Source of the DNA: Spirochaetia bacterium
GTDB taxonomy: Bacteria > Spirochaetota > Spirochaetia > WTKD01
Reading direction: 5' to 3'
NCBI GenBank assembly: GCA_965243525.1
Contig: OZ251568.1
Span: 466,119 to 530,118, forward strand
Length of the DNA stretch: 64,000 nt
Shown here: piece by piece, positions 1-64,000 of the stretch
Numbering within the stretch: the stretch's first letter is position 1
Layout: every line of letters starts with the position of its first letter
The notes under the pieces: generated by a model
Databases searched by the model: none
What the model was told of the DNA's origin: nothing
The model's input: only the letters and a program-made list of their open reading frames with translations
Made by a program: the position numbers and the translations under genes

Positions 1-330
1 TCCCCCATATAATCATAGACAACTGATTCGATATTGTATTTCTTTTCAACAAGCCGCTCTTCTACGTTTTTTACCAAGGACACATCGCGAAGCATCTCGA
101 TATGTACAGCCAAGATTTCGTTTTCATGTTTTGAAACCCCACTGCGCAGCTGCACAAATTCAATTTCTTGGATGGCTGACTGCACTGCTAATTCTAATCG
201 ATGTATTTCTTGTGGAATCGTTTTCTCATCGATTGGATGACGAGGAATAGTTGGCACTGGATCATAGGGCAGTATATAAGCGGGTGCCTTATCAATACCA
301 TGTGAGACAGCTATTCCAGTGAGGATTTCC
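1..330 (-). CDS. ptsI: Phosphoenolpyruvate-protein phosphotransferase (PTS enzyme I), N-terminal fragment. Start codon at 330-328; the 3' part runs off the left edge of the window.
   Basis: Reverse-strand translation gives MEILTGIAVSHGIDKAPAYILPYDP...LAVQSAIQEIEFVQLRS...ILAVHIEMLRD, which resembles the EI N-terminal HPr-binding domain (MISGILASPGIA.GKA..L). The reading frame is open all the way to position 1. Confidence 0.5.
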
Positions 331-378
331 ATATCTGAGTGTATGGCATCTTTATGCACAACGTCAAATTAGGGTTAT

Positions 379-438
379 TTCTGTTTAGCAGATGACAAAA
401 TACTCTATACAGTTGAAAATTATCCGATAAGAAACTAT
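379..438 (+). repeat. Copy A of a 60-bp direct repeat. It differs from the copy at 1967-2026 by 1 mismatch.
   Basis: ttctgtttagcagaTGacaaaatactctatacagttgaaaattatccgataagaaactat was read directly. The second copy is identical except for G394 versus A1982. Confidence 0.85.
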
Positions 439-728
439 CCTTTATTCCACTCAATGTGCTAGCAACGATTTCTAGACTTCAGGGCATGCTTGATTAAATA
501 ATTATTGATTCTCCTTGATTACATCGAGAATAATGCCAAATACTTGACCCTTGGATCAATTGTTTTTAATGCTTTGACATGTTTCACCATGACATCCGTG
601 GCGTGTGGGGCAAGCTAATTTATCATGCGTATAGAATTTCCCTACGCTTAGATCTCCCAGTAGATGTCTGTGCACCCTCTCATACCCCATATCAACAAGA
701 TATAGGAATCCGAAGGTGAGATATTCGC

Positions 729-938
729 TTATTCGAGATAATTATGTTGTTGTTTGTCAAGTGCGTCTTTGACGGCACGTTCTATGGCTTCGAGTTGCTT
801 ACGTTCAGCCTCTTGAGCCTTCTCCTCTTCTGTTAAGAAGTACTTTCTTCGTCGATAGCTCCCGTAGATATGTAGCGCTATCCACACACAAACCAAAACA
901 CCCAGGGCCCGTATTATCGTATCAACAGAATCCATCAT
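729..938 (-). CDS. Hypothetical small protein (69 aa) with a single predicted TM helix and a charged coiled-coil tail.
   Basis: ORF with hydrophobic segment ALGVLVCVWIALHIYG followed by an EEEKAQEAERKQLEAIERA tail. No recognisable family. Confidence 0.3.
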   Translation of the reverse strand: MMDSVDTIIRALGVLVCVWIALHIYGSYRRRKYFLTEEEKAQEAERKQLEAIERAVKDALDKQQHNYLE

Positions 939-954
939 GTATATTCGCTCCTTG

Positions 955-990
955 TTATATATATATTACGCATATATTACGCATATTTTC
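955..990. repeat. Short tandem repeat (atatattacgc x2) embedded in an AT-rich stretch.
   Basis: tatatatattacgcatatattacgcatattttcc was read directly. Confidence 0.5.
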
Positions 991-1285
991 CTTTTTTTAT
1001 GTATACAATATACATAAATTTATTTATGCGCATACTGCTTATATACATAACAGATAACTCATGTGAATGGTTACACAATGTCGCAATTAAATCATGTAGT
1101 TGGTTGTTCTCCTGCTTCACTCGTTCATACTCCATAGCTCTGCGCTCCCGCTCTTCCTCAATCCTCTTGCTCTCCATCTGCGCCTCAGTCTCAGCACGCT
1201 TAAACCTGTACCAAGCAGCCACCCCCAAGCAACGCACGACACTCCAACGACATTGATTAGTACTATATAGTCTGTACGAAATCAC
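977..1285 (-). CDS. Hypothetical charged coiled-coil protein. The true start may be an internal Met.
   Basis: ORF rich in E/R/K (MESKRIEEERERRAMEYERVKQENNQLHDLIA). Its N-terminal part runs through the AT-rich repeat, so the start is uncertain. Confidence 0.25.
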   Translation of the reverse strand: MISYRLYSTNQCRWSVVRCLGVAAWYRFKRAETEAQMESKRIEEERERRAMEYERVKQENNQLHDLIATLCNHSHELSVMYISSMRINKFMYIVYIKKGKYA

Positions 1286-1966
1286 TTATTAAATACCCCT
1301 CATCGTTTGGGATAACTCTCTAAGGCTCTACGAGCCCCTCTCCTGCCTAAATTTTGACTGTGAATGAACGGCCATCCTGCCTGAGAATAGATATACCAAT
1401 ATCTTCCTTAAGAATAAACGAGAAGCACACTCTACAAGCTTCTGCATCATATCAAATATCATTACTTTAATTGCCTAGTGCAAAATCATCTCCCACAATG
1501 TAGTGTTTGCAGAATCAATGTAATTAGTACGAGATCCTGAGCGTCCCTATTTGATCCACGTATTACCGTTCTTATCGTTTCCAGAATGTAATTCTCGGTG
1601 CGCTAATCGGATGGCTGTAGTGCTCTGCGTTTTCGTGTATCAGCACGTCAATCGCAAGGTCAAGATTTCGATATTCCTAACACCTTTCTCTACTTCTGCA
1701 ATGTTAAAATCTTTGCTGCCATAGTTAAAATAGGGGCTTACCACGTCGCGGATAGCAGTGCAGATAGATGGATCCCACCGCCAATCCCAAGTGGACACGC
1801 TTCCACAGTTGTCTCAGAAACACCTCTTGTCATTAGGAACGTTGAATGATGCAGCAAACGCGTCGAGGGCCCTACCAACCTGTAGATCATTGTATTTCGA
1901 CCCAACACTGTATGGAATTAGTCCGTTGGGTAGATCGAAATGGCAAAGACATCTAAAATTACGAAG

Positions 1967-2026
1967 TTCTGTTTAGCAGATAACAAAATACTCTATACAG
2001 TTGAAAATTATCCGATAAGAAACTAT
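1967..2026 (+). repeat. Copy B of the 60-bp direct repeat. It ends exactly at the AT of the GerM-like start codon (2025-2027).
   Basis: ttctgtttagcagaTAacaaaatactctatacagttgaaaattatccgataagaaactat matches 379-438 in 59 of 60 positions. Confidence 0.85.
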
Positions 2027-2864
2027 GAAAAAGCACAAAAAACAGCGGTCTTCGGCCTGGATATTTTGGTCAATCATACTCGTGCTTGGCTTGGTCATGT
2101 TTTTTGTAAATAAAAATACAATTGATTCTGTACTTGAAAAAACACAACTCTTTGAGAAAATCAAAAATAGAAATAATGCTTCTCCTGTTGAGATAATTAT
2201 TGAAAAGCCACAGGATCCTGCAGTGGAATCTAATGCTCCACAGCCTTCCAACGAAAAAAATCAAACAACACCACCTCCTTCGGAAGCCTCTGAAACCGCT
2301 CCATCACAAAGCAACGAAATTGCTGCTTTGCCAGAAGAACAAGCGAATCTCAACGCGATTTCTCCGGAAAAAGATCCGCCTTCTGATGCTCCTGCAAGCG
2401 ATGACACAGGGCCCGGATCAGATGAATCAGATGAATCTTTCCGAACGATATCTTTATATTTTCTCAAACAAACAGGATCGACAATCCAATTAGAACGAAT
2501 AACTCGAAAGGTGCCTCAGACCCCTGCTCCACTTTCTGAAAACATCCGCTATCTTTTGAATGGCCCCACTGCATCTGAACAGCAAGCAGGCATTCTCAGC
2601 TTGATTCCCTCGCAAAGCAAACTGCTCTCTGCATGGGTGAAGGACAAAGTTGCCTATTTAAATTTCAACACCGCTTTTCGCTTTAATCAATATGGACGTG
2701 AAGGATCGGATGCGCAGCTTCGACAGATCGTTCATACCGCCATTCAATTTCCTACCGTTGATTCTGTGCAAATCCTTATTGAGGGGGAGGTGCTCGACTT
2801 TCTCTCTGGGGATGGCGTGCATATTGGAAACCCGCTCACCCTGGCAACAATCGCTAAAGAATAG
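2025..2864 (+). CDS. GerM (GerMN)-domain lipoprotein/secreted protein with an N-terminal signal/TM segment and a Pro/Ser/Glu-rich linker.
   Basis: N-terminal KKHKKQRSSAWIFWSIILVLGLVMFF (signal anchor), a low-complexity region of roughly 70-150 aa, and a C-terminal LYFLKQTGSTIQLERITRKVP...YLLNGPT...AYLNFNTAF...VDSVQILIEGEV typical of the GerMN domain. Confidence 0.6.
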   Translation: MKKHKKQRSSAWIFWSIILVLGLVMFFVNKNTIDSVLEKTQLFEKIKNRNNASPVEIIIEKPQDPAVESNAPQPSNEKNQTTPPPSEASETAPSQSNEIAALPEEQANLNAISPEKDPPSDAPASDDTGPGSDESDESFRTISLYFLKQTGSTIQLERITRKVPQTPAPLSENIRYLLNGPTASEQQAGILSLIPSQSKLLSAWVKDKVAYLNFNTAFRFNQYGREGSDAQLRQIVHTAIQFPTVDSVQILIEGEVLDFLSGDGVHIGNPLTLATIAKE

Positions 2865-3657
2865 ATTCATAGACCAGTGTTTCAATTGAAACACATGAAC
2901 CTGATTCACTATCAATCGCTGCAACAACACCATGGATCGTTGCAGTATTCTCACTGACCGTAAAGGGTAAGGGAATATTGGTAGTCATATTTTTCACACT
3001 CGTGTTTGCATTAAATCCAATAACACTTTCGCGGGGAATGCAGGCTCCTATGTCGGTGCAATATCCCGTCCCTTTTTGCTGGATGCGAGCATCGCGAGTC
3101 TGTGTGTGCGTATGGGTGCCAAAAACAAGGCTTGCCTTGCCATCGAAATACTGCGCAAAGGTCTGTTTCTCAGCCACATCCTCGGCGTGAAAATCAACAA
3201 TAACAATTGAACTATTGTCCCCTTGCTTTTTTATAGCTGCCTGCACCGCCTTAAAGGGGCAATCGATTGCATCCATGTGCTTTCTTCCCTGTGCGTTTAT
3301 GATCAATATATTTTTTTCGTTCACCTGCATAGAGCACCATCCCTTTCCTGGACATACCGATGGATAATTGATCGGTCGCAGGACTCGATCTTCCCTATTC
3401 AGAAGTTCATAAGCTTCGTCTTGTCGCCACACATGGTTGCCTGTCGTGATAACATCGACACCCACGTGGTGTAGTTCTTGAATAATCGAATAGGTAATCC
3501 CAAACCCCTCGCACGCATTCTCTGCGTTAGCAAGAATTAGGTTTGGACGATATTTTGAGCGGAGTGTTGCAAGAGAAGTAGTCACTGCTCGCATCCCTGG
3601 ATGGCCAATAATGTCACCAAGAACAAGAACAGTGAATAATTTAGCGGGCATATTCAA
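2854..3657 (-). CDS. ymdB: YmdB-family metallophosphoesterase (2',3'-cyclic-nucleotide phosphodiesterase, TIGR00282-like).
   Basis: LVLGDIIGHPG...LILANAENA..G.GIT...GVDVITTGNHVW...FHAE..AEKQ...GTHTHTQTRDARI are the characteristic YmdB motifs. The gene lies immediately downstream of rny, as in Bacillus. Confidence 0.75.
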   Translation of the reverse strand: MNMPAKLFTVLVLGDIIGHPGMRAVTTSLATLRSKYRPNLILANAENACEGFGITYSIIQELHHVGVDVITTGNHVWRQDEAYELLNREDRVLRPINYPSVCPGKGWCSMQVNEKNILIINAQGRKHMDAIDCPFKAVQAAIKKQGDNSSIVIVDFHAEDVAEKQTFAQYFDGKASLVFGTHTHTQTRDARIQQKGTGYCTDIGACIPRESVIGFNANTSVKNMTTNIPLPFTVSENTATIHGVVAAIDSESGSCVSIETLVYESIL

Positions 3658-5179
3658 TAATACGCGTTTCTCGAATCAACGTAATGCGAATTCTTCCTGA
3701 ATAGCTCAGCTCTTTTTCAATCCTCTTAGTGATATCGCGCGCTATCGTTCTCGTATCAACATCAGAAAGTGCCTCATGGTCAATGATCACCCGAAGTTCT
3801 CTTCCTGCTTGTATCGCATAGGCTTGTTTCACCCCTTCAAATTCCAAAGCAATTGATTCAAGTGCACGTAGTCGTTTGATGTATGCTTCCAGCGATTCTT
3901 TGCGAGCACCCGGGCGAGAAGCAGACAGCGTGTCTGCGATTTGTACAATGGCCGCTTCAATACAGATATATGGTACATCTCCATGGTGTGCCGCGATACA
4001 ATTCACCACCTTTTCAGATTCTTTCATCCGCTTTGCTAGTTCCACACCCAGTTCGACATGGCTTGCATCTGCATCTGAAAACAATGCTTTTCCAACATCG
4101 TGCAGCAGTCCACCGCGTTTTGCAATCACTACATCAGCGTGGAGTTCTGCAGCAAGCATTCCTGCGATATGCGCAACTTCAAGCGAATGGGTGAGCATGT
4201 TCTGCCCATAGCTCGTTCTAAAATGAAGCCTTCCAATTCCAGAAATACCTTCTTTGTTCATATTTTGAATTGAAAGGTCAAAGAGTGCTTTTTCTCCGAG
4301 TTCAAAAATATAATTTTGAATATCGACTTTTTGCTTTTCTACAATCTCTTCAATGCGCGTAGGATGAATTCTCCCGTCATTGATGAGGTATTCTAATGAT
4401 CGTCGTGCAACTTCACGTCGCACTGGATCGAAACAAGAAAGCGAAACAAATTCTGATCCGGCATCATCGATTATGATATCCACCCCAGTGAGGGTTTCAA
4501 GAGCACGAATATTTCGCCCCTCACGCCCGATGATCCGTCCCTTCATCTCTTGGTTCGGCAATTGCACCGAAACAGTCGTGTTTTCAACACTTACTTCAGA
4601 AGCAATTCGCTGCATCGATCCGACCAGCAACCGTTGTGCCAAACGCTGTGCATCCTGTGCTGCATCCTGCTCAACCTTGTTGATCAGCGATTGCGCATCT
4701 CGTTGTGCCTCTGTTTCAAGCGATTGAATAAGCATTGATTTTGCTTCTTCACTCGTGAGATCAGCAAGTTTTTCAACTTTCTTCCTCCACGATTCAATAT
4801 CCTGCTCTAGTTTTTTAGCGCCTTGATGTATTTTCCTCTCGCGAGAATCAAGTGCTGATTGTCTTCGTTGAAGTGACTGCGTTTGTGCCTCGCAAGAATC
4901 CTCACGATTTGAAAGACGTTTTTCTTGCCTTTTTAAATCGGAACGCATCTCACGAAATTCTTTTTCCTGCTCTAGACGCTCTTTTTGAAGAGCCTCTCGC
5001 GTCTTAAGAATTATTTCTTTTTTTTGTGCCTCAACTTCTTTAATTGCATCAAGCTTTAACCGTTCAGCTTTTTGTTCTTCAGATGTCAATTGAAATTTCG
5101 CATATAATAAGCGAAACAACCATCCAGCTACAATTCCCAAGAGAGGAAGTGCAATATAGACAATAACAATTATGTCCAT
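3641..5179 (-). CDS. rny: Ribonuclease Y.
   Basis: N-terminal TM helix, a long coiled coil (KAERLKLDAIKEVEAQKKEI...), KH domain (GREGRNIRALETLTGVDIIIDD) and HD domain (HSLEVAHIAGMLAAEL...LLHDVGKA). 512 aa. Confidence 0.9.
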   Translation of the reverse strand: MDIIVIVYIALPLLGIVAGWLFRLLYAKFQLTSEEQKAERLKLDAIKEVEAQKKEIILKTREALQKERLEQEKEFREMRSDLKRQEKRLSNREDSCEAQTQSLQRRQSALDSRERKIHQGAKKLEQDIESWRKKVEKLADLTSEEAKSMLIQSLETEAQRDAQSLINKVEQDAAQDAQRLAQRLLVGSMQRIASEVSVENTTVSVQLPNQEMKGRIIGREGRNIRALETLTGVDIIIDDAGSEFVSLSCFDPVRREVARRSLEYLINDGRIHPTRIEEIVEKQKVDIQNYIFELGEKALFDLSIQNMNKEGISGIGRLHFRTSYGQNMLTHSLEVAHIAGMLAAELHADVVIAKRGGLLHDVGKALFSDADASHVELGVELAKRMKESEKVVNCIAAHHGDVPYICIEAAIVQIADTLSASRPGARKESLEAYIKRLRALESIALEFEGVKQAYAIQAGRELRVIIDHEALSDVDTRTIARDITKRIEKELSYSGRIRITLIRETRIIEYAR

Positions 5180-5299
5180 TGTATTCCTCCACTACATATT
5201 TATCTGGACCCCTGCCAGACTGCCCATTATACCTAGCGACAGATATCCTTGTCAAATTGATTGCACAGATAGAATCATCCTTCTATAGTTGTAGCATAC

Positions 5300-6580
5300 A
5301 TGGCAGCGTATAGTGTCAAGAATATCGCTACGGGGAGAATTTTTGAGGATCGGTTCACCGACAAGGGATTTCTGCTGAGTGATCCAAAGTCTGCAGATGA
5401 TAGCCTGCTCCAAACGGTATATCCAAAGGATGCACGGATTGACACTTCAAAAAATACGTTTGAACGCTATGCAGGATTTATTCCCACCAATCGCCCCATT
5501 CCCCCCGGATCGCGATCAATTACCTACCATGCAACAACATTGGGTGAACATCTTGGATTAGAACAATTATACATCACCGTCAGTGGCTATGTGCCTCGAT
5601 TGGGGACTACCTACATGTCAGGAAGTTTTAAAGAATGTGAGGCCCTATCCGTCTTTGCACGCATGCCTCAGAATGCTCATGGGAAGACCCTTGTGATTGC
5701 TTCTGCTGGAAATACTGCACGCGCCTTCGCTCATATCGCTGAACTATGCGAACAACCAGTGCTTCTTGTTGTTGCAGAACAAAATGCATCAGCACTCTGG
5801 TGTCGCCATCCCGATCCTCGGTTTGTTCGAGTCTTGCATGTTGCTCATGGAGATTATTACGATGCGATTCACGCGGCAAATATCGTATGCAGCTTTGACG
5901 GTTTTATCCCAGAAGGTGGGGCAAAAAACATCGCACGGCGCGATGGCATGGGGACGACCATGCATGAGGCCATCTCCGTGATGGAAGCAATCCCCCAACA
6001 TTATTTTCAGGCAGTTGGAAGTGGTACCGGCGCAATAGCTGCCTGTGAGGCCGTGGAACGGAGAATTGAACGAGAATATCCGAATGCTCCGCTGTGCACC
6101 CTACACCTTTCACAAAATGCTCCCTTCACGTTGCTGGTTGACTCGTGGAACACCCGGACAAGATCCTTGGCAGAACTTTCTGACGATGATGGAAGAGCCC
6201 AAAGTGCAGTGATCCACGCGCCAGTCCTTGCAAATCGCAACCCAGTCTATGGCATTTCCGGTGGCGTTTTCGACGTTTTGCATAAGACAAATGGACATAT
6301 GTATGCGGTGACAAATGAGGAAACGAAACAGTCGCAGGCCGAATTCACCCATTGTGAAGGCTATGATATCGATCCTGCCGCCGCAGTAGCCTATGCAAGT
6401 CTTAAACAGGCAATTGCATTGGGGCGCATCCCCACTACCGATCTGTGCATGCTGAACATCACCGGGGCAGGATATGCAGGAATTTTTCAATCCTTCAACC
6501 CTCAACCACTTTCACCCAACTGGACAATCGATGTAGGACAGATGACTCATGACACCCTTGCATCCTTACTGCTAGAATAA
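5300..6580 (+). CDS. PLP-dependent threonine-synthase-fold enzyme, cysteate-synthase-like.
   Basis: A candidate PLP-lysine motif (MSGSFKECEA) is followed by TLVIASAGNTARAFA, the fold-type II PLP signature of the threonine synthase/cysteate synthase family. 426 aa. Confidence 0.55.
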   Translation: MAAYSVKNIATGRIFEDRFTDKGFLLSDPKSADDSLLQTVYPKDARIDTSKNTFERYAGFIPTNRPIPPGSRSITYHATTLGEHLGLEQLYITVSGYVPRLGTTYMSGSFKECEALSVFARMPQNAHGKTLVIASAGNTARAFAHIAELCEQPVLLVVAEQNASALWCRHPDPRFVRVLHVAHGDYYDAIHAANIVCSFDGFIPEGGAKNIARRDGMGTTMHEAISVMEAIPQHYFQAVGSGTGAIAACEAVERRIEREYPNAPLCTLHLSQNAPFTLLVDSWNTRTRSLAELSDDDGRAQSAVIHAPVLANRNPVYGISGGVFDVLHKTNGHMYAVTNEETKQSQAEFTHCEGYDIDPAAAVAYASLKQAIALGRIPTTDLCMLNITGAGYAGIFQSFNPQPLSPNWTIDVGQMTHDTLASLLLE

Positions 6581-6598
6581 CACAAGGAATTACAAGAC

Positions 6599-7873
6599 AT
6601 GGATATTTTTCAAAAATGCGATACAGATCAAGGAAATTTCGGAACTTTGCGCGCAGCAGGTGATCGATGTTTCACACGTCCCACACTTTCGCCGAAGCCT
6701 GGCAGAATCATGCAATCGGATGGAAAGCCCCTCATTATGTGGTCGGTGAACAATTATCTGGGACTCGCCAACCATCCAGAAGTTCAGAAAGTGGCTGAAG
6801 AGACGATACGCACTTATGGGGTGAGCGCTCCTATGGGATCGCGCATGATGAGCGGCACCACCGAGCACCACCTTGCCTTCGAGGAAGCGCTTGCTGAATT
6901 TTCTCAAAAAGAAGCTGCCTATTTGTTTAACTATGGATATATGGGCGTCCTAGGCATCGTGAGTGCCCTTGTTGGAAAAAAAGACATCGTTATTATGGAC
7001 AAGCTCGCACACGCATGCATCGTTGATGCTGCATTTTTGTCACAGGCAACCGTTCGCGTATTCAGACACAACAATCCAGACAGTCTTGAATCAATTCTTA
7101 AACGCCTCAACCACAGCGATGAAGGAGGAGTGATGATCATCACCGAAGGAGTCTATGGAATGACCGGCGATCTTGCTCCACTTCCTGATATCGTAGCGTT
7201 AAAAAATAAATACAAGGCGCGCCTCTTCATTGATGATGCACATGGCTGCGGCGTCATCGGTGAAAAAGGACGAGGAACCGCTGATCATTTTGGTGTTCAG
7301 GACGATATCGACATCTATTTCGGCACCTTTGCAAAATCTTTCGCCGGCATAGGTGGATTTGGCGCATCTTTCAAAAATGTCATCGAATGGATTGGTTATA
7401 ATGCGCGCACCCAGGTCTTCGCAAAAAGCCTTCCTATGATTTACGTGAAGACCATGCAAAAGATGTTGGAGCTCATCGAAAGCGGCGATGCGCTTCGCTC
7501 CCAACTCTGGAAAACAAGTAATGCCTTGAAAGAAGGGTTAAAAAACGCCGGGTATTTCATAGGCCCGGGGCATTCTCCCATATGCAGTGTTTTTCTTCCT
7601 CTGCACGGGAGTACCGTAGAAGAAATTGCAGGAAGAACGGTCTCTTTTTTGCGAAAAGCAGGCGTCTTCGTTTCGATAGTGGCCTATCCTGTTATTCCGA
7701 TGGGACTCTGTATGTTTCGACTCATCCCCACCGTTGAGCATCTTCCTGAAGATGTCGAAACAACTGTACAGCAGTTCATCGCTATGCGTGATGCCTTGAA
7801 ACTAGACATGTCTTTCAATGCGACTGATCTTGAAAAGATTCAACAACTCTATGGAAAAAATGTAGTGATTTGA
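6599..7873 (+). CDS. Alpha-oxoamine synthase (class II aminotransferase), serine-palmitoyltransferase/cysteate-acyltransferase-like.
   Basis: DIFQKC...PLIMWSVNNYLGLANHPEVQKVA, FIDDAHGCGVIGEKGRGTADHFGV and GTFAKSFAGIGGF (the PLP-Lys region) are alpha-oxoamine synthase motifs. The N-terminal extension is more SPT-like than KBL- or BioF-like. 424 aa. Confidence 0.7.
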   Translation: MDIFQKCDTDQGNFGTLRAAGDRCFTRPTLSPKPGRIMQSDGKPLIMWSVNNYLGLANHPEVQKVAEETIRTYGVSAPMGSRMMSGTTEHHLAFEEALAEFSQKEAAYLFNYGYMGVLGIVSALVGKKDIVIMDKLAHACIVDAAFLSQATVRVFRHNNPDSLESILKRLNHSDEGGVMIITEGVYGMTGDLAPLPDIVALKNKYKARLFIDDAHGCGVIGEKGRGTADHFGVQDDIDIYFGTFAKSFAGIGGFGASFKNVIEWIGYNARTQVFAKSLPMIYVKTMQKMLELIESGDALRSQLWKTSNALKEGLKNAGYFIGPGHSPICSVFLPLHGSTVEEIAGRTVSFLRKAGVFVSIVAYPVIPMGLCMFRLIPTVEHLPEDVETTVQQFIAMRDALKLDMSFNATDLEKIQQLYGKNVVI

Positions 7874-7897
7874 ACTGTTGTTCAGCAAGAAAATCGC

Positions 7898-9028
7898 CTA
7901 AAAGGGCAATTCCATTGTATTGTTCTTCCACTTCAGCGAACGAAATTTCATTCCATTGATCAACAGTCGGGGCAATGGTTTTCGACGACGCTTTGGTGTT
8001 AGCTGATAGGAGATGTTTTTCGTGATCGGCACCTTGTAGGCTTCGACAAATTCAATCAGAGTGCCATCCATATCCTCTATATAGGCAAAACGCCCAGAAG
8101 CCTCATTCATATCAAAAGATTCCTTGCTGTCGATAACAAATGGATAGCCAAAGGATTCGCAGGTTGTTTTCAATGCATCCATATTGGTGACGTCAAAACA
8201 GGCATGGATAAACCCCATATCTCCCCACAATCGCCCCTCATAGATTCGATTAGGCACCCGGTCCAGCACCTGCACCAATTCTATCGTGCTTTCTCGGAAA
8301 AAATGTTGTAATGGCCCGGCTGCCTTGTTTCGGAGTAGCACACGGCGGAGTTCATTTTTGCCCCCGAAAAGCGATTGCATATCCTCAAAGTTTCCGACTT
8401 CATCATAGACAATATCCGTATATCCTAAAATATCTCGATACAATATCAAAGACGCATCTATATCTGAGACCCCAATCACAACCCCCATGACTCCCCCAGT
8501 CTTGGTCCTTCCAATTGTGTTCTCACCGGGAGGATAATATTTTGGATCAGAAAACCACGACGTGCCTGTTTGAATGTTAAAGGTGTTGCCGTTAAAATCA
8601 GCCATATAAAAATGTTGATTACCTGATGGGTCTAGCAACGGTTCAGTGTGCACATATAAATCAGCAGCATAGTAGGCATCAAAACAAGGTAATACCTGGG
8701 GAGATCGAATAACCACTGCAAAAATACCAAGATCGCCGATTTTCGACATCTCAATGGATTGCTCACTGTATCGACTTTTGTATTGCCAGATTTCCAGACC
8801 GCCGCCACCTGCCATATTCATCATAAACGCAGCATGCCGCAGGTGAATTTCGCCACCGGTATAGGGAATCATCAATTCCGCAACGTCTTCATCTTGAAAA
8901 ACCATGGTGTTAAACCCAAAAAACCGTCCATACCATTGCAGAGCAGGAGCAAGCGTACTGACACCGACGCCTACTTGCTGGATGCCTCCGATACTATATT
9001 CATCGTTATTTGTTTTGTTATTTGCCAT
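7898..9028 (-). CDS. Two-domain VOC (glyoxalase/bleomycin-resistance/dioxygenase) superfamily protein.
   Basis: 376 aa. The tandem beta-alpha-beta-beta-beta-like halves (GIQQVGVGVSTL...; GVMGVVIGVSDIDASLILYRDILGY) resemble VOC modules. Function unknown. Confidence 0.4.
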   Translation of the reverse strand: MANNKTNNDEYSIGGIQQVGVGVSTLAPALQWYGRFFGFNTMVFQDEDVAELMIPYTGGEIHLRHAAFMMNMAGGGGLEIWQYKSRYSEQSIEMSKIGDLGIFAVVIRSPQVLPCFDAYYAADLYVHTEPLLDPSGNQHFYMADFNGNTFNIQTGTSWFSDPKYYPPGENTIGRTKTGGVMGVVIGVSDIDASLILYRDILGYTDIVYDEVGNFEDMQSLFGGKNELRRVLLRNKAAGPLQHFFRESTIELVQVLDRVPNRIYEGRLWGDMGFIHACFDVTNMDALKTTCESFGYPFVIDSKESFDMNEASGRFAYIEDMDGTLIEFVEAYKVPITKNISYQLTPKRRRKPLPRLLINGMKFRSLKWKNNTMELPF

Positions 9029-9077
9029 ATTCTAGTCCTGTGATTGCATACCTCTCACTAGCACAGATAGCCTCGCA

Positions 9078-9701
9078 CTATACAGGGATCCTGTCAAGAA
9101 TAAAGATCAGTCCAAACACGAGCACCCAGACAATACAAAATAGCGATGAGAATGGATGCACCGTGAATGTGTTCTGGTCTGTGTGTTCAGCATGCAATAT
9201 GTCATAGGCATCTGTACTGAGTTTTTTGCCAATGTTTTTTATCGTAGTTATGCGGATTGCTTTATGTTTTTTTATGAGCATCTCAAAATAAACAAAGACC
9301 TGAAGTAGTGTTGTTCCAAATGTTCCCGGAAGCCTGAGCGATGGATGGATGCTTGATAGGGAAAAAAAGACCATTGCAACAAAGGTTTGTCCACGAAGCA
9401 GCCCTTGGGTGATGGCGCCGAGGGTAACTGGAAAGGAAAAAATATAGAACAGAACCGTTCCGTTGGGAATAAACACATGACTGATCAAGACTGCAATGAG
9501 CAGCATCACGAAATACCAAATGCGGATGCGTTTTTTTTGCATAGTCGCACAGAGCAAGAATACACCGATGCATACAAACCTATAGACAATTGATTCTATT
9601 GATACAAATGCAATGAATGTGATGATGCCAGCACAGAGTTGTATGAAGGCTTGACGAGCAAGAACATGCTGATTCTTCTGATATATCCATGCAATCATCA
9701 A
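9078..9701 (-). CDS. Polytopic membrane protein of unknown function. It overlaps the upstream gene by 4 nt.
   Basis: 207 aa with 5-6 hydrophobic helices. It is translationally coupled (ATGA overlap) with 9698-10243. Confidence 0.4.
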   Translation of the reverse strand: MMIAWIYQKNQHVLARQAFIQLCAGIITFIAFVSIESIVYRFVCIGVFLLCATMQKKRIRIWYFVMLLIAVLISHVFIPNGTVLFYIFSFPVTLGAITQGLLRGQTFVAMVFFSLSSIHPSLRLPGTFGTTLLQVFVYFEMLIKKHKAIRITTIKNIGKKLSTDAYDILHAEHTDQNTFTVHPFSSLFCIVWVLVFGLIFILDRIPV

Positions 9702-10243
9702 TGAGCCATTTGTGCCGCAAAATAATATTCACGAATCCACGAAAAATTCTGATGCTGGCGTGCAACAAGATATCCTACTCCCAATCCTCCTATTGTTCCG
9801 GTGACAACAAAAGGAAATAGTAAAAATCGCCCTCCCTCACCGTAAATCAACAGAATTGCCAGCAACATTTGAGTGATATTGCTTGCCAGACTTCCAAGAA
9901 GGCTCATTCCGATATACGAAATTTTGTCACGTACAACTGCCTTCCGCACCGAGATCATAATCAACAGGCTTGCAATATTTCCGCCAACAGAAAACAAAAA
10001 CACATAGGATAGCAAGGTTCCATGTATAATTGCTTGTCCAAAAACTTTCAGGAACAGAAGCATAAAGAGATCTCGTTTTTTCATGAATGTGATGACCAAG
10101 AGAATTGGGATGTTGGCGATGCCGAGTCGAAAAAATGGATAGGGCTTTGGGATGAGGTATTCTATACCAGCAAGAAAGAGCGCTGCCGCCCCGAGTATTG
10201 CCAAGAGTTTTTGTTCATTGCTCAGAACACTAGCTGTTTGCAT
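9698..10243 (-). CDS. Gx-transporter / heptaprenyl-diphosphate-synthase-component-I-like membrane protein (pfam07456-like).
   Basis: 181 aa, about 5 TM helices, with the pattern LAILGAAALFLAGIEYLIP...GIANIPILLV...SLLGSLASNITQMLLAILLIYGEG, reminiscent of the Hpre_diP_synt_I / Gx transporter family. Confidence 0.4.
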   Translation of the reverse strand: MQTASVLSNEQKLLAILGAAALFLAGIEYLIPKPYPFFRLGIANIPILLVITFMKKRDLFMLLFLKVFGQAIIHGTLLSYVFLFSVGGNIASLLIMISVRKAVVRDKISYIGMSLLGSLASNITQMLLAILLIYGEGGRFLLFPFVVTGTIGGLGVGYLVARQHQNFSWIREYYFAAQMAH

Positions 10244-11414
10244 ATGCTAGCGGTATCGTGATGGTAATGGTTGTTCCTTTGTCGACTTCACTTGAAATAG
10301 CAATCTTTCCCCTATGTGCGATGATCACCTTCTGCACGCTAACCATCCCCAACCCATGGCCTCCATGGAACTTTGTAAAAAACGGATCGAAAACCTTCTT
10401 TATGTCTTCTTCTTCCATACCTACCCCAAAATCCTCAACCACGATATTCCAGACATTGTCGTCAATAGTGCTAGATACGTGGATTTCCTTCCCCTCTGCT
10501 GATGCCTTTATTGCATTATCGATGACATTGAAGAGCATTCGTTCAACACGCATAAGATCAATAAAGGCAACTGCCTCGCCATCCGTTTTGTAGCGCAAGG
10601 TGATTTTCTGTTCATCGCATTGCATGCGCCATCGCTCAACAAGATTCATGAACAAGGAATTGATTGATACTGAAGAAACTTCCAATGTTTCATTTCCAGA
10701 AACAAGATCAAGAAGATCTTCAATAAATGACTCCAGGCGCCTGCATTGTTCTTTCAACCGATCTGAAATAGTCAGCACAAATCGCTCATCACCAGCGCGA
10801 TTCCGGAGCAAATGCTCAAGCAACTGCAGGCTTGACACCGAACTACGGAGATCATGCACGACCAAAGAAGACAGTTTTCCCAATTGAGTAAAACACTCTG
10901 TTCGCAGCATTGTCTCTTGTTGTTCTTTGAGCTTGTTGTGCGCATTCTTCAACGCGGTGTTTTGAAGCTGCAAATTTTGGGTGAGCTCGCTGGTATTTCG
11001 TACGACGATCTTTGTAAGTGAACGCAGAAAAACGCCTGCAACTTGGCTATTTTCGTTGAGAATTTTTCGGATGTTCAAGCCGTCAATAACAAAAACATCA
11101 ATTTCCATAGTGGAAACAATCGTAGCACTTCGCGGAATTTGTTCAATAACACCTATTTCACCGAGAATGGAACCAGCTTCATAGGATCCCAGATAGATCG
11201 CATCAGGTGTTTCATAACTTTTCCAGATCGATACTTTTCCACTAAAAATAACATAGAGCTCATTTTCAATTGATCCTTCCTTACAAACAATATCATTTTT
11301 TTGATATGTCCTAAGAGAACCAATAGCTGCAATGCGCTCTATGTCTTCGGCAGGAAGGCTTTTAAATAAATCAGTTTCCTGAAGTTTTGTAACAATTGAC
11401 GCGTGATCATCCAT
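10230..11414 (-). CDS. Cytoplasmic sensor histidine kinase with an N-terminal cyclic-nucleotide-binding (CAP-family) domain.
   Basis: cNMP-binding beta-barrel pattern (LFKSLPAEDIERIAAIG...GSILGEIGVIEQIPRSATIVS), H-box VVHDLRSSV, N-box/G1 VEDFGVGM, G2 GGHGLGM. No transmembrane segments and no adjacent response regulator. Confidence 0.75.
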   Translation of the reverse strand: MDDHASIVTKLQETDLFKSLPAEDIERIAAIGSLRTYQKNDIVCKEGSIENELYVIFSGKVSIWKSYETPDAIYLGSYEAGSILGEIGVIEQIPRSATIVSTMEIDVFVIDGLNIRKILNENSQVAGVFLRSLTKIVVRNTSELTQNLQLQNTALKNAHNKLKEQQETMLRTECFTQLGKLSSLVVHDLRSSVSSLQLLEHLLRNRAGDERFVLTISDRLKEQCRRLESFIEDLLDLVSGNETLEVSSVSINSLFMNLVERWRMQCDEQKITLRYKTDGEAVAFIDLMRVERMLFNVIDNAIKASAEGKEIHVSSTIDDNVWNIVVEDFGVGMEEEDIKKVFDPFFTKFHGGHGLGMVSVQKVIIAHRGKIAISSEVDKGTTITITIPLAYANS

Positions 11415-11445
11415 AGTGACTACGTATCATATATAGTACTGATTT

Positions 11446-12150
11446 CTACCAATTGTCAATCATGTCATCAGGATCACGCTGCAACACATCTACATTGGTC
11501 ACGACCCGCAAATCATCAAAATAGATGTAGTAACGCCCATAGGTTTCGAGCAATGAAGATTCGATTTGTAACCCTATGATCTCAAGGCCAGCATTAAAAT
11601 CATCGCCGACTCCTAGCGTAGTGTATCCTTGAATATTTGGAGGAACCGCTGCGGTGAGCTGTTTCCATCCAAGAAATTGCAGTTTTCCAAAACTCAGTAT
11701 ACTGATCTCTCCGAATTGATTTCGTACGAACAGTTTTAACTCATACGGTGTGTTTCTTCCTGCAACCCAGATTGAAAAGGAATGTGCAATTCCTGGCACA
11801 GGAATCGGTCGTGCAGGTAGTATCGCTAATGTTGAATAGGTGCGTCGAAAAAAGTCAGTTCGAACACCCAAGACAAAATCGTCCACCGCCCCCTGTGGGG
11901 CAAGAGCAGTCTCAAGAACCTGAGCATCCTTTGCATCTGGAGAGCCACGTAGTGATCGGTGCTGGATAACGCCATCGTCGATGGAAACCTCAGTTGTCCA
12001 AAATCCAGCATCTTCAAACTTATCAAGTGAAATTTCTTGAAGATTGGGATCAAATGTACCCTGGTCTATTAAAGCAGGATCGATGTCAAGCTGTCCAAAT
12101 GCAGCCAATGCACCAAAAAGTATCAATATAGTTGTCGTTATTACTCTCAT
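11446..12150 (-). CDS. Secreted protein, paralogue of 12160-12903. Candidate FlaA-family (flagellar filament outer-layer/sheath) protein.
   Basis: Signal peptide MRVITTTILILFGALAAFGQ. Shared paralogue motifs are FSIWVAGRNTPYELKLFV...LGWKQLTAAVPPNIQ...YYIYFDDLRVV. The pattern ([IV]S.WV.G.N...L..V ... GW[RK]QL ... Y[FI]YFDDL) matches my recollection of FlaA (pfam04620), not verified. Confidence 0.45.
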   Translation of the reverse strand: MRVITTTILILFGALAAFGQLDIDPALIDQGTFDPNLQEISLDKFEDAGFWTTEVSIDDGVIQHRSLRGSPDAKDAQVLETALAPQGAVDDFVLGVRTDFFRRTYSTLAILPARPIPVPGIAHSFSIWVAGRNTPYELKLFVRNQFGEISILSFGKLQFLGWKQLTAAVPPNIQGYTTLGVGDDFNAGLEIIGLQIESSLLETYGRYYIYFDDLRVVTNVDVLQRDPDDMIDNW

Positions 12151-12159
12151 AAATGCTCC

Positions 12160-12903
12160 CTAATTTGTGTCCTCTGCACCAGTGGATTGATCACTTGCCT
12201 CTTCCCATCGATTCTGTCGAATTTCCGGAACAGTGAGTTCTCCACCATCAACAACGCGTGTATTTGTTCGCGAAAGTGCTTGCAAATCATCAAAATACAC
12301 AAAAAATCCATTCACTGGTTCTCGTGGTTCGGTCCACAACACAATTTTGTCTAAGTAAAGCCGAGCAAAATTAAACTCATATGGATCAACCCGCGGAATG
12401 CTCGTTGGAATCGTTGCAGTTAACTGTCTCCATCCATGATAATTCATTCGGCCCATGGGTACTTGATGAACCATTCCACGATAATCACGTACATGGATCT
12501 CCAATGTAAAATCATAATTTGATCCCCATACCCACATAGAAACACCAATTGTATCTCCAGGCAGGTCAATTGGGCGCTTTTCATAACTACCATCAGAAAG
12601 TCTTTCTATAGGAAGAATTTCTAGATAGTTATATCCTCTCTGTTCAAAAGCAGCTTCTACACCAAGTACACGAAGATCTGCATTTTCAGTATTGTACCCA
12701 TATAATGCGGTTGGCCATGCATTGATGTATGAAACGCGGGGATACTCATCGGCAATCCGCCTGCTCCCGGTGACAACCCATTCGGTTGCAGGGTCAAAAT
12801 TATCAAATGTATCGAGTAACTTCGATGTATAACGTAATACATCTTCAGCCCCTAGGCTTCCCAATGAAAGTATGAGTATGAATGCTATAATAAAACGGCT
12901 CAT
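12160..12903 (-). CDS. Secreted protein, paralogue of 11446-12150. Candidate FlaA-family sheath protein.
   Basis: Signal peptide MSRFIIAFILILSLGSLGA. Motifs VSMWVWGSNYDFTLEIHV...HGWRQLTATIPTSIP...FFVYFDDLQAL align with the neighbouring paralogue. Confidence 0.45.
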   Translation of the reverse strand: MSRFIIAFILILSLGSLGAEDVLRYTSKLLDTFDNFDPATEWVVTGSRRIADEYPRVSYINAWPTALYGYNTENADLRVLGVEAAFEQRGYNYLEILPIERLSDGSYEKRPIDLPGDTIGVSMWVWGSNYDFTLEIHVRDYRGMVHQVPMGRMNYHGWRQLTATIPTSIPRVDPYEFNFARLYLDKIVLWTEPREPVNGFFVYFDDLQALSRTNTRVVDGGELTVPEIRQNRWEEASDQSTGAEDTN

Positions 12904-12948
12904 ATTTGCTCCTCTGTCGCGAGTAAACTTTGACTACAAAGTCTCACC

Positions 12949-13914
12949 CTAGTATCGGTGAAATACTGCAGGAACATAAACCCTGTCTTTTGTTTTATCA
13001 CGAGTTACGCTATAAGAAATAATATCTTCTAATCGAAATCCAATACTCATAGTCGCTCCCAAATACTCCGCACCGTCTACAAAGAAACTCTCAATGCAAA
13101 TTTCTCCATTGAGTCCAGAAATACTTTCATACACAGTGCCTATATGCGAACCAAGGAAAAAAAGAAAATAGTCCGCATCTCTGTGTTTCCCTATATCTTC
13201 GACAACTCGTGTGATGATCGTCTCCTCATCAAAATAGACAAGTTCTCGTACAGCAACAGCAGCATCGTTGAGCAATCCGTCTGACAGAACTGCATATTCC
13301 TCTGTGGTGAGTGTCCCCCTTGCGTGGAATATCACAACCTCTTTTTCTTCAGAAGAATCTGTTTGTTCGTCTTCGCGAAGAATGTAATCCACCATTTCTT
13401 GAAGCGCATTGCGCCTGTCCAGGATGAGTGTTTGTCGTAGCAATTTGTTTTCTTGATCCACGGGCTCAGATGACAAGGTTGCAGACTCATCGGGCATCGT
13501 TGCATCAGAATCATCTTGTGGAAATGCTCCCAATGGACTATCTGATTCACGAGCAAGACGAATGTGCACGTATTGCGCTTGATTGCGCGGTTGGAATCGT
13601 TTTAATTCGGCGTCAATCTGCAATTGATATGAAGGAAAAAACAATACTTCTTTGCTATGATGGAGGGCCATTTTTTGGAAAGGATGGAGCAGATTGGATG
13701 CGGAGCGCAGCAACAACCCGCGGAGGGCGAACTGGGGAGCATCTGGATCATCACCTTGCAGATCAGCGAGAATTCTTTTTGTCTCTTGTTTGATATTTCC
13801 TGGATAACTAGCCGCGAGATAAGTATCATAAACGATAATCGTGTTTCCACAAGCGGTAATTCCAAGAAGGATGATACCGAGCAATAATAACTGGTTTTTC
13901 ATTCTAAACATCAC
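12949..13914 (-). CDS. Lipoprotein of unknown function.
   Basis: Lipobox LLGITAC-G after an N-terminal hydrophobic segment. 321 aa, no recognisable catalytic motif. Confidence 0.45.
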   Translation of the reverse strand: MMFRMKNQLLLLGIILLGITACGNTIIVYDTYLAASYPGNIKQETKRILADLQGDDPDAPQFALRGLLLRSASNLLHPFQKMALHHSKEVLFFPSYQLQIDAELKRFQPRNQAQYVHIRLARESDSPLGAFPQDDSDATMPDESATLSSEPVDQENKLLRQTLILDRRNALQEMVDYILREDEQTDSSEEKEVVIFHARGTLTTEEYAVLSDGLLNDAAVAVRELVYFDEETIITRVVEDIGKHRDADYFLFFLGSHIGTVYESISGLNGEICIESFFVDGAEYLGATMSIGFRLEDIISYSVTRDKTKDRVYVPAVFHRY

Positions 13915-13921
13915 TCAACAG

Positions 13922-14728
13922 TCATGAAAATAGGGTGGTGATCGTAGTAAACGTCCCCAATTTGTGAAATCCATAGATACATCCAACAAACACAACCGTA
14001 AAAAGTCCAAACAATATATATTGATATTGATAAAACAGCATGGTAATAAACACCACAAATACCCCATAGGTAATAAGAAGCAGGACTTGATGTATGAATT
14101 TCTTATATCTAAACATCTGAAGGGTTGTGCGGATCGTTTGTATCACCGGTGACTCAGATCTAGCAGCTGTTGATTCCCGAAAAAAACTCCAGCGACTTGG
14201 CACGCCACTAGATAAAGATCGGTTATTTTTTGATTTAATTGCAATGCATTCGAGGATAATTATAGTAATGAACGGTATTGCGATCGAAAAAAACGGTGCT
14301 ATCGCACCAACATACACAGCTCGCTCAAGGTTTTGCATGAATAACAATCGCCCAATATTGTATATGACTAAAAACAAAAACTGCAAATAGAGAAATTGTT
14401 TTATTTTTGCAGGATCTGTTTGAGAACGAAAAGGCGTCAAAACTCGCATGACCCAAGCAGTTGCAAGATAGGTGGTGAGCAGCGGTGCGGCTATTTCACG
14501 TACGAACACCACTATAACGTGAGTTATTCCCATGGTGTTCAGGGGAAGGTAGAGCGCAATAAAAAAAGGAACAAGAAGAGTCAGCGGCAGAACATGACAG
14601 ATATAACATAACGTGCGAATCGAAAACGTCTTCCATGTTTTTTCTTGATCAATTACCACGAGATAACTCAGCACAAATGGGCCAACTGTTAACAAAAGCA
14701 CATGCATAAAACTATCCTGCAGTATCAT
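13922..14728 (-). CDS. Polytopic integral membrane protein of unknown function.
   Basis: 268 aa with 7 or more hydrophobic helices. It is the first gene of the co-directional minus-strand array 14728->7898. Confidence 0.45.
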   Translation of the reverse strand: MILQDSFMHVLLLTVGPFVLSYLVVIDQEKTWKTFSIRTLCYICHVLPLTLLVPFFIALYLPLNTMGITHVIVVFVREIAAPLLTTYLATAWVMRVLTPFRSQTDPAKIKQFLYLQFLFLVIYNIGRLLFMQNLERAVYVGAIAPFFSIAIPFITIIILECIAIKSKNNRSLSSGVPSRWSFFRESTAARSESPVIQTIRTTLQMFRYKKFIHQVLLLITYGVFVVFITMLFYQYQYILFGLFTVVFVGCIYGFHKLGTFTTITTLFS

Positions 14729-14753
14729 AGCAAGTTGTGATAGTTATTCCTAG

Positions 14754-14782
14754 TTGCATGTTAGCTTGTTTCACCATATACT
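14754..14782 (+). promoter_or_regulatory. Sigma-70-type promoter for infC-rpmI-rplT: TTGCAT, 17-nt spacer, TATACT.
   Basis: -35 TTGCAT at 14754-14759 and -10 TATACT at 14777-14782, spacer exactly 17 nt, about 30 nt upstream of the infC start. Confidence 0.4.
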
Positions 14783-14812
14783 TCATATGTATGAAATATA
14801 CGGGAACAATTT

Positions 14813-15367
14813 GTGGCAGATACAAAATTACGTATTAACAATCGTATCCGCGTAGCGGAAGTTCGTCTCATTGATGAAAACGGAAATCAGATGGGAATAG
14901 TAAGTACTGCAGCTGCCTTGAAACGGGCTGAAGAAAGCTCTTTGGATCTGGTGGAAGTCGCCCCTCGGGCTAAACCTCCTGTTTGCAAGATCCTTGATTA
15001 TGGGAAGTATCAATTCGATACGAACAAGCGACTGCGTGGGATGAAAAAAAGCACGAAGACTTCAAAGCTCAAAGAAGTGCGTATGCAGCCTAAAATCAGC
15101 ATCCATGATTTGACGTTTAAGACAAAGGCAGTGCAGACATTTTTATCTGAAGGAAGTAAGGTAAAGGTCAGTATTCGCTTTCGTGGTAGAGAATTTGCCC
15201 ATACTGAATTAGGAAAGGAAGTATTGGAAAGAACACTTGAAATTCTTACAATTCCTGTTAAAATTGAGAAAGCACCGGCGATGGAAGGACGTATGATGAC
15301 CATGCTTCTTGCTCCTGGGGTTAAGAAAGTGAAAAGAGAACAAGAAGATGCCAAAGATAAAGACTAG
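14813..15367 (+). CDS. infC: Translation initiation factor IF-3. The apparent start is GTG.
   Basis: [29 protein letters not shown]...[23 protein letters not shown]...[14 protein letters not shown] has strong IF-3 identity. A non-AUG start is typical for infC autoregulation. Confidence 0.9.
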
Positions 15368-15545
15368 ACGAAGTGCTGCAAAGCGATTTTCATTTACAGC
15401 AAATAAAAAAGTTAAATACAAAAAGCAAGGACTCAGGCATATTCTTACAAAGAAAAGTACAAAGCGAAAGCGATCTCTGCGACATAGCGGTATTTTGAGT
15501 CCTGCTGAATCACAACGAATGCAAAGGATGCTTCCAAACGGATAG
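15348..15545 (+). CDS. rpmI: 50S ribosomal protein L35.
   Basis: [39 protein letters not shown]. Confidence 0.9.
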
Positions 15546-15549
15546 AATT

Positions 15550-15897
15550 ATGGCACGATCAGTTAACGGACCAAGTAGAAAAAATAAAAGAAAAAAAATA
15601 CATAAAATTACAAAGGGATTTCGCGGACGTCCTGGAAATCTATATCGAGCAGCGAAAGACGCGGCTCGTCGTTCATTGGTGTATGCATACCGTGATCGAC
15701 GACAAAGAAAGCGCTTTTTTCGCCGTATTTGGATTCAACGTATCTCGGCAGCTTGCCGTGAAAACGGACTTCGATACTCTGAGTTCATTGCCTTACTCAC
15801 ACAAAAGGAAATTCACCTAAACAGAAAGACACTTGCGCATATTGCAGCAACGGATCCTTCATTGTTTGGTGAACTCGTAAAAAAAGTACAAGAATAA
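15550..15897 (+). CDS. rplT: 50S ribosomal protein L20.
   Basis: MARSVNGPSRKNKRKKIHKITKGFRGRPGNLYRAAKDAARRSLVYAYRDRRQRKR.FRRIWI.RI.AA.R.NGL.YS.FI..L. Confidence 0.9.
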   Translation: MARSVNGPSRKNKRKKIHKITKGFRGRPGNLYRAAKDAARRSLVYAYRDRRQRKRFFRRIWIQRISAACRENGLRYSEFIALLTQKEIHLNRKTLAHIAATDPSLFGELVKKVQE

Positions 15898-15928
15898 CAT
15901 TCTTGCTGCATCATTAAAGGGGAGATTA

Positions 15929-16834
15929 ATGGATGTACAAAAACTAACTATATTAAATAAAAAAATTATTGAGGCGATTGATTGTATTTCTCGACTACGA
16001 AGAGAAAATGATCAATTGCACAAGGAAAATCGACAGCTCACCGAACAGAACGATCTAAAAAGTGCAACGATTGAAGAATTACACGGGGAACTCGATTCAT
16101 ATGGCGAAAACTTCGGTGAGATTGAGCAGACGCTCAATCAATCACTTGAGGCTCTTGTCAAATTGGAAAATGCATTGGAACCAACTAATTCTGAAAATGC
16201 TAACTCTGATGTGGAACCAGAACTTGAAAATTCAGCTAGCGAAGCTTTGGAGAGTACAGAATTCTCCACCGAAAACGAAGATTCTGCTCAAAGCGACCAC
16301 ACACAGAAAACAGATCAAGAAAATTCCGATGTGAAAGACAATGACCTGGCAGCAGCTGTCATCGATGCTGCACCAGCGCATGATGAACCAAATACGATTG
16401 TTAATGGTTCGTTTCATACTGAAACTGAAGAGGCTCCGAAGCAGGTGGATACATCAACCGATGATTTTCTTGATGCGTATACTCCTTCGTCCAATGCAGC
16501 AAACAGCTCTGATCAAACTGATGTTGCTACTCCTGTTGCAATGGCAGCACCTAGCGGTGTGCAGAACAACAACGAATTCATCGATATGATTAATAACAAA
16601 TCAAACGCTACGAAAGAGGAATCACTTTCTCCTGAAAAAATCGCACAAGCAAAAGAATTCCCTTCTGAATCCCACCTTCCACTTCAAGAACAAGAGATAA
16701 AGCCACAAACGACTTCATTGTGGGATGTCACATTTAACAATGCTGCCCCTGTGAACAGTGAGTCTAGTGCAAAAAGAGAAACAGATAGACAGGATTCTTT
16801 TTCACTGTTTGATTTTCCGAGTTCGTCTCAGTAA
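15929..16834 (+). CDS. ZapB-like coiled-coil cell-division protein with a long acidic low-complexity C-terminal extension.
   Basis: N-terminal MDVQKLTILNKKIIEAIDCISRLRRENDQLHKENRQLTEQ resembles the ZapB coiled coil. About 230 aa of D/E/S/N-rich disordered tail follow. The gene sits directly upstream of zapA. Confidence 0.45.
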   Translation: MDVQKLTILNKKIIEAIDCISRLRRENDQLHKENRQLTEQNDLKSATIEELHGELDSYGENFGEIEQTLNQSLEALVKLENALEPTNSENANSDVEPELENSASEALESTEFSTENEDSAQSDHTQKTDQENSDVKDNDLAAAVIDAAPAHDEPNTIVNGSFHTETEEAPKQVDTSTDDFLDAYTPSSNAANSSDQTDVATPVAMAAPSGVQNNNEFIDMINNKSNATKEESLSPEKIAQAKEFPSESHLPLQEQEIKPQTTSLWDVTFNNAAPVNSESSAKRETDRQDSFSLFDFPSSSQ

Positions 16835-16839
16835 AAAAT

Positions 16840-17118
16840 ATGCGCATTGAACACCTAGGCCTATCCTTTGAAATCAATGCCGATATATCTGCTGAACAAC
16901 TTGAGGTTCTCCAAGAGCGGGTAACGCGTGTTCTTGCCAGTGTTCAGAAAGAGAATACTGGTGCGAGCACCGCGTTGCAGCAGGCGATTTTGGGACTCTA
17001 TCACCTGGCAAATGCCTGTGTTGAGTTAGAAGAACAGCACACAACGACTGTTTCACAGCTTACACAAGCTGCAAAAATCACCGACGCAATGCTGCTAAAA
17101 ATTTCTGATATTGTCTAA
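16840..17118 (+). CDS. zapA: Cell division protein ZapA.
   Basis: 92 aa: I..LGLSFEINADISAEQLEVLQERVTRVLASVQKE...LQQAILGLYHLANACVELEEQ, the ZapA fold pattern, in the conserved position after the infC-rplT cluster. Confidence 0.55.
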   Translation: MRIEHLGLSFEINADISAEQLEVLQERVTRVLASVQKENTGASTALQQAILGLYHLANACVELEEQHTTTVSQLTQAAKITDAMLLKISDIV

Positions 17119-17193
17119 TTAGGATTACAATAACAAGCCACACCTAAACCATAGAAACAACTGTTCTTCTATGGTCTATACCTCCTCCAATAG

Positions 17194-17222
17194 ATAAAGT
17201 TTAGCTACCTGGAAACCGAATA
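17194..17222 (+). promoter_or_regulatory. Sigma-28 (FliA)-type promoter upstream of flaB1.
   Basis: TAAAg-N15/16-aCCGAaTAT at 17194-17222, versus consensus TAAA-N15-GCCGATAA, about 120 nt upstream of the flaB1 ATG. Confidence 0.4.
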
Positions 17223-17344
17223 TGAGAGCAGGGAGAAGTATTATTGTCTACTTCCTCTAATCAAAGCTTCGGTGTTTGAAGAAATGACATTAGTGTTTTT
17301 TAGCATGGATGCTAATTTTTTGAAAAAATATTCAAGGAGGATGT

Positions 17345-18202
17345 ATGATCATCAATCATAATCTTAGTGCAATGTTTGCACAAAGGTATAGCGGCATCAA
17401 TGATGCAAATTTAACAAGGAACATTGAGCGGTTGTCTTCTGGACTACGTATTACCCGCGCTGCCGACGATGCGTCAGGGCTTGCTGTCTCTGAAAAGATG
17501 CGTGCACAGATACGGGGTCTGTATGCCGCATCAAGAAATGCGTCAGATGGCATTGCGTTTATACAAACAGCTGAAGGGCATCTGCAGGGAACCACTGAGG
17601 CCTTGCAACGAATTCGCGAGCTTTCTATTCAAGCAGCAAATGGCATCTATTCAGCTGAGGATCGCATGCAAATACAAGTTGAGATTTCTCAACTGGTGGA
17701 TGAAGTCGACAGAATTGCTTCTCAAGCACAGTACAATGGAATGAATATTCTTACTGGACGATTTGCCCGTGATGTAGGAACCAATGTGGTTACTGCCAGT
17801 ATGTGGTTTCATATTGGGGCAAATATGGATCAACGGGAACAAGCCTATATTGGAACGATGTCTTCTGCTGCGTTAGGGCTTCGATTTCCAAATAATGATT
17901 TTGTTTCACTTTCTACCCCTGATGGCGCCAACAGAACCATCGGAGTAGTTGATCGAGCCTTAATGATTGTGAATAAGCAACGAGCTGATCTCGGTGCCTA
18001 TCAGAATAGGCTTGAATTAACGGTGCGAGGAACAGATCTCAGCGCTGAGAACCTGCAGGCAGCTGAATCACGTATTCGAGATCTTGATTTTGCTGCAGGA
18101 GTGAGGGAATTCACGAAGAATCAAATTTTGATGCAGTCAAGCACTGCTATGTTGGCTCAGGCAAACCTGAAGAGTCAATCGGTACTCGGTTTGCTCCAAT
18201 AA
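17345..18202 (+). CDS. flaB: Flagellar filament core flagellin FlaB (copy 1).
   Basis: [59 protein letters not shown] is the canonical spirochete FlaB N-terminus. The C-terminus [27 protein letters not shown] is also conserved. RBS AAGGAGGA. Confidence 0.9.
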
Positions 18203-18256
18203 CGGAGCTGGTGAATACCACGGATCTTTGACATCAACCTCCTTGATGGCCATTGG

Positions 18257-18284
18257 AGGGCAGTTTTAGTTCTGAAATTGCCCT
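18257..18284 (+). terminator. Hairpin between flaB1 and flaB2. Weak terminator/attenuator candidate.
   Basis: aGGGCAgtttt-agttctg-aaatTGCCCt has a stem of about 10 bp with 1 mismatch, followed by ctgtcatggtttt. The U-tract is poor. Confidence 0.3.
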
Positions 18285-18342
18285 CTGTCATGGTTTTAAG
18301 GCGCGTACTTTCTACCATGGTAGTCATTGTGAAGGAGGTCAT

Positions 18343-19182
18343 ATGATAATTAATCATAATGCGAGTGCAGCATTTGCTAGCAGAGAATTACGTTTTCACG
18401 GAGCAAGGAATGCACAAAGTATTGAACGCTTAAGTTCAGGGTTACGTATTAACAGCGCCGGAGACGACGCGTCTGGACTTGCGCTTGCTGAAAAGCTTCA
18501 AACGCAAATTCGAGGGTTACGGCAGGCAGATAGAAATATCCAAAGTGCTATTTCCTTCATTCAGACAACAGAATCGTATCTACAAGGAACTCAAGATTCA
18601 TTACAACGTATTCGTGAGCTTGCTGTTCAATCAGCAAACGGAATCTATTCGTTAGGTGACCGTGCTCAAATTCAAGTTGAGGTATCAATGCTTGTTGATG
18701 AAATCAGTAGGATAGCATCTCAGGCAGAGTTCAACCGATTGAACATGCTTACCGGAAGGTTTGCTCCTGGTGCCCTAGAAATCATGCAGTTTCATATTGG
18801 GGCAAACGAAAACCAAAATGTTCAAGTGCATATCGGTAATATGTCAGCTGAAGGGCTTGGCTTGCGCGGTGAGGCAAACAATACCTCTATTTCAACTGTG
18901 GCGACTGCCAATGAAACAATTGGAATCGTGGATAATGCTCTTGATACTGTCGTCAAGCAACGGGCTGATCTCGGTGCATATCAAAACAGATTTGAGATTG
19001 CACAAAAGAGTATTGCTGTTGCGGCAGAAAACATGCAGGCTGCTGAATCGTATATTCGCGATGTTGATATGGTTGAAGAACTCTCTGAATATGTAAAAAA
19101 TCAGATGCTCACCCAAACAACAACGGCGATGCTCGCACAAGCAAATACACAACCTGAAATTGTGCTGCAATTGTTGGGTTAG
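18343..19182 (+). CDS. flaB: Flagellar filament core flagellin FlaB (copy 2).
   Basis: [59 protein letters not shown]. The start was chosen at the ATG preceded by GAAGGAGG rather than the upstream ORF-track ATG at 18253. Confidence 0.9.
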
Positions 19183-19207
19183 GAGATTTCTGGACGATAT
19201 CTCTTTG

Positions 19208-19240
19208 GTGGCAGAGTCGCGCTTCTGTCACTCTTTTTTC
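19208..19240 (+). terminator. Rho-independent terminator after flaB2.
   Basis: gtgGcagaGTCGCGCTtctgTcac forms an 8-bp stem with one G.U pair, followed by tcttttttc. It lies 26 nt after the flaB2 stop. Confidence 0.55.
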
Positions 19241-19269
19241 AGCTTTATGCTGTTAGTTGGCAAAATACC

Positions 19270-19608
19270 ATGATTGATATACACAGTATATTTACAGACT
19301 TATTACACACCTCCCCCAGTTGGAATCGCCGTGAGACCCCCATGCCTCCTCGCGCGCTTCCTGATCCAGGTACTACGTTTACCAAACCCGCTCAGTTACA
19401 AACAGCGATCAAGGATTTGCAAAGCCTTGTGAATGTCTATGACAAAAACCTACGTTTTCATCTGAGCGAAGGCCTTGACCGAGTTATTGTTAAAGTAGTA
19501 AACAATACTACCGAGGAGATAATTAAGGAGATTCCGTCTGAGCTCGTGCAGCAGATGCTTTTGCGTGTGCGAGAAGCATTAGGCGCAATCATTGATTATC
19601 GCGTGTAA
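19270..19608 (+). CDS. flaG: Flagellar protein FlaG.
   Basis: 112 aa, at the position immediately upstream of fliD. The C-terminal pattern ...IKEIPSELVQQMLLRVREALGAIID is FlaG-like. Confidence 0.55.
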   Translation: MIDIHSIFTDLLHTSPSWNRRETPMPPRALPDPGTTFTKPAQLQTAIKDLQSLVNVYDKNLRFHLSEGLDRVIVKVVNNTTEEIIKEIPSELVQQMLLRVREALGAIIDYRV

Positions 19609-19617
19609 CGGAGCACT

Positions 19618-21369
19618 ATGGCCGACATTTTTATTCCTTCTGTTTCTTCAGGAGGAGCAACGGATTCAAACAAACAGATTGAACGTATCATGGAAGTGGA
19701 GCGAATTCCGCTGCAGCGTATGGAAGATGACCGGACACAGCTGCGTACTGAACAGGATACCTGGTCTTCAGTAAAACGAAATCTTTCTTCCTTGCTTGAG
19801 AGCTCTCGCTCAATGTATCAGTTTAACAATCCCTTTTCTGCACGAATCATAGAATCGAGCAATGAGCGCGTTGTTGTTGGAAGAAGTCTCAACAACAGCC
19901 TCCTTGGAACCTATGAAGTCACCGTAGAACAAAAGGCAACTGCTGATCGGTTTGCATCGGATCCCATCGATTCAGATTACGCGGTGTCATCAGGCAATTA
20001 TGGATTTTCTGTTGGTTCAGCGGATATCGAAATCGCATTTGATGGGGGAAGCTTGGAAGAACTTGCTCAGACAATTACCATTAATGGGCAAGGAAAGCTG
20101 ACCGCATCATTGATTCAAGTTACCGATTCACAGTCGGTATTCTTGATTGCATCTCGCGAAACAGGAAAGACAAACACATTGGCATTCCATGGTAGTACAA
20201 AAAAACTCGCCACAGAGATCGGCATTCTGGGCGCAGCACAAACAGAGCCACTTCTTTTTTCTGAATCTTTTGTAACGGCAATTGATGAGCCAGAGTTTCA
20301 GTTAGGACCAGGAGAACAGGCATCCTTTTTTGTGAAAAATAACGTCCACGCTCTTCATATTAAATCCGACGATGCTCTCACAGCAACCATTTCTGGATCG
20401 CAAGAAAATTCTCGTACAGAGCAAGGTAGCACAATCGCCATTGATCGTGATGCCATCGATATGTCAAAAGTGGTTATTGAAAACACTTCGGATGCACCAA
20501 CCACTGTCCAGATCAGCGCATTTTCTCCGTCTCGCCCTACCCCACAGAATCCGATTACACAAGCACAAAACGCAATTGTAACGATTGAAGGAATTACCGT
20601 TGAACGACCAACCAATGATTTTGATGAAATCCTTCCAGGGGTAAGCTTGGAGGTTCGTTCACCAAGCGATACTCCAGTTGAGCTCATTGTAAGCCCTGAT
20701 ATCGAATTGGCAAAACAGGAAGTTATCCGATTGGTTGGGAACTACAATGTGACATTACAACAGGTCAACATCCTCACTCGTGATGATCCAACGGTTGTTG
20801 ATGATATCGCTTTTGCAACTGAAGAAGAACGTAACGCTGCATTGGAAGAACTAGGCACACTTCGGGGGGACACCCTGCTCACGCGGTTGCGATCGCGACT
20901 AGTGAGTGCAGTATCAAACATGATCCGTGTAGGGGGTTCGGTCTCTTTTTTGAGTGAAATTGGAATTTCAACAAATCAACACTCCGTGGGAACGCTGAAC
21001 TCAACTTCTTTGAATGGCTATCTTGAAATCAATGAATCATCGCTTGATGCGGCATTGTCCAATTCTTTTGAACATGTTTCAAAATTATTTGGAAACGACA
21101 GTGATGGAAATCAAATTATTGATAATGGATTTGCGTTTAGTGTTTCAGAAGCAATTGAGCAATACACGCAGAGTGGCGGCATTATCGATGTGCGAACACA
21201 GCGAATCTCAAATCAAATACGCGAAGCTGATACCCAAATAGAACGATATTCTGATAAACTAGAAGACAAGGAAGCTGAGTTACGACGTCAATTTGCGGTG
21301 ATGGAGCAGCAAGTGCAATCATTACAGGACAACACCCGAGCATTAGATGGGTTTCTCAGGCGAGAATGA
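19618..21369 (+). CDS. fliD: Flagellar filament capping protein FliD (hook-associated protein 2).
   Basis: N-terminal SSGGATDSNKQIERIMEVERIPLQRMEDDRTQLRTEQDTWSSVKRNLSSLLESSRSMYQ and C-terminal ...RISNQIREADTQIERYSDKLEDKEAELRRQFAVMEQQVQSLQ are the FliD N- and C-terminal coiled coils. 583 aa. Confidence 0.85.
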   Translation: MADIFIPSVSSGGATDSNKQIERIMEVERIPLQRMEDDRTQLRTEQDTWSSVKRNLSSLLESSRSMYQFNNPFSARIIESSNERVVVGRSLNNSLLGTYEVTVEQKATADRFASDPIDSDYAVSSGNYGFSVGSADIEIAFDGGSLEELAQTITINGQGKLTASLIQVTDSQSVFLIASRETGKTNTLAFHGSTKKLATEIGILGAAQTEPLLFSESFVTAIDEPEFQLGPGEQASFFVKNNVHALHIKSDDALTATISGSQENSRTEQGSTIAIDRDAIDMSKVVIENTSDAPTTVQISAFSPSRPTPQNPITQAQNAIVTIEGITVERPTNDFDEILPGVSLEVRSPSDTPVELIVSPDIELAKQEVIRLVGNYNVTLQQVNILTRDDPTVVDDIAFATEEERNAALEELGTLRGDTLLTRLRSRLVSAVSNMIRVGGSVSFLSEIGISTNQHSVGTLNSTSLNGYLEINESSLDAALSNSFEHVSKLFGNDSDGNQIIDNGFAFSVSEAIEQYTQSGGIIDVRTQRISNQIREADTQIERYSDKLEDKEAELRRQFAVMEQQVQSLQDNTRALDGFLRRE

Positions 21370-21404
21370 TTATAATTCAATAGAATGGATACGCCACAAC
21401 AAAT

Positions 21405-22229
21405 ATGACATTAATAATTGATGAAACACCGGTTACGTTTACACTTGAAAATGAAAAAACCATAGATGAAGTTGTTCAGGCCATTAATGGACACGTTAAA
21501 CAATATTATTCCTATGTAAAATCAATAGAGATCGATGGAGAACATTATAGCACCGACACACAGGCGGCCCCTGCTCTTGATGCAATCGACACCTTGCAGG
21601 TATACACTGCACATATACACGAACTCTATCTTGCAAAGCTGGAACTCCTCCACGAGGTGCTCCACGAATGCATTCAGAACAATGATGGAAATACCTTGAC
21701 CCGACTCGGCATCGACGTAGAAGAAATTCAATCGATTGCCATAACGGTATTACCTCAAGAAGATACTGATGCAATTTGTGCAGAACTCACCAAGAGCGGA
21801 AATTCGCAGATTCAAGATTCTCTGTTGAAAAAAATAGAATATCGCATCCAATGCCTCCGTGATCCTTTGACATCGTGCAAAAAAACATTAAAAATCCTCA
21901 CGCAAGTGTTTGAGCAGATGCAAGATAACCCCACCCAATTGCAGACAGGTGATACCCAACCGGTTATAGCCCACTTGATTACGTTTAGCGAGTTGCTGCA
22001 AGATATTATCCGGTCCTACCTTCTGTGCACTCATCGATTTCTTTCGCTTCCTGCAATTGATTTCGCTCCGTTGCAAAATCAACTCAATGAATTAAAACAG
22101 ACCCTAACCGAAGAAACACTTGATACTGTTATGCTTGCAGATCTCATTGAATATGAATTAATTCCTATAGGAAGGGAATGGATTGAAAAAACTACCAAGA
22201 ATCTCACTGCAATAGATTCTGCTTCATGA
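21405..22229 (+). CDS. Hypothetical protein occupying the post-fliD position where fliS is usually found. It is not FliS-like.
   Basis: 274 aa, acidic, no TM segment and no recognisable motifs. It ends with a 4-nt overlap into tsaE. Confidence 0.35.
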   Translation: MTLIIDETPVTFTLENEKTIDEVVQAINGHVKQYYSYVKSIEIDGEHYSTDTQAAPALDAIDTLQVYTAHIHELYLAKLELLHEVLHECIQNNDGNTLTRLGIDVEEIQSIAITVLPQEDTDAICAELTKSGNSQIQDSLLKKIEYRIQCLRDPLTSCKKTLKILTQVFEQMQDNPTQLQTGDTQPVIAHLITFSELLQDIIRSYLLCTHRFLSLPAIDFAPLQNQLNELKQTLTEETLDTVMLADLIEYELIPIGREWIEKTTKNLTAIDSAS

Positions 22230-22672
22230 CCACTCAGGAATTTGTTTCCACCTCAGAAGAAGACACCCACGCAATCGCTGCCAATATCACAAAAACATGC
22301 GGTCCAGACACCGTTTTCCTCCTTGAAGGAGCCTTAGGAAGTGGGAAGACTGCCTTTTTTCGCGGGATCGCAAAGCACTGCGGCGTGCAAGGCGGTATTC
22401 AGAGTCCAAGTTTTCAAGTTGTGCAAGAATATCCATCTGCACACCCTCCCCTCGTACACATCGATGCATACCGGTTGCAGAACAAATCCTCAGATCATGC
22501 CAGCATCCAAGATATCAAGGAATACCTGGTGCGATATCCACAAGCAGTGATCGCTGTTGAATGGGCTTCTTACCTGGTGAATCACATATCATTTGATGAA
22601 TTTCACTGTATCAGGTGTACGTTTGTCTATAAGGATGAAGAAAGCCGGATCATCACCATCGAAACACCATGA
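22226..22672 (+). CDS. tsaE: tRNA threonylcarbamoyladenosine biosynthesis ATPase TsaE.
   Basis: Walker A LEGALGSGKTAFFRGIAK and HIDAYRL are typical TsaE/YjeE motifs. Confidence 0.8.
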   Translation: MTTQEFVSTSEEDTHAIAANITKTCGPDTVFLLEGALGSGKTAFFRGIAKHCGVQGGIQSPSFQVVQEYPSAHPPLVHIDAYRLQNKSSDHASIQDIKEYLVRYPQAVIAVEWASYLVNHISFDEFHCIRCTFVYKDEESRIITIETP

Positions 22673-23382
22673 ATATCCGCTTGCTCTCAATAGACACCTC
22701 AACCTCCACTGCTTCTTTTTGCATCGCAGAACATTCAGATGCAAGCACAGAGTGCATTGCCCAGTCTGAATTTCCTCATACTCTCCACCACGAAAAAGTA
22801 TTGTTCTCAGCATTCAACGATCTGTGTGAATCGATTGCTATCTCGCCTAAGGAAATTGACGCAATTGTATGGGGGTCAGGCCCGGGAAGTTTTACTGGGT
22901 TGAGAATCAGTCTTGCATTTGCAAAAGCATATTCTGTAACGATGCAAATTCCCATTATCGGCGCCTCGCTGTTCAACTACGTTTCCAACACTGCTGCTAT
23001 TACTGCGATGCTTGCACCATGCACCAGAAAGACATATTTCTTTTCGCTACGTACAAAAGATGTGCTCATACAGCCGCTCGATACATATTCAAAAGAAGAG
23101 ATTCTTGCGCTGCTTCAAAAAAATTGTTCTGCGCATTCTTCGCTTGCACTGATTGGCGCTGTAGATAACGATGATATTTATACCCATTGTGAAGGAATCG
23201 TAGCAAGGCTCGACCACGTTCCAATCGCATCCAACCTCTGTCCTGAAGGGATAAAAAAATATCAAAACAAAGATTTTCTCTCGTTAGATACGATTCCCTC
23301 CTATGGACAAGATCCGCAAACAGACCTCAAAGGGGTGAAAAATCGCCCCCAGTTTGACTCGAATGCTAAAATCGATTCTTGA
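22669..23382 (+). CDS. tsaB: tRNA t6A biosynthesis protein TsaB (YeaZ).
   Basis: LSIDTSTSTASFCI...IDAIVWGSGPGSFTGLRISLAFAKA is the inactive Kae1/TsaD-paralogue signature. Confidence 0.8.
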   Translation: MNIRLLSIDTSTSTASFCIAEHSDASTECIAQSEFPHTLHHEKVLFSAFNDLCESIAISPKEIDAIVWGSGPGSFTGLRISLAFAKAYSVTMQIPIIGASLFNYVSNTAAITAMLAPCTRKTYFFSLRTKDVLIQPLDTYSKEEILALLQKNCSAHSSLALIGAVDNDDIYTHCEGIVARLDHVPIASNLCPEGIKKYQNKDFLSLDTIPSYGQDPQTDLKGVKNRPQFDSNAKIDS

Positions 23383-23455
23383 TAATGCGGGGATGGATAC
23401 TAAGAAATACCTTTGCAGCAACAATAGAAAGAAAAAGCATCTTAAAAGGATCTGT

Positions 23456-23713
23456 CTATTCTTTATCTTGCGACATTGGAGTGAAGTTAATATCATCTAA
23501 GACAGTTTTCTGCTTTTCAGCAGATGTATCCGCCTGTGCTGCTGCAATATTTTGGGATAAGACCTCTTTAAAGACCTCTTCACGATAGATATCAACTGAT
23601 CTTGGGGCTTCGATACCAATGCTTACTTGTTCACCTCGAACCTCAAGAACAATAACTCTAATATCATTCCCAATACGTATCGATTGATCTTTTCTCCTGC
23701 TAAGTACGAGCAT
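23456..23713 (-). CDS. csrA: Carbon storage regulator CsrA.
   Basis: MLVLSRRKDQSIRIGNDIRVIVLEVRGEQVSIGIEAPRSVDIYREEVF. Confidence 0.9.
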   Translation of the reverse strand: MLVLSRRKDQSIRIGNDIRVIVLEVRGEQVSIGIEAPRSVDIYREEVFKEVLSQNIAAAQADTSAEKQKTVLDDINFTPMSQDKE

Positions 23714-24152
23714 GGGAGACCTGCGTCTCTACTCTGTCTTTTAGGAAATAATGCTTGGTGTTCCAGTTTCCCAACGCAATCGATTGGCGCCCAAGCTTTG
23801 TTTCTTTGTTAATCAATATTGGCCCAAGCAGATTGCAACTAATCTCTTCCTTGCTTTCTGGAATCGTGATTATTGAAAACACGAGCAATTTTTCAACATC
23901 GGTGCATTGAATATCTTCAAGATCAGTGTCGTTAACCTCAAGCTCATACGTAGGGTATATGAGATAGGGATTGATAACGAAAAAAGAAATATTAATATCA
24001 TCCAGGCTCTGTAAGATATAGAAATGGGGGACATCAGAATCGATTAATGAAAAACTTCGGAGATGTTCGAATCCTATAATACCAAGGGGAAACTCTATGC
24101 ACTGGTCTTGTGCAACTTCAATAGTACCGTATTGTTTTGTTTGAATTGTCAT
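23700..24152 (-). CDS. fliW: Flagellar assembly factor FliW.
   Basis: 150 aa: MTIQTKQYGTIEVAQDQCIEFPLGIIGFEHLRSF.LID...PHFYILQS is the FliW N-terminal pattern. It lies immediately upstream of csrA and overlaps it. Confidence 0.8.
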   Translation of the reverse strand: MTIQTKQYGTIEVAQDQCIEFPLGIIGFEHLRSFSLIDSDVPHFYILQSLDDINISFFVINPYLIYPTYELEVNDTDLEDIQCTDVEKLLVFSIITIPESKEEISCNLLGPILINKETKLGRQSIALGNWNTKHYFLKDRVETQVSHART

Positions 24153-24154
24153 TA

Positions 24155-25396
24155 TTACCTCAAATAATCTAAAAGACTTGTTTGTAACACCTTTGCAGAA
24201 ACCGACAAAGCGGCTTCGTGCGAATACTTTAACATGTTCAGTTCTGTGACTGCCTGCGCATAATCAACACCAACTGCTTGTGAATCGAGTTCGTTCATGC
24301 GCAAGGCATCAGTTGATAATTGTTTATACACAAGGTCAAGACGTTCATCTAACGATCCGTGATGCGCAACTGTTTGAACCAGCGTATTTAATGATTCATC
24401 AAGATTCGCAATCACGCGTGTTCCGATATCAGTTGCATTATTGCTCATCAAGGCATCTTGAAACATGACCAAGATGTCAAATATTGATCCCTTTGAATAG
24501 AGCGCATTTGGATGGTGGTTATAGGGAGCTCTTGCTCCAGTAATGAGGCCAATATCTTGTAATACCGCCCCCTCCCCTATATCTTCCATCCATAATTGTT
24601 GTGGGGTGGTTGTTTCGAGGGTGATTCCTCCATCCACCTCATTCAAGTTTGCACGCACCGGTATAGGTGCATTGTTTATTTTTTGAATAATAGCAGGAAG
24701 CGTATCTCCCTGACTCAATTCGATGATTTCACCCTGAATTGAAATGGATGAACTTTGCGTGATAGTATAGTTTTCTGCGTTTGTAGTGGATATTATCTTG
24801 TCGTTTTTTCCCCAAAAAATTTCACTGCCTATGGCATTGCGGGTGACATAGCTGTTCTCTTGGATTTCAATCGCTTGCAATGAGATATTTCCAATATATT
24901 CAACACCAATAATCTGCGATCCCTGTCCTGCAATATTGCTCCCGAACATGCCACGAAATGGCATTTGATCAGTCTTTGTTCCTGAAAAAAGATAGTTTCC
25001 ATCGCCATCCTTTTTGTTTGCCGTATCAATTAATTCTTTTAGGTGTTGATTGATCTGCTCTATTGCAGCTTCACGGTCTTCTTCGGTATAGACGCCATTT
25101 GAAAAACGCACAGCAAGCTCCCGGGTATTCTGCAACAAAGTGATACTGTGTCGAATGTATCCCTCTGCAAGCTGTGTTTGTCCCTTTACTGCTTCGACGT
25201 TTCGTGAAAAACGTTCTATACGTATCTGAATCGATTGATAACGTACCGCATGAGACGCTGCCAACGGCTCATCTCGCAAATTGGTAATCCTATTTTGACT
25301 GGCAATTTGCTTTTCGGCAGTAAGTAATGCACGTTCTCGTTTTCTCATGTAAAACTGTGCATCATCGTTTGCTAAATTTGTGCTAACACGGTCCAT
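24155..25396 (-). CDS. flgL: Flagellar hook-associated protein 3 FlgL.
   Basis: N-terminal MDRVSTNLANDDAQFYMRKRERALLTAEKQIASQNRI (flagellin_N-like) and conserved C-terminal LQTSLLDYLR. 413 aa. Confidence 0.75.
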   Translation of the reverse strand: MDRVSTNLANDDAQFYMRKRERALLTAEKQIASQNRITNLRDEPLAASHAVRYQSIQIRIERFSRNVEAVKGQTQLAEGYIRHSITLLQNTRELAVRFSNGVYTEEDREAAIEQINQHLKELIDTANKKDGDGNYLFSGTKTDQMPFRGMFGSNIAGQGSQIIGVEYIGNISLQAIEIQENSYVTRNAIGSEIFWGKNDKIISTTNAENYTITQSSSISIQGEIIELSQGDTLPAIIQKINNAPIPVRANLNEVDGGITLETTTPQQLWMEDIGEGAVLQDIGLITGARAPYNHHPNALYSKGSIFDILVMFQDALMSNNATDIGTRVIANLDESLNTLVQTVAHHGSLDERLDLVYKQLSTDALRMNELDSQAVGVDYAQAVTELNMLKYSHEAALSVSAKVLQTSLLDYLR

Positions 25397-25399
25397 ATA

Positions 25400-27274
25400 T
25401 TACCCCATTCTATTGATGATTGTGTCTATCAATTCATCATAATTTGTAATAAATCGCGCGAGTGCTTGATACCCTTGTTGAAACTTCAACATCTCCGCAA
25501 TCTCCTCATCAAGATTGACGCCACTGATTGATTGGCGAGTATCTTCCATGTTTTTTTGTATCGCCTCACGTGTTGCAAAACTAATCGCTGATTCCTCCCC
25601 CAGCAATCCTATCTGTGCAGTAACATCTGCAAAATAATCATCAAAATTACGTGCGTTGTTGCCCAATATAACTGATTTGGTGCGAATACCGGCAACCTCT
25701 AATGCAACACTGCCATCGCCTCGCGATTGATCACCGTTTGCTTGCACCGTTCCGGCAGCAATACTCGCGACATCTGCACGTATTATCTCACTAATCTCCA
25801 CCCATGCAGCAGGATTATCCAATGGAGCAACCTGTGTTCGTGCATTTTCTCTCAAAACAAGATTTGCATCCGCCTGATCCCAACGATAGGTGCCTGCATC
25901 ACCACTTTGATTGAGAATTCCTGCATATCCTACCAAAAACTGACCAGAGTCGCTGATGTGTCGAATGACGAAATCAGGGTTTTCAATCAGAGCTGATGGC
26001 CTTCCGCGCAGTTCAAGCCTCCCCATTCTATCGATGCGTGCAATGATGTCCGCCTCGCTGTGGTTGATACGTTTCACCACATCCTCAACAGTATCTGTCT
26101 CTGCATAGGGAATACTCACCAATCCCCGCGCACCCTCAAACACCATTTCTCCTGCAATCCCCAATTGTTCAACTGGATCAAGACTATTGTCACCAACAAT
26201 CTGAAACAATCGTGTCTGATCAAAAATTCCATCCCCATTGCTGTCATAATTTCCTTGCGCATTGAGTACCGATTGGTATACCGAAAAGAAATCGAGGCCA
26301 GTTCGTCCATTTAATCCAAACCCATCATTGTGCACCTCGTTCACCAATGCCATCAATGTCAATGTGCTATCGTTCAAAGACTGCATCTCTCTGCGCAAAT
26401 CACCGTCGCGAAGCACCAGCAGCGATTCCAGGCTTCCTCCAAACAGTGTTACCTGTTCTTCGCTATCCTTCCAATACACATCACTGAATCCTCCATTATC
26501 TGGGTTGCCAACAACTTCAAATTCCTTGAAGATACTCCCCTGTACGATGCGAATTCCCCCCATATAGACACTGAACTCATCCTCATCCTTGTTCTTCACT
26601 TCGATGGCAACGAGCTTTGAAAGGTTCTGAACTGCCAAATCCCGTTTGTCATAGAGATCGTTTGGAAGATCCCCTTCTGCTTCAACTTGCACAATTTCTT
26701 TGTTCAATATTGCAATTTCGCGCATATACTCATTTGCCTGCTGCACCCTTCCCTGGATGTCGTCTTCAAGAACATAACGAATATCATTGAGCCCCTTTGC
26801 TCGAGTATGAATAGCATCAGTGAGCGCCAAACCGCGTTGTAGCACCGCATGACGTGCGGAGAGTTGCTCCGGGTATATGGAAAGCTCCTGCCATGCAGCC
26901 CAAAATTTATCCAAAACCGTTCGAACAGATTGATCACTTGGTTCGTTATAGAGCTGTTCTAACTGCAACAGATAATTGCTTCTCGTTTCCCAATACGATT
27001 TTTCACTTTGATTGCTGATAATACGCGCTTCAAGCAATTCATCGCGGATTCTTCTCACCAGCGTGGACTCAACCCCCTGACCAATTTGCCCTGGTCGCTC
27101 GGCACGGTTGAGGTGTGGCTTATACAAAGGATGAAAAGCAGTAACCTCGACTCGCTGTCGTGAATACCCCTCAGTAGACATATTTGCAATATTATGTCCC
27201 ACCGTTCCCATACGCTGCGTATGCACAAACAAGCCGCGTTTTGCCATCTCTATGCCAGAAAAAGAATTATTCAT
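25400..27274 (-). CDS. flgK: Flagellar hook-associated protein 1 FlgK.
   Basis: MNNSFSGIEMAKRGLFVHTQRMGTVGHNIANMSTEGYSRQRV at the N-terminus and a rod/hook-type C-terminus LIDTIINRMG. 624 aa. Confidence 0.85.
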   Translation of the reverse strand: MNNSFSGIEMAKRGLFVHTQRMGTVGHNIANMSTEGYSRQRVEVTAFHPLYKPHLNRAERPGQIGQGVESTLVRRIRDELLEARIISNQSEKSYWETRSNYLLQLEQLYNEPSDQSVRTVLDKFWAAWQELSIYPEQLSARHAVLQRGLALTDAIHTRAKGLNDIRYVLEDDIQGRVQQANEYMREIAILNKEIVQVEAEGDLPNDLYDKRDLAVQNLSKLVAIEVKNKDEDEFSVYMGGIRIVQGSIFKEFEVVGNPDNGGFSDVYWKDSEEQVTLFGGSLESLLVLRDGDLRREMQSLNDSTLTLMALVNEVHNDGFGLNGRTGLDFFSVYQSVLNAQGNYDSNGDGIFDQTRLFQIVGDNSLDPVEQLGIAGEMVFEGARGLVSIPYAETDTVEDVVKRINHSEADIIARIDRMGRLELRGRPSALIENPDFVIRHISDSGQFLVGYAGILNQSGDAGTYRWDQADANLVLRENARTQVAPLDNPAAWVEISEIIRADVASIAAGTVQANGDQSRGDGSVALEVAGIRTKSVILGNNARNFDDYFADVTAQIGLLGEESAISFATREAIQKNMEDTRQSISGVNLDEEIAEMLKFQQGYQALARFITNYDELIDTIINRMG

Positions 27275-27780
27275 TAGGTACTCCAGTCACACAGCAACCC
27301 TGCGTGTACATGATCATCTTTGTTGCCATTTCTGGTGTATTGATAATCGTGGCTTTTCGGAAAAAACTCATCAAGCAATTCTCTCTTCCTGCTCTCGCAT
27401 TCCTGCAAATAGCGTACGAGGATGTTTAGCTGTGAACGAAACTGCAAGGTGGATATCTTCAAAGTTCGATACAACACATCAAGTTCTTCCCACAATTGCA
27501 TATCAATAGAGGATTGCAGATCTTTAAAATCGCCTATTTCATCGAGGCCATATTCTCTGCGTATGCTTCTATAGATAGAATCGCGCTTGTCTTCTATCGA
27601 TGATATCCGTTCAGCCACTATCATAATCGACTGAATACGCTGCTCAAGGGTATCACTGCTCAGTTCATGAACATCTTTCTGCACTGCATGCATCATGTGT
27701 GTGAGTTCATTAATAATAGTACATTCATTTGAGATAATGTCTTTATATATTCTGAACTGTGTGTCATCTTTCCTATCCAT
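27274..27780 (-). CDS. flgN: FlgN-like flagellar export chaperone.
   Basis: 168-aa helical protein, first gene of the flgK operon, with a 1-nt overlap with the flgK start. Weak FlgN-like heptad pattern. Confidence 0.45.
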   Translation of the reverse strand: MDRKDDTQFRIYKDIISNECTIINELTHMMHAVQKDVHELSSDTLEQRIQSIMIVAERISSIEDKRDSIYRSIRREYGLDEIGDFKDLQSSIDMQLWEELDVLYRTLKISTLQFRSQLNILVRYLQECESRKRELLDEFFPKSHDYQYTRNGNKDDHVHAGLLCDWST

Positions 27781-27799
27781 AGAAAACTCTCCATTTGCA

Positions 27800-27826
27800 A
27801 TATCGGTACCCCAAAAATAATTGTTA
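27800..27826 (-). promoter_or_regulatory. Sigma-28 promoter for flgN-flgK-flgL-fliW-csrA.
   Basis: On the minus strand: TAAC-N15(aattatttttggggt)-ACCGATAT. The -10 lies 19 nt upstream of the flgN ATG, with SD GGAGAG in between. It overlaps an 8-bp inverted repeat ccaaaaat...atttttgg. Confidence 0.45.
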
Positions 27827-27863
27827 GCTAATTTTTGGAAGATATTGTATTTTTAGTGGCTCC

Positions 27864-29525
27864 TTGATAGGCTTCTGTGTGATAAAAAAATCTTGGTCTG
27901 GGTTGCTCTGCTGTATATTTTTTCTCCCTCTCGTACTAGATGCAGAGACAAACAACGAATATGATCAAGCAGCCGCAGAGATAGTTTCTGGGTTGAGCGA
28001 TCAAGAAATAATTGCACAAACGCTGATGGTTGGCTGGGTGGGTATCGATCCCAGTGATGAACTCCTCCAATGGTTGGAAACCCATTCAATTGGTGGCATC
28101 AAGGTGTTTGGGTGGAATGGTACTGATGCTGCACGCCTCAAAAAATCCCTCGCAAGGATGCAGAACATCGCCCAAGAACGTATCCCAGGCCTTCCCCTAT
28201 TAGTTGCAACCGACCAAGAGGGTGGCCTCGTTCGCCATATCAAGGATAATACCGTTGTAACGCCCGGAAATTTTGCAGTAGGGGCTACGAATATGGCGCA
28301 TGAGGCCTATCTCACGGGATATTATATCAATAAAGAACTTGCCGATATTGGCATCACGATGAATTTTTCGCCAACAGTTGATGTATTGGTTGAAAAAAAC
28401 AGCATCATCATTGGTTCACGCGCCTTTTCATCTGATCATGAGACAACCGCTCTCTTGGGAACCGCATATATGAGTGGCAGCCTTGATGCAGGGGTAATTC
28501 CAACAGCAAAGCATTTTCCAGGACATGGAAACACATCGGTTGACAGCCATGGTGCATTACCCATTATTCAAGATGACTATGCCACCCTTTGGAAGCGGGA
28601 TTTTTATCCCTATCGTATGATGATTCCTTCTGGGCTGCCCGCCATACTCATCGGCCATTTGAATTTTCCAAATATCACCCAAAATGACATCCCAAGTTCG
28701 CTTTCCTCCTTCTTCATAAAAGATGTTCTTCGACAGGAACTCAATTTCGATGGCCTGGTCATAACCGACGATTTGTATATGGGGGCAATCTATACCCATG
28801 CGAGAAAGAACGATTGGAGCACCGGCACACTGGTCTTAGAGGCAATTCGAGTGGGCAACGACATGATTTTGTTGTCGCGCACCCCATCTCTTCGTGGAGA
28901 GATTATGCGCACTTTGATGGATGCCTATGCTGAAGATCCCACAATGCGTGAACGCTTTCGAGAGGCCGCTCACCGGGTGATCAAAACAAAATTACTCCAT
29001 GCACGTATTATAGCTCAAGCCAAGGACGTCCCCAATACGACGACCGCACAGCACCATGCTGATCCTCGCACATTCTTTTTTCAAAATGCCCTGCGAAGCG
29101 TTACCGTCATTCGCAAATCCGAGACAAGACCTACGATAAACCCGCATGCAGATATGCTTGTCGTGAGCAATGATTTTGATTTCATTCGTGCAGCCCGAGT
29201 AAAGCTCCCAAATACACGCATTATTTCTTATCGGTCAGACACCGAACTGTCTCTGGTAAAGCAACAAATCGACCGGTATAGCCGGGAGGATACTATTATC
29301 GTATTGTCTGTGATCAACGATGCCTCTTATGCCTTGCTCAACCAGTTAACATCGTACAAGGATCGTCTATACGTCGTCGCAGCATTGAATCCATACCGCC
29401 TTGTGCAGACACAATGGGTGGAAAATGCAATTGCAGTATATGGATGGGGTTTTGAAAGTTATCTTGGGGGCCTTTCAGTGCTGATCGGCGAAATTCCGGC
29501 ATACGGAAGGCTCCCCATCGATTAG
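27864..29525 (+). CDS. nagZ: Secreted glycoside hydrolase family 3 beta-N-acetylhexosaminidase (NagZ-like) with a C-terminal extension.
   Basis: Signal peptide, LLVATDQEGGLVRH, and KHFPGHGNTSVDSH (the NagZ-type His/Asp dyad loop), GLVITDDLYMGA. 553 aa. Confidence 0.75.
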   Translation: MIGFCVIKKSWSGLLCCIFFLPLVLDAETNNEYDQAAAEIVSGLSDQEIIAQTLMVGWVGIDPSDELLQWLETHSIGGIKVFGWNGTDAARLKKSLARMQNIAQERIPGLPLLVATDQEGGLVRHIKDNTVVTPGNFAVGATNMAHEAYLTGYYINKELADIGITMNFSPTVDVLVEKNSIIIGSRAFSSDHETTALLGTAYMSGSLDAGVIPTAKHFPGHGNTSVDSHGALPIIQDDYATLWKRDFYPYRMMIPSGLPAILIGHLNFPNITQNDIPSSLSSFFIKDVLRQELNFDGLVITDDLYMGAIYTHARKNDWSTGTLVLEAIRVGNDMILLSRTPSLRGEIMRTLMDAYAEDPTMRERFREAAHRVIKTKLLHARIIAQAKDVPNTTTAQHHADPRTFFFQNALRSVTVIRKSETRPTINPHADMLVVSNDFDFIRAARVKLPNTRIISYRSDTELSLVKQQIDRYSREDTIIVLSVINDASYALLNQLTSYKDRLYVVAALNPYRLVQTQWVENAIAVYGWGFESYLGGLSVLIGEIPAYGRLPID

Positions 29526-29531
29526 AATTTC

Positions 29532-30002
29532 CTATAGGAACAACACATTGTGCAAAAAGACGTGCGCTATTCCGGCTATCATTGCAATAAGACCTATATA
29601 CTTTGAATATCCAAGCAGTCGATGTTCCTGTTGCACCGTATTTGAAGAACCAGAAAATGTGCTAATGCGCAATATGCATACAACAGCGATAACACCCAAA
29701 CTTACAGCAGGTATGAGATCACCAAAGAAATATGATTTTCCATTTGTCGGTGCTATTATCTTTGCAATAGCAGTTAGGGCCGTTAATCCCGTGATAATAA
29801 TCAAATTCCACCGGTTGTGGAAAAGATTGGTTTGAAGAATCTTTGTTTTTTCTTGGTCAGCTTCCTGATTGGGATCGTTCTGATCCTGTTTTGTATACAG
29901 AAAATAGCCAAGTAATATATTTAATGCACATGCAAGAAAATACGCTGAATACATAGTGACTCCTTTGTTCTGTAGCGTACTAAAGATAATATACTCGGTC
30001 AA
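29532..30002 (-). CDS. Small integral membrane protein of unknown function.
   Basis: 156 aa with 4 hydrophobic helices. Confidence 0.4.
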   Translation of the reverse strand: MTEYIIFSTLQNKGVTMYSAYFLACALNILLGYFLYTKQDQNDPNQEADQEKTKILQTNLFHNRWNLIIITGLTALTAIAKIIAPTNGKSYFFGDLIPAVSLGVIAVVCILRISTFSGSSNTVQQEHRLLGYSKYIGLIAMIAGIAHVFLHNVLFL

Positions 30003-30093
30003 CTCAATACTGTGTATCTTTTTTATTTTATATAAATCTGGATCGAACAGTGGAGTTATTGGTTATGGGTAATACTGCACTCCACGTGACGTC

Positions 30094-31749
30094 TTATGGT
30101 TGGCTCAGATACTGTGCAGTGATTTCAGGAATACGCACTGCGAACCGCGACGAGGGCGGAAATTCGTTTTTTTGAAAAAAATATTGACCGACTCCAAGGT
30201 GCACCAACGCAGCTCCAACGGTTTGCGAAAACAGATCTCCACTGAGGGTCGCAAATCCAGCAATGATGCCTGCTAGCACATCGCCACTGCCTGCACAGGC
30301 AAGGCTCGGACACATCCCATCAACAATTGCTATCGCTTCTTTGTATACGATATGCGTAACATGTCCCTTCAACAACACGATTGCATCGTAGATCTCAGAA
30401 AGGCGCTTGGCAGATGGTATCGGAGCAGTCAAAATGGCATCGGTATCCACCGCAAGCAAGCGAGCACATTCCTTTGGATGGGGTGTCATAATAGTTGGCG
30501 CCGGCCTGTTTCGTATTGCGGCAATGTGGTCTTTGCAATAGATGAAGGCATCAGCGTCAAGGATCACCCCTCCGGACTGATCTATAACTCTTGCAAAAAA
30601 TGCATCTCGTCCCCTTCCCCACCCCGGCCCTATCACGATTGATGCATAGCTCTGTGAACTATCTTCAGAAATGAGGAGTGCCGGATGCTGTGCAATAATT
30701 GCTTGTTGCCAATCAGCAACGGGTTGTTCTTCCTTTCTATTTTTAGTTTCGGGTCCAAATGAAAATCTATCGCTATGCATATGCACCGAACCTGCATAGG
30801 ATGCCAGAGCCGCACTCGCACATAGCTGCGCTGCTCCGGGCATCCTTGGACTTCCTGCACAAACCAACACAGAACCACGTGTGTTTTTATGACTTGATTG
30901 TGGAGGAAGGGTGATTAACCTGCCTAGGTCTTCTAGGTTGAAACGCTGCACTGATGGATCTTTCGGTGGGTGCATTCCATCTTGAGCAGCGGGCTTGGAT
31001 AGATTGGAATTTTCACCATCCTGCGGATTCTCAAGTCGCTGTGCAGCTATATTAGGGATGCATGCTCCATCACGAAGAGGAAAATCAGTTTGGTGAGAAA
31101 GAAAGGGAACCCAGATTGTGGCGATCTTTCCACAATGCCTGCGTACATGGGGTTGATAGAGCAAGACTTTGTTTATACCGATGCAAAGGGTAAGATCTGC
31201 ACGAAAAATTTTTGCCTCTTGATTTACAGATTCCCATGCTCCGGTGGGGATATCGATGGCGATTTTAAACGCATCACTATCGTTGACAGCAGAAATAACC
31301 TGATGATAGATGCCGCCGAGTGGCCGATTTGCCCCTAATCCAATGCAACAATCGATGATACAAGCAGCACGATCAACTAATGCCTGCACCGATTCCAGAG
31401 AAGCCACATCCGATCCAAGGACATGAACATCCTCCATTGACTGGCGCAATCGAGCGTTGAGGCTGTTTTTTGGAGCCTCGGTCATATACAGAAGATCACA
31501 GCGGATGCCACAAGCTCTCAATAGCCGGGCAAGTGACAATCCATCACTGCCGTTGTTTCCATTTCCAATAAGAAAGGCTATGCGCCTGTCATTCGCTCTG
31601 AAAGATTGAATGATGTCGTGATGCAGGAGATATGCAAACAAACCACGCGCCACGTGTTCGACTAATTGCTCTTCGCTGTAGATTCCTTGGTCAAGGATCT
31701 GAGCATCGATGGCTTGCATCTGTTCTGTTGTGACAAGAATTTCACTCAT
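30094..31749 (-). CDS. nnr: Bifunctional NAD(P)H-hydrate repair enzyme Nnr (epimerase + ADP-dependent dehydratase).
   Basis: YjeF-N (RIAFLIGNGNNGSDGLSLARLLR) and a C-terminal carbohydrate-kinase-like domain (LLISEDSSQSYASIVIGPGWGRG...GSGDVLAGIIAG). Confidence 0.85.
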   Translation of the reverse strand: MSEILVTTEQMQAIDAQILDQGIYSEEQLVEHVARGLFAYLLHHDIIQSFRANDRRIAFLIGNGNNGSDGLSLARLLRACGIRCDLLYMTEAPKNSLNARLRQSMEDVHVLGSDVASLESVQALVDRAACIIDCCIGLGANRPLGGIYHQVISAVNDSDAFKIAIDIPTGAWESVNQEAKIFRADLTLCIGINKVLLYQPHVRRHCGKIATIWVPFLSHQTDFPLRDGACIPNIAAQRLENPQDGENSNLSKPAAQDGMHPPKDPSVQRFNLEDLGRLITLPPQSSHKNTRGSVLVCAGSPRMPGAAQLCASAALASYAGSVHMHSDRFSFGPETKNRKEEQPVADWQQAIIAQHPALLISEDSSQSYASIVIGPGWGRGRDAFFARVIDQSGGVILDADAFIYCKDHIAAIRNRPAPTIMTPHPKECARLLAVDTDAILTAPIPSAKRLSEIYDAIVLLKGHVTHIVYKEAIAIVDGMCPSLACAGSGDVLAGIIAGFATLSGDLFSQTVGAALVHLGVGQYFFQKNEFPPSSRFAVRIPEITAQYLSQP

Positions 31750-31754
31750 AGCGG

Positions 31755-32960
31755 TTATTCTTCTTCAATTCCATTTGAAACGTCCCACAAAACGACCTCT
31801 GCTTGAGCTTCACGAATCAACAGGGTGAGTATGTCATCTGTTGCAGTAATCGATGTATGCAGACCAAGGATTTCGCCAATTGGTTCTTGGTGGCGGAGCA
31901 AGACTTTTCCTGTCTGGTTCATACTGATGATTTCGACTTCCTTGCTATCAAGATATCGTATGAAATAAAGATGATTAGATCGAGAAACCCCAACAAACTC
32001 CGCAAGTCCATATCGATCATTCTCTATATCCGCATCGATTTCCTGAGTATACTGTTGCGTCTCTAACGACAATGTATAGATTGAAGAATCAAGGTATTCA
32101 ATTGCATGTATTGCTTGGTTATCCGTGCTTAGTTTTTGTTGATAATAATGGATATGCACGTAGAGCATGTCTCCAGAAAAACGAGGAACAATCAAAGAAA
32201 GTTGGGGGATAATGTTTTCAACAAAGGGAACCGGCAACTCGTTAAGAGGAATCCACACCTCGTAGAGCAGTGAAAAGTTATTTGAATATACGAACACCCG
32301 CTTTTCATCCAGAAAATTAGCAACTACCACGATACCATTGTTTTCGATTGCAAATACAGATTCAATAACGGGAAAGGGCGTTCCTCCCAGCCCCTCTTGG
32401 CCAATGCTCTGCAGAATTTCTCCCTCCGATGAAAAAAGGCGCAATTGATAGGCAAGGCGTACCCCTGTGTTGGGATCAATGTCAATACGATGCGAGGGAA
32501 TTTGTTCTACAACAACAAGCGTAGCATCGCTGAGAACTGTTATCTTTCCAAACAAGGCACTTGAATAGGGCACTGCAAAGGTTGTCGTCTTTTTCGCTGT
32601 ATCAACCTCCTGCAATGAGACCGGATGTAATACCTTGTCGGGGTTGTAATATAATTGCAGCAAATCACCATACGAACTAAGCACCAGAATTTTTGCAGTT
32701 TGTGCATTACTTATATACACAAAGCCATTTGCAAAATGCACGGAAAACTGTTCAGGTATGCCGGGTGCTGCGTCCACATAGAGTTCAAGCTCCTTTTCTT
32801 GTTTGCCATAATTGAGAAAAAACAAAGAGCTAGATGTGATTATTTCAGAAGAAGCAGCGTTACATCCATAGAAGAACAGAAAAAACAGTCCCAGAATTCC
32901 CCATCGAAGCACATTAGCGCGTAATGGAGTTGGTGTTTTGTTGCTACTTCGTTTTATCAT
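31755..32960 (-). CDS. Lipoprotein of unknown function (beta-rich).
   Basis: Signal/lipobox LGLFFLFFYGC-N. 401 aa with no identifiable family motif. Confidence 0.45.
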   Translation of the reverse strand: MIKRSSNKTPTPLRANVLRWGILGLFFLFFYGCNAASSEIITSSSLFFLNYGKQEKELELYVDAAPGIPEQFSVHFANGFVYISNAQTAKILVLSSYGDLLQLYYNPDKVLHPVSLQEVDTAKKTTTFAVPYSSALFGKITVLSDATLVVVEQIPSHRIDIDPNTGVRLAYQLRLFSSEGEILQSIGQEGLGGTPFPVIESVFAIENNGIVVVANFLDEKRVFVYSNNFSLLYEVWIPLNELPVPFVENIIPQLSLIVPRFSGDMLYVHIHYYQQKLSTDNQAIHAIEYLDSSIYTLSLETQQYTQEIDADIENDRYGLAEFVGVSRSNHLYFIRYLDSKEVEIISMNQTGKVLLRHQEPIGEILGLHTSITATDDILTLLIREAQAEVVLWDVSNGIEEE

Positions 32961-32970
32961 GTTCTATAAT
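32941..32970 (+). promoter_or_regulatory. Candidate sigma-70 promoter for leuA-cimA.
   Basis: TTGCTA, 18-nt spacer, TATAAT (32965-32970), 35 nt upstream of the leuA ATG. Confidence 0.3.
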
Positions 32971-33005
32971 ATCGTAGTCTACACTTAGATAGCAAAGGAG
33001 CAGTT

Positions 33006-34508
33006 ATGGATATAGTTCAAATATTTGATACGACATTACGAGATGGCGAACAGTCACCTGGGGCTTCTATGAGCCTAAGTCAAAAGCTAGAGATTGCTCT
33101 TCAGCTAGAGAAACTTGGTGTGGATTGTATCGAGGCGGGATTTCCAATTTCATCGCCTCATCAATTCGATGCATGCAAAAAGATATCTGAGACGGTAAAG
33201 AATTCAACCATTGCAGTGCTTGCTCGGTCTACGCACAAGGATCTTGATGCAGCTGCTGAATCGATACGAGATGCGGCCCGTCCGCGCATTCATACCTTTA
33301 TCAGCACATCACCGATTCATATGAAGTATAAATTAAAGATGGACCCCGAAACGGTTCTGGAACGTATCAAGGATTCAGTGCAATATGCACGAAATCTTGT
33401 TCCTGAGGTGGAGTTTTCTCCTGAAGATGCAACCAGAACTGAGTTTGATTTTCTCTGCAAGGCAGTTGAAATAGCGGTACGGGCTGGTGCTACAATCATC
33501 AACATTCCCGACACCGTTGGGTATACCATTTCAACTGAATATCACAATATTATCACCCTGTTGAAGGAACGCATTCCTGGAATGGAGAATGTTATTCTCT
33601 CTACGCATTGTCACAACGACCTTGGGCTTGCGGTTTCAAATTCATTGGCAGCAGTGCAAGCAGGAGCTCGTCAGATCGAGGTGACAATTAACGGTATCGG
33701 TGAACGAGCCGGGAATACTGCCTTGGAAGAGGTTGTTATGGCACTCTATGTTCGACGAGATGTTCTCAACGTAGAGACTAATATCCAAACAAAATATCTC
33801 TATCCCACTTCTCGACTGCTCTCGCACATAGTGGGCTTTCCCATTGCACGCAATAAGGCAGTGGTTGGAGAAAACGCATTTGCACACGAGGCCGGTATTC
33901 ATCAAGATGGCATGCTCAAAAATCGCGAAACTTATGAGATTATGACTCCAGAAGTCGTTGGAAGAAGCGAGAGCAAAATTGTTTTAGGACGGCATTCCGG
34001 CAAGCATGGACTCAAACATCGGCTGAAGCAACTTGAAATCTCAGTTCCTGAGGAAAATTTTGAAAAACTGTATGAGAATTTTACGGATTTAGCTGACAAG
34101 AAAAAAGAAATATTTGATGAAGACCTCTATTCGTTGATTAGCACGAGTATTGGTTCAGATGCGAACATCTATGAGTTGACTGAATTGAATGTCGTAACAG
34201 AAACCGGAAAAAACGCAACCGCATCGGTGACTGTCAAATCCGCTGAAGAAGTGCTCAAGGGATCTGCAACTGGAGATGGCCCGGTCGCTGCAATATTTGT
34301 TGCTATTGAAAAGGCTATGGGGATCAGCCCAAAACTTGTTGAATTCGATGTGCAGGCAATTACCCCTGGAAAGCAATCTATAGGTGAGGCGTCGGTTATT
34401 ATCACGCATAACAACAAAAAAAGTGCGGGAAGAGGTTCATCGACGGACATTGTTGAGGCAAGTGCGATTGCCTATCTCAATGCAATTAGCCATAGCATGC
34501 TATTGTAA
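33006..34508 (+). CDS. leuA: 2-isopropylmalate synthase.
   Basis: IFDTTLRDGEQSPGASMS...CIEAGFPISSP...HCHNDLGLAVSNSLAAVQAGARQIEVTINGIGERAGNTALEEVVMAL plus a C-terminal LeuA-dimer regulatory domain. 500 aa. Confidence 0.85.
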   Translation: MDIVQIFDTTLRDGEQSPGASMSLSQKLEIALQLEKLGVDCIEAGFPISSPHQFDACKKISETVKNSTIAVLARSTHKDLDAAAESIRDAARPRIHTFISTSPIHMKYKLKMDPETVLERIKDSVQYARNLVPEVEFSPEDATRTEFDFLCKAVEIAVRAGATIINIPDTVGYTISTEYHNIITLLKERIPGMENVILSTHCHNDLGLAVSNSLAAVQAGARQIEVTINGIGERAGNTALEEVVMALYVRRDVLNVETNIQTKYLYPTSRLLSHIVGFPIARNKAVVGENAFAHEAGIHQDGMLKNRETYEIMTPEVVGRSESKIVLGRHSGKHGLKHRLKQLEISVPEENFEKLYENFTDLADKKKEIFDEDLYSLISTSIGSDANIYELTELNVVTETGKNATASVTVKSAEEVLKGSATGDGPVAAIFVAIEKAMGISPKLVEFDVQAITPGKQSIGEASVIITHNNKKSAGRGSSTDIVEASAIAYLNAISHSMLL

Positions 34509-34543
34509 CCAAGGCATTTGCGTTTCAAAACAGTACTGATAGA

Positions 34544-36136
34544 TTGAAAGTATACGAAAAGGACAGTATGAAAAAAATAGCTATATACGACACAACACTG
34601 CGCGACGGATGCCAGGGAGTTGATATAAATTTTTCTTTGGAAGACAAGATCGATATTGCAAAAGAGCTCGATGCGATGCGTATCGATTATATCGAGGGGG
34701 GATTTCCCTTTTCAAATCCAAAAGATAATGCATTCTTCACCCGGGCTGCCTCGATGCATTGGGAACATGCCCGCATTGCATCCTTCGGCAGCACAAGAAA
34801 ACCAGATGCTCGAGCAGAGGATGATGCACAGATTCGCTCCATTCTAGATACGCAAACACCGGTAACGACCATTGTCGGAAAGAGCTGGACCGCCCATGTG
34901 CTTGAGGTCTTGCGAACAACCCTCGATGAAAATTTGCGAATGATTGAAGATTCTGTACGCTTCTTGAAAAGCGAAGGCAGAGAAGTAATTTTTGACGCTG
35001 AGCATTTTTTTGAAGGCTTCTTAAACGATCCAGACTATGCGGTAAAGGTTCTTCGCGTTGCATCAGATGCTGGTGCCGATGTGGTGGTGGTCTGTGACAC
35101 CAATGGCGGCATGCTTTCGCATATGGTGCAGGAAATTCTTGCGCAAGTGCCTAGCGATGCATTATCTGTGCTTGGCGGTCATTTTCATAACGATGCGGGA
35201 ACCGCAGAAGCAAACAGCATTGAAGCTGTATTCGCCGGAGCCCGGCATATTCAAGGAACTATCAATGGATGGGGAGAACGGTGTGGAAACGCTGACCTAT
35301 GCACTTTGATTCCAAGCTTCACCTTGAAGACAGAATTTCAACCCGCTTCTGGCAAATATCTGAACAAACTAACCAGTCTATCGCGGTTTGCCGCTGAAAA
35401 AGCAAATATCATTCACAACAAGCGACTTCCCTATGTCGGTGAGGCAGCCTTCAGCCATAAGGCAGGGCAACATGCAGATGTCATCATCAAATCCGCACAC
35501 CGCATGGAACATATCGATGCATCAATCGTTGGGAATGAACGCCATGTCATCTTGTCAGAACTTGCAGGCAAATCAACAATCATTGCTCGTCTCGAACAAT
35601 ACGGCAACTTTGATAAACAATCCCCTGAGGTAAACGAGTTGATCGAATTATTGGTGCAAAAAGAATCAGAGGGATTTTCATATGAAGCTGCTGAGGCATC
35701 CTTTGAATTGTTGATTATGAAGACCTTGAAAACCTATACTCCACTCCATCAACTACGAAACTACCACATTGAGCTGTTCAAAACCGCAGAAAGCGATAGC
35801 ACGACTGTTGCACGAATGTACCTTAATGTTGAAAATCATGAGGTGATGGGAGCCGGGGTGGGCATTGGCCCGGTTGAAACACTCGATAAGACCATTCGCC
35901 ATGCCCTGGTTCCGCAATATCCATTCCTTGAAAAGATTGCATTGACCGATTATCGAGTGCGTGTCATCGACGGCGAGCACTCCACACAGGCAAAGGTGCG
36001 GGTTTTCATAACTGCGAGTGACCACAAACAATCGTGGAACACCATTGGCGTGCATCAAAATGTCGTCGAGGCATCGTATATGGCATTGATGGATTCCTAT
36101 AATTACTATTTCAACGTGTATAAGAAAGATCTATAG
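34544..36136 (+). CDS. cimA: (R)-citramalate synthase CimA-like (2-isopropylmalate synthase paralogue, TIGR00977-type).
   Basis: IYDTTLRDGCQGVDINFS...IEGGFPFSNP...HFHNDAGTAEANSIEAVFAGARHIQGTINGWGERCGNADL. Length 530 aa, and the HxH/GWGERCGN pattern is typical of citramalate synthases such as those of Leptospira and Methanococcus. Confidence 0.7.
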   Translation: MKVYEKDSMKKIAIYDTTLRDGCQGVDINFSLEDKIDIAKELDAMRIDYIEGGFPFSNPKDNAFFTRAASMHWEHARIASFGSTRKPDARAEDDAQIRSILDTQTPVTTIVGKSWTAHVLEVLRTTLDENLRMIEDSVRFLKSEGREVIFDAEHFFEGFLNDPDYAVKVLRVASDAGADVVVVCDTNGGMLSHMVQEILAQVPSDALSVLGGHFHNDAGTAEANSIEAVFAGARHIQGTINGWGERCGNADLCTLIPSFTLKTEFQPASGKYLNKLTSLSRFAAEKANIIHNKRLPYVGEAAFSHKAGQHADVIIKSAHRMEHIDASIVGNERHVILSELAGKSTIIARLEQYGNFDKQSPEVNELIELLVQKESEGFSYEAAEASFELLIMKTLKTYTPLHQLRNYHIELFKTAESDSTTVARMYLNVENHEVMGAGVGIGPVETLDKTIRHALVPQYPFLEKIALTDYRVRVIDGEHSTQAKVRVFITASDHKQSWNTIGVHQNVVEASYMALMDSYNYYFNVYKKDL

Positions 36137-36215
36137 TATCCGCAAATAATATCTCGATTGATAATTTCTGAGGCTCTGCAAACGAGTTAGGTTCAACACC
36201 ATATCTGACAGAGCA

Positions 36216-39200
36216 TCAATCCTTGTGGACTATCTGTGTTTGGATTATACCAGATTGCAGGTATGCAATCGCCTCGACAGCAGCTTGGAGCCCTTTCACG
36301 GTGGTGATATAGGGAATGTTGTAGCGCAATGCTTCTTTTCTAATATAGGTGTCTTCGTGTTCCTTCATAGGAATGGGTAGGTTTACGACAAGTTGAATCC
36401 GATTGTGGTGCATATAGTTAACAACATTTGGACGCCCTTCATCGGCAGATTGCATGATATCAACGAGGATTCCCTTTTCTAAAAGTGTTTGTGCAAGCGT
36501 GCGTCCGGTTGCTATCTCAAATCCCATAGCGTGCAGTTTCAGCACCGAAGGAATCACCTCTGAAAATCGATCCTCTCCAATTGAAAGAAAGGCACGCCCC
36601 GTCTTGGGCAGGTTCATTCCTGCAGAAATACTTGCCTTTGCAAAGGCTTCGCCGAACGATTCCCCAATCCCTATCGACTCCCCTGTTGATCGCATTTCCG
36701 GACCAAGCCGGGGATCCATCCAATCGAAGCGCGAAAAACTAAACACCGCTTCTTTGACTGCAGAGGCAAATCGAGCATGTCCCACCCCTATTCCATCATG
36801 TTCTATATACGATGTGTCAGCCAAGGATTTTCCTAGCCATACTTCTGTTGCAAGTTCCACCAGAGGAACGCCGGTCACAATCGAAACAAAGGGAACGGTT
36901 CGCGATGCGCGAGGGTTGACCTCTATAACATAGATATCTTGTTCCTTGATTGCAAACTGAATATTGCAACAACCCTTAATGGACAATGCGCGAGTAAGCG
37001 AAACACAGGTTTCCACTATGCGCTGCTCCATCGCACTGTCGAGATCGTGTGGAGGCATAGAACAGGCTGAATCGCCCGAATGGACACCGGCTTCTTCTAT
37101 GTGGTGCAAAATGCCGGCAATATAGACATTATATCCATCTGAAATGATATCCACGTCCAATTCATCTGCAAGATCCAAATATCGCTCCACCAACAACGGC
37201 GATTGTGATGAAATTTTCACTCCATCTTTGATGTATGTTTGCAATTCATGTTCGGTATACACGATACGCATGGCTCTGCCCCCAAGCACAAAGGATGGAC
37301 GCAACAAGATCGGATATCCTATCCTCCGGGCACAGGAGACAAGTTCTGCATAACTTGTGACTGTTTCGTTTTCAGGCTGCCGCAACTGCAATTCCTGCAA
37401 CACTGTTCTAAACCCCGCCCGGTCCTCGCTTCGTTGTATGTCCTCAATGGTCGTTCCCAAAACCCTAATTCCCATGGCTTGAATAAGTGGTGCCATATTC
37501 AAGGCAGCCTGCCCCCCTAGTTGCACCACGACTCCCTTGCATGGTTCGTGCAAAAGTATTTCTCGAATTGCTTCAAAATCTATCGCCTCGATATACAATC
37601 TATCTGCGATGTTAAAATCAGTAGAAACGGTTTCAGGGTTGTTGTTTATGAGAATGCTCGGTACATTGCGTTCTTTGAGCGCAAGCACAGCAAGTGAACA
37701 ACTCGTATCAAATTCAAGCCCCTGTCCAATCCGATTTGGCCCACTCCCAATAATCACCACTGCTCCAGGATCTAGTGGATCACTCTCGTTTAACTCACCG
37801 AAAGCACTGTAATAATAAGGGGTTTGTGCGGGAAATTCACCGGCACAGGTGTCAACAACATGGTATCCAACCTGTATTCCGTGAGATTTTCGTGCATCAA
37901 AAACCGATGCTTCATCACCATCAATGTGCTGCGCAATACAACGGTCCGATAATCCAGATTTTTTGGCGTGTAACAGTGTTTTTTGTGTTAATTCTTGATT
38001 GCCGAGCATGGCCAGAAAAACAGCTTGCTCGCTGATTGCATGCAAAAACCAAGGATGAACACCGCTGAGTTTTGCAAGTTCATCGTGAATTGAATGGCCG
38101 AGTCGATGTGAAAGGGTATACAATGCATGAATATACAACGGATGTCGTCGCTGAATTTTTGAGAACAATTCCTCATAATCATCTGATAAAAGAGTCAGTC
38201 CATCGTATCCGGTATCGGTTGAACGAATCGCCTTGTTCAAAGCAGCGATGAATGTTCGCGCAATTCCCAATGATTCACCAACTGATTTCATTTCAGTGGA
38301 AAGACAGAATGCATCTCCTGAGAACTTGTCTACTTCAAAACGAGGAACTTTCACCGCACAATAATCGAGGGCTGGTTCAAAGCATGCATAGGTTTTTTGT
38401 GTGATTTCGTTTTGAATCTCGTCCAAGCTATACCCAATGGCAATACGCGCTGCGATGCGTGCAATGGGAAATCCAGTTGCCTTACTTGCCAATGCGCTTG
38501 AACGCGAGACGCGCGGATTCATCTCGATCACCACCATACGTGAATTATCTTCATTGAAGGCAAATTGAACATTTGAGCCACCACAATCAACCCCTACTGC
38601 ACGTAAGACCTCTATTGAAGCAGTTCGCATTGCCTGATACTCATCATCCGAAAGGGTCTGTGCTGGAGCAACGGTAATGCTGTCCCCCGTGTGCACCCCC
38701 ATCGGATCTACGTTTTCTATGGAGCAGACCACAACGGCATTGTCTTTGCTGTCTCGAATGACTTCCATCTCGTATTCCCGCCATCCAATGAGAGATTCTT
38801 CAATAAGCAAGCTCTGGTTTGGAGAGGCACGAAATGCTTCTGCAACGTATCGCCTGAATTCAGAACCTTCCCGAACGATGCGCCCACCGAGTCCACCAAG
38901 GGTGAAGCTGGGGCGAATAATCATCGGAAAGCCAATCTCTGCTGCAGCATCGTTTGCTTCTTGAACCGAACGAACATAATGCGCATGCGGTACATCGAAG
39001 CCATTGTTTATCATAAGTTCCTTGAATGCACCCCTGTCCTCTGCGAGACGAATCGCTTGCGGATCTGCACCAATGAGTTCTATTCCATGCTTCTCAAGAA
39101 TTCCCGCATCGTGGAGTGCAATGGATACATTCAAAGCAGTTTGCCCGCCCATGGTTGCAAGCAAGGCATCTGGTTTTTCCTTGATGAGGATGTCTTCAAG

Positions 39201-39419
39201 ATAGTCAGGATTCAGTGGCTCAGTGTATACACGCGCTGGCAGCAAACCGCTCGTCATAAACGAAGCCGGGTTTGGATTCACCACCACCACATCATAGCCT
39301 TCCTCATGCAATACCTGCACTGCTTGTGAACCCGAATAGTCGAATTCACAGGCCTGACCAATAACGATGGGGCCAGATCCGATAATCATAATTTTGTGTA
39401 TATCAGTTCGTTTGGGCAT
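36216..39419 (-). CDS. carB: Carbamoyl-phosphate synthase large subunit.
   Basis: MPKRTDIHKIMIIGSGPIVIGQACEFDYSGSQA..., two ATP-grasp modules and an MGS-like C-terminus. 1067 aa. Confidence 0.95.
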   Translation of the reverse strand: MPKRTDIHKIMIIGSGPIVIGQACEFDYSGSQAVQVLHEEGYDVVVVNPNPASFMTSGLLPARVYTEPLNPDYLEDILIKEKPDALLATMGGQTALNVSIALHDAGILEKHGIELIGADPQAIRLAEDRGAFKELMINNGFDVPHAHYVRSVQEANDAAAEIGFPMIIRPSFTLGGLGGRIVREGSEFRRYVAEAFRASPNQSLLIEESLIGWREYEMEVIRDSKDNAVVVCSIENVDPMGVHTGDSITVAPAQTLSDDEYQAMRTASIEVLRAVGVDCGGSNVQFAFNEDNSRMVVIEMNPRVSRSSALASKATGFPIARIAARIAIGYSLDEIQNEITQKTYACFEPALDYCAVKVPRFEVDKFSGDAFCLSTEMKSVGESLGIARTFIAALNKAIRSTDTGYDGLTLLSDDYEELFSKIQRRHPLYIHALYTLSHRLGHSIHDELAKLSGVHPWFLHAISEQAVFLAMLGNQELTQKTLLHAKKSGLSDRCIAQHIDGDEASVFDARKSHGIQVGYHVVDTCAGEFPAQTPYYYSAFGELNESDPLDPGAVVIIGSGPNRIGQGLEFDTSCSLAVLALKERNVPSILINNNPETVSTDFNIADRLYIEAIDFEAIREILLHEPCKGVVVQLGGQAALNMAPLIQAMGIRVLGTTIEDIQRSEDRAGFRTVLQELQLRQPENETVTSYAELVSCARRIGYPILLRPSFVLGGRAMRIVYTEHELQTYIKDGVKISSQSPLLVERYLDLADELDVDIISDGYNVYIAGILHHIEEAGVHSGDSACSMPPHDLDSAMEQRIVETCVSLTRALSIKGCCNIQFAIKEQDIYVIEVNPRASRTVPFVSIVTGVPLVELATEVWLGKSLADTSYIEHDGIGVGHARFASAVKEAVFSFSRFDWMDPRLGPEMRSTGESIGIGESFGEAFAKASISAGMNLPKTGRAFLSIGEDRFSEVIPSVLKLHAMGFEIATGRTLAQTLLEKGILVDIMQSADEGRPNVVNYMHHNRIQLVVNLPIPMKEHEDTYIRKEALRYNIPYITTVKGLQAAVEAIAYLQSGIIQTQIVHKD

Positions 39420-39421
39420 AT

Positions 39422-40696
39422 CTAATCCTGTAATCGCTGCTTAAAATACGAAAAAATCCAATGGCCATCATGAGGACCTGGGCCGGCTTCCGGGTGAAAC
39501 TGCACAGAATAGATCTGCTTTGTTTCAGAATAAATCCCCTCCAATGTTCCATCGCTTGTATTTCTAAACCACGGAAACACCGATGCAGGAAGCGTTGTCT
39601 CGTCCACGGCAAATCCATGGTTCTCGCTGACAACATGCACCCGTTTCGTGATTTCGTCCCGTACTGCGTGATTCGCTCCATGGTGTCCAAAAGGAAGTTT
39701 ATACGTCTGAGCACCAAGTGCATGCGCGATGAGTTGATGTCCAAGGCAGATTCCAAACAGAGTGGTTTTCCCCACAAGTGATGTCAGCACAGTTATTACA
39801 TGATCAAGACTTGACGGATCCCCGGGCCCATTGCTCACCAATACCGCATCCGGTGATTCTTTCAGGATGGCATCCACAGTGACAGAACAGGGCAACACAA
39901 TGCAGTCATATTCCGAGAATGCCGCAAGGATATTTTGCTTTATGCCACAGTCTAGCAAGACGATTTTTTTCTTTTGAATATCTGTATGCACGCTATTTGT
40001 CGATTTTTTTGCTATCTCCGGTGGATCCAGCATAGGAACCGTTTTAGCATTCCCATCCGGCTGTCCACGCCCATCTTGCGGTTCAGAAGCTATTCTATGC
40101 TTGTTGCCGCGAGATTGATTTGACGAAAATTCCCTGCGTTGCTTTACTCCGCTGTCTTCTGCGATAGCATTGCCCTCGATGTGATTAGATTGCTGTATTT
40201 GTTGCATGATTTCAGGCATAGAGGCCTTGATTTCTTCAGGAGTTCCCAGAACAACCATTGCTTGTTGAGCACCATGGTCGCGTATATGCCGCGTTAACCC
40301 ACGCGTATCAACATGTGCGATCAAGGGTTTTTTATACTTTTCTAAAAAAGATACCAAGGACATGCGATTGTCTGGAAGCGTTCCAAGGTATAATTCATGA
40401 ACGATGAGCGCAGAAGGAGTGACAATTGAATCTTCTATCGCTGTCAGGCATTGATTCCATCCAAGATCAACTCCATAATTACCCACATGCGCAGTTGTAA
40501 GCAGTACCATTTGTTGTGCGTAGGAAGGATCGGTGAGTATTTCAACATATCCAGTCATCGCCGTGTTAAAAATCAATTCCGCACAGACTGCATTGTCTGC
40601 ACTGAGCTCCGCCACATGCGGTGGATAAAACCCGAACGCATCCCCTGCAAACAGAGTTCCATCTTCAAGAATTATTGCCGCTGTCTTTGATTCCAC
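39422..40696 (-). CDS. carA: Carbamoyl-phosphate synthase small subunit (glutamine amidotransferase) with a low-complexity internal insertion of about 55 aa.
   Basis: N-terminal ILEDGTLFAGDAFG..., GATase motifs LFGICLGHQL and SVQFHPE. An extra Q/N/R/G-rich segment lies between the two domains. 424 aa. Confidence 0.9.
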   Translation of the reverse strand: MESKTAAIILEDGTLFAGDAFGFYPPHVAELSADNAVCAELIFNTAMTGYVEILTDPSYAQQMVLLTTAHVGNYGVDLGWNQCLTAIEDSIVTPSALIVHELYLGTLPDNRMSLVSFLEKYKKPLIAHVDTRGLTRHIRDHGAQQAMVVLGTPEEIKASMPEIMQQIQQSNHIEGNAIAEDSGVKQRREFSSNQSRGNKHRIASEPQDGRGQPDGNAKTVPMLDPPEIAKKSTNSVHTDIQKKKIVLLDCGIKQNILAAFSEYDCIVLPCSVTVDAILKESPDAVLVSNGPGDPSSLDHVITVLTSLVGKTTLFGICLGHQLIAHALGAQTYKLPFGHHGANHAVRDEITKRVHVVSENHGFAVDETTLPASVFPWFRNTSDGTLEGIYSETKQIYSVQFHPEAGPGPHDGHWIFSYFKQRLQD

Positions 40697-40875
40697 AATC
40701 AGAACTCCTTATCCCTGGAATACTCACCATATATCTCAGTATTATCTCTCATAGTGTATACACTAGACATTGGGTATACAAGAATGATATCGATTGCAGG
40801 GGAGATCTTTTATGTTACGTAATCTTTGGGTATGTGTTGGGATATTGCTATTTGGTTTTGCCTAGAAAAGACGTA

Positions 40876-40947
40876 TAGCCCGTAGGGGAGTCGAACCCCT
40901 GTTACAGGACTGAGAACCCTGTGTCCTAACCACTAGACGAACGGGCC
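40876..40947 (-). tRNA. tRNA-Glu (anticodon CUC).
   Basis: Cloverleaf by hand-fold: acceptor GGCCCGT/ACGGGCT (G1.U72), D-stem GTCT/GGAC, anticodon stem CAGGG/TCCTG with loop TTCTCAG, T-arm AGGGG-TTCGACT-CCCCT, discriminator A. No encoded CCA. Confidence 0.7.
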
Positions 40948-40950
40948 ATG

Positions 40951-41021
40951 CTTCCCAGGGAGGATTCGAACCCCCACAAACAGAACCAGAACCTGTTGTG
41001 CTACCATTACACCACCGGGAA
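40951..41021 (-). tRNA. tRNA-Gln (anticodon CUG).
   Basis: Acceptor TTCCCGG/CTGGGAA (U1:A72 as in E. coli tRNA-Gln), anticodon stem ACAGG/TCTGT with loop TTCTGGT, T-arm GGGGG-TTCGAAT-CCTCC, discriminator G. It lies 3 nt from tRNA-Glu. Confidence 0.7.
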
Positions 41022-41024
41022 TTA

Positions 41025-41552
41025 TTAGGTATATTCTACAAAGTACTCAACCGCATAGTCTAGGAGTTTTTCTTTAAATGGAAGAAATCCCAGAGCAATG
41101 ACTGCAAAAACATCGGTAACAACCCCGCCGGTATTCTGCAACAACTCACAGGCTGCTCGCGTTGTTCCCCCGGTTGCCAATACATCATCGATAACTAGGA
41201 TATTGCCATCTTTAGGGACATCATCCTTGTGTACCTCCATCGTTGCACGACCGTATTCTAGTTCATACTCGGTGGTCGCAACATTGCGAGGAAGCTTTCC
41301 TCCCTTTCGCAAGAGGAGCATTGGAATGTTCAAGCTATGTGCCAAGGGGGCTGCAAACAAAAATCCACGCGCTTCAACCGGGGCAATCGCCTTAAAGTCT
41401 CTGTTTTTATAGAGTGCTACGAGTTTATCAATGCAATACGAAAATGCAGATGCATTGAGCAGCAAACTGCTGATGTCATAATAAAGCATGCCTTTCTTTG
41501 GAAAATCAGGTATTTTTTCTATCGCTGAGTCGATAATGCTGTCCCACTTCAC
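41025..41552 (-). CDS. apt: Adenine phosphoribosyltransferase.
   Basis: PRPP-binding motif ILVIDDVLATGGTT and KGMLYYDISSLLLNASAF. 175 aa. Confidence 0.85.
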   Translation of the reverse strand: MKWDSIIDSAIEKIPDFPKKGMLYYDISSLLLNASAFSYCIDKLVALYKNRDFKAIAPVEARGFLFAAPLAHSLNIPMLLLRKGGKLPRNVATTEYELEYGRATMEVHKDDVPKDGNILVIDDVLATGGTTRAACELLQNTGGVVTDVFAVIALGFLPFKEKLLDYAVEYFVEYT

Positions 41553-41587
41553 AGTGCATCATACGCAAGAGTTCTCAGTGATGTCAA

Positions 41588-42571
41588 TCAATGCGCAAGA
41601 GGTGGAAAAAATTTGAAGCGCTCGTCGCGGGTGAACACAGCATCTTCAACCGATAAAAACCGTTCATCCTTGAGATAATGATATCCAATCCCGGCAATCA
41701 TAGCCGCATTATCAGTGCAATGTTGCATCGGCGGCGTGAATACTCCCTGTATCATCGAGCGAAGATATTCATTCGCCGCAACTCCCCCACAAAACACAAC
41801 CGGCATGTTCGCATATTCTTTGCGTAATCGTTGCAAAAGAATTTGTAAGGCACGACCAATCGCATGCTGAAACGATGCTGCGACATCTTCCCCACTATAG
41901 CTAGGCACCTTTGAAAATGTTTTTTGTTGGTGTATAACCGCTGTTTTGATTCCCGAAAACGTAAACGTATACGCATGATCCTGCACAAGGGGAAGGGGAA
42001 AGGCAAAGGCATGGGGATCACCTCGTTTTGCATACTGCTCCAGAGCAGCACCCCCTGGAAATCCCAAGCCGAGATATTGTGCGACCTTGTCAAAGGCCTC
42101 TCCACACGAATCATTGATACTCGTGCCCAGAATTTTGCATTCCAAGGGATCAGTGCATATCCCAACAACGCTATGTCCCCCAGAAAGCAGTATAATTCCA
42201 TAGGGATAGGAGACATCCATGCTTAATTGGATTGCATACATATGCGCGAGAATATGGTTCACCCCGACGATGGGGCATTCTCGCAACAGTGCAAGCGTTT
42301 TTGCAAAAACATTGCCAACAACCAAGGATCCACTCAACCCTGGCCCCTGCGTAACCGCCAACGCATCATAGCCTCCCTTTTGCGCAATAGACTCATACAA
42401 CACCCCAATATTCTTGATATGCTCACGGGAGGCAAGCTCCGGAACAACCCCCGCATACATCTCATGCGTTCTGGTTTGTGAACTGGTAATTTCATTTATT
42501 ATTTGCTTGCCATCGGCAACAAGTGCAACCGATGTTTCATCACAAGAGCTTTCAATCCCAAGAATTCTCAC
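41588..42571 (-). CDS. tsaD: tRNA N6-adenosine threonylcarbamoyltransferase TsaD.
   Basis: MRILGIESSCDETSVALV...GVNHILAHMYA...ILLSGGHS...VFCGGVAAN. Confidence 0.9.
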   Translation of the reverse strand: MRILGIESSCDETSVALVADGKQIINEITSSQTRTHEMYAGVVPELASREHIKNIGVLYESIAQKGGYDALAVTQGPGLSGSLVVGNVFAKTLALLRECPIVGVNHILAHMYAIQLSMDVSYPYGIILLSGGHSVVGICTDPLECKILGTSINDSCGEAFDKVAQYLGLGFPGGAALEQYAKRGDPHAFAFPLPLVQDHAYTFTFSGIKTAVIHQQKTFSKVPSYSGEDVAASFQHAIGRALQILLQRLRKEYANMPVVFCGGVAANEYLRSMIQGVFTPPMQHCTDNAAMIAGIGYHYLKDERFLSVEDAVFTRDERFKFFPPLAH

Positions 42572-43554
42572 TCTGTATGATAGTATTCCATCGATACAAA
42601 TTGAAAGCCCGCATCAATGGCCCTTGGTATCGCTTCACGTAAAACTTGTGCAAGTACAGGAACAGTTACATGTCCGATCATGATGCTTTTCCCATATCTT
42701 CTTGCATAGTCCAAGCCTCGCTCAAATGCAGCGCGCATCGCATCTTCACTGCGCTCATGATCGAGAAAGACATCACGAACACTCACCATCTCAGCAACAT
42801 CTAATTCATGCGCAATATACTCCACCTTGCTATCCTTTGTCGTGCGAGAATCAAGAAATTGAAGACCATGTTGATCAACGACGCGCAGTATATGACCTAT
42901 TGTGAGCGGATCCGCCGTTACGCGTGAGCCCATATGGTTGTTGATCCCTATTGCATGCGGAACCGAATCCAAATTATAGGCTATCAGTTCTGCAATCCGT
43001 TGTTCAGAATTGCCAACATAGATGGCTCCCTCCCCTGGAGAGGCCTCGCCAAAGGGCTCTAGAGGCAGGTGCAAAAAAACCGTATGCTGTTGAGAAAAAA
43101 CATGGACAGCAACATCCCTGCTCTGTGCCAAATTGGGAAGCACCGCAATGGTCACTGGAATTCCCAAGGAAAGAAATGGGCGCACCTGATCAAGGCTCGC
43201 ACCAGCATCGTCTAATACAATAAATAGTTTTCCAGCAGGTTCTATTGGTTCATCTGATTTGCTTGATTCACGCGTTGCCCTCTTGGTCCCTGCCTCTGCA
43301 TCTGGGGCAATTGATGCAATTACATCTGCACTCCCCGATTGGGTATCAGATGCCTCATTTGGTTGAGGTTGCGATGTCTCGAGATCAGACTGAGCAGCTT
43401 GCGCATCCCCGCCTGGAGCATCGACAAACGATGAATAAGCAAGTTCTTCTCTGTGATCGCGGGGAAAGAAGAACTCCATACCTACAAGAACAATAAAGAG
43501 GATGAGAACAATTCCAAAAACCCCCAACTGTGTAGCGCGTTTTTTCTTGTGCAT
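42568..43554 (-). CDS. Divergent polysaccharide deacetylase (YibQ/DUF610, pfam04748) with an N-terminal membrane anchor.
   Basis: TM segment QLGVFGIVLILFIVLVG, a low-complexity linker, then LFIVLDDAGASLDQVRPFLSLGIPVTIAVLPN...INNHMGSRVTAD...IMIGHVT. Confidence 0.6.
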   Translation of the reverse strand: MHKKKRATQLGVFGIVLILFIVLVGMEFFFPRDHREELAYSSFVDAPGGDAQAAQSDLETSQPQPNEASDTQSGSADVIASIAPDAEAGTKRATRESSKSDEPIEPAGKLFIVLDDAGASLDQVRPFLSLGIPVTIAVLPNLAQSRDVAVHVFSQQHTVFLHLPLEPFGEASPGEGAIYVGNSEQRIAELIAYNLDSVPHAIGINNHMGSRVTADPLTIGHILRVVDQHGLQFLDSRTTKDSKVEYIAHELDVAEMVSVRDVFLDHERSEDAMRAAFERGLDYARRYGKSIMIGHVTVPVLAQVLREAIPRAIDAGFQFVSMEYYHTE

Positions 43555-43583
43555 CCTCTATATATCGGAAAAACAACGGGAAA

Positions 43584-44423
43584 TTATTCAACAAACCCCC
43601 ACTCTATTGCCTTGAGTTTCATCTTCACACAAGCGTTTCGAATGACTTTTCGCACATAGGTTTCTTTTAATTCCAAGCGTTCAGCGACCAAACGTACTGA
43701 GACTTTCTTATTTTCTGCAAAGAATCGTTCATAAATCACATTGTATTCTTCATCCGTCAATATTTTCATCAATTTTTTTTCAATATCAAGTTTTTCCTTC
43801 ACCAACAACAAAGATTCTGAAGAATCACGAGAAGAAAACAACTCAGGTGAAAAAGTTTCGTTTTTTGACTGAATAACTTGAGGAGTGAATTCTGGTTTTT
43901 TCACATCACCTTCATCGTCCAACTGCGCCACATAAGATCGAACGTCAGCAGGAGCAAGTTCTTCTTTTTTTGAAGACACGCGGAGTTCCTTTACCTTTCG
44001 AAAAGGAAGACGAATCAATGAATGATTTCTATCGAGATATCGTTGAATATAATGTCTGATCCACCAGACTGCATAAGTAGAAAATCGATTATCTTTCTCT
44101 GTTCTGAACTTATCAGCCGCATGGATGAGTCCCACATTTCCCTCTTGAATCAGATCATCCAACGCAACATTGTTTTCAGTTTTGTACTGTCTCGCTATCT
44201 TCACAACCAATCGTGCGTGTGCATGCACCAATTCGTTACGTCCATCAAGCGAGCCATTATTTGACGCCTGAGCAAATGCCCGTTCCTCATCTTGGGACAA
44301 AAATCCATAATGTGCTATATCCCGAAGATAAATACTCGTAGTGAGCTGAGCTCTACTGTTTTTTTTGTTTGCTTCTTTTACCATATCATACCACCAGAGT
44401 GATCTATGCAAAAAACATACCAA
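43584..44423 (-). CDS. fliA: Flagellar sigma factor sigma-28 (FliA/WhiG).
   Basis: Region 2 RLVVKIARQY...LDDLIQEGNVGLIHAADKF..EKDNRFSTYAVWWIRHYIQRYL. C-terminal region 4 HTH LKETYVRKVIRNACVKMK. 279 aa. Confidence 0.8.
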   Translation of the reverse strand: MVCFLHRSLWWYDMVKEANKKNSRAQLTTSIYLRDIAHYGFLSQDEERAFAQASNNGSLDGRNELVHAHARLVVKIARQYKTENNVALDDLIQEGNVGLIHAADKFRTEKDNRFSTYAVWWIRHYIQRYLDRNHSLIRLPFRKVKELRVSSKKEELAPADVRSYVAQLDDEGDVKKPEFTPQVIQSKNETFSPELFSSRDSSESLLLVKEKLDIEKKLMKILTDEEYNVIYERFFAENKKVSVRLVAERLELKETYVRKVIRNACVKMKLKAIEWGFVE

Positions 44424-44611
44424 TCACTACATAGATGAAAGAAACTCGCAAATCAGCTTATAATAGGTAGATAGAAATAAGTTAAAATCTATTTTATTAC
44501 AAGTAGATTTATCTTTTTAAAAAAAGAGTATACTTTTATATAATACATCTAATATATTATCAATTATAATATAAAATATATTATTGGGGTATTGTAAAAA
44601 GAAATGAAATA
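44424..44611. promoter_or_regulatory. AT-rich (about 20% GC) inverted-repeat-rich intergenic island upstream of fliA.
   Basis: aaatcta-N-tagattt IR, the near-palindrome ataatataaaatatattat, and poly-A/T runs. The surrounding window is about 45% GC. Confidence 0.3.
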
Positions 44612-44929
44612 TTAGGTTCCCGGATAGCCGTTTTGTTCATACTGCTGTATGATCATTTCTGCAAATCCGAATGTTTCAACCCTTGCGAGGATCTGTGAAT
44701 ATTCAGTATCCATCATGTCTTGGAACACTTCTTCCGCAAATCCACCATACAAAAAATTGTCTTGAGGATTGAGGGTGCTACGCATGCTCTTGAGCAATTG
44801 TTTCACAAATAATGATTCAAATTCGCTGGCTACATCGTGGAGCTTTTTTGTATTGTAGTTGAGCTGATCGCTGAGGACATCAGCACGTTGATTGTTGAAT
44901 GTTTCAATTCCTAATTGTTCAATAGTCAT
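44612..44929 (-). CDS. flgJ: Flagellar rod-binding protein (FlgJ N-terminal-domain-only).
   Basis: FESLFVKQLLKSMRSTL...FLYGGFAEEVFQDMMDTEYSQILA is the Rod_binding motif. 105 aa with no muramidase domain. Confidence 0.55.
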   Translation of the reverse strand: MTIEQLGIETFNNQRADVLSDQLNYNTKKLHDVASEFESLFVKQLLKSMRSTLNPQDNFLYGGFAEEVFQDMMDTEYSQILARVETFGFAEMIIQQYEQNGYPGT

Positions 44930-44934
44930 TTATA

Positions 44935-45729
44935 TTACCGCTTCAAGTTGTTTGCTATTCCAAGCATGGTGTCTGATGTTTGAATTGCTTTTGAATTCAT
45001 CTCGTATGCTCGTTGGGCGACAATCATATTCACCATTTCTTCAACCGGCTGCACATTTGACATTTCAAGAAAGCGGTGGATCAATTCTCCATGACCTTGT
45101 CGACCAGGCAATCCAGGAATTGCAGCTCCTGATCCGGGCGTTTCCAAAAACAAATTCTGTCCCAACGCACTCAGACCTGCAGGGTTTACAAAACGGTATA
45201 GCTCAAACTGTCCAACCTCAAGAGGATCATCAACTCCTGGGATTTTCACCGTCACTAGGCCATCCTGTGAAACAGTGATAGTCTCACGAATAAAATTTTC
45301 CGGCATAACAAGCTCAGGCAGGACACGATAGCCATCAGATGTCACAAACTGTCCATTTGAATCGATCTTGAACGCACCATCGCGAGTATATCCATATGAT
45401 CCATCATAGCGAAGCACGCGAAAGAATCCCTCTCCCTCAACTGCAATATCTGAGACATTTCCAGTTGCCTGCAGGGAGCCCTGCAAGAAGAGTTTTTGTG
45501 TCGCTGCAACACGAACACCATGACCAACTTGCTCTCCCACTGGCACCAAGGTTTTCTCCGTGGCAGGCGTTCCTGCGGTGCGTATGGTTTGATAGAGCAG
45601 ATCCTCAAAATCAGCTCGATTCTTTTTGAATCCCGAAGTGTTTACGTTAGAAAGATTGTTTGCAATCGTATCGATGTTAAACTGTTGCCCAACCATCCCC
45701 GTTGCTGCTGTCCACAAAGATCGTACCAT
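44935..45729 (-). CDS. flgG: Flagellar basal-body rod protein FlgG.
   Basis: MVRSLWTAATGMVGQQFNIDTIANNLSNVNTSGFKK.R..F and C-terminal ...VAQRAYEMNSKAIQTSDTML. 264 aa. Confidence 0.85.
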   Translation of the reverse strand: MVRSLWTAATGMVGQQFNIDTIANNLSNVNTSGFKKNRADFEDLLYQTIRTAGTPATEKTLVPVGEQVGHGVRVAATQKLFLQGSLQATGNVSDIAVEGEGFFRVLRYDGSYGYTRDGAFKIDSNGQFVTSDGYRVLPELVMPENFIRETITVSQDGLVTVKIPGVDDPLEVGQFELYRFVNPAGLSALGQNLFLETPGSGAAIPGLPGRQGHGELIHRFLEMSNVQPVEEMVNMIVAQRAYEMNSKAIQTSDTMLGIANNLKR

Positions 45730-45739
45730 TTAATAACTC

Positions 45740-46603
45740 CTATACACGAAGGACATCTCGCAAGAGCTGTCCGGTGCTCTCATCCTCTGTCTGAATAACT
45801 TTTTGATTCGCTTCGTAATTTCTGTTTACTTCGATGAGTCGAACCATCTCAACCACTGGTTGCACATTTGCAGTCTCAAGAAATCCCTGCAAGACCTTTG
45901 GGCGCTTGTCGGGAGCTGCTATGATCGCTGGACCTGATTCTTCGGTGGTATGCCACATGCTTGATCCTTGCTTCCGCAAATAGCGCTCATCGACAAAATC
46001 AACGATTTTCAACCGGTCAAGAAAAACGCGTTCTTCCCAACGGTTTTTGTTGATATCAACAAGGCGGTGTGGATCTTCCTGCAAGGCTTGGTTGATGAAT
46101 ACCTTGCCATCTTCATCGATAACAAAATTGTTCTTTTTGAGATAAAGCGGTCCATCTTCTCCCAAAACAGGAAACCCTTCCTTGGTAACAAGATAGCCAT
46201 TGGGATCAAGAATAAAACTTCCATTGCGGGTATACCGCTCACCATAGGGTGTATCGATTGCAAAAAAACCAGTACCAAATAAAGCCACATCAAATGGCCC
46301 CTCGGTGTTTTTGAGCGATCCCTGTTCAAAGATAGTAAAAACCTCGTTTTGTTCAACTCCTGTTCCCACCGTTCCCACAACTGGTGAGGTATCAAAGGAT
46401 CCAACATGCCGTTGACGAAGAAAAAACGTTCTCAGCCCATCATCATCAGTACGTCGCATCAACAATTCCGGAAAAGCCTTAAAAACCGAGACATCTCGCT
46501 TATAAGCAGCGGTGTCTACGTTGGCCAGATTATTCGACAAGGCATCCATCCGGTGTTGCAGTGCAACCATCCCACTTCCTGCTGTATACAAACCTCGAAT
46601 CAT
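45740..46603 (-). CDS. flgF: Flagellar basal-body rod protein FlgF/FlgG-family.
   Basis: MIRGLYTAGSGMVALQHRMDALSNNLANVDTAAYKRD and C-terminal ...VNRNYEANQKVIQTEDE. 287 aa. Confidence 0.75.
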   Translation of the reverse strand: MIRGLYTAGSGMVALQHRMDALSNNLANVDTAAYKRDVSVFKAFPELLMRRTDDDGLRTFFLRQRHVGSFDTSPVVGTVGTGVEQNEVFTIFEQGSLKNTEGPFDVALFGTGFFAIDTPYGERYTRNGSFILDPNGYLVTKEGFPVLGEDGPLYLKKNNFVIDEDGKVFINQALQEDPHRLVDINKNRWEERVFLDRLKIVDFVDERYLRKQGSSMWHTTEESGPAIIAAPDKRPKVLQGFLETANVQPVVEMVRLIEVNRNYEANQKVIQTEDESTGQLLRDVLRV

Positions 46604-46611
46604 ACACCTTT

Positions 46612-46638
46612 GTATCGGCGAAAGACCAGGCGACTTAA
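46612..46638 (-). promoter_or_regulatory. Sigma-28-like promoter abutting the flgF start.
   Basis: On the minus strand: TTAA-N15(gtcgcctggtctttc)-GCCGATAC, a 7/8 match to the GCCGATAA -10. The -10 ends only 8 nt before the flgF ATG, implying a near-leaderless transcript. Confidence 0.3.
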
Positions 46639-46685
46639 GGTAATGCTCTGATTGTTCGATTAGGCAAACTTTGCTAGCCTAGGAT

Positions 46686-46991
46686 ATGCGAAAGACAACG
46701 CTCCGCTACGCCGGATATATTGGTATCGTGCTTCTTGCAACACTCATTTGGGAATTGACCGAACGAGTGTTTGCACTGTTGGCATTGTCTTTTTCACTCT
46801 CCATTGGCCCTTTTGGGGTTGATATACATGTCCTCGCAATATCAGTCTATTGTAATTTTGGATCACTCATCGGCATCATTATCGTGTATTTCATTGCAAA
46901 ACGTCACAAGAAAAAATCGACCCCCCAGCGTAGCACTCGTCAGGGATCTTCAGCACAGACAAGACATGCAGATGCTCCAATTAAAAAATAA
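46686..46991 (+). CDS. Small membrane protein (2 TM helices plus a basic tail). It overlaps the maf start.
   Basis: LRYAGYIGIVLLATLIWELT... and VLAISVYCNFGSLIGIIIVYFIA helices followed by KRHKKKSTPQRSTRQGSS. Confidence 0.3.
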   Translation: MRKTTLRYAGYIGIVLLATLIWELTERVFALLALSFSLSIGPFGVDIHVLAISVYCNFGSLIGIIIVYFIAKRHKKKSTPQRSTRQGSSAQTRHADAPIKK

Positions 46992-47568
46992 ACTCACCCT
47001 GGTTTCAGCCTCTCCAGCGCGTAAACAGATATTGCAGCAACTTGGCCTAAATCCGGTTATCTTGCCGAGTTCTGTCGTTGAACACTCAGACGCAACAGAG
47101 CATGAAGACTATGTTTCACAGATTGCCTTACAGAAGCTTCAATCAGTCCTGCCACAACTCAAAACCCCCTATGCCCTGAGTGCAGATACCATCGTTTGTG
47201 TAGATTCCTTGCGCCTTGGAAAACCGCGTGATGCTGCAGATGCAAAAGAGATGATCACATGCCTGCAGGGGCGCATGCATAGAATTTATAGTGGTATTTG
47301 TTTTTATGCAGTGCAGAACAAGACTATCTTGCAGGCAGTTGATTCTGCAGAACTACGTTTTTCTCGTCTTAGAACAGCAGAAATTGACAGATACATCGCT
47401 CAAAATTCTTGGCAAGGTGCGGCGGGCGCATATAAACTCCAAGACGACGCTCTGGTATTGATAGAATCCCTCCATGGAGCACCAAGCACGGTCCTTGGCT
47501 TGCCTGTTCACACATTAGCAGCTATACTAGACAGGTACATACGTACAAACAAAATCTCACACTTGTGA
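46966..47568 (+). CDS. maf: Maf-like nucleoside-triphosphate pyrophosphatase.
   Basis: LTLVSASPARKQILQQLGL...LSADTIVCVDSLRLGKPRDAADAKEMI..LQGRMHRIYSGICF. The start was placed at the internal ATG (46966) rather than the long ORF-track start 46771, to give a canonical Maf N-terminus. Confidence 0.7.
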   Translation: MQMLQLKNKLTLVSASPARKQILQQLGLNPVILPSSVVEHSDATEHEDYVSQIALQKLQSVLPQLKTPYALSADTIVCVDSLRLGKPRDAADAKEMITCLQGRMHRIYSGICFYAVQNKTILQAVDSAELRFSRLRTAEIDRYIAQNSWQGAAGAYKLQDDALVLIESLHGAPSTVLGLPVHTLAAILDRYIRTNKISHL

Positions 47569-47587
47569 TATCAACTGGAGGATAACA

Positions 47588-48496
47588 TTGGCTGTTGTTT
47601 CAATGCAAAGCTTATTAGAAGCCGGTGCACATTTTGGCCATCAAGCAAAGCGATGGCACCCCGCTATGAAACCATACATCTTCACTGAAAGAAATGGTAT
47701 TCATATTATCAATTTACAGAAGACCATACCGCTCATTCGTGATGCGTTTTCTGCGGTACGATCTGTCGTACTTGAACGTAAACAGGTTCTGTTTGTAGGA
47801 ACAAAAAAGCAAGCACAGACCGCCATGGAGCGAGAGGCTACAAAATGTAGTATGCTCTACGTCAACCACCGCTGGCTCGGTGGTATGCTTACCAATTTTT
47901 CTACAATAAAACAATCAATCCATAGACTAAAAAAATATGAAAAACTTGAGGTCGATGGAACGCTTGAGTCATTAAGCAGCAAGGAATTATCGCGTATTTC
48001 AAAAAAGCGACAGATTCTTGAACGAAACCTTGGCGGCATCAAGGAAATGCGCGAATTACCCGGGATTGTCTATATCGTTGATCCTGATCGTGAATCAATA
48101 GCCGTGTCAGAAGCACGAAAATTGAAAATTCCTATTGTTGCGATTACCGATACCAACTGTGATCCGCGACTCATTGATTATCCTTTGCCAGGAAACGATG
48201 ATGCTATTCGCTCGATTTCTTTGTTCACGCAAATTATTTCGCAGGCAGTCATCGATGCAGACAATGAAATGGGTCTTGAGGTCATCGAAACATTGCAAGA
48301 TGAAAACGTAGACTACGATACTATTCAAGACAAAGATAGCGAACGCTATATCGATGAATACTACGAAGAAGAAGCCTTGTTCGATAAGGATACATCTGGC
48401 ACCGAATCCGGTGAAACACCAAACGATTCGAAAGAGCCAGAAATTGGATCAGAGGAACGACAGTATATAGATGAAACAGGAGATGAAAACCAATAA
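47588..48496 (+). CDS. rpsB: 30S ribosomal protein S2 with an acidic C-terminal extension of about 50 aa.
   Basis: VSMQSLLEAGAHFGHQAKRWHPAMKPYIF..RNGIHIINLQKT...LFVGTKKQAQ... Tail DENVDYDTIQDKDSERYIDEYYEEEALFDKD... Confidence 0.9.
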   Translation: MAVVSMQSLLEAGAHFGHQAKRWHPAMKPYIFTERNGIHIINLQKTIPLIRDAFSAVRSVVLERKQVLFVGTKKQAQTAMEREATKCSMLYVNHRWLGGMLTNFSTIKQSIHRLKKYEKLEVDGTLESLSSKELSRISKKRQILERNLGGIKEMRELPGIVYIVDPDRESIAVSEARKLKIPIVAITDTNCDPRLIDYPLPGNDDAIRSISLFTQIISQAVIDADNEMGLEVIETLQDENVDYDTIQDKDSERYIDEYYEEEALFDKDTSGTESGETPNDSKEPEIGSEERQYIDETGDENQ

Positions 48497-49335
48497 TGGG
48501 TATCACAAGTTCTGACATAAAAACATTACGAGAAATGACGAACGCAGGGATGATGGACTGCAAAAAAGCCCTGGTTGATGCCAATGGCGATCTGCAAGAG
48601 GCACAAAAACTGCTAAAGGAACGAGGCATCATTGCTGCTTCAAAACGAAGTGGAAGATCAACAAACGAGGGACGCATCGCATGCACAAAAACCGATGCTG
48701 CTGCTGCCATTTTGGAACTTGGTTGTGAAACTGATTTTGTTGCTCGCAACGAGACCTTCGTGCAACTTGCACAGAAGTTGGCAGAAAAACTCCTCGATGC
48801 ATCAGTCGGTGAGACTGAGCTTCAGCAGATTATCTTGGAAACTTCAAGCACTATCAAGGAGAACATCCAAATACACAGAAAACAGATCGTTGCTATCCAA
48901 GAAGATGAATATGTTTCCACCTATCTGCATGGTGAAACCGCAAATGCAGGAGCATTGATCAAGTTACGCGTTGGTGATGCATCGAAGCGTTCTGACGTTT
49001 TAATACAGACGCTTGCCCACGATATTGCATTGCATGCAACCGCTTTTCAACCTCCTTTCTTGTCTCCAAAAACCGTTCCAGAATCCTATCTCACCGAGCA
49101 AAAAGAGATCATCACTGTGCAAATCAAAAACATGGGAAAGCCTGAGGCAGTTGCTCAAAAAATTGCAGAAGGAAAGCTCGGTAAGCATTTCAAAGAAGTC
49201 TGCTTAACTGAGCAAGCCTTTGTAAAGAACGATAAGATAAGCGTCGCTCAGCATATCGCTGAGGTGTCAAAGCAATTAGGGGCATCCATAACCTTGGAGA
49301 CCGCTATTGTGTACAAGGTGGGAACAATGCTATGA
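48496..49335 (+). CDS. tsf: Elongation factor Ts.
   Basis: ITSSDIKTLREMTNAGMMDCKKALVDANGDLQEAQKLLKERG. Confidence 0.9.
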   Translation: MGITSSDIKTLREMTNAGMMDCKKALVDANGDLQEAQKLLKERGIIAASKRSGRSTNEGRIACTKTDAAAAILELGCETDFVARNETFVQLAQKLAEKLLDASVGETELQQIILETSSTIKENIQIHRKQIVAIQEDEYVSTYLHGETANAGALIKLRVGDASKRSDVLIQTLAHDIALHATAFQPPFLSPKTVPESYLTEQKEIITVQIKNMGKPEAVAQKIAEGKLGKHFKEVCLTEQAFVKNDKISVAQHIAEVSKQLGASITLETAIVYKVGTML

Positions 49336-49883
49336 GTGTTATTGCCGATGTAAAGCAGAAAATGCAAAAATCTGTTCAAAAATTGGAAGATCTGTATAAG
49401 AAATTGAGGAGTAGCGGTGCTTCAACTGCGCTCCTTGATGATATCAAGGTCAATTGCTATGGATCTAGCATGCCTTTGAATCAACTTGCACGTTTGAGCA
49501 TACCAGAAGCAAATACCATTGTCGTTCAACCATGGGATAAGGAAAACCTTGTCCCTATAGAAAAGGCAATTCAGCAATCCTCGTTGTCCTTGAATCCCAA
49601 CAATGATGGCAAGGTTATTCGGATTTTCATTCCTCCACTCAGCAACGAACGTAGAAAGGAACTGGTGAAAGAAGCAAAAGGACTCGCTGAAGAAGCACGC
49701 ATTGCAGTTCGAAACATCAGGCGTTCATCTATCGATGTTGTGGACACCCAGAAAAAAGACTCCGAAATCAGTGAAGACGAACAAAAGAAACTCCATACTA
49801 CCATCCAGGAACAAACCGATGCCTTCATCACCAAGGTGAACACGGTGTATGAACAGAAAGAAAAAGAGATCCTAGAAATATAG
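49332..49883 (+). CDS. frr: Ribosome recycling factor.
   Basis: KMQKSVQKLEDLYKKLRSSGASTALLDDIKVNCYGSSMPLNQLARLSIPEANTIVVQPWD. Confidence 0.9.
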   Translation: MSVIADVKQKMQKSVQKLEDLYKKLRSSGASTALLDDIKVNCYGSSMPLNQLARLSIPEANTIVVQPWDKENLVPIEKAIQQSSLSLNPNNDGKVIRIFIPPLSNERRKELVKEAKGLAEEARIAVRNIRRSSIDVVDTQKKDSEISEDEQKKLHTTIQEQTDAFITKVNTVYEQKEKEILEI

Positions 49884-50572
49884 TGCCTGACCAAAAACAT
49901 CTCCCACAACATGTAGGGATTATCATGGATGGAAATGGTCGATGGGCAATAGCGAAAAAACTTTCTCGTCTCAAGGGGCATTCCAAGGGAGTGCAAACAG
50001 CAAAGGATATCTGCCTTGCTGCAATCCAAGCAGGAATCAAGCATCTCACCTTGTATACATTCTCAACAGAGAACTGGAATCGATCTCCTGAGGAGGTTGA
50101 ACACTTAATGGAACTCCTTGCTTGGCGATTACGTAGCGAGTATACCTTTTTTCAGGAAAACAAGATTCGTGTTTCACATATTGGGAACAAGGAGCAACTC
50201 CCCAAAAAAGTGCAACGTGAAATTGACTACGTGACCAAAGAAAGTCGTGCAAACAATGCCATCCATGTCCAACTCGCTGTTAATTACGGCGGTCAAGATG
50301 AAATTGTACGTGCAGTGAACCTTTTGCTATCCCAAAACCACACAAAGATAACCACCGATCTCATTGAACAGGCGCTTGATAGCACGCACCTCCCTCCCGT
50401 TGATTTGATCATACGCACCGGTAATCAATACCGCATCAGCAATTTTCTGCTCTGGCACGCAGCCTATGCTGAACTATATTTTTCTGAGAAACTATGGCCG
50501 GACTGGACAGAACAAGATTTTCTTGATGCACTTAAGACGTATGCACAGCGAACTAGGACGTTTGGATTTTAG
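49883..50572 (+). CDS. uppS: Undecaprenyl diphosphate synthase.
   Basis: HVGIIMDGNGRWA and TLYTFSTENWNRSPEEV, DLIIRTGNQYRISNFLLWHAAYAELYF. Confidence 0.9.
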   Translation: MPDQKHLPQHVGIIMDGNGRWAIAKKLSRLKGHSKGVQTAKDICLAAIQAGIKHLTLYTFSTENWNRSPEEVEHLMELLAWRLRSEYTFFQENKIRVSHIGNKEQLPKKVQREIDYVTKESRANNAIHVQLAVNYGGQDEIVRAVNLLLSQNHTKITTDLIEQALDSTHLPPVDLIIRTGNQYRISNFLLWHAAYAELYFSEKLWPDWTEQDFLDALKTYAQRTRTFGF

Positions 50573-50575
50573 ATT

Positions 50576-51424
50576 ATGAGATTTAATGTAAAGCGATATC
50601 TGACTTTTTTTATTGGATTGCCCATAATTCTTTGCGTGTTGATATTTGAAGCATTGCATGGGGTGTTTATCGGGATGGTCCTCGTCACCACTGTTATTGC
50701 AGGATTCGAGGTGAAGTCCTTCTTTACGCGCAATACCACTGTGAAATTCATAAAGAGTGTTGAACTTGTCGTCTTGTCGTCCTGTTTTCCTGTTCTTGCC
50801 ACGCTGAACATATTCATAGATTTTCAACAACACACTTATTTGCTCATTCTTACGGGAATGTTCATGTACCTCTGTGTACGTTCCATCCTCAATTTTCGAG
50901 ACTCTCCAAGCACTACCACACTCTATTCACTGGCAAGTCGCCTCTTGGTTTTGATATATCCAGGACTTTTCTCGTATTTCTTGATTGCCTTGACAACCAT
51001 TCCAAATGCAGGTGCACAACTGACGGTCTTCGTGCTCGCAGTCTATGGTGGCGATGGATTAGCCTATCTTATTGGAAAACTAAGCAAACGTTACACCAAA
51101 AATACTGCTCCCTTTATTTCAGTAAGTCCCCGAAAAACCATTGCTGGTTTCATTGCAGCTATTGTTGGAGGAATGATTGTCTATAGCATTGCCCCATTGA
51201 TTGTGCCAAACCAACTCTCTTTTTCTTCACTGTCAGGGTTACTCATAGGCGCGATTATTGGGTTTGGCGGCATCATCGGAGATCTCACAGAATCCTATCT
51301 CAAACGTATCGCAAAAAAGAAAAATTCCGGAGACCTGATCCCAGGAAGAGGTGGCATGCTCGACTCCTATGATTCTGTCAGTTTTGCTGCTCCGATTGCA
51401 TATTTCATCTTTACCATATTGTGA
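50576..51424 (+). CDS. cdsA: Phosphatidate cytidylyltransferase.
   Basis: Multi-TM protein with the C-terminal signature ISPRKTIAGFIAAIVGG...DLIPGRGGMLDSYDS. Confidence 0.8.
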   Translation: MRFNVKRYLTFFIGLPIILCVLIFEALHGVFIGMVLVTTVIAGFEVKSFFTRNTTVKFIKSVELVVLSSCFPVLATLNIFIDFQQHTYLLILTGMFMYLCVRSILNFRDSPSTTTLYSLASRLLVLIYPGLFSYFLIALTTIPNAGAQLTVFVLAVYGGDGLAYLIGKLSKRYTKNTAPFISVSPRKTIAGFIAAIVGGMIVYSIAPLIVPNQLSFSSLSGLLIGAIIGFGGIIGDLTESYLKRIAKKKNSGDLIPGRGGMLDSYDSVSFAAPIAYFIFTIL

Positions 51425-51436
51425 TAGACTAAGCAT

Positions 51437-52765
51437 ATGCTAAATATAGTAATTGGATTAATTGGTCTCGGCATCATAATCACTATTCATGAATTCGGAC
51501 ATTATATTTTTGCGCGCATATGCGGCGTAGAAGTTGAGGTGTTTTCAATTGGATTTGGACCAAAACTGATTTCCTGGCAGCTCGCAGGCACTGAGTTTCG
51601 CATTTCACTCATTCCCCTTGGGGGATATTGCCGAATGAAGGGAAGCAAGGAGTTTGCACAAGCCCTAGCAGAAAAAAAAGAATACCTTGAGACAGAAAAG
51701 GGAGCCTTCTACTGTGCACCATGGGGAAAACGCATCTGCATTCTGCTTGCTGGACCCTTTCTCAACATTGTCACTGCAATCTTACTCTATGCAGGGCTCT
51801 ATGCCATTGGGTATCCCATCGACACAGTACCAAACAAGATAATCATCGCAGATGATCACAATTCTAATCTCTCGCCTACCCCGGCTGCCCAAGCAGGACT
51901 TCAAACCGGAGATATCCTTATTACTCTGGACGGAACAACGATCAATTCTTTCTATGATATTCAAAACATTGTAACGTATTCCGCTGAAAAGGAATTAAGC
52001 TATACCGCACAGCGGGGAACTGATAGGATAACCGGCGTACTCACCCCTCAAACGATACAAGGCAGTGGACGAATAGGCGTGTACCCTTGGATTGAGCCCA
52101 TCGTAACCAATATCGACACCACTGGACCTGCTGCAATCGCAGGCCTGGAGGAAGGGGACAGGATCACCTCCGCAAACGGTGTTCCGGTGAATCATAGTCT
52201 TGACCTTTCAAACGTGATCGCTGCTATTGGGGGAACCCTCCCCCTACAAATAATGCGCAATGCACAAACCTATACTTTTGATATCCCTCTCGATTCTGAG
52301 AAGAACCTGGGGTTTGAGCTCCCCACTATTGTTGATACACGGAAATCTGAAAACATCTTGGTTGCTGGCCTCGATGCACTACGTACAACCATATCCTTCA
52401 TTGGACTGACCTTTCGTGGTATTGGTATGCTCTTTACTGGATCTCCACTGGAAGAAGTTATCTCAGGGCCAGGGCAGTTGATTTTTAGTATCGGGAGTAT
52501 TTCAACTAATGCAGGAGGAGGGTTTAGCTTTAGTCGCTTTGTGGAACTGATTGCAATTATCAGCATTGCAATTGCAATTATGAATCTCTTGCCGATTCCT
52601 GTCACCGATGGCGGGCAATTGCTCATTCCCATCATCGAGGCAATTCGTACAAAACCGCTGTCTTTACGGTTTCAGCAACGCTATCAAATGCTGGGTGTGG
52701 CTCTGATTTTCTTCATTCTTATCATAGCGCTCTGGCAAGATATTAGTTTTTTTAGGGGGCTATAA
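51437..52765 (+). CDS. rseP: RIP site-2 metalloprotease RseP.
   Basis: HEFGHYIFAR zinc motif, a PDZ domain (GLQTGDILITLDGTTI; GLEEGDRITSANG), and C-terminal LNLLPIPVTDGGQL. Confidence 0.85.
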   Translation: MLNIVIGLIGLGIIITIHEFGHYIFARICGVEVEVFSIGFGPKLISWQLAGTEFRISLIPLGGYCRMKGSKEFAQALAEKKEYLETEKGAFYCAPWGKRICILLAGPFLNIVTAILLYAGLYAIGYPIDTVPNKIIIADDHNSNLSPTPAAQAGLQTGDILITLDGTTINSFYDIQNIVTYSAEKELSYTAQRGTDRITGVLTPQTIQGSGRIGVYPWIEPIVTNIDTTGPAAIAGLEEGDRITSANGVPVNHSLDLSNVIAAIGGTLPLQIMRNAQTYTFDIPLDSEKNLGFELPTIVDTRKSENILVAGLDALRTTISFIGLTFRGIGMLFTGSPLEEVISGPGQLIFSIGSISTNAGGGFSFSRFVELIAIISIAIAIMNLLPIPVTDGGQLLIPIIEAIRTKPLSLRFQQRYQMLGVALIFFILIIALWQDISFFRGL

Positions 52766-52766
52766 T

Positions 52767-54674
52767 ATGTGTATGCGAATACTTTGGTATGCAGCGATCA
52801 TCACATCATGTTGCGCCTTGTTTGCACAGTTTACCACGGCGCATAGTGGAAAAATAAAGACAATCATCTCAAATGACACCATCACTGTAACAACCGGCGT
52901 CGATGGCATCGTAAAGATAACCGATGACAAGTTTCGCTCAGCTCGCGAATTATACGTTTCTGCAAATGCACTCGGAGATGTCGCCTTCCACCCCACTGAT
53001 CCCCTCATCGCGATAGAAACCCTAGGAACATCACAACAGCAAGTGATTGTCGTGTATAACACACAATCAAACACAAAACTCTATGAATTCAAAGCGCAAG
53101 ATGCTGAAACAATCAGCTATTTTTCGTTTTCACCTCAGGGACGATACCTTGTCATCGCGGGAAATGTCGGCGGAATACAGAGACTCCAAGCACGTTCCGG
53201 CATACCGATAAAGGAATACAAATCACCCTTATTCGCAGACTATTTTTTCATTGGGAAGAGCACAAAAAACATCCTCACCTATACCGCCGATACGGGAATA
53301 CTTGCCTATTATAATTTTCGTAATGGTTCCCAGGTGCAGACTTTTCAATCACAAAAGGGATTGCAATCTCTCACTGCTCTATCAACACGCTATCTATTGG
53401 GTATTCGTGAAGACAGAACCCTCCACCTGCTTGATTTATCAAATGGGATAAGCACCGAGCTTTATCGCTCTTCACAGAAGATACAAGCTTTTAGCATTGA
53501 TCTTCAAAACAACACCGTGTATATGATCGAACAACGAAACAATGCTCCCATGCTCACCGTATTATCTCTATCAAATACCCGGCAACCTCGCAGTTCCGTT
53601 ATTCCCTTTGATCCAACGGCAATCCACATCGACGCTAAACAGATCATCTATATCGCTGAATCAACAGGAAAAATCCATCAAGTTGACCCTGTTTCGCACC
53701 GTTTTTCTCTTCTCCTTGATCATCATCATATTCCCATTGAACGCTTTTCGTTTTCACAAAACAATGAACTTACGGCCCTCTGCAAGAACAACCTCATTTC
53801 AGTGCGATTTCGTTTAGAGGACAACACCATACGCCCGATGCAACTACGCTACACCACCGCTTCTCCAAACGACATCTATTTTTCACCAGATACTGCGTAT
53901 TCCTCCGCACTTAGTTCATATCCAGATTTCTTTACCCTCCCTTCCCTACCTATTGATGCGGCTGTACAAACGATTGAACAACTTGCGGTCTATTCTGATT
54001 TTTTCTTGTACCGGACGCAATCCGACGATATAATTCTTCAAGATCGTCAAAAGAACGAAGCAAGAGTGCAACTTTCCGTTCCTGGTGTAAATGATGTCAC
54101 GTATATTCCTGATAAAACATTGATTATCATTGCACAACCTGCAATCGGGATGTTTAACACTTCCTTGCTTGCCATTCACAGTGTCACGCAAGAAACGATC
54201 CCACTTAAGAGTAACCAATTCCTGACCTTTGATGTGCATTACAGCGAAAAAAACAACTTGCTTTACAGCCTTGGACTAGAACGTTCAGAAGACAACACAA
54301 TCCACACTTCTGTTGAAATACACGATGGAAATGCACTCCAATTTTACTGGAAGGGTGTAGAAGTCGATGAAGAGCATCTGGGAGCTTTTCTGGTCGAGAT
54401 CGACGATGTGGTAACAGTGGCTGGAATAGAAAATGCCAAAACGACCTGGTTTGACGAAACGACAATTTCACCCGAACTTTCAACAAAACTACGATATTAC
54501 AGCTCTGCCCGGGCCTCACAAGATTTAATCAGTGTATTACGAAAAGATGGAAGCATCACCGTTATGGACAAGGGTCATTCTGAACAGCTCATCACACTCT
54601 ATTGTAACAGCAAGGCATCCCGATGGGAGTTATGGTCCCAGCAAACGCGTTGGCATTATCCTTTTGGGCGATGA
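52767..54674 (+). CDS. Secreted beta-propeller-like protein of unknown function.
   Basis: Signal peptide AAIITSCCALFAQ. 635 aa with repeated beta-strand-rich segments of about 40-50 aa. It occupies the slot after rseP that holds bamA in many diderms. Confidence 0.4.
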   Translation: MCMRILWYAAIITSCCALFAQFTTAHSGKIKTIISNDTITVTTGVDGIVKITDDKFRSARELYVSANALGDVAFHPTDPLIAIETLGTSQQQVIVVYNTQSNTKLYEFKAQDAETISYFSFSPQGRYLVIAGNVGGIQRLQARSGIPIKEYKSPLFADYFFIGKSTKNILTYTADTGILAYYNFRNGSQVQTFQSQKGLQSLTALSTRYLLGIREDRTLHLLDLSNGISTELYRSSQKIQAFSIDLQNNTVYMIEQRNNAPMLTVLSLSNTRQPRSSVIPFDPTAIHIDAKQIIYIAESTGKIHQVDPVSHRFSLLLDHHHIPIERFSFSQNNELTALCKNNLISVRFRLEDNTIRPMQLRYTTASPNDIYFSPDTAYSSALSSYPDFFTLPSLPIDAAVQTIEQLAVYSDFFLYRTQSDDIILQDRQKNEARVQLSVPGVNDVTYIPDKTLIIIAQPAIGMFNTSLLAIHSVTQETIPLKSNQFLTFDVHYSEKNNLLYSLGLERSEDNTIHTSVEIHDGNALQFYWKGVEVDEEHLGAFLVEIDDVVTVAGIENAKTTWFDETTISPELSTKLRYYSSARASQDLISVLRKDGSITVMDKGHSEQLITLYCNSKASRWELWSQQTRWHYPFGR

Positions 54675-54710
54675 TCTGAGTGATCTGCCCATCGAAAGAC
54701 TCGGTCCTGT

Positions 54711-56063
54711 TTATACTGGAGAACTTGCCGTATGTGAAAACTCCGGCATATAGGATTCAAATGCTGTATACTGTGGGATAAACACAACTTGCAAGGAACC
54801 AACCGGACCGTTTCGCTGTTTTGCAACGATTAATTCGGTTTTAATTGCTTGAATCTGCGCTTCTGAATTCGTCGCTTCGCGTTCACGATGTAAGAAAATC
54901 ACTACATCAGCATCCTGTTCAATCGATCCTGATTCACGAATATTTGCCAAGACAGGCCGCTTTCCTTCGCTATCACGGGTCAGCTGTGATAATGCAATAA
55001 TAGGGATGTCAATCTCACGCGCTAATGCCTTCAAAGATCTAGACAGCTCAGCAATCTGTTCATATCGCGGAAGATCAATCTGCTCAGTGCCAATCAGCGA
55101 GATATAGTCGATGATTGCCATTTCTATACCGTGTTTACGTTTCATACGGCGTACTTGTGCACGAATATCAAGGAGTTTCATCCCTGGTTCATCAGCAATC
55201 CAGAGCGGTGCAGGATAAATTGTCTGTGCTGCGGTCTGTATCTGCTGCAATTCACGAAGGCTTAATCGGCCAGATCGAATCTTTTGTCCACTGACCCGAG
55301 ATTCCATCGACAATAGTCGTTGAATCAATGCATCACCTGACATCTCTAAGGAAAAAAATCCTATTGGGTGTTGATTTCGCACCGCCGTATGCATCGTAAT
55401 CGAAAGTGCCAAGGCGGTTTTTCCAACCGATGGCCTTGCTCCTATAACGATAAACTCAGCGTTCTGAAAGCCTCCCAACATGGTATCCATATCCTCAAAT
55501 CCAGAGGGAATTCCGGTAATGTTGGACTCTCCCCCCTCGTTCCGTCGCCCTTCGATTCTATTGTAGATATTGAAAACATCGTTTTGGATGCTCCGATAGC
55601 TCACTGCATATTTTCGTTCAGCAATATCAAAGACTTTTCGTTCTGCTTCTTCAAGAATACCGCTAGTCTCGTTGTGCTCGACATAGGATTCTTCAATTAT
55701 TTCTGTAGATATTTTTATCAAACGCCTACGCAAACTATGTTCACGAACAATTTCTGCATATTCCACAACATTAGCGCTCGATGGAACCGCTTCAGATAAA
55801 GAAAACAGGAAGGGCATCCCTCCAATTGCCTCTAGTTGATCAAGCTGTTTTAAGCGCTCGGCAAGGGTTACATAATCAATATTTGTTCGAGTTTTATCAA
55901 GATGGCATATTGCATCGTAGATATAGGCATGTTTTTTGCGATAGAAATCTTCGACCTGAAGCAGGGTAACAACTTCATCAATGGATTCTGGGTCGATGAG
56001 AATCGCTCCCAAGGTGGCAATTTCAGCTTCGTCATTATGTGGCTGTACACGAGACTGACTCAT
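54711..56063 (-). CDS. dnaB: Replicative DNA helicase DnaB.
   Basis: PHNDEAEIATLGAILIDPE..., Walker A GARPSVGKTALAL, and RecA-fold motifs IIALSQLTRDSE. Confidence 0.9.
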   Translation of the reverse strand: MSQSRVQPHNDEAEIATLGAILIDPESIDEVVTLLQVEDFYRKKHAYIYDAICHLDKTRTNIDYVTLAERLKQLDQLEAIGGMPFLFSLSEAVPSSANVVEYAEIVREHSLRRRLIKISTEIIEESYVEHNETSGILEEAERKVFDIAERKYAVSYRSIQNDVFNIYNRIEGRRNEGGESNITGIPSGFEDMDTMLGGFQNAEFIVIGARPSVGKTALALSITMHTAVRNQHPIGFFSLEMSGDALIQRLLSMESRVSGQKIRSGRLSLRELQQIQTAAQTIYPAPLWIADEPGMKLLDIRAQVRRMKRKHGIEMAIIDYISLIGTEQIDLPRYEQIAELSRSLKALAREIDIPIIALSQLTRDSEGKRPVLANIRESGSIEQDADVVIFLHREREATNSEAQIQAIKTELIVAKQRNGPVGSLQVVFIPQYTAFESYMPEFSHTASSPV

Positions 56064-56078
56064 CTAAAAAATAAATAC

Positions 56079-57104
56079 TTAGGCTGAGGGATCATTCTCA
56101 GGAGTTTCTGCATCCCTTGATTCCTCTGTCTGTGCTGTCGTCTCTTGCTCAGCAGCGGCGTTCTCCACTTCTGAAACCTGCTCAGAAATCACAGCTACCT
56201 CTTCTTCCGCAGTTGCCGTTTCTTGCTCAGCGGCGGTGTTCTCCACTTCTGAAACCTGCTCAGAAATCTCAGCTGTCTCTTCTTCCACAGTTGCCGTTTC
56301 TTGCTCAGCGACGGTGTTCTCTACCTCTGAAACCGGTTCAGAAATCTCAGCTGCCTCTTCTTCCACAGTTGCCGTTTCTTGCTCAGCGGCGGCGCTTTCT
56401 ACTTCTGCAGTCTGTTCAGAAATCTCAGCTGCCTCTTCTTCCACAGTTGCCGTTTCTTGCTCAGCGGCGGCGCTTTCTACTTCTGCAGTCTGTTCAGAAA
56501 TCTCAGCTGCCTCTTCTTCCGCAGTTGCCGTTTCTTGCTCAGCGGCGGTGTTCTCCACTTCTGTGGTCTGTTCAGAAATCTCAGCTGCTGCTGCTTCCGC
56601 AGCTACTGTCTCTGCATCCAATAATTCAACTGTTTCACGAGCATGTTCATCAGAGACAGGAAGAACTTCTACTGGGATAGTAACCGAAATATCTGCATAA
56701 AGATTGATTTTTGCTGAATACGTTCCCACTTGTCGAATGGAATACTGCTCAAGGTGAATGTTTTTTCTATCAACTTGAATATTTTCAGCTTCCAATGCTT
56801 GGAGAACATTGGCACTGGTTATTGAACCAAACAATTTTCCTGTCTCAGCAGCGCGCACATAAGCCCGAAACAAGGTGCCATTCAATCGCTCTTGAATCGA
56901 CTGCATCGCAACTACTTTTTCTTTTTTACGTTGCTCAATGGCGGAAGTGCGGCTAGCCATCATAGAACGAGTAGTGTTGTTATACGGCAAAGCAAACCGC
57001 TGTGGGAGAAGATAATTACGAGCATATCCGCTTTTAACGGTATGCACATCGCCTTCCTCGCCAAGATTTGGTACGTCCTGTATCAGGATAATTTTTACAC
57101 TCAT
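56079..57104 (-). CDS. rplI: 50S ribosomal protein L9 with an acidic tandem-repeat C-terminal extension of about 190 aa.
   Basis: MSVKIILIQDVPNLGEEGDVHTVKSGYARNYLLP...LGSITSANVLQALEAENIQVDRKNI is the L9 core (about 150 aa). It is followed by 26-aa repeats (EISEQTAEVESAAAEQETATVEEEAA) x about 6. Confidence 0.8.
   Translation of the reverse strand: MSVKIILIQDVPNLGEEGDVHTVKSGYARNYLLPQRFALPYNNTTRSMMASRTSAIEQRKKEKVVAMQSIQERLNGTLFRAYVRAAETGKLFGSITSANVLQALEAENIQVDRKNIHLEQYSIRQVGTYSAKINLYADISVTIPVEVLPVSDEHARETVELLDAETVAAEAAAAEISEQTTEVENTAAEQETATAEEEAAEISEQTAEVESAAAEQETATVEEEAAEISEQTAEVESAAAEQETATVEEEAAEISEPVSEVENTVAEQETATVEEETAEISEQVSEVENTAAEQETATAEEEVAVISEQVSEVENAAAEQETTAQTEESRDAETPENDPSA
56140..56615. 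repeat. Tandem 78-bp repeat, about 6 copies, two of which are identical. It is the coding part of the rplI tail.
   Basis: The motif cttgctcag recurs at 56145, 56223, 56301, 56379, 56457 and 56535. Units 56379-56456 and 56457-56534 appear identical. Confidence 0.85.
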
Positions 57105-57997
57105 CGGTCTTCTCCTCGTTCCGGTATTCTAATCCAAAGTTTTGCAATCCCTAACACACACATTCCAACAATAACCACCATCCCTATATAGGGAAAAATG
57201 GAAGCAATCACTATAGCAGTCATAATAGCATTAATTCGTCGTTCTGACAATCTTCGATACATCAAATAAGAAACTCCCAATCCCATTCCCTGCAAAAAAT
57301 AAAGGATAAACAATATCCCTACTATATTTGCAGCAACGACAAAGAGCGTCGTTTGTTCAATGACCATCAACCCATCAAGTACTAGTATGAGAAAGGCTCC
57401 AATCCCAAGCCAAATACATTGTGGTGGAAGTGATATAACCTCTAGCCTTCTCAACAAAACATGACGTTTTCCCTGTCGTTTGTTATATGAACCGTGGGCT
57501 ACAGCAATACCAAGCCAATTAATCAAAAAAATAGTGCTTCCAAACAGCGATGCAAGCGAAAGAATATAGGTTTGAATAACATCATTCGATACACTAAGTC
57601 GCATGAAATCTTCAAACATAGTTCTGATAAAATCTGCAAAGACTTGACTTTGTGTGCTCAAGACTCCTACAAAAATACCTGCAACAAGCGAAGCCAGTCC
57701 GGTGTATAACAATTTTTGAGTGAGTGTGGCCTGCATAGTATTGTGGATATAGATCACACTCGAGCCAACAACAAGAATCGCAGAGCTAAAAATAGCGTTG
57801 AACAGTATTATCTGCATATCCAAGGATTGGTTAAACACATTCTGAAAAATCAAGTATTGGCCAATGGTCACCACGAAAAGGGCTAAAAAACCCCATTGCA
57901 ATTGGAGACTAAACTGTCTTTTGTTCTTTGACTCGTAGAGCAATAGCTGCAAGGGAAATAGATAGAGAAAAACAGCTATCCGTGAATAAAACAGCAA
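57101..57997 (-). CDS. Polytopic membrane protein, DUF2232/YybS-like.
   Basis: 298 aa with about 8 TM helices. It sits between rpsR and rplI, as yybS does in Firmicutes. Confidence 0.4.
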   Translation of the reverse strand: MLFYSRIAVFLYLFPLQLLLYESKNKRQFSLQLQWGFLALFVVTIGQYLIFQNVFNQSLDMQIILFNAIFSSAILVVGSSVIYIHNTMQATLTQKLLYTGLASLVAGIFVGVLSTQSQVFADFIRTMFEDFMRLSVSNDVIQTYILSLASLFGSTIFLINWLGIAVAHGSYNKRQGKRHVLLRRLEVISLPPQCIWLGIGAFLILVLDGLMVIEQTTLFVVAANIVGILFILYFLQGMGLGVSYLMYRRLSERRINAIMTAIVIASIFPYIGMVVIVGMCVLGIAKLWIRIPERGEDR

Positions 57998-58056
57998 TAT
58001 GCTTGCAAGAATAAGCAGCGGGGTTCTGTACTTGTGTATGAATTCCCGAACAATAA

Positions 58057-58572
58057 CTATTTATCCTTAAACGGAAGCAGCGCAAGCACCCGAGCTCGTT
58101 TTATCTCTCGTACGACTTTTCTTTGCATTTTTGCAGGAATGCCAGTTATACGTCGCGGCAATATCTTTCCTTGCTCGGTAGTAAAGTTCTTCAAGATATC
58201 TGGTTTTTTATAATCGATTTTTAAAGATCGAAAATCAATCCGGTCACGGTATCGAGAGCCATAGCGCCCATGCCCACGATAGTCTGATCGTCGAGATCCT
58301 TGCGCATTGCGTGGTCGTGAATCTCGTGATTCAGATCGCGGTTCTCGCGGCCCTCGTGATTCAGTCCTCTGTTCTCGCGATTCGGGTCGTGATTCAGATC
58401 GTGGTTCTCGTGATTCAGGACGTGACTCAGTCCTCTGTTCTCGTGACTCAGGTCGTGACTCTCGTGACTCGGGACGTGATTCAGTCCTCTGTCCTCGCGA
58501 TTCAGGTCGTGCCACATCTTTCTTTTCTTCTGTTGTAGGTGTAGTTATATCTTTTTGATTTTCTTCTGCCAT
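58057..58572 (-). CDS. rpsR: 30S ribosomal protein S18 with an Arg/Glu/Ser-rich repeat N-terminal extension of about 100 aa.
   Basis: C-terminal core [50 protein letters not shown]-terminal [10 protein letters not shown](S/P)R(P/S)ESREQ repeats. Confidence 0.75.
58300..58500. repeat. Tandem repeat with a period of about 54 bp (about 3 copies) encoding the ESRPESRE repeats of the rpsR N-terminal extension.
   Basis: The units gattcag[at]cctctgt[tc]ctcg[ct]ga[ct]tc[ag]ggtcgtga... recur. Confidence 0.55.
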
Positions 58573-58587
58573 ACTGTATCCTATATT

Positions 58588-59016
58588 TTAAAATGGAATA
58601 TCATCGTTAAACGATGCATCGGTTTCCGTTGTTGCATTGGAAGAAGCAGAGGTGTATTCAGGAGCAGAATCAAAATCTGCATCCCCTCCACGATTGCCGC
58701 CCAATAATTGCACTTGGTCAGCAACAACGTGCACCTTGCTTCGCGTTTCACCTTCTCGTTCCCAACGATCCTGTCGTAGAGTTCCTTGAAGTGTAACCGT
58801 TTTTCCCTTCAACAAGCTTTTCTGCAATACTTCCCCATATCGACCAAACATTGTTACGTCAAAAAAGCTCACCTCATCTGTCCACTCATCTCCGCTTTTT
58901 TTACGTCTATTAACCGCAATTGAAAACGTACATATCGCCAAGCCGCTGCCGGTATATCGTATTTCAGCGTTTCTTACGAGGCGACCTCCTAAAACAACTG
59001 TGTTTATGTCAGCCAT
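58588..59016 (-). CDS. ssb: Single-stranded DNA-binding protein.
   Basis: OB-fold N-terminus MADINTVVLGGRLVRNAEIRYTGSGLAICTFSIAVNRR, a Gly-rich linker, and the acidic tip DDIPF. Confidence 0.85.
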   Translation of the reverse strand: MADINTVVLGGRLVRNAEIRYTGSGLAICTFSIAVNRRKKSGDEWTDEVSFFDVTMFGRYGEVLQKSLLKGKTVTLQGTLRQDRWEREGETRSKVHVVADQVQLLGGNRGGDADFDSAPEYTSASSNATTETDASFNDDIPF

Positions 59017-59309
59017 GGTTCTTCATTTTTTATTACCATCATGCGGAGCAATTTCGTATAATGTTTCAATTTACTACGAACTTTATGTGCATTCTCTGCT
59101 GCAGCAACGCTTCGATAGAGAAAGTAATTCCCTTGTTTTTCTTTGTTGATAGGATACGCAAGACTACGTAGTCCCATATGTTCTTCGCCAATAATCTTTA
59201 TATCCAACTCTTTTAGGGTATCACGTACCTCATCACGTCCTGTTTGAAATTTGTTCGAGTCGGCATAAAACAAACAGATTATTTCATATTGTGCATCTTT
59301 TCCATTCAT
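59004..59309 (-). CDS. rpsF: 30S ribosomal protein S6.
   Basis: YEIICLFYADSN...LKELDIKIIGEEHMGLRSLAYPINKEKQGNYFLYRS. 101 aa, upstream of ssb-rpsR. Confidence 0.75.
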   Translation of the reverse strand: MNGKDAQYEIICLFYADSNKFQTGRDEVRDTLKELDIKIIGEEHMGLRSLAYPINKEKQGNYFLYRSVAAAENAHKVRSKLKHYTKLLRMMVIKNEEPWLT

Positions 59310-59335
59310 AAAAATTAATATATCCTATTAGGTAG

Positions 59336-59362
59336 AGTATACACTGTACGATACTCTGTCAA
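59336..59362 (-). promoter_or_regulatory. Sigma-70-type promoter for rpsF-ssb-rpsR.
   Basis: On the minus strand: TTGACA-15 nt-TATACT. It overlaps the 7-bp inverted repeat agagtat...atactct. Confidence 0.35.
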
Positions 59363-59370
59363 TAGATGTC

Positions 59371-59823
59371 ATGGAGCTACACTTTAAAGACAAGGCCTAC
59401 ATCGTATATAAGAACATCAAGTTATTGCAAAATGCAGTAAAGCTCAATCTTATTCAAGATGCAGCCATACGCAAAAAAATTAACTATGACCTTTCATTCA
59501 TCAATGTTGTCATAACCAATTTACATACATTTATTGCCAACAATGCATTATTTGTAGAACGAAATACCTATGCCCTATTGCTACACCATGTTGTTGTTAG
59601 TTTCATTTCACTGCTGCAGTATTTTCTTGATTCTTTTGCCCGTGATACTGCGAAAGAACCCGAGGTATTAAAACTAAAAATTACCGCTATACTCAAACAG
59701 CAGTCAAAATTTCAAGATTATCTCGAAAACATTCAAACAGAACATTCCCAGGATGAAAAAGTACAATTTGGAGCAAGTGAACCAGAACTTCAAATGCTCA
59801 TCCAAGATTTTTCTATAGATTGA
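59371..59823 (+). CDS. Hypothetical protein (150 aa).
   Basis: ORF only; no motif recognised. Lies upstream of pyk. Confidence 0.3.
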   Translation: MELHFKDKAYIVYKNIKLLQNAVKLNLIQDAAIRKKINYDLSFINVVITNLHTFIANNALFVERNTYALLLHHVVVSFISLLQYFLDSFARDTAKEPEVLKLKITAILKQQSKFQDYLENIQTEHSQDEKVQFGASEPELQMLIQDFSID

Positions 59824-59916
59824 TATCTTTCCCATTATTTTACAAAATGTGTATAATCAGAGAGTTAACTATTAATTTGTAGGTGTATATCAACAAGTTC
59901 ATGGGTAAAGGAGTCT

Positions 59917-61698
59917 ATGAAAAAGAGAAAAACAAAAATTGTATGTACTATCGGCCCAGCATGTGAAGAGCCGGCAGTTATAAAACGATTGCTTGAAGCA
60001 GGCATGAACGTAGCCCGATTTAATTTCAGTCACGGCACGCATGCGGAACAAAAAAACAGAATTGAAACTGTCCTTTCAGCCAGCAAAGAAACGGGCATCC
60101 CTGTCGCAACCCTTCTTGATACAAAGGGCCCACAGCTGCGAACAGGTGCAACCTTGAACAATGAAAAAATCATATTAAAAGAAGGGAATACGTTCACCCT
60201 GACCACCGACAACAGTCCAGGAACAAATGATTTTGTGTCTATTAACCACGGACTCTTGCCACAAGAGGTGTCAAAGGGGATAAAAATACTGATCGCCGAC
60301 GGACTTCTCGAACTTGAAGTGCTTGAGACTTCCAAGAAAACGATTACATGTCAAGTTTTGACTGGCGGCTCCTTTGGATCTAACAAGAATGTAAATGTCT
60401 TGGGAGCAAAAATATCTCTGCCACCGGTTACAGAGGATGATAAAAAAGATATCGCCTTCGGTGCATCGATGAACATGGATTTTATAGCCGCTTCGTTTAT
60501 CCAAACTGCAGATGATGTTCGCATGGTTCGACATGAATTGGAAAAAAACAATTCCCACATGGGAATTATCGCAAAGATCGAAACCCATGAGGCTCTTGAA
60601 AACATCCATTCTATTGTGTTGACATCGAAGGGTATCATGGTGGCGCGAGGAGACCTTGGTGTGCAGTTAAAAACCGAAGAAGTCCCGCTCGCACAAAAAA
60701 ACATCATTCGGGTCTGCAATCAATACGGAAGTGCAGTCATCACGGCAACACAGATGCTTGAATCCATGATTACCAATCCTCGCCCAACTCGTGCTGAGGC
60801 GACTGATGTCGCAAATGCCATCTTTGATGGGACCGATGCAATTATGCTTTCTGCAGAGACAGCCAGTGGAAAATATCCCGTTGAAGCGGTGCAGACGATG
60901 CATAAGATTGCCCTTAATGTCGAGCATTCCCGCGAATACAAAGAACAAAGCAAGCGTTATTTTCTGCTCCACAAGGACGTGAACAATGTTGGTTCAGCGG
61001 TCGCAAAATCAACATGCATGTTGGCATCAGATACCAATTCAAGTGTTATCATTTCTCCAAGCCTTCGTGGAAATAGTCCTCGCATGCTTTCTCAATTTCG
61101 CCCACCGCAGGTAATCGTCGCTACGACCACGAACGAATCTATCTATCGCCATCTCCTGATCTATTGGGGAGTCTATCCCTATCTTCTTTCAACCAAAACA
61201 GCAGATATTGAACATATTATTGACGAATCAATCGATATATCGATACGAAACAACCTTGTAACCAGACACGATTTTGTAACCATAACTGCAGGGCTCCCCC
61301 TCGGCAGCCCCACCATGCTCAACACGACACAAGTACGCTTTGTAGGAACAATCTTGCAACGGGGATCGCAGGGATATGGAAGTAGAACTGAAGGAACTGT
61401 CTACACGGTTCGCGATATCGCTGAAGCACGCCAATACATCAAGGATAAGAAAAACATCATTCTTGTTTGCAAGACATTCGATCCAGAAGATTTTTCACTA
61501 TTACGTCATGCGCGGGGCATTATCTGCTCCTCCTATCTTCGTAGTATGGATGATTTGGTTTATAAAAACCCTCACATTGTCGTTATTGCTGATATTCACA
61601 GCAAATCGATAAACCTAAAGGATGGACAATATGTTGGATTATCAGGAACAGAAAAAATTGTATACGAGACAACCTCTAAAGACAATGAATTATTCTAA
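59917..61698 (+). CDS. pyk: Pyruvate kinase with an extra C-terminal (PEP-utilizer-like) domain.
   Basis: KTKIVCTIGPACEEP...MNVARFNFSHGTHAEQ...IAKIETHEALEN...MVARGDLGV. 593 aa versus about 470 for the minimal enzyme. RBS AAAGGAG. Confidence 0.9.
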   Translation: MKKRKTKIVCTIGPACEEPAVIKRLLEAGMNVARFNFSHGTHAEQKNRIETVLSASKETGIPVATLLDTKGPQLRTGATLNNEKIILKEGNTFTLTTDNSPGTNDFVSINHGLLPQEVSKGIKILIADGLLELEVLETSKKTITCQVLTGGSFGSNKNVNVLGAKISLPPVTEDDKKDIAFGASMNMDFIAASFIQTADDVRMVRHELEKNNSHMGIIAKIETHEALENIHSIVLTSKGIMVARGDLGVQLKTEEVPLAQKNIIRVCNQYGSAVITATQMLESMITNPRPTRAEATDVANAIFDGTDAIMLSAETASGKYPVEAVQTMHKIALNVEHSREYKEQSKRYFLLHKDVNNVGSAVAKSTCMLASDTNSSVIISPSLRGNSPRMLSQFRPPQVIVATTTNESIYRHLLIYWGVYPYLLSTKTADIEHIIDESIDISIRNNLVTRHDFVTITAGLPLGSPTMLNTTQVRFVGTILQRGSQGYGSRTEGTVYTVRDIAEARQYIKDKKNIILVCKTFDPEDFSLLRHARGIICSSYLRSMDDLVYKNPHIVVIADIHSKSINLKDGQYVGLSGTEKIVYETTSKDNELF

Positions 61699-63184
61699 CG
61701 AATTACAGCTACTTTTTTCTATCAGTCAAATGCTTGATCGCAATCCCGATATAAGCACGGTTATTCTTCCAATTTTGCAAACTATCTGTGAGTATTTCAA
61801 AAGCCCTCGGGGCATGATTGCAATCCTTAACAAGGCGAAGAACGAAATTCAAATTGAAGAAGCCTATGGATTGACAGACGCCGAAAAGGAACGAGCAAGA
61901 TATCATCTAGGAGAAGGAATCATAGGAAAGGTAATCTCCACTGGAATTCCTCGCTTGATTCCATCCATCTCAGAGGATCCTGATTTCTTAAACAGAACAG
62001 ATTCTCGCACAATTGATTCCGAAGAATTGGCATTTCTCTGTGTTCCCATAAAAATCGAGGGAGATTCAATCGGTGCAGTCGCCATTGATGAATATGCGCA
62101 AAACACAGAGATTCTTGAAGTGCACCTTCGCCAACTGGCGGTCGTATCCTCCTTGATTACACAGGCAATTCGACTGCGCCAGCGCATCACCGAAGATCAC
62201 GAACAACTCTTGCAAGAAAACAAACGCCTTCGCGCTGAAATGCACAATCGTTATCAGATATCACAGATAATTGGAAACGCAGCCTCGATGAATCCGGTAT
62301 TTGAATCGGTCGCCGTTGCGTGCAGGAGCAATGTCCCAGTATATCTTATCGGTGAATCAGGGACTGGCAAGGATTATATTGCGCGCATCATTCACTATAA
62401 TAGTGACCGTTCAGAGCATTCATTCATCCATGTGCACACCCATAACATCAGCGAACAGGAACTTGAAAACCGCCTATTTGGTTCTCCTCAAAATGCCGGG
62501 CTATTACAGGATGCAAATCTTGGAACGCTCTATCTTGACGAAATTTCCACTATTCCTGTTGCGTTGCAGGAAAAGCTGCTGAACATTTTTCAGTATGAAT
62601 CCTTCATTGACCCAACAACCCATGAAACAATTCCCATCAACGTTCGAATCATCGCAAGCGATACTATCTCAGATCAAGCAAACAGCAGAAATTTCGTATG
62701 CATGCCACAGCTGCAAACCTATCTTTCTTCTGTGCAGATTCACATTCCACCATTACGAAAAAGAAAAAGCGATATCCCACTTCTTGCAAACCATTTTCTA
62801 ACTCGGCTTTATGAGCAATACTATATCCCCATACGCCGCATCAGCAGCACTGCGATTGATCTCTTGGTAAGTTATCACTGGCCAGGGAACGTGCGAGAAC
62901 TTGCTGATACCCTAGAACTTGCAAGCCTCAACAATACCGAGGGAGTCATCCACCCACATCACCTCCCTCCAACATTGCAAACAGCAGAATCTACAAAAAC
63001 AGGATTCACTGGATCATTGCAGGAACTCGTCAACAATTATGAAACAAGTATCATTCAAGATGCCTTGAAGGTATCCCGGGGATCAATCAGATTGACTGCA
63101 AAATTGTTAAAAGTAAGCGATCGCATCCTTCGATTACGTATCTCAAAGCATCGCATCAATATCAAACAGTTTAAGCTTCATTAA
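61685..63184 (+). CDS. bEBP-like transcriptional regulator (GAF-AAA+-HTH) with a degenerate GAFTGA loop.
   Basis: GAF-like N-terminal domain, Walker A GESGTGKDYIARIIHYNS, Walker B/R-finger LGTLYLDEIS...GNVRELADTL, and C-terminal HTH LLKVSDRILRLRI. Between Walker A and B the sequence is LFGSPQNAGLLQDA rather than GAFTGA. The start was set at the ATG at 61685; the ORF track gives 61622, which overlaps pyk. Confidence 0.7.
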   Translation: MNYSNELQLLFSISQMLDRNPDISTVILPILQTICEYFKSPRGMIAILNKAKNEIQIEEAYGLTDAEKERARYHLGEGIIGKVISTGIPRLIPSISEDPDFLNRTDSRTIDSEELAFLCVPIKIEGDSIGAVAIDEYAQNTEILEVHLRQLAVVSSLITQAIRLRQRITEDHEQLLQENKRLRAEMHNRYQISQIIGNAASMNPVFESVAVACRSNVPVYLIGESGTGKDYIARIIHYNSDRSEHSFIHVHTHNISEQELENRLFGSPQNAGLLQDANLGTLYLDEISTIPVALQEKLLNIFQYESFIDPTTHETIPINVRIIASDTISDQANSRNFVCMPQLQTYLSSVQIHIPPLRKRKSDIPLLANHFLTRLYEQYYIPIRRISSTAIDLLVSYHWPGNVRELADTLELASLNNTEGVIHPHHLPPTLQTAESTKTGFTGSLQELVNNYETSIIQDALKVSRGSIRLTAKLLKVSDRILRLRISKHRINIKQFKLH

Positions 63185-63222
63185 TTTTGAGCATCGCTGT
63201 CTTAAACTACTAACAACTTGAA

Positions 63223-64000
63223 CTAACGCTGTGGTGCAAACTGCAAGGATTGCAGTTGAGGAGTGAGCGCAGCATAGAGTCGTGAGATTTGTTCCTCTAG
63301 ATGTTTTTCAGGAAAACTCGTTGCATTGCGGTGGTGCTCTTGCGCTAAAGTATTTTGATTTGTGACCAATCCGTATACATCACCACCCAGATAGGCTAGT
63401 TTCGCAAGACCCAACAATGCGGTCTCTGAAAAAGCTGACTGCTTGAGCTCTCTATTAATAAGCAAGGCATCCAGGGGCGCAACTTGCCCATAATATGATT
63501 GTTCTCCAGAAATATGCACCTTTCTCAGCGACAATGCAGTTCTTTCCTCCAAAATATCAAGTCTATACCGGAAGACAAGACGTTCTGCACAGTGTTTCAA
63601 AATGCGATACTCCATGGCATTGGAATCATTTTTGCATTGCTCTTTGTAGATCACTTCTATCGTTTCAAAAAGATAAGCGGATAATTCTCGATAATCAGTC
63701 TGTTTGATTTCTTTTTGCATCGCAATCACAAATCCATCAACAGATTTCGGAAGGAAAATTGCAGCGGTGAATATTCCTTTCCCAATATAGGGTAGTATCG
63801 TAAATCCTGTGAGATTCTTGCTCTGGGTCCCATCGAGAATACAGTTGCACACAGCGCGTGTTCCGGTACGGATAATTACGTCTCCTATGATATATTGACC
63901 ACTACCAAGGATATCCATCAAATAATCAGTGCCGCCACAAAATATCGGTATCTCAGCAGGAAGATGGGTTCTTGCCGCCATATCAGGGTGCACTTGTCCA
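63223..64000 (-). CDS. Hypothetical protein. The frame is open to the window edge, so it may be 5'-truncated.
   Basis: 256+ aa ORF with no recognised motif. Confidence 0.3.
   Translation of the reverse strand, partial: GQVHPDMAARTHLPAEIPIFCGGTDYLMDILGSGQYIIGDVIIRTGTRAVCNCILDGTQSKNLTGFTILPYIGKGIFTAAIFLPKSVDGFVIAMQKEIKQTDYRELSAYLFETIEVIYKEQCKNDSNAMEYRILKHCAERLVFRYRLDILEERTALSLRKVHISGEQSYYGQVAPLDALLINRELKQSAFSETALLGLAKLAYLGGDVYGLVTNQNTLAQEHHRNATSFPEKHLEEQISRLYAALTPQLQSLQFAPQR

Follow-up and report, generated by a model that had tools for sequence, protein, structure and literature searches.

The divergent promoter region between ptsI and a GerM-like gene (gerM), near the left end of the 64-kb stretch of DNA analysed here (the window), very probably carries an insertion scar in which the native leader of gerM was duplicated around dead cargo. 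As judged by comparison with related loci, the window has a lineage-specific insertion of 1,588 bp, comprising 1,528 unique bases and a 60-bp duplication, which appears to be the inert result of a recent event in a short promoter region shared by the two genes. A single duplicative step is tentatively favoured as the mechanism, with confidence somewhat below even, and the full statement, scar and favoured mechanism taken together, falls just short of an even call. The features of the region are listed in Table 1.

Table 1. Features of the ptsI-gerM region, in window positions.
Feature	Position	Strand	Remarks
ptsI (PTS enzyme I) 5′ end, first 110 codons	1..332	-	Gene exits the window at left
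Native left part of the ptsI-gerM intergenic region	333..378		Colinear with relatives
Repeat copy A	379..438	+	Duplicate of the native gerM leader, now apart from gerM
Inserted DNA, 1,528 bp, not in relatives	439..1966		Empty site in L004 and L001
ORF69, intact orphan, 69 aa	729..938	-	Predicted to span the membrane once, by a helix, with a charged helical tail
AT-rich tandem repeat, ATATATTACGC x2.4, 11-nt unit	961..986		Between ORF102 and ORF69
ORF102, 102 aa, doubtful or degenerate	977..1285	-	From the ORF list
Pseudogene fragment, uncharacterised lipoprotein-type alpha/beta-hydrolase, C-terminal third	1572..1858	-	phmmer, family HMM and tblastn
Repeat copy B	1967..2026	+	Leader in place, adjoins gerM, ends in AT of the start codon
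GerM-like gene (Germane domain), intact	2025..2864	+	Pfam PF10646, E = 1.6e-21

Organization of the ptsI-gerM Locus

The ptsI translation from the ATG at 332 begins MEILTGIAVSHGI..., and its N-terminus is 66% identical to PtsI of the relative L001, a product that matches PEP-utilisers_N/PEP-utilizers. A promoter scan of the bases next to ptsI identified a putative sigma-70-like promoter on the minus strand (TTGACG at 367-362, an 18-nt spacer and TACACT at 343-338), and alignment with relatives revealed the conserved blocks GTCAAA and AGTGTA/ATTGTA in the same 46 nt, a segment that probably acts as the ptsI promoter. On the other side of the gap, gerM encodes a protein with full-length homologues in Spirochaetia.

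In the relatives L004 and L001, whose GerM proteins are 58% and 45% identical to that of the window, ptsI and gerM are divergent neighbours approximately 100 nt apart, the insert is absent, and the locus is otherwise syntenic over seven genes. Both relatives have a single copy of the 60-bp sequence, located directly before the gerM start codon. This compact arrangement is widespread, with 72-124 nt separating ptsI and gerM at about 30 other loci in Spirochaetia, and it is because relatives are single-copy, with spacers of this size, that the insertion is assigned to the lineage of the window. An earlier note, made from the sequence without database searches, had set beforehand the test of whether related genomes lack the 1.5-kb segment at this locus and have one repeat copy, and exactly this was found in L004 and L001. 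Within the window, where ORFs of at least 150 aa cover 89% of the sequence, the 1,692-bp gap between the two genes is by a wide margin the longest stretch lacking such an ORF, the next largest being 798 bp.

The Duplicated Leader

The two copies of the repeat match at 59 of 60 bases, differing only in a G at 394 versus an A at 1982. This direct repeat, the central observation of the earlier note, was recovered both by a repeat search and by a DNA search allowing up to three mismatches, the latter yielding exactly two copies in the 64-kb window, while none of 100 dinucleotide-preserving shuffles gave any match. Alignments of the flanks show that the homology ends abruptly at both edges of the 60 bp. 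The ancestral base at the mismatched column is ambiguous in the alignment of relatives.

The placement of the copies was also described correctly: the last base of copy B is the T of the gerM start codon (ATG, 2025-2027), and copy A is upstream of ptsI, with 46 nt between it and the start codon, and runs on from 333-378 just as the single copy does in L004. Relatives conserve the 3′ half of the repeat, in agreement with the suggestion that copy B is the native leader, and the alignments identify the 60-bp repeat as the 5′ leader that belongs to the GerM-like gene. The gerM promoter and leader may thus be present twice, and copy A, in which the scan places a better -35-like hexamer (ATGACA) than that of copy B (ATAACA), may initiate transcription that runs into the insert, antisense to its ORFs. 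The repeat does not form a stable hairpin (minimum free energy of -4.5 to -5.5 kcal/mol; z of -0.3 to +0.7 against shuffles), and its conserved core gave no exact-pattern matches in the genome, metagenome and viral collections.

Content of the Inserted DNA

The inserted DNA is very probably junk, or dead cargo, and not a working system. The hydrolase fragment, ORF69 and ORF102 all lie on the minus strand, and hexamer coding potential, from a model trained on this window's own genes, is 0-0.2 within the insert versus 0.3-0.6 in neighbouring genes. When positions 300-2100 were compared with the whole window by blastn and tblastx, the 60-bp repeat was the only match. Alignment likewise revealed no similarity of the insert to ptsI or gerM, and a decayed copy of either gene was rejected. 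An RNA gene was rejected as well, Rfam at E ≤ 1 giving no match near threshold and only two chance-level miRNA-like matches over the AT-rich repeat. No terminator-like site was found in 250-2150, and so none before gerM.

The two small ORFs and the AT-rich tandem repeat reported in the earlier note are present as described. ORF69 is preceded by a Shine-Dalgarno sequence, AAGGAG at 953-948, 9 nt from its ATG, and being intact with so good a site it may mean that the insert is not wholly dead. Its coding potential is approximately 0.1, however, and its sole match among 5.8 billion proteins is itself, in a public collection with NCBI and ENA sources. Matches of ORF69 to Pfam and PHROG families were all sub-threshold, those to PHROGs being spanin-like, and no homologue was found in viral contigs. 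The gerM product and ORF69 each fall in a 90% protein cluster with one member only. ORF102 is possibly a decayed paralogue of ORF69: a local alignment of the two has a score of 50, shuffles average 27 (sd 5.3), and 1 of 500 shuffles reaches 50, although the alignment is weak since charged residues are abundant in both.

The roughly 700 bp described in the earlier note as devoid of an intact ORF do lack one, but they are not featureless, as they demonstrably hold what is predicted to be a fragment of an alpha/beta-hydrolase pseudogene. A phmmer search among 1.84 billion proteins returned a match to one such protein (P0029) with E = 2.8e-4. The HMM of its family aligned over model positions 239-285 and 277-322 of 324 in two adjacent minus-strand frames, with 31.5 and 28.6 bits, while the next best score anywhere in the window was 0.6 bits, leaving no second site in the 64 kb. 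In tblastn, all 46 of 46 family members matched the pseudogene site. The reading frame is broken by an in-frame stop at 1816-1814 and a frameshift at approximately 1677-1682 before the natural stop at 1574-1572, and the 5′ two-thirds of the gene are absent, the gene being cut near copy B; weak colinear similarity extends beyond the fragment to about 1885.

The family (P0029-P0074) derives mostly from Myxococcota MAGs and metagenomes, and its AF2 model (pLDDT of 86) has esterases as top Foldseek matches. The fragment aligns to about the last third of these proteins and shares their invariant NCG, W-WDP, NYG-DF, H-HP and FW motifs. Unlike them, it is a stop- and frameshift-bearing remnant, only about 30-45% identical, that lacks the N-terminal two-thirds and with them, probably, the GxSxG nucleophile elbow; because the part carrying the nucleophile serine is missing or deleted, the fragment cannot be an active enzyme. 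No donor emerged among metagenome sequences, in which the best relatives are only 27-45% identical, and no ORF69- or ORF102-like neighbours stand beside these relatives.

Searches for Mobile Elements

The earlier note had read the repeats as the footprint of an integrated element or of a local duplication followed by gene decay. The first proposal held in part, as relatives lack the insertion, however no sign of a mobile element or prophage was found by homology, inverted repeats or recombinase content. When the insert was searched by blastn, neither the 50,697 phage records nor the 72,556 plasmid records gave a match. With tblastn, the reconstructed pseudogene peptide found no match in phages and one weak match in plasmids, of chromosomal type, to a Calx-beta domain protein on a non-mobilizable plasmid. 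Viral contigs scanned with the hydrolase alignment, ORF69 and the repeat pattern gave no match. Given the lack of DNA matches in phages and plasmids and of protein matches in phages and viral contigs, a phage or plasmid origin was rejected.

Six-frame translations of 439-1966 matched no family in Pfam, NCBIfam or PHROGs, and no recombinase, excisionase or transposase was found among them, consistent with the description of the segment as a decayed remnant that retains no integrase or transposase. Terminal inverted repeats were at chance level, the best local alignment of one end with the other, with or without the repeats, spanning 6-14 columns with 10-12 matches. Of the features expected of an att-integrated element, direct repeats duplicating the chromosomal target are present, as a 59/60 pair that is single-copy in L004 and L001. 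An integrase is found neither in nor beside the insert, the flanking genes being ptsI and gerM, and the collections searched hold neither mobile-element relatives nor the same element in other genomes. The proposal of a local duplication found no support: within the 64-kb window no sequence was found from which the insert could be derived, with no similarity at the DNA or translated level to ptsI, gerM or the remainder. Diverged repeats or a widespread repeat family, either of which the earlier note had named as evidence against its reading, were not observed, the copies being nearly identical and no family being present within the 64 kb.

Timing and Mechanism of Insertion

The event is probably recent, because copies A and B are identical at 59 of 60 positions (98%) versus 42 of 60 (70%) between the repeat and its L004 orthologue; this dating assumes that the copies have not been kept alike by gene conversion or selection. 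If the event is recent, the inserted DNA was probably non-functional already on arrival. Under the favoured mechanism, an arbitrary DNA fragment, either ectopic from the same genome or foreign, would have been inserted in one duplicative step, captured while a staggered break was repaired, or copied in when replication switched templates and picked up again 60 nt upstream of the point of departure. Such a step would account for the gene cut near the junction, the absence of element-like ends and the target duplication. With 1,528 bp placed between two 60-bp copies, all of the ancestral spacer upstream of ptsI (46 + 60 nt) has stayed with that gene, and the 60-nt leader is still joined to gerM. 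Truncation of the pseudogene close to copy B argues that the junction is an arbitrary breakpoint and not the natural end of an element. A target duplication of 60 bp is long for break-repair insertion in bacteria, which counts against this mechanism, and direct repeats of such length more commonly mark the att sites of integrated elements.

It is possible, if doubtful, that the segment is instead the remnant of an att-integrated prophage, genomic island or recombinase-less, cis-mobilisable element, trimmed to 1.5 kb, in which the repeats are attL and attR and the gerM leader served as the 60-bp att core for site-specific or Campbell-type recombination. Direct target duplications, tens of bases long, around lineage-specific DNA are the classical signature of an integrated element, the relatives show the empty site with one copy, and the repeat boundaries leave both flanking genes their native upstream DNA, as is typical of att-carrying elements. 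However, the six frames contain no recombinase, excisionase or phage- or plasmid-like gene, the phage, plasmid and viral collections show no similarity, and the gene cut near copy B requires at least one further deletion ending at or inside attR. Heavily decayed cargo between repeats that differ at one position in 60 is hard to reconcile with an element active until recently, and no easier to reconcile with an old one, whose repeats would be expected to have diverged or to have removed the insert by recombination. The truncated gene would also be explained by a large tandem duplication running from 379 into a far-downstream hydrolase pseudogene, with the duplication junction inside the gene, followed by deletion of nearly all of the first copy, so that its first 60 bp (copy A) and last 1.5 kb are left joined to the second copy (copy B). 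Such duplications are frequent in bacteria and the native origin of the duplicated 60 bp would follow, but this history is unlikely: it needs two large events, the low hexamer scores of the insert ORFs do not favour a native origin, and the 62 kb downstream contain no second copy of 439-1966 and no member of the hydrolase family, therefore either the duplication would have been longer than 62 kb or its source must have been lost.

An old insertion retained for a function, as a small membrane protein (ORF69) or a second promoter, with the copies held alike by selection or gene conversion, is distinctly unlikely. The intact ORF69 with its AAGGAG site and its entry in a public protein collection, the conserved 3′ half of the repeat and the better -35-like hexamer of copy A would fit with retention; against this, ORF69 has weak coding potential and no homologue in the collections searched, copy A serves no evident purpose, since the promoter-like site of ptsI falls outside it, and recombination that homogenises 60-bp repeats at a distance of 1.5 kb would remove the insert as well. 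That the 60-bp sequence belongs to a family of dispersed intergenic repeats of the REP type, or that the arrangement is an assembly artefact, is highly improbable. The count of copies covers 64 kb of an approximately 1.79-Mb genome, which leaves some room for a family, but that stretch has two copies only, no stable hairpin is formed, the 60-bp sequence has an orthologue in relatives, namely their single-copy gerM leader, and exact-pattern matches are lacking in genome, metagenome and viral collections; as for an artefact, the one-base difference means that the copies are not an exact k-mer overlap, and the surrounding genes are intact. Very unlikely, too, is that the segment represents a recombinase-less miniature integrative element or the product of an integration mechanism making unusually long (60-bp) target duplications. 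The former would imply mobilisation in trans by an integrase encoded elsewhere, with the gerM leader as target and ORF69 as cargo, and the latter would duplicate a whole promoter and leader, so that neither divergent gene is inactivated.

Significance and Comparison with Known Systems

As an ordinary scar of a past insertion, the region is of little importance beyond this genome. It does offer a clean, datable case of a compact divergent promoter region taking in 1.5 kb of junk with both genes kept, neither ptsI nor gerM having been lost because, on the favoured reading, a single event both brought in the DNA and duplicated the leader. The appropriate annotation for the 1.6-kb stretch is an insertion relic that includes a pseudogene, and a search for function there is not called for. 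Were the unit mobile, which is unlikely, it would define an integrative element of very small size, from a spirochaete lineage that has been little sampled.

The insertion resembles IS elements and MITEs in being flanked by a direct target duplication, however both were rejected here, as the duplication is 60 bp versus the typical 2-14 bp, there are no inverted repeats and no transposase, and the window holds one copy. Compared with what is generally known of att-flanked genomic-island and prophage remnants, including CIMEs, the region is similar in its lineage-specific DNA, near-identical repeats duplicating the target, intact flanking genes and empty site in relatives. It differs in that the insert is only 1.5 kb and lacks an integrase, an excisionase or any phage- or plasmid-like gene, that a gene is cut near one repeat, that the target is a 5′ leader and promoter instead of a tRNA or the 3′ end of a gene, and that the sequences searched yielded neither a second copy nor a related element. 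Templated insertions of the MMBIR/FoSTeS type, which are rarely documented in bacterial genomes, have junction microhomology as the signature of template switching, readable only with the donor sequence; the donor locus was not found here. The likeness lies in arbitrary DNA without element-like ends, a duplicated target, and endpoints that cut genes, all of which are shared by such insertions and by the segment between ptsI and gerM.

The Duplicated gerM Leader and the Ancestral Locus

Two 60-bp direct repeats, identical at 59 bases (G at 394 versus A at 1982), bracket an insert between ptsI, the PTS enzyme I gene at the left window edge, and gerM, which encodes a GerM-like protein. This pair, described in the earlier note, is borne out, with only two copies in the 64-kb window when up to three mismatches are allowed and matches in 0 of 100 dinucleotide-preserving shuffles. 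The placement given there also holds: copy A lies upstream of ptsI, 46 nt from its minus-strand ATG at 332, and copy B ends in the gerM start codon, its last base being the T of the ATG at 2025-2027. Similarity outside the 60 bp was absent on both sides in the flank alignment, and a secondary-structure check of the repeat found no folding. Counting ORFs of 150 aa or more, no other ORF-free stretch of the window comes near in length to the 1,692 bp between the two start codons; such ORFs cover 89% of the rest of the window, where the second-largest gap is 798 bp.

Features of the ptsI-gerM region and of the remaining window
Feature	Coordinates	Strand	Details
Putative sigma-70-like ptsI promoter	367-338	-	TTGACG, 18-nt spacer, TACACT
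Copy A	379-438		
Insert	439-1966		1,528 unique bases
Copy B	1967-2026		
Palindrome	420-430; 2008-2018		one in each repeat copy
ORF69	729-938	-	intact; one hydrophobic helix, then RRRK and a charged helical tail
ORF102	977-1285	-	doubtful ORF
Stop-poor frame	1966-977	-	8 stops in 330 codons (7 internal and that of ORF102)
Hydrolase HMM match 1	1819-1682	-	model 239-285; 31.5 bits
Hydrolase HMM match 2	1709-1575	-	model 277-322 of 324; 28.6 bits; stop at 1574-1572 after
gerM	2025-2864	+	Pfam Germane, E=1.6e-21
gerM (+)/ymdB (-) 3' ends	2854-2864		11-nt convergent overlap
ymdB/rny overlap	3641-3657		
tRNA-Glu(CTC), tRNA-Gln(CTG)	40875-41021	-	adjacent; only tRNAs of the window, far from the insertion
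Stretch without long ORFs	44424-44934		511 nt, 32% GC; no Rfam gathering-level match
Stretch without long ORFs	58573-59370		798 nt; no Rfam gathering-level match

Close relatives of the GerM protein are few, the best being P0002 (58% identical) and P0003 (45%); in none of the collections searched does this genome, a single contig of ~1.79 Mb according to the protein collection, have a relative above 58% GerM identity. The contigs encoding P0003 (L001-L003) are syntenic with the window across seven genes (ptsI, gerM, ymdB, rny, a PALP enzyme, an aminotransferase and the next gene), with only 102 nt separating the ptsI and gerM start codons. On L004, the short contig encoding P0002, 99 nt are present upstream of gerM, colinear with window positions 336-378 and then with the 60-bp repeat, which leads into the gerM ATG. 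L004 is an empty site with one repeat copy, as looked for in related genomes by the earlier note, and short spacers recur elsewhere: a survey with each GTDB species represented by one genome recovered 80 Spirochaetia loci, and in the approximately 30 where ptsI is detectable upstream it is divergent from gerM, almost always at a spacing of 72-124 nt. Subtracting one repeat copy and the unique bases from the window leaves a 104-nt spacer of ancestral size, which identifies the repeat as gerM's native leader with its upstream region, and the additional 1,588 bp of the window as a derived insertion. Against its L004 orthologue the repeat matches at 42 of 60 positions, versus 59 of 60 between copies A and B; the duplication is in all likelihood far younger than the divergence from the L004 lineage.

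The divergent ptsI(-)/gerM(+) pair, often followed by ymdB(-), is kept across many Spirochaetia (L005-L084), including on a very small 0.9-Mb chromosome, e.g., L013 (OZ220222.1, a 903-kb Spirochaetia chromosome). Both repeat copies carry the palindrome TTATCCGATAA, close upstream of the gerM start in copy B, and its TCCGATA core is kept in the gerM leaders of both relatives, so that it may be an operator or translation signal. No Shine-Dalgarno motif was found for gerM.

The promoter-like blocks of ptsI are conserved in L004 (1-40) and L001 (5828-5870). The putative -10 element ends only 5 nt before the ATG, so that the ptsI mRNA of the window's lineage could have little or no leader. The entire ancestral intergenic region would have stayed with ptsI and the 60-nt leader with gerM, an arrangement that may leave both genes unaffected. 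The duplicated leader has a better -35-like hexamer in copy A (ATGACA) than in copy B (ATAACA), and no terminator-like site was found between copy A and gerM; copy A could therefore give rise to a long transcript running antisense to the insert ORFs.

Content of the Insert

The GC content of the insert is 41.8%, versus 43.7% for the window, and a hexamer-based coding model, with the genes of the window as its training set, scores 0-0.2 everywhere within it, versus 0.3-0.6 for ptsI, gerM and ymdB. A hint of former coding sequence comes from the stop-poor minus-strand frame, whose codon-aligned antisense has 7 stops, where the minimum of six shuffled frames averages 13.4 (p ~0.01). ORF69 is preceded by a Shine-Dalgarno sequence (AAGGAG, 9 nt upstream); it matched only itself among 5.8 billion proteins, and family searches gave sub-threshold matches only. 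ORF102 could be a degenerate ORF69 paralogue.

When the conceptual translation of the stop-poor frame was compared exhaustively, by phmmer, with 1.84 billion representatives, a single match emerged, P0029 (E=2.8e-4), from a family of 46 hypothetical proteins without sequence matches in Pfam, NCBIfam or the PDB, the few named members being from Myxococcota MAGs. These proteins (P0029-P0074, loci L085-L100) are mostly ~300 aa and lipoprotein-like, with a Cys-containing signal peptide, a low-complexity linker and a 215-aa domain bearing invariant SGG-W, NYG-DF and HC-HP motifs. The AlphaFold model of a full-length member (AF2, pLDDT 86) is closest in fold to alpha/beta-hydrolase esterases. A family HMM run against the six-frame translation of the entire window has only two matches, in adjacent minus-strand frames, the next score in 64 kb being 0.6 bits, and all 46 members match the same place by tblastn, some reaching 1858. 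The fragment retains the invariant C-terminal motifs, with an in-frame stop at 1816-1814, a frameshift near 1677-1682 and a gap at the expected GxSGGSW nucleophile elbow in the MAFFT alignment; 1859-1966 aligns, without significance, to the colinear model position 191-211. The room left before copy B is too short for the at least about 190 codons of the gene's 5' end, so that the right-hand junction interrupts a gene.

Origin of the Insertion

The event was an insertion that duplicated 60 bp of native target, with a dead cargo and one end within a gene. The hydrolase fragment has several disabling lesions versus one difference across 120 nt of repeat, and it is more parsimonious that the pseudogene preceded a recent event than that an old event kept its repeats alike, as copy A has no evident function, the ptsI promoter-like site falling outside it, and homogenising recombination would also remove the insert. 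The simplest explanation, adopted tentatively, is a single duplicative event in which an arbitrary, already degraded fragment without element-like ends would have entered recently, by staggered-break fill-in or by a replication template switch returning 60 nt upstream.

The strongest competing explanation is that an element with the 60-bp core integrated by an att-type or Campbell route and was later trimmed. This is consistent with the repeat length and native-target duplication; however, it is unlikely, requiring extra deletions that end at the repeat and having neither recombinase nor mobile-element homology in support. Translated in all six frames, the insert had no meaningful score against any Pfam, NCBIfam or PHROG family; it also showed no Rfam family, tRNA or terminal inverted repeat, and no similarity to viral contigs or to phage and plasmid records, the latter a comparison proposed in the earlier note. 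That note's reading as an insertion and remnant stands, without the mobile-element identity; nor is local duplication of neighbouring genes supported, the insert resembling nothing else in the window. A tandem duplication spanning >62 kb followed by deletion, an improbable origin, would likewise leave a minus-strand gene cut off at its 5' end next to copy B, but the window has no source copy. Functional retention of the insertion is slightly less probable again, and a repeat family or an artefact would be very surprising.

Comparison with Known Systems

The outcome resembles att-flanked island remnants; unlike them, the scar has neither a recombinase nor mobile-element cargo. The length of its duplication and its lack of terminal inverted repeats, a transposase and further copies in the window set it apart from IS elements and MITEs, and within the 64-kb window the 60-bp unit is not REP-like. 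The feature fits best among insertion/duplication scars with a pseudogene, a kind already known.

What the first reader, a model, noticed from the sequence alone, without database searches (positions are those of the whole stretch)
5300..7873. Adjacent cysteate-synthase-like and SPT-like genes: a candidate sulfonolipid (capnine-type) head-group pathway in a spirochete
Two co-directional genes separated by 18 nt encode (i) a threonine-synthase-fold PLP enzyme (SGSFKE...TLVIASAGNTARAFA) and (ii) an alpha-oxoamine synthase with a serine-palmitoyltransferase-like N-terminal extension (SVNNYLGLANHP, FIDDAHGCGVIGEKGRG). Established knowledge: in Bacteroidetes, capnine/sulfobacin biosynthesis uses exactly this pair, a cysteate synthase (a ThrC homologue that makes cysteate from O-phosphoserine and sulfite) and a cysteate-C-fatty-acyltransferase of the SPT/AOS family. 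A KBL (2-amino-3-ketobutyrate CoA ligase) would instead pair with threonine dehydrogenase, and a true thrC normally sits with thrB/hom. A sulfonolipid or sphingoid-type lipid pathway in a flagellated spirochete would be unexpected. The pair sits between the housekeeping ymdB-rny pair and a block of unknown membrane/secreted genes.
Basis: partly seen in the sequence, partly recalled or inferred. Interest (0 to 1): 0.7.

Follow-up and report, generated by a model that had tools for sequence, protein, structure and literature searches.

The report
Spirochete sulfonolipid head-group gene pair
Two adjacent genes in this flagellated spirochete encode the first two enzymes of sulfonolipid (capnine-type) synthesis, a lipid pathway that a 2023 review describes as apparently limited to Bacteroidota, and the same pair sits at the same chromosomal spot in many uncultured spirochetes.

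Summary
Gene 1 passes NCBI's curated cysteate-synthase equivalog model (368 bits, cutoff 325; threonine synthase models reach 44 bits at most). Its only strong PDB relative is a solved cysteate synthase. Gene 2's best PDB relatives are the two solved cysteate acyltransferases (381 and 350 bits; SPT 247, KBL 205, BioF 166). It keeps every SulA catalytic residue, including Lys276 (SulA Lys281), which is Ala in the SPT compared. The organism is a spirochete: two FlaA genes, flagellins, and RNase Y relatives that are all Spirochaetota. The pair lies beside rny in nine divergent spirochete genomes and is missing from that site in Spirochaeta lutea. Spirochete acyltransferases form a clade separate from 80 Bacteroidota sequences. 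One correction: the window's synthase is the ThrC-derived (archaeal/Alistipes) type, not the CBS-like CapA type. No ketoreductase or N-acyltransferase lies in the window. In passing, the convergent VOC-fold gene (7898-9028) also sits in SDR-CFAT-VOC operons in Bacteroidota, which makes it a candidate unrecognised pathway component. Verdict: interpretation supported; a known pathway in a new phylum; biochemistry untested.

The parts
5226..5289 (.). Divergent promoter-like region between rny and gene 1: a perfect TTGACA-18-TATAAT on the minus strand (5255->5226, facing rny) and a weaker TGCACA-16-TATAGT on the plus strand (5262-5289), ending 10 nt before the gene 1 ATG.
   Evidence: Consensus scan and sequence. 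This is pattern-level evidence only. The number of promoter-like sites in the region (11) is close to the shuffle expectation (7.8 +/- 2.7).
5300..6580 (+). Cysteate synthase of the ThrC-derived (archaeal/Alistipes) type, 426 aa. Predicted reaction: O-phospho-L-serine + sulfite -> L-cysteate + phosphate. The PLP lysine is K111 (SGSFK111E).
   Evidence: It scores 368.4 bits on the TIGR03844 equivalog (cutoff 324.9), while ThrC models give 44 bits at most. PDB 9k3c 'Cysteate synthase' scores 315 bits, and the best ThrC chain scores 19.7 bits. It keeps 88 of 95 near-invariant family positions, including K111, S135-F143, E205-M217 and G240-G244. It sits on a long branch inside the spirochete-type clade.
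6581..6598 (+). 18-nt intergenic spacer with an AGGA ribosome-binding-like motif (6585-6588) and no terminator. The two genes are probably co-transcribed.
   Evidence: Sequence and scan. Co-transcription is inferred. In the other eight spirochete genomes with the pair the two genes overlap by 4 nt (L086, L090) or are separated by 10-138 nt.
6599..7873 (+). Cysteate-C-fatty acyltransferase (CFAT; SulA/CapB type alpha-oxoamine synthase), 424 aa. Predicted reaction: L-cysteate + acyl-ACP/CoA -> 3-ketocapnine-type 2-amino-3-oxoalkane-1-sulfonate + CO2. The PLP lysine is K246 and the discriminating lysine is K276.
   Evidence: PDB scores are 380.7 bits for 28eh 'Cysteate-C-fatty acyltransferase' and 350.4 for 7u7h SulA, against 246.7 for SPT, 205 for KBL and 166.6 at best for BioF (5jay). 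N51, H138, D212, H215, K246, K276 and R374 correspond to SulA N53, H140, D217, H220, K251, K281 and R376. K276 is invariant in 209 CFAT-type sequences and is Ala in SmSPT, and all 82 near-invariant positions are kept. No NCBIfam equivalog cutoff for BioF, Kbl, SPT or ALAS is met.
7898..9028 (-). Two-module VOC (glyoxalase/dioxygenase-fold) protein, 376 aa, convergent with gene 2 (24 nt between the stop codons). It is a candidate associated component of unknown function.
   Evidence: Pfam Glyoxalase match. It lies next to the pair in 8 of 9 spirochete genomes and is absent from the S. lutea locus, which also lacks the pair. Homologues at 40-44% identity lie next to CFAT in 6 of 80 Bacteroidota loci, including SDR->CFAT->VOC operons. 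An SDR is directly upstream in 34 of 65 metagenomic VOC loci. It has no close solved structure. Its membership of the pathway is inferred and not shown.

Best explanation
The two genes form a two-step cassette for the head group of a capnine-type sulfonolipid. Gene 1, a PLP enzyme descended from threonine synthase, replaces the phosphate of O-phospho-L-serine with sulfite to give L-cysteate. Gene 2, a PLP alpha-oxoamine synthase of the SulA/CapB type, forms the cysteate external aldimine and carries out a decarboxylative Claisen condensation with a long-chain acyl thioester (acyl-ACP or acyl-CoA). The product is a 3-keto-2-amino-alkane-1-sulfonate (3-ketocapnine). A reductase encoded elsewhere, and possibly an N-acyltransferase, would finish the lipid, which presumably resides in the cell envelope. 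What is shown here is family assignment, active-site conservation, conserved adjacency and the host phylum. What is inferred is the substrates and products, co-transcription, the existence of the later steps, and the presence of the lipid in the cell. The cassette is an old, vertically inherited feature of a broad lineage of Spirochaetota. It parallels the capA-capB cassette of Flavobacteriia but uses a non-orthologous cysteate synthase.
For: Gene 1 scores 368.4 bits on the TIGR03844 cysteate_syn equivalog (cutoff 324.9), and the best threonine synthase model gives 44.2 bits. Its only strong PDB match is 9k3c 'Cysteate synthase' at 315 bits. K111 and the SAGNTARAF, GGAxNxARRDGM and GSGTG motifs are conserved. 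Gene 2's top PDB matches are 28eh 'Cysteate-C-fatty acyltransferase' (380.7 bits) and A. finegoldii SulA 7u7h (350.4 bits), ahead of SPT at 246.7. All SulA catalytic residues are present, including the Lys281 equivalent K276; PMC9304779 reports that this lysine distinguishes SulA from Spt and that K281A is inactive. K276 is invariant in 209 CFAT-type sequences and is Ala in SmSPT. The pair is adjacent and co-directional next to rny in 9 divergent spirochete-type genomes: the window, L081, L083, L085, L086, L088, L089, L090 and L092. CFAT identities there are 57-71% and synthase identities 39-59%, which parallels RNase Y at 77% and then 62% or less. Both ORFs staying intact at that divergence implies purifying selection. 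The other spirochete synthases score 477-485 bits on TIGR03844. The host is a spirochete: FlaA x2, FlaB, FliD, FlgK and FliW are present, and all named RNase Y relatives are Spirochaetota.
Against: No enzyme assay or lipid data exist for any spirochete, and I found no report of sulfonolipids in the phylum. The one lipidomics survey that included Treponema denticola listed ceramide sulfonates in other organisms and none for T. denticola, but it is not known whether T. denticola has these genes. The window contains no ketoreductase (SDR) or N-acyltransferase, and no homologue of the Bacteroidota SDR or acyltransferase linked to these genes was found in the window or the spirochete loci. Gene 1 is on a long branch, about 42% identical to other spirochete copies, and differs at 7 of 95 near-invariant positions (G53T, P73S, S78A, P159A, S223E, G229E, P316V). 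Four of these residues are shared with its nearest relative. Its equivalog score is above the cutoff but about 110 bits below its relatives' scores. The spirochete CFATs form a separate clade from all characterised enzymes, so their substrate specificity is extrapolated. The source of sulfite is unknown.
Confidence: 0.78

Rival explanations
1. This is ordinary amino-acid metabolism. Gene 1 is a threonine synthase, and gene 2 is a 2-amino-3-ketobutyrate CoA ligase (Kbl) or 8-amino-7-oxononanoate synthase (BioF).
For: Both belong to the same superfamilies (PALP; Aminotran_1_2). Gene 2's top NCBIfam hit by score is bioF at 309.9 bits, and JGI annotates many homologues as 'glycine C-acetyltransferase'.
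Against: Gene 1 scores 31.5-44 bits on ThrC equivalogs whose cutoffs are 167-303, but passes the cysteate synthase model. Gene 2 fails every cutoff (bioF 310 of 426; Kbl 298 of 460). Genuine Kbl genes in related spirochetes (L090, S. lutea L091) score 605-651 bits and are only about 31% identical to gene 2. PDB Kbl and BioF chains score 166-205 bits against 350-381 for the CFATs. No tdh, thrB or hom gene lies nearby.
Confidence: 0.02
2. Gene 2 is a serine palmitoyltransferase that makes ordinary sphingolipids, and gene 1 supplies cysteate for something unrelated, or is merely adjacent.
For: Gene 2 aligns over its full length with bacterial SPTs (246.7 bits to S. multivorum SPT; 308.6 bits on an SPT equivalog). 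[quoted passage not shown]
Against: It fails the SPT equivalog cutoffs (308.6 of 500; 293.8 of 640; 230.5 of 670). It has Lys where the S. multivorum SPT has Ala (K276). It scores about 100-130 bits higher against CFAT structures than against any SPT. It is adjacent to a cysteate synthase in 9 of 9 spirochete genomes that carry it.
Confidence: 0.05
3. The enzymes do make cysteate and condense it with an acyl thioester, but the product is not a membrane sulfonolipid. It could be a short- or medium-chain sulfonated amino-ketone acting as a signal or secondary metabolite (compare the CqsA/CAI-1 type AOS enzymes), or an end product that is never reduced or N-acylated.
For: No reductase or N-acyltransferase is linked to the pair in any spirochete locus. 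The spirochete CFATs are a clade distinct from all characterised enzymes. A TetR regulator is divergently linked in four genomes (L083, L088, L089, L092), which is more typical of conditionally expressed pathways.
Against: In characterised producers the reductases are also unlinked, and they are generic SDRs (PMC11211663), so their absence nearby says little. Gene 2 keeps all 82 positions that are near-invariant across CFATs. CAI-1 synthases are very distant (88 bits).
Confidence: 0.1
4. In this small (1.79 Mb contig) genome the cassette is a decaying remnant that no longer functions.
For: Gene 1 is on a long branch with 7 substitutions at near-invariant positions, two of them unique to the window (P159A, G229E). 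Its model score is about 110 bits below those of its relatives.
Against: Both ORFs are full length with no frameshifts. Gene 2 retains 82 of 82 near-invariant positions. Gene 1 still passes the equivalog cutoff and keeps the PLP-binding and phosphate-loop motifs. Four of the seven residues are shared with a relative that is only 59% identical, so they have persisted over long evolutionary time.
Confidence: 0.05

Closest known systems
Alistipes finegoldii SulA (cysteate acyl-ACP transferase, PDB 7U7H; PMC9304779) with the archaeal-type cysteate synthase of Alistipes/Odoribacter
   Same: Both enzyme types are the same. The synthase is ThrC-derived (TIGR03844). The acyltransferase is an AOS-fold enzyme 45% identical to SulA, with identical catalytic residues including Lys281 (window K276).
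   Different: The host is in the phylum Spirochaetota. The genes are adjacent and probably co-transcribed, whereas cys, cfat and kcr are scattered in A. finegoldii and C. gleum (PMC11211663), and no TIGR03844-type synthase was detected within 10 kb of CFAT in 80 Bacteroidota loci. The spirochete CFATs form a separate clade.
Capnocytophaga ochracea CapA-CapB (with CapC of Ornithobacterium), the capnine pathway
   Same: It is a two-gene cysteate synthase -> cysteate-C-fatty acyltransferase cassette with the same chemistry. CapA and CapB have consecutive accessions, and a CapA-like gene sits 40-200 nt upstream of CFAT in 9 Bacteroidota loci, with a tenth about 1 kb upstream.
   Different: CapA is CBS/CysK-like (NCBIfam NF053679; L056 scores 576 bits). 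The window's synthase is ThrC-derived and did not match that model at E <= 0.01. This is non-orthologous displacement of the first enzyme within an analogous cassette.
Archaeal cysteate synthase (Methanosarcina MA_3297 type; coenzyme M biosynthesis), the founding member of TIGR03844
   Same: It belongs to the same protein family and has the same predicted reaction.
   Different: In methanogens the enzyme is linked to sulfopyruvate decarboxylase (ComDE) and feeds coenzyme M. Here the partner is a lipid-forming acyltransferase, and no CoM genes are in the window.
Bacterial serine palmitoyltransferase (e.g. Sphingobacterium multivorum SPT, PDB 3A2B)
   Same: The fold, PLP chemistry and N-terminal domain are the same, and the active site is otherwise identical.
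   Different: Ala is replaced by Lys at the discriminating position. The PDB score is about 100-130 bits lower than for CFATs, and the SPT equivalog cutoffs are not met.

Membership tests
Cysteate synthase, ThrC-derived type (NCBIfam TIGR03844) | Whole-protein score at or above the curated equivalog cutoff, and above scores on threonine synthase models | tested here: met
   It scores 368.4 bits against a cutoff of 324.9, and the best ThrC model gives 44.2 bits against a cutoff of 303. This is lower than other spirochete copies, which score 477-485 bits.
Cysteate synthase, ThrC-derived type (NCBIfam TIGR03844) | Closest solved structure is a cysteate synthase and not a threonine synthase | tested here: met
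   9k3c 'Cysteate synthase' scores 315 bits over residues 3-412, while the best threonine synthase chain scores 19.7 bits.
Cysteate synthase, ThrC-derived type (NCBIfam TIGR03844) | PLP-binding lysine and family-invariant motifs retained | tested here: met
   K111, S135-F143, E205-M217 and G240-G244 are conserved, and 88 of 95 near-invariant positions are kept. The seven differences are at 53, 73, 78, 159, 223, 229 and 316, and their structural roles are unknown.
Cysteate synthase, ThrC-derived type (NCBIfam TIGR03844) | Catalyses O-phosphoserine + sulfite -> cysteate | not testable with these tools
   This requires an enzyme assay.
Cysteate synthase, CapA type (NCBIfam NF053679, CBS/CysK-like) | Match to the CapA equivalog model | tested here: not met
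   NF053679 is not among gene 1's NCBIfam hits at E <= 0.01, whereas the gene upstream of CFAT in L056 scores 576 bits on it.
Cysteate-C-fatty acyltransferase (SulA/CapB/CFAT) | AOS fold with the PLP lysine and conserved catalytic residues (SulA N53, H140, D217, H220, K251, R376) | tested here: met
   N51, H138, D212, H215, K246 and R374 are all conserved.
Cysteate-C-fatty acyltransferase (SulA/CapB/CFAT) | Lysine at SulA position 281 (Ala in Spt), proposed in PMC9304779 as the residue that distinguishes sulfonolipid from sphingolipid condensing enzymes | tested here: met
   K276 lies in FAKSLPM. It is invariant in 209 CFAT-type sequences and is Ala in SmSPT.
Cysteate-C-fatty acyltransferase (SulA/CapB/CFAT) | More similar to characterised CFATs than to SPT, KBL, BioF or ALAS | tested here: met
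   PDB scores are 380.7 and 350.4 bits for the CFATs, against 246.7 (SPT), 205 (KBL), 166.6 (best BioF, 5jay) and 166.4 (ALAS).
Cysteate-C-fatty acyltransferase (SulA/CapB/CFAT) | Falls inside the clade of experimentally characterised CFATs | tested here: inconclusive
   In an NJ tree rooted on SmSPT, the spirochete sequences (126 tips) form a clade separate from the clade (82 tips) that holds all 80 Bacteroidota sequences and both crystallised enzymes. This is a distance tree on biased sampling with no support values.
Cysteate-C-fatty acyltransferase (SulA/CapB/CFAT) | Uses cysteate and a long-chain acyl-ACP/CoA | not testable with these tools
   This requires an assay or heterologous expression with cysteate feeding.
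2-amino-3-ketobutyrate CoA ligase (Kbl) | Score at or above the NCBIfam Kbl equivalog cutoffs | tested here: not met
   Gene 2 scores 298.5 of 460 and 249 of 493. True Kbl genes of L090 and S. lutea score 605-651 bits.
Threonine synthase (ThrC) | Score at or above the ThrC equivalog cutoffs | tested here: not met
   Gene 1 scores 44.2 of 303, 31.5 of 167 and 27.6 of 358.
Serine palmitoyltransferase (bacterial) | Score at or above the SPT equivalog cutoffs; Ala at the SulA-281 position | tested here: not met
   Gene 2 scores 308.6 of 500, 293.8 of 640 and 230.5 of 670, and has Lys instead of Ala.
Complete sulfonolipid (sulfobacin-type) pathway | 3-ketocapnine reductase (SDR) and capnine N-acyltransferase present | tested here: inconclusive
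   Neither is in the 64-kb window or the spirochete loci. The rest of the 1.79-Mb genome could not be searched, and in known producers these genes are unlinked generic SDRs.

The most novel reading that the evidence does not exclude
The convergent VOC-fold gene (7898-9028) belongs to a previously unrecognised, probably metal-dependent component of sulfonolipid biosynthesis shared by Bacteroidota and Spirochaetota, for example an isomerase or epimerase acting on the alpha-amino-ketone intermediate alongside the ketoreductase. On the same reading, the PlsC-like acyltransferase found in AT-SDR-VOC clusters would be the still-unidentified capnine N-acyltransferase. The spirochete cassette would then be a minimal three-gene sulfonolipid locus. 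This would show that sulfonolipids are an ancient envelope lipid of a second phylum.
Probability: 0.25. Interest if true: 0.75.

Novelty: new member of a known kind. Interest (0 to 1): 0.55.

Why it matters
Sulfonolipids are bioactive. The literature retrieved here links them to gliding motility, choanoflagellate multicellularity, von Willebrand factor antagonism and TLR4 signalling in IBD. A 2023 review describes their synthesis as apparently limited to Bacteroidota. A conserved, vertically inherited synthase-acyltransferase cassette in a broad lineage of Spirochaetota predicts that a second phylum makes capnine-type lipids. That would change how sulfonolipid signals in environmental and gut lipidomes are attributed, and it raises the question of what such lipids do in a spirochete envelope. 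The tight two-gene cassette is also a compact unit for heterologous production. The recurrent SDR/VOC/acyltransferase neighbourhoods give concrete candidates for the pathway steps still unassigned in PMC11211663.

Tried and rejected
1. The genome-contig scan with gene 2 returned only Bacteroidota at 42-48% identity. It missed the source genome and all spirochetes because the 8-mer patterns were too specific, so the organism could not be named. Exact look-ups of the window's own proteins also failed.
2. Structure prediction for the VOC protein failed twice.
3. A profile search of PDB with the VOC alignment gave only generic single-module VOC hits of 28 bits or less, which assigns no function.
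4. I first read the VOC-CFAT adjacency as a strong link. The reverse test showed a CFAT in only 3 of 80 VOC loci, so I downgraded it to a lead. The SDR-VOC pairing (34 of 65 loci) and the SDR->CFAT->VOC operons then partly restored it.
5. The PF07456 and 207-aa membrane genes were considered as pathway members and rejected. They remain in S. lutea, which lacks the pair, so they are backbone synteny.
6. Recent horizontal transfer was considered. The pair's GC and GC3 are only slightly raised (0.47-0.49 against 0.42-0.45), and synteny across nine genomes argues for old, vertical inheritance.
7. An Rfam scan found no riboswitch or other RNA element near the pair.
8. Literature searches found no paper on the 9k3c structure, none on spirochete sulfonolipids, and none linking a glyoxalase-fold protein to sulfonolipids.


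Full report
**Observation.** All quoted motifs are present. An AGGA motif lies 10 nt before the second ATG, and no terminator-like site separates the genes. ymdB and rny lie upstream on the opposite strand. A perfect sigma-70 consensus faces rny, and a weaker promoter-like site faces gene 1. That promoter evidence is pattern-level only.

**Gene 1.**
- On NCBIfam it scores 368.4 bits on the equivalog model TIGR03844 'cysteate synthase' (cutoff 324.9). Every threonine synthase model gives 44 bits or less, against cutoffs of 167-421.
- Against all PDB sequences, its only strong relative is 9k3c, 'Cysteate synthase' (315 bits, residues 3-412). Threonine synthases score below 20 bits.
- In an alignment of 128 family members it retains 88 of 95 near-invariant positions. 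These include the PLP lysine (K111) and the SAGNTARAF, GGAxNxARRDGM and GSGTG motifs.
- It differs at seven positions. Four of those residues are shared with its nearest relative, which is 59% identical, so they are old lineage-specific changes.
- It sits on a long branch inside the clade that holds the other spirochete synthases. Its model score is about 110 bits below theirs (477-485 bits).

**Gene 2.**
- It is an alpha-oxoamine synthase that meets no NCBIfam equivalog cutoff: bioF 310 of 426, SPT 309 of 500, Kbl 298 of 460.
- Its best PDB relatives are 28eh 'Cysteate-C-fatty acyltransferase' (380.7 bits) and 7u7h (350.4 bits). The latter is A. finegoldii SulA. These are well ahead of SPT (246.7), KBL (205) and BioF (166.6 at best).
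- The SulA paper reports that SulA and Spt active sites differ only at Lys281 (Ala in Spt). It also reports that K281A is catalytically inactive, and it proposes this residue as the discriminator (PMC9304779).
- Mapping the alignment shows that N51, H138, D212, H215, K246, K276 and R374 match SulA N53, H140, D217, H220, K251, K281 and R376.
- Across 209 CFAT-type sequences K276 is invariant, and it is Ala in S. multivorum SPT. Gene 2 keeps all 82 near-invariant positions.
- True Kbl genes found in two related spirochete loci score 605-651 bits on the Kbl models and are only about 31% identical to gene 2. That disposes of the KBL alternative.

**Host and evolutionary context.**
- The window encodes two FlaA sheath proteins, FlaB flagellins, FliD, FlgK, a flagellin-like hook-associated protein, FliW and rod proteins.
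- All named relatives of its RNase Y are Spirochaetota: Spirochaetaceae and Spirochaetales MAGs, Alkalispirochaeta sp. and Spirochaeta lutea. The nearest is 77% identical and the rest are 62% or less. The organism is therefore a deep-branching flagellated spirochete on a 1.79-Mb contig. I could not name it.
- Exact-protein look-ups recovered eight further spirochete-type genomes in which the synthase and acyltransferase are adjacent and co-directional next to rny. Seven of these also have the VOC/membrane/PF07456 trio downstream. Four have a divergent TetR regulator upstream.
- Identities to the window are 57-71% for CFAT and 39-59% for the synthase. This parallels RNase Y and fits old vertical inheritance.
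- S. lutea has the same backbone, but at this site it lacks the synthase, the CFAT and the VOC gene.
- In an NJ tree the window, the spirochete loci and 118 of the 119 top database hits form a clade. That clade excludes all 80 Bacteroidota CFATs and both crystallised enzymes.

**Comparison with the known pathway.**
[quoted passage not shown] It also notes two routes to cysteate: CapA in Capnocytophaga, and a homologue of the archaeal cysteate synthase in Alistipes and Odoribacter (PMC10191378).
- NCBIfam has a separate CapA model (NF053679, CBS/CysK-like). A gene scoring 576 bits on it sits directly upstream of CFAT in L056, and similar genes occur in ten Bacteroidota loci in all. This matches the consecutive accessions of C. 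ochracea CapA and CapB.
- The window's synthase is the other, ThrC-derived type.
- No TIGR03844-type synthase was detected within 10 kb of CFAT in any of the 80 Bacteroidota loci (tblastn with the window's synthase). Cys, cfat and kcr are reported as scattered in C. gleum and A. finegoldii (PMC11211663).
- The spirochete arrangement is thus an analogue of capA-capB built with a non-orthologous first enzyme.
- Published gene surveys used loose thresholds. The two I checked (PMC9304779, PMC11525784) do not mention spirochetes, and the distribution section of PMC11211663 names none.
- A full-text search for sulfonolipid plus spirochaet* found nothing relevant.

**What is missing.** Pfam scans of the window's other genes found no SDR and no acyltransferase. 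tblastn with the Bacteroidota SDR and acyltransferase described below found nothing in the window or the spirochete loci. Only the first two steps are encoded here. In known producers the reductases are also unlinked, so this does not argue strongly against a complete pathway.

**The VOC gene, noticed in passing.**
- The convergent gene at 7898-9028 encodes a two-module VOC-fold protein. Its core is strongly conserved: the invariant residues include Q17, Q18, E79, E326 and E329, and H275 is nearly invariant. These positions resemble the metal ligands of glyoxalase I and methylmalonyl-CoA epimerase, a comparison I make from memory and did not test.
- It has no close solved structure.
- It accompanies the pair in 8 of 9 spirochete genomes. 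Homologues at 40-44% identity lie beside CFAT in 6 of 80 Bacteroidota loci.
- Searching metagenomes from the VOC side, only 3 of 80 loci contained a CFAT. However, 34 of 65 loci had an SDR directly upstream on the same strand, and 10 of 47 had a PlsC-like acyltransferase plus SDR plus VOC.
- The same SDR family gives SDR->CFAT->VOC operons in three Saprospiraceae loci. It also gives CFAT->ThrC-like->SDR->VOC in a Bacteroidales MAG.
- This makes the VOC protein, the SDR and the acyltransferase candidates for the remaining or unrecognised steps. It is guilt by association and needs a phylogenetic profile and genetics.

**Verdict.** The enzymes are known kinds. The new elements are the phylum, the cassette organisation and the VOC association. 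No biochemistry or lipid data exist, gene 1 is unusually divergent, and the later steps were not found. I put confidence that the cassette makes a 3-ketocapnine-type product at about 0.78. I am less confident that a mature membrane sulfonolipid is made. I rate interest at 0.55.

Noticed in passing
window 7898-9028 (-); L034, L039, L067, L072, L075, L078; L081-L090: A two-module VOC/glyoxalase-fold protein convergent with the acyltransferase recurs next to CFAT in 8 of 9 spirochete genomes and 6 of 80 Bacteroidota loci. It is absent from the S. lutea locus, which lacks the pair. It has no close solved structure. Its invariant or near-invariant Q17/Q18, E79, H275 and E326/E329 suggest a glyoxalase I or epimerase-like metal site.
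   Followed up: partly
L093-L172 (metagenomic VOC loci); L072/L075/L078 9050-12315; L039 900-6124: An SDR (~268 aa) sits directly upstream of the VOC gene in 34 of 65 loci, and a 445-aa PlsC-like acyltransferase precedes SDR-VOC in 10 of 47. Three Saprospiraceae loci read SDR->CFAT->VOC, and a Bacteroidales MAG reads CFAT->ThrC-like PALP->SDR->VOC. These are candidate 3-ketocapnine reductase and capnine N-acyltransferase genes.
   Followed up: partly
L026, L028, L029, L045, L049, L056, L059, L068, L069, L073 (upstream of CFAT): A CBS/CysK-like PLP gene that scores 576 bits on NCBIfam NF053679 'CysteaSynCapA' (cutoff 600; only L056 was scanned) lies 40-200 nt upstream of CFAT on the same strand in nine of these loci, and about 1 kb upstream in L028. 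So two non-orthologous cysteate synthases pair with CFAT in different lineages.
   Followed up: partly
L039 2257-3576 (+): A 439-aa ThrC-like protein between CFAT and SDR-VOC falls below the cutoff on both the threonine synthase model (158 bits) and the cysteate synthase model (121 bits). It may be a third, divergent cysteate synthase lineage.
   Followed up: no
L091 (Spirochaeta lutea JNUP01000003.1) 4440-9530; L090 12374-14408: S. lutea keeps the rny...PF07456...maf-rpsB backbone but has a true Kbl (605 bits), a radical SAM gene and a fused PF07456+membrane ORF in place of the cassette. L090 has a true Kbl plus a DUF1295 gene inserted between the VOC gene and the membrane protein gene.
   Followed up: partly
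L083 9138-9803, L088 7712-8413, L089 7730-8434, L092 7332-7943: A TetR-family regulator is divergently transcribed just upstream of the cysteate synthase in four spirochete genomes. It is absent from the window and its nearest relative (L081).
   Followed up: no
window 10230-46770: In other spirochetes the PF07456 gene is followed within a few kb by maf-rpsB-tsf-frr-uppS-cdsA-rseP. In the window about 36 kb has been inserted between them (maf is at 46771). The insert carries flagellar genes (FlaA x2, FlaB, FliD, FlgK, FliW, rod proteins) and housekeeping genes.
   Followed up: no
Next to them is a histidine kinase with an N-terminal cyclic-nucleotide-binding domain.
   Followed up: yes
window 5300-6580: The cysteate synthase of the window and its one close relative evolves much faster than the linked acyltransferase. 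The synthase is 59% and then about 42% identical to relatives, against 71% and then about 60% for CFAT. Substitutions at seven near-invariant positions include two unique to the window (P159A, G229E).
   Followed up: partly
window 56079-57104 (-) and 58057-58572 (-): As listed, the ORF for ribosomal protein L9 is 341 aa, with Pfam domains only in residues 3-148. The S18 ORF is 171 aa, with the S18 domain only at residues 117-166. This suggests unusually long extensions or mis-set start codons.
   Followed up: no
window 33006-36136 (+): Two tandem HMGL-like/LeuA-dimer genes (500 and 530 aa) are present. They are probably 2-isopropylmalate synthase and a citramalate or homocitrate synthase-like paralogue.
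   Followed up: no
window 5226-5255 (-): A perfect sigma-70 consensus (TTGACA-18-TATAAT, 12 of 12) faces rny in the 120-nt divergent intergenic region it shares with gene 1.
   Followed up: no

Follow-up and report, generated by a model that had tools for sequence, protein, structure and literature searches.

Two of the genes reported here have their closest described counterparts in TDE1408 and TDE1409 of Treponema denticola, minor sheath proteins found on the concave face of its periplasmic flagellar filament (10.64898/2026.01.31.703064; 10.64898/2026.02.04.703737; PDB 9pin, 10pl). Their role was established by cryo-EM, mass spectrometry and deletion mutants, and on the concave side, the inner curvature, a FlaA2-FlaA3-FlaA3-FlaA2 strip helps to set filament supercoiling and sheath stability, with TDE1409, known as FlaA2, touching the FlaB core on that side (10.64898/2026.01.31.703064; 10.64898/2026.02.04.703737). 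The naming of TDE1408 differs between the two preprints, being FlaA3 in one and FlaA1 in the other; we use FlaA3. A ComFB c-di-GMP receptor, TDE1406, is encoded nearby in T. denticola (PMC11581024). Leptospira FlaA2 and FlaA1 (PDB 10lk/10ll/10lm) are also encoded by tandem sheath genes of the same Pfam family, and Leptospira FlaA2 is likewise placed along the filament's inner curvature in one of the same two preprints (10.64898/2026.01.31.703064, 10.64898/2026.02.04.703737).

The stretch analysed here, 64,000 nucleotides long and referred to as the window, comes from a Spirochaetia bacterium and contains eight ORFs (g1 to g8), all on the minus strand, from 14728 down to 7898. From g1 to g8 the intergenic distances are +7, +45, +9, +31, -14, -4 and +49 nt, and the start of g7 overlaps the stop of g6 by 4 nt. 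These positions bear out the initial annotation, which had described eight co-directional minus-strand ORFs with overlaps and gaps of -14 to +50 nt (measured, -14 to +49 nt). Its domain calls (two FlaA-like proteins, a cNMP-histidine kinase and a VOC protein) are matched by Pfam, where g1, g2 and g7 have no family, and its description of most products as secreted, lipidated or polytopic agrees with the TM counts from hydropathy, the lipobox of g2 and the signal peptides of g3 and g4. Upstream of the block, the only candidate for a promoter region is the 84-nt divergent stretch that separates g1 from infC (14729-14812); a promoter consensus scan gave no significant enrichment. No strong terminator was found inside the block, which makes its co-transcription in this genome plausible. 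On balance, we consider that the block is probably a composite of four pieces, packed tightly by genome compaction in this lineage.

The first piece would be the pair flaA3-flaA2, that is, g3 (12160-12903, minus strand, 247 aa) and g4 (11446-12150, minus strand, 234 aa), encoding Sec-exported minor sheath proteins. Both match PF04620 FlaA (83.1 bits and 3e-23 for g3, 89.6 bits and 3e-25 for g4, with a cut-off of 25), and they are 29% identical to each other. The best PDB match of g3 is the TDE1408 chain (236 aa; 9pin_A7/10pl_C,D) with an E-value of 7.7e-36 and a score of 127 bits, the TDE1409 chain reaching 52 bits; that of g4 is the TDE1409 chain (10pl_E/9pin_A0) with 1.7e-44 and a score of 155 bits, the TDE1408 chain reaching 42 bits. 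Judged by these reciprocal best matches, g3 and g4 are one-to-one orthologues of TDE1408 and TDE1409. The two pairs are alike in tandem order, signal peptides, PF04620 fold and FlaA2-type C-terminal tail (DPDDMxDNW, invariant in the g4 family), and similar in length (246/236 aa for TDE1409/TDE1408, 234/247 aa for g4/g3), but the similarity of g4 and g3 to them is only moderate at 155 and 127 bits. Residues E158 and Y160 of TDE1409, which are reported to contact FlaB1, align to I151 and S153 in g4, and therefore details of the FlaB interface differ. Sec-type signal peptides can be read by eye from the sequence at both N-termini (MSRFIIAFILILSLGSLGA followed by ED in g3, MRVITTTILILFGALAAFG followed by QL in g4), so that export is predicted to be Sec-dependent rather than through the flagellar type III route. 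By analogy, the sheath role of g3-g4 in this organism would be the same as in T. denticola.

Within the window, g3-g4 have two flaB genes and fliD at a distance of 3-7 kb. Together with the orthology, this places the periplasmic-flagellum sheath link of the initial annotation correctly, for g3 and g4 only; the same annotation regarded the genes as uncharacterised, which has been overtaken for this pair by the two February 2026 preprints and the PDB entries. The equivalogs for Leptospira FlaA2 and FlaA1 (NF047846, NF047845) were tried and rejected, scoring 65-69 bits against cut-offs of 440-500, that of NF047846 being 440, and Leptospira FlaA PDB chains are matched at E ~1e-16; the Leptospira proteins are paralogues or distant relatives of g3/g4, not equivalogs.

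The g4 family is widespread: a homologue search yielded 173 homologues, and a relative is encoded in 570 genome loci. Of the 81 related genome loci, 80 preserve the tandem order of g3-g4, and the remaining locus loses the first gene to a contig end. Among relatives, an intrinsic terminator stands between flaA2 and the next gene in 66 of 77, compared with 38 of 400 random segments. This terminator is absent in the window and in the two closest relatives, L002 and L003, and because it is missing here, transcription from upstream may run on into the kinase and the tail genes. For this organism the transcript boundaries are predictions.

The second piece is g5 (10230-11414, minus strand, 394 aa), which is, by its domain content, a soluble histidine kinase with a putative CAP/PKA-type cAMP/cGMP-binding input domain. 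It is built, from the N to the C terminus, of a cNMP-binding domain (PF00027, 9e-15), a coiled-coil linker, a DHp domain carrying His187 and a catalytic ATPase domain (HATPase_c, 1.5e-24); HisKA is also matched, and the protein has no membrane or periplasmic part. Across 46 orthologues, the H-box VVHDLRS that contains His187 and the boxes NVIDNAIKA, DFGVGM, FDPFF and GGHGLG are invariant or nearly so, and in the phosphate-binding cassette G-E...R-S-A-T (LGEIGVIEQIPRSAT) G85, E86, R95, S96 and A97 are invariant. Neither the 64-kb window nor the DNA adjoining the kinase in relatives encodes a receiver (REC) domain, and g5 is therefore an orphan kinase, as it had been described at the outset together with its cyclic-nucleotide-binding sensor. 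The cAMP/cGMP-binding domain probably gates autophosphorylation via the coiled-coil linker, and the signal would be passed to a response regulator encoded elsewhere. SgmT and RavS, which are c-di-GMP-binding cytoplasmic histidine kinases, resemble g5 in being soluble and orphan-encoded and in having a nucleotide-messenger input domain, but the input of g5 is a CAP/PKA-type cNMP domain; a literature search turned up no characterised kinase built in this way. The kinase stands directly after flaA2 in 44 of 71 genome loci, and this conserved position suggests that it takes part in motility or in the regulation of flagella.

It could also be that only flaA3-flaA2 is flagellar and that g1-g2, the kinase and g6-g8 adjoin it without any tie in function, which we regard as possible, though on the unlikely side; we hold the same guarded view of its suggested cause, inherited synteny in a slowly rearranging region whose gaps were tightened in a reduced 1.8-Mb genome. 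The functionally unrelated infC-rpmI-rplT operon is conserved beside the pair about as often as the kinase is. Moreover, among the 40 genome loci with complete flanks, 23 of the 32 with the infC operon linked have the kinase adjacent, as against 0 of the 8 without it, and this confinement means that inherited synteny, instead of functional coupling, may explain the adjacency. The strong terminator of the relatives parts flaA2 from the kinase, Treponema-like loci have the pair alone between housekeeping genes, and L002 has kept the pair and lost the kinase. However, the members of the kinase subfamily recovered independently from metagenomes speak against juxtaposition, as a search started from the kinase finds flaA3-flaA2 upstream in 36 of 42 loci (86%), including a variant in which an extra gene is inserted and the pair is still upstream. 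The flaA2-kinase junction also persists in relatives while the downstream flanks vary, and the family of g2 is found at no other position within the 81 loci.

In the four-piece composite, which we prefer, the third piece is formed by g1 and g2, which would be a polytopic membrane protein and a PBP-I-fold lipoprotein whose family accompanies flaA3 in about two-thirds of relatives. The lipoprotein g2 (12949-13914, minus strand, 321 aa; 317 aa in the database copy, with an ATG start at 13902) has a lipobox that reads LGITA followed by C, and matches nothing in Pfam or NCBIfam. Iterative HMM searching gathered 47 family members, each of which shares the strand of flaA3 and lies upstream of it, and the family directly adjoins the 5' side of the pair in 43 of 66 testable loci. 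An AF2 model of g2 built on only 6 sequences (pLDDT 74.5, pTM 0.72) was compared with the PDB by Foldseek, and all 50 of the 50 top matches listed are PBP-I proteins (E ~1e-7, TM ~0.5), with RbsB, AlsB and LuxP among the top neighbours; the family profile gives weak matches to TmpC, Lbp, LacI and FruR (best E 0.014). On this model, g2 is predicted to be a lipoprotein with a two-lobe type I periplasmic-binding-protein fold. The two-lobe alpha/beta fold is shared with RbsB, AlsB, LuxP, T. pallidum RfuA and TmpC/PnrA and the LacI ligand domain, and the T. pallidum members (RfuA, TmpC/PnrA) are lipid-anchored like g2. Unlike these PBP-I proteins, g2 has no sequence-level membership and its family occurs only in the place upstream of flaA3; no ABC permease or ATPase genes adjoin it in the block or in equivalent loci. 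Tentatively, the lipoprotein could sense a ligand in the periplasm or act as an accessory factor.

The membrane protein g1 (13922-14728, minus strand, 268 aa, ~7 TM by hydropathy) likewise has no NCBIfam match, and its only detectable homologue in the 81 loci is that of the closest relative, L002. In 48 loci, a single positional family of 5-7-TM proteins of ~230 aa occupies its place upstream of the lipoprotein. Position, size and topology agree with g1, but hhalign gives a probability of 1.9% and the shuffle z-scores match those of controls (median 0.42 against 0.12). An AF2 single-sequence model of g1 was unusable (pLDDT 52). For the initial annotation's reading of the block as one unit g1 gives no support: homology between it and the relatives' positional membrane protein is not detectable.

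Could g1-g2 be a solute-sensing or uptake unit, made of a binding lipoprotein with its membrane partner, whose signal is relayed indirectly to motility, as with ribose-binding protein/Trg or LuxP/LuxQ? The fold of g2 and its structural neighbours point in this direction, as do the membrane protein that always lies immediately 5' of the lipoprotein and the g2 family/flaA3 junction, which is free of a terminator in 43 of 44 loci. The neighbourhood, however, offers no ABC system, no MCP and no kinase with a periplasmic domain, and the kinase that is present is wholly soluble. We consider this proposal improbable.

The fourth piece of the composite would be a lineage-specific membrane-transport-like pair, g6-g7, with the VOC enzyme g8, without relation to flagella. 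The product of g6 (9698-10243, minus strand, 181 aa, 6 TM) matches PF07456, Gx-transporter / Hpre_diP_synt_I, at 4.8e-30 and 105 bits (cut-off 30). The membrane protein g7 (9078-9701, minus strand, 207 aa, 4-5 TM by hydropathy) has no match in NCBIfam or the PDB. The cytoplasmic two-module VOC protein g8 (7898-9028, minus strand, 376 aa) matches PF00903 in two stretches (1.4e-9, 38.8 bits, cut-off 20.6) and also PF13669; it reaches no specific VOC subfamily in NCBIfam and has no meaningful PDB sequence match. Only one of the 81 loci, that of L002, has these three genes beside the pair; there the kinase is lost, g6 is represented by two overlapping ORFs, and the counterparts of g7 and g8 are 45% and 61% identical. 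By this distribution g6, g7 and g8 are lineage-specific.

The initial annotation had taken the eight genes to be probably one transcription unit, which could serve the sheath or envelope remodelling as one machine controlled by cyclic nucleotides; the tight spacing, the start/stop overlaps and the lack of a convincing internal terminator in this genome speak for one operon, but a single conserved machine fails the comparative test on the tail genes and on the terminator after flaA2 in relatives, neither the cytoplasmic VOC enzyme g8 nor the transporter-family g6 has any flagellar link, and we hold the reading to be very improbable. Nothing in the analysis points to envelope remodelling. The synteny in other spirochetes that was to be looked for holds for the pair (80/81) and, in part of the loci, for the kinase (44/71) and the lipoprotein (43/66), and fails for g6-g8 (1/81). 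As to second-messenger control, a cNMP-sensing kinase accompanies the pair across many spirochetes; the eight genes are not one conserved unit.

The links of the kinase and the lipoprotein to the sheath pair are a new, unproven lead. It is conceivable, although we think it doubtful, that in Spirochaetaceae-type spirochetes the conserved order of membrane protein, PBP-fold lipoprotein, flaA3, flaA2, terminator and cNMP-gated kinase works as one functional unit. If so, the kinase would be the missing cAMP/cGMP receptor that couples cyclic nucleotides to sheath composition or motility, and the lipoprotein and membrane protein would be an inner-membrane-side accessory for the concave, cell-body-facing strip of the sheath. 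The window has the cNMP-binding kinase and the PBP-fold lipoprotein where T. denticola has the ComFB c-di-GMP receptor instead, and T. denticola would then be a lineage in which the messenger was swapped.

The eight minus-strand ORFs between positions 7898 and 14728 of the window are real and lie where the initial annotation had placed them, and its domain calls are borne out by Pfam. Numbered from 14728 downward, they encode a polytopic membrane protein (g1, 13922-14728), a lipobox-bearing lipoprotein (g2, 12949-13914), two FlaA proteins (PF04620) with signal peptides, namely FlaA3 of the TDE1408 type (g3, 12160-12903) and FlaA2 of the TDE1409 type (g4, 11446-12150), a histidine kinase with Pfam cNMP_binding, HisKA and HATPase_c domains (g5, 10230-11414), a polytopic Gx-transporter-like protein matching Hpre_diP_synt_I (PF07456; g6, 9698-10243), another polytopic membrane protein (g7, 9078-9701) and a Pfam Glyoxalase/VOC protein (g8, 7898-9028); g1, g2 and g7 have no Pfam or NCBIfam match. 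From g1 to g8 the intergenic gaps are +7, +45, +9, +31, -14, -4 and +49 nt. The block is flanked on one side by the divergent infC-rpmI-rplT genes and on the other by convergent genes for PLP enzymes.

The flaA3-flaA2 pair is now a known kind. The best PDB sequence match of g4 is the 246-aa chain of 9pin/10pl (1.7e-44, 155 bits), and that of g3 is the 236-aa chain (7.7e-36, 127 bits), while each matches the other's chain at only 42-52 bits. Because of their lengths, these chains are taken to be Treponema denticola TDE1409 and TDE1408, respectively, and the chain-specific matches identify g3 and g4, at the sequence level, as orthologues of this newly characterised pair. Two bioRxiv preprints of February 2026, drawing on cryo-EM, mass spectrometry and deletion mutants, describe TDE1409 and TDE1408 as minor sheath proteins of the periplasmic flagellar filament, located on its concave (inner-curvature) side, arranged as FlaA2-FlaA3-FlaA3-FlaA2 and needed for sheath stability and normal motility (10.64898/2026.01.31.703064; 10.64898/2026.02.04.703737). 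The two window proteins share 29% identity and are not equivalogs of Leptospira FlaA1/FlaA2, scoring 65-69 bits against cut-offs of 440-500. The suggestion that the block serves the flagellar sheath is upheld for two of the eight genes, g3 and g4. In the alignment of g4 with its FlaA2-type family, a Gln (Q20) at the predicted mature N-terminus and an acidic C-terminal tail, DPDDMxDNW, ending in Trp as the last residue, are invariant; a FlaA2 terminal peptide rearranges upon FlaAP1 binding (10.64898/2026.01.31.703064; 10.64898/2026.02.04.703737).

A profile search of species-representative genomes with the g4 family yielded 570 loci, apparently all from Spirochaetota, of which 80 were kept and compared together with Alkalispirochaeta americana. 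The tandem flaA3 -> flaA2 is found in 80 of these 81 loci, and in the exception (L064) the first gene has been removed by the contig end. In Treponema-like loci the pair stands alone, with housekeeping genes on either side; the flanks are a racemase, Hsp33 and an aldolase-like ORF, and ComFB was not found beside the pair in these loci. In T. denticola, the ComFB c-di-GMP receptor TDE1406 is encoded close to TDE1408 and TDE1409 (PMC11581024).

The proposal that all eight genes form a single module is not supported by this comparison. Among the 81 loci, only the closest relative, L002 (g4 72% identical), has homologues of g6, g7 and g8, and there no kinase lies between flaA2 and the g6 homologue (10711-11452). 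The kinase has been lost in that locus, and g6-g8 are lineage-specific passengers. The L002 homologue of g6 is split into two overlapping ORFs, reflecting a frameshift or an assembly error. On the plus strand of the window (5300-7873), two genes run towards g8, one for a threonine-synthase-like PALP enzyme and the other for a KBL/AONS-like class I/II aminotransferase; since both also accompany the VOC gene in L002, g8 may belong functionally to this group rather than to the flagellar genes. In four other loci that lack the kinase (L063 and L069, 10720-11979; L079, 10669-11898; L052, 4223-5431), flaA2 is followed by a gene for a secreted protein of 402-419 aa; the one scanned, from L063, carries a C-terminal OmpA (peptidoglycan-binding) domain.

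A canonical intrinsic terminator, with a GC-rich hairpin and then a T-run, follows flaA2 in 66 of 77 relatives compared with 38 of 400 random segments, and inspecting the folds reveals one in three of the 11 misses (L026, L066 and L073). The lipoprotein gene and flaA3 are separated by a median of 117 nt, with a terminator in only one of 44 cases. Because the terminators of relatives sit after flaA2 and hardly ever before flaA3, flaA3 and flaA2 are predicted to have formed, ancestrally, a unit that stopped short of the kinase. The window has no such terminator after flaA2, nor do L002 and L003, the two loci most similar to it by g4 identity, and the 31-nt flaA2-kinase gap of the window (11415-11445) is without structure. 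This looks like terminator loss in the lineage of the window, and transcription may run on into g5-g8 in this compact 1.8-Mb genome. Upstream of g3, no sigma-28 promoter was found in the window, and a consensus promoter scan did not rise above shuffles. About a dozen relatives (L012, L018, L025, L040, L048, L067, L072, L076 and L079 among them) have an exact GCCGATA, resembling the sigma-28 -10 element and absent from the window, some 140-185 nt 5' of flaA3. A TTAA/TCAA-like element often precedes it by ~15 nt. By chance, only about one such locus would be expected.

Of three uncharacterised gene families that accompany the pair, the cNMP-binding kinase offers the most concrete lead. A g5-family gene starts within 300 nt past flaA2 in 44 of the 71 loci with enough sequence. 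The reverse test, a metagenome search with the kinase profile, gave 42 loci whose upstream sequence spans 2.8 kb or more: flaA2 lies directly upstream of the kinase in 23, the pair with one extra conserved gene in between is present in 13, and neither arrangement is seen in six. The extra gene encodes a conserved protein of ~259 aa (MTPEEELKxLNRxIRQFESV...) without signal peptide or Pfam family, and separates flaA2 and the kinase by ~1.3 kb (L083, L085, L091-L094, L098, L099, L106-L108, L128, L133 and L152). In the 40 genome loci with complete flanks, the kinase adjoins the pair only where infC is also linked (23/32 vs 0/8), and the adjacency may therefore reflect inherited synteny.

An alignment of 24 kinase orthologues shows no variation at G85, E86, R95, S96 and A97 of the phosphate-binding cassette, at the phospho-acceptor His187 or in the N, G1, F and G2 boxes, and across the full set of 46 all of these are at least 90% conserved. 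Owing to this conservation, the cNMP-binding and kinase domains are probably both functional. The entire 64-kb window encodes no receiver domain, in agreement with the earlier description of g5 as an orphan, and our literature search found no paper on a characterised cNMP-domain histidine kinase of this architecture.

The lipoprotein family lies on the other side of the pair. An iterative HMM built from g2 recovered 47 proteins in the 81 loci, all encoded on the flaA3 strand and upstream of that gene, and mostly with a lipoprotein signal; the gene directly adjoins flaA3 in 43 of 66 testable loci. g2 has almost no sequence relatives: word-indexed searches with the single sequence returned nothing but g2 itself, a 20-sequence profile added one other protein, and exhaustive phmmer found five proteins among 1.84 billion representatives. 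For its AF2 model (six-sequence alignment; pLDDT 74.5, pTM 0.72), the 50 top Foldseek PDB matches listed are all type I periplasmic-binding-protein structures (E ~1e-7, TM-scores ~0.5), including allose- and ribose-binding proteins, LuxP, LacI-family domains and T. pallidum RfuA. Weak profile matches of the family to TmpC, Lbp, LacI and FruR agree with this fold, and no ABC transporter genes accompany g2. Further upstream, 48 loci share one family of 5-7-TM proteins of ~230 aa. Cultivable relatives that carry the full arrangement include Alkalispirochaeta americana (L001) and A. alkalica (L011). Homology of g1 to this family was tested three ways without success: for g1 and its L002 homologue, hhalign gave 1.9% and shuffle z-scores were at the level of controls. 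The single-sequence AF2 model of g1 has a pLDDT of 52.

Other flagellar genes lie 3-7 kb from the pair, past infC-rpmI-rplT, zapB and a short ORF at the zapA position. These are two flaB-type flagellin genes (17345-18202, 285 aa; 18253-19182, 309 aa) and, beyond them, fliD (19618-21369), all on the plus strand. Directly 3' of fliD, a 274-aa ORF (21405-22229, plus strand) has a weak Endotoxin_N match and no convincing Pfam or PDB match; PDB sequence searches with it, g2, g7 and g8 gave nothing meaningful, and no Rfam family was found in 5000-23000 of the window. Alkalispirochaeta americana (L001) has a similar neighbourhood, with the same flanking genes and a flagellin gene beyond them, together with genes for PilZN3-PilZ and PilZ c-di-GMP receptor proteins (2507-3403 and 17711-18199) and an MCP; of the window ORFs scanned, none was seen to be a PilZ gene.

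As a genomic pattern, the association of the pair with the kinase and the lipoprotein is real and, so far as could be found, undescribed; any functional coupling behind it is putative. It was only in 2026 that FlaA2 and FlaA3 were shown to form the side of the Treponema flagellum that defines its curvature. Since the pair is widespread among free-living as well as host-associated Spirochaetaceae (the window and ~570 related loci), this sheath architecture is probably valid well beyond T. denticola. In Leptospira, cAMP modulates swimming, and the receptor acting on the signal was not identified in that study (PMC9043183). In other spirochetes, the g5 kinase is a candidate, open to direct testing, for what links cyclic nucleotides to the flagellum.

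Follow-up and report, generated by a model that had tools for sequence, protein, structure and literature searches.

The 64-kb window (the whole stretch of 64,000 nt of spirochaete DNA analysed here) carries two adjacent genes, designated B and A in their order of transcription, that can be assigned a role by analogy with Treponema denticola. At a probability of roughly 85%, they would encode a co-transcribed pair of Sec-exported FlaA beta-sandwich proteins that act as minor sheath subunits on the concave side of the flagellar filament. Both are members of the FlaA family, and their orthologous-group assignment, FlaA fold, export signals, operon-like layout, conserved synteny and flagellar context are likewise established from the sequence. 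The sequence-only reading had identified them as FlaA-like and is correct in this; the pair is an ordinary one, already characterised in another spirochaete and readily annotated.

Gene layout, family and fold

The two adjacent ORFs of 234 and 247 aa described in the sequence-only reading are exact in length and position, and lie on the minus strand (Table 1). Gene B is upstream, and only 9 nt separate its stop codon from the start of gene A, a gap that suggests co-transcription and possibly translational coupling. The GC content of the pair (0.42–0.43) is the same as that of the surroundings. BLASTP shows the two proteins to be paralogous (29% identity across 238 aligned columns, E = 1e-19).

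Table 1. Positions of the gene pair, its sequence signals and neighbouring genes within the window.
Feature	Position	Strand	Description
Gene D	13922-14728	minus	Membrane protein; upstream of C; common to the closest relative (L001) only
Gene C	12949-13914	minus	Lipoprotein-like, 321 aa; upstream of B; common to L001 only
Shine-Dalgarno of B	12909-12914	minus	GAGGAG, putative, read from the sequence; 5 nt before the ATG; kept in L001
Gene B	12160-12903	minus	247 aa, ATG start, intact ORF; short FlaA-family sheath protein (predicted), assigned as TDE1408 orthologue
Signal peptide of B	12847-12903	minus	Residues 1-19, MSRFIIAFILILSLGSLGA; putative cleavage LGA|E, before EDV
Shine-Dalgarno of A	12156-12160	minus	GGGAG, putative, read from the sequence; overlaps the TAG stop of B
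Gene A	11446-12150	minus	234 aa, ATG start, intact ORF; short FlaA-family sheath protein (predicted), assigned as TDE1409 orthologue
Signal peptide of A	12094-12150	minus	Residues 1-19, MRVITTTILILFGALAAFG; putative cleavage AFG|Q, before Q20
cNMP-binding histidine kinase	10230-11414	minus	Downstream of A
flaB	17345-18202	plus	Core flagellin, 285 aa; Flagellin_N, Flagellin_C; 396 bits to T. denticola flagellin 10pl_Ba; the structure that sheath proteins would coat
Second flaB	18253-19182	plus	Flagellin_N, Flagellin_C
flaG	19270-19608	plus	Pfam FlaG
fliD	19618-21369	plus	Filament cap; Pfam FliD_N, FliD_C

The collinear skeleton of four motifs that was pointed out from the sequence alone is present in both proteins. 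Two of the motifs, [FV]S.WV.G.N....L...V and GW[KR]QLTA..P..I, match literally in A and in B, while the other two are literal in A and need one relaxed position each in B (FEQRGY for F.RR.Y, and FVYFDDL for Y[FI]YFDDL). The highly significant database homology of both proteins places the skeleton far beyond chance.

The FlaA assignment had been staked on a match to the Pfam family PF04620. Protein A scores 89.6 bits (E = 3.1e-25) over profile positions 28–227 of 230 and B scores 83.1 bits (E = 3e-23) over positions 65–221, so that both clear the 25-bit gathering score by a wide margin. Structure prediction, which had also been proposed as a check, gave AF2 models with pLDDT values of 83.2 (A) and 90 (B), and in each case the best structural match is a solved sheath protein, the FlaA1 chain 9cyn (for A, Foldseek E = 1e-15, TM 0.67/0.72). 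Both predicted structures have the beta-sandwich fold of solved FlaA sheath proteins. Taken together, the PF04620 and FlaA structural matches dispose of the alternative that these are a novel duplicated secreted family. It is also hard to regard A and B as secreted carbohydrate-binding proteins unrelated to the flagellum, with a likeness to FlaA that reflects nothing but a shared jelly-roll fold; generic CBM beta-sandwiches are far behind 9cyn among the structural matches, and this explanation is extremely improbable. Homologues that carry a taxon name are all labelled as spirochaete, being from Spirochaetia, Treponematales or Brevinematales.

Signal peptides had been noted on both ORFs, and the hydropathy and cleavage-site features read from the sequence agree. 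The N-termini of A and B resemble Sec/SPI signal peptides, with a basic residue, a hydrophobic core and small residues at −3 and −1; Kyte–Doolittle maxima over an 11-residue window reach 2.82 in A and 3.27 in B, and neither protein has a further hydrophobic span. Residue Q20 of A, which would follow its cleavage site, is invariant in 53 homologues. Of the corresponding solved T. denticola chains, 10pl_E starts 25 residues into its 246-aa precursor (the comparison for A), and the first residue of 10pl_D lies some two residues ahead of the position that aligns with residue 23 of B. Sec-exported FlaA proteins with a cleavable signal peptide differ in this respect from the FlaB core flagellins.

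Assignment to the short sheath proteins of T. denticola

A sequence search of the PDB found that solved filaments hold three FlaA-type chains, of 349, 246 and 236 aa, the latter two labelled 'FlaA, putative'. Protein A matches the 246-aa chain (10pl_E/9pin_A0) at 155 bits, E about 2e-44 and 42% identity, aligned through the last residue; it scores 42.5 bits against the 236-aa chain and has no match to the 349-aa chain. Protein B shows the reverse preference: its match to the 236-aa chain (10PL and 9PIN) reaches 127 bits (E = 8e-36, 34% identity), against 51.6 bits for the 246-aa chain and 16 bits (E = 0.047) for the 349-aa chain. This comparison with the solved short chains is one of sequence, the structural match being to 9cyn. 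Profiles built from homologues of each type, with the window sequences left out, gave the same division: with the A-type profile TDE1409 reaches 287.0 bits and TDE1408 89.3, and with the B-type profile TDE1408 reaches 225.5 bits and TDE1409 90.0. By these sequence relationships, A is assigned as the orthologue of TDE1409 (Q73MU8) and B as the orthologue of TDE1408 (Q73MU9). Neither T. denticola protein was itself among the 164 proteins retrieved, the nearest of which have 58% (TDE1408) and 55% (TDE1409) identity. The names TDE1408-type and TDE1409-type minor sheath proteins can be given to the pair with confidence, in place of a generic 'FlaA' label or that of a novel family of secreted proteins.

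The published names of these proteins differ. TDE1408 (236 aa) is FlaA1 and TDE1409 (246 aa) is FlaA2 in the study that reported PDB 10PL (PMC13439194), while in an independent preprint (bioRxiv 10.64898/2026.02.04.703737) TDE1408 is FlaA3, TDE1409 is FlaA2 and the name FlaA1 is given to the long protein TDE1712. Locus tags are used here where the names conflict.

Protein A and TDE1409 are similar in length (234 and 246 aa), and both have a signal peptide and a single FlaA beta-sandwich domain. They also share their C-termini, RDPDDMIDNW in A and RDQDDMSDNW in TDE1409, and the pattern D.DDM.D.W ends 51 of the 53 aligned A-type sequences; this signature (RDPDDMxDxW) was derived in the present analysis and is not a published family definition. 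Gene A sits downstream of a TDE1408-type gene, and the consecutive numbering of TDE1408 and TDE1409 fits the same layout in T. denticola. Protein B and TDE1408 have in common the signal peptide, the invariant WVWGS and GW, and the positions E195 and D219 of B. The C-terminal tail of TDE1408 anchors neighbouring subunits; the tail of B, which varies across the B group, is predicted to form a long helix (residues 226–245).

All group-invariant columns are retained in the window proteins (36 columns in A and 17 in B), and the contact residues described for T. denticola are kept in part. The self-interface of TDE1408 is formed by E197, K203, D221, R176, D227 and H72 (PMC13439194). Two of these, E197 and D221, correspond to E195 and D219 of B and are invariant in 43 B-type sequences, whereas three of the five mappable residues differ (H72 to T65, R176 to P174 and K203 to F201; D227 falls beyond the alignment used), leaving only two of the published self-interface residues invariant across the B group. 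In protein A, the alignment places I151 and S153 at the FlaB1-contact residues E158 and Y160 of TDE1409, neither of which is kept. These contacts are described as markedly weak (PMC13439194), so their substitution bears on the detail of the interface and not on group membership.

Other FlaA proteins are more distant. The long FlaA of Treponema and Brachyspira (TDE1712, 349 aa; PDB 9PIM, 9PIN and 10PL) shares the Pfam family name and the general role of a sheath on the FlaB core, but is about 100 residues longer than A or B, has a C-terminal helix that bridges neighbours, and, at eight copies per 52-Å repeat, coats the convex side together with most of the circumference. Proteins A and B have neither the length (about 330–350 aa) of this type nor more than a trace of similarity to TDE1712. 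The Leptospira proteins FlaA2 and FlaA1 belong to the same Pfam family, are Sec-exported sheath proteins and are encoded in a two-gene operon. The sequence-only reading had described them as a tandem pair of about 240 aa each, which PDB chain lengths bear out for FlaA2 (about 240 aa) and contradict for FlaA1 (315 aa, unlike either window protein). Protein A aligns to the last residue of Leptospira FlaA2. The solved Leptospira chains (PDB 10LK, 10LL and 10LM) score 62–66 bits (FlaA2) and 44–51 bits (FlaA1) against A and B, and the NCBIfam models NF047846 (FlaA2) and NF047845 (FlaA1) score A at 64.9 and 47.7 bits and B at 69.2 and 50.9 bits. These values are far below the equivalog cut-offs of 440 and 500 bits, respectively, so that A and B are homologues and not equivalogs of the Leptospira proteins. 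The order of the Leptospira operon, flaA2 then flaA1, is also the reverse of that in the window, and its FlaA2 is required for coiled filaments (PMC13144727). FcpA and FcpB predominate in the Leptospira sheath.

Conservation of the pair and its proposed role

The pair had been regarded as unusual, a view that does not hold, since T. denticola too has short FlaA paralogues (236 and 246 aa) and the tandem arrangement recurs in every related locus. With one genome scanned per species, 68 loci were found to encode an A-type protein; each of the 68 has a B-type gene directly upstream in the same orientation, and both members are assigned as reciprocal best matches. The record names of these loci include Spirochaetaceae, Spirochaetales, Sediminispirochaeta, Treponemataceae, Treponematales, Rectinemataceae and Brevinematales. 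The closest A-type match in GTDB representatives, with 72% identity, comes from the Spirochaetaceae MAG SS36427bin_6. The lengths of A and B are also typical of their groups. At least 120 homologues of A were listed, of 217–275 aa and all with PF04620, and nearly all of those named by their source are called FlaA; in the alignment of A with a subset of them (n = 53) the range is 220–275 aa and the median 234 aa. The relatives of B (n = 43 in the alignment) range from 237 to 289 aa with a median of 253 aa. Both the conserved order and the typical lengths indicate that the duplication and the gene order are old and conserved.

It is very unlikely that either gene is a redundant copy, or one in decay, that lacks a role of its own, an explanation already disfavoured by the comparisons above. 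The two proteins are paralogous, and deletion of flaA1 alone in Leptospira has little phenotype (PMC13144727), but the duplication is ancient, both copies occur as reciprocal-best partners at 68 of 68 loci, and both ORFs are intact and keep every invariant column of their own group. In T. denticola, moreover, single deletion of either orthologue impairs motility (PMC13439194).

The function proposed for B and A is that of their T. denticola counterparts. Mass spectrometry detected TDE1408 and TDE1409 in purified flagella, and both are placed in the cryo-EM sheath model PDB 10PL; deletion of either leaves filaments that are sheathed but unstable, and the swim rings then measure about 7 mm, compared with about 20 mm in the wild type (PMC13439194). 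Each 52-Å repeat of the T. denticola filament contains eight long FlaA, two FlaA2, two FlaA3/FlaA1, one FlaL1/FlaAP1 and one FlaL2/FlaAP2; the short FlaAs form a strip on the concave side in the order FlaA2-FlaA3-FlaA3-FlaA2, in which the central FlaA3 makes antiparallel dimers and barely touches the core, while FlaA2 contacts four FlaB (bioRxiv 10.64898/2026.02.04.703737). One Ca2+ is bound per short FlaA, and the strip accompanies an axial compaction of the core at the inner curvature (bioRxiv 10.64898/2026.02.04.703737).

By homology, A and B would be exported to the periplasm and lose their signal peptides, and would then assemble on the FlaB core as minor components of the sheath, on the concave side at the inner curvature. 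Next to the core would lie the A-type protein, while the B-type protein would form antiparallel dimers between two A-type rows. Such a strip could accommodate or enforce compaction of the core lattice, giving the filament its supercoil, and may stabilise the sheath for the transmission of force. The filament location, stoichiometry and role in curvature and motility of A and B are most likely those seen in T. denticola, from which they are drawn. Points that weigh against a T. denticola-like role are the moderate identity (42% for A and 34% for B), the substituted contacts and two absences described below, that of the strip-framing sheath proteins from the window and that of a consensus promoter. 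That all 68 loci from Spirochaetia-like genomes keep the pair suggests that the concave-side strip of T. denticola is widespread in the group.

In T. denticola the concave strip is framed by the long FlaA and the FlaAP/FlaL proteins. None of these was found in the 64-kb window, where FlaAP1/FlaL1, FlaAP2/FlaL2 and Fcp were sought through two candidates, gene C and the 274-aa ORF after fliD. Neither candidate matched any PDB chain, or any Pfam family above its curated cut-off. It could be supposed from this that the short pair is the main or only FlaA-type sheath of this organism, coating the core more broadly and without a long TDE1712-type FlaA, but this is unlikely. A tblastn search found no third FlaA-family gene in the window, as such an arrangement would predict, yet the window is less than 4% of the genome, and a long FlaA of about 37 kDa is known also from Spirochaeta aurantia. 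The source contig is just 1.79 Mb, making gene loss conceivable, and in Leptospira other sheath proteins serve where a long FlaA of the Treponema type is lacking (PMC13144727). The long flaA of T. denticola, however, is an orphan far from other flagellar genes (PMC9481697), and its absence from the window is for that reason uninformative. A role for A and B as minor, concave-side subunits remains the preferred reading.

Flagellar neighbourhood and promoters

Two flaB genes had been reported in the window, and both proteins carry the Flagellin_N and Flagellin_C domains (Table 1). The TTG start of the second, at 18253, is probably too early, as Flagellin_N begins at residue 33 and a conserved MIINHN is found at the ATG at 18343. 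Together with flaG and fliD, and with csrA, fliW, flgL and flgK on the minus strand, the two flaB genes are all within 15 kb of the pair. Genes B and A themselves are part of a tight minus-strand string (14728–7898), in which successive gaps are 7, 45, 9, 31, −14, −4 and 49 nt.

Most related loci have a consensus sigma-70 promoter about 50–60 nt upstream of the B-type gene. Among the 60 loci with enough upstream sequence for the count, a perfect TTGACA-N16-18-TATAAT occurs in 51, and five more are one base off. This consensus promoter is absent upstream of gene B, both in the window and in its closest relative (L001). Transcription of the pair in this lineage probably comes by read-through from upstream or starts at a non-consensus promoter. 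The absence of the promoter is a small lineage-specific difference, and the identity of the genes is unchanged by it.

A possible sigma-28 element, CCGATAC, was considered 50 nt upstream of gene B (12953–12958). It is kept in L001 and resembles the −10 element of T. denticola flaB2, which served as the sigma-28 comparison (PMC9481697), but control by sigma-28 was unsupported. No TAAA-N13-17-CCGATA promoter occurs anywhere in the window, and CCGATA is found at the equivalent position in 0 of 58 other loci whose upstream sequence is long enough. The hexamer lies in the last codons of gene C (R-Y-stop), and this coding constraint explains its conservation.

The missing promoter and the compact string raise the thought that the pair responsible for sheath asymmetry has been rewired in this small-genome lineage, losing its dedicated sigma-70 promoter and coming to lie inside a D-C-B-A-kinase string. 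This is distinctly unlikely. If it were so, gene C could be a new lineage-specific sheath partner standing in for FlaAP/FlaL, and the proteins of filament curvature could be co-regulated with a cNMP-sensing kinase. Linkage of the kinase to the pair recurs in 16 of 55 other loci.

Promoter and terminator signals around the FlaA pair

A perfect sigma-70 consensus (TTGACA-N16-18-TATAAT) precedes the B-type gene, which encodes the TDE1408-type member of the two short FlaA-family sheath proteins, in 51 of 60 related spirochete loci, and a further five differ from it by one base. The promoter lies approximately 50–60 nt upstream of the gene (L002 to L068), and its extended conserved form in these loci is TTTGACAAA...GAAATATAAT. 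It is kept across them despite the encoded proteins being only about 35–45% identical to those of the window. Neither the window nor L001, its closest relative, has the consensus upstream of the B-type gene. The sole perfect TTGACA-N18-TATAAT consensus of the entire window (TTGACAAGGATATCTGTCGCTAGGTATAAT) is found in a gap between divergent genes.

Ten terminator-like sites were found between positions 10000 and 15000, compared with 4.3 expected from shuffled sequences. Two hairpins with T-runs are embedded in the coding sequence of gene D, the second gene upstream of the pair, and may be a mere reflection of its many Phe (TTT) codons.

Features of the window and its flagellar neighbourhood
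Feature	Position	Strand	Remarks
TTGACA-N18-TATAAT	5255	-	Between genes 3641-5179 (-) and 5300-6580 (+)
Histidine kinase	10230-11414	-	cNMP_binding (cyclic-nucleotide-binding), HisKA and HATPase_c domains
Place equivalent to the sigma-70 promoter of related loci	12904-13000	-	
Gene C	12949-13914	-	321 aa, lipoprotein-like; lipobox-like N-terminus (LLGITAC)
Gene D	13922-14728	-	268 aa, multi-pass membrane protein
Terminator-like hairpins	14188-14212, 14294-14309	-	Within gene D
Second flaB	18253-19182	+	TTG start as listed
274-aa ORF	21405-22229	+	Directly 3' of fliD; between filament genes and tsaE/tsaB
csrA-fliW-flgL-flgK	23456-27274	-	
Two adjacent tRNA genes	40876-41021	-	Rfam, gathering threshold

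Genes flanking the pair

Genes C and D adjoin the pair on its upstream side. Neither gave a Pfam match above the curated cut-off, and a PDB search with the gene C protein returned no match. Of the 68 related loci, L001 alone has counterparts of the two genes, with identities of 35% (C) and 25% (D).

On the downstream side, the histidine kinase gene starts 31 nt from the end of the FlaA2-type gene. Of the 55 related loci with enough flanking sequence, 16 have a kinase homologue downstream in the same orientation, directly adjacent in 11 and about 1.3 kb distant in five; it is absent from L001.

Flagellar and RNA genes elsewhere in the window

At the gathering threshold, Rfam detected nothing in the entire window besides the two tRNA genes. 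The second flaB probably starts 30 codons downstream of the listed TTG. Residue 33 of the ORF as listed is the first of its Flagellin_N domain, and the ATG at 18343 encodes the conserved start MIINHN. The ORF following fliD showed no convincing Pfam or PDB match, the weak match to Endotoxin_N being below cut-off. In gene content, the csrA-fliW-flgL-flgK block matches the flgN-flgK-flgL-fliW-csrA cluster of T. denticola (PMC9481697), a hint that flagellin translation might be under CsrA/FliW control in this organism too.
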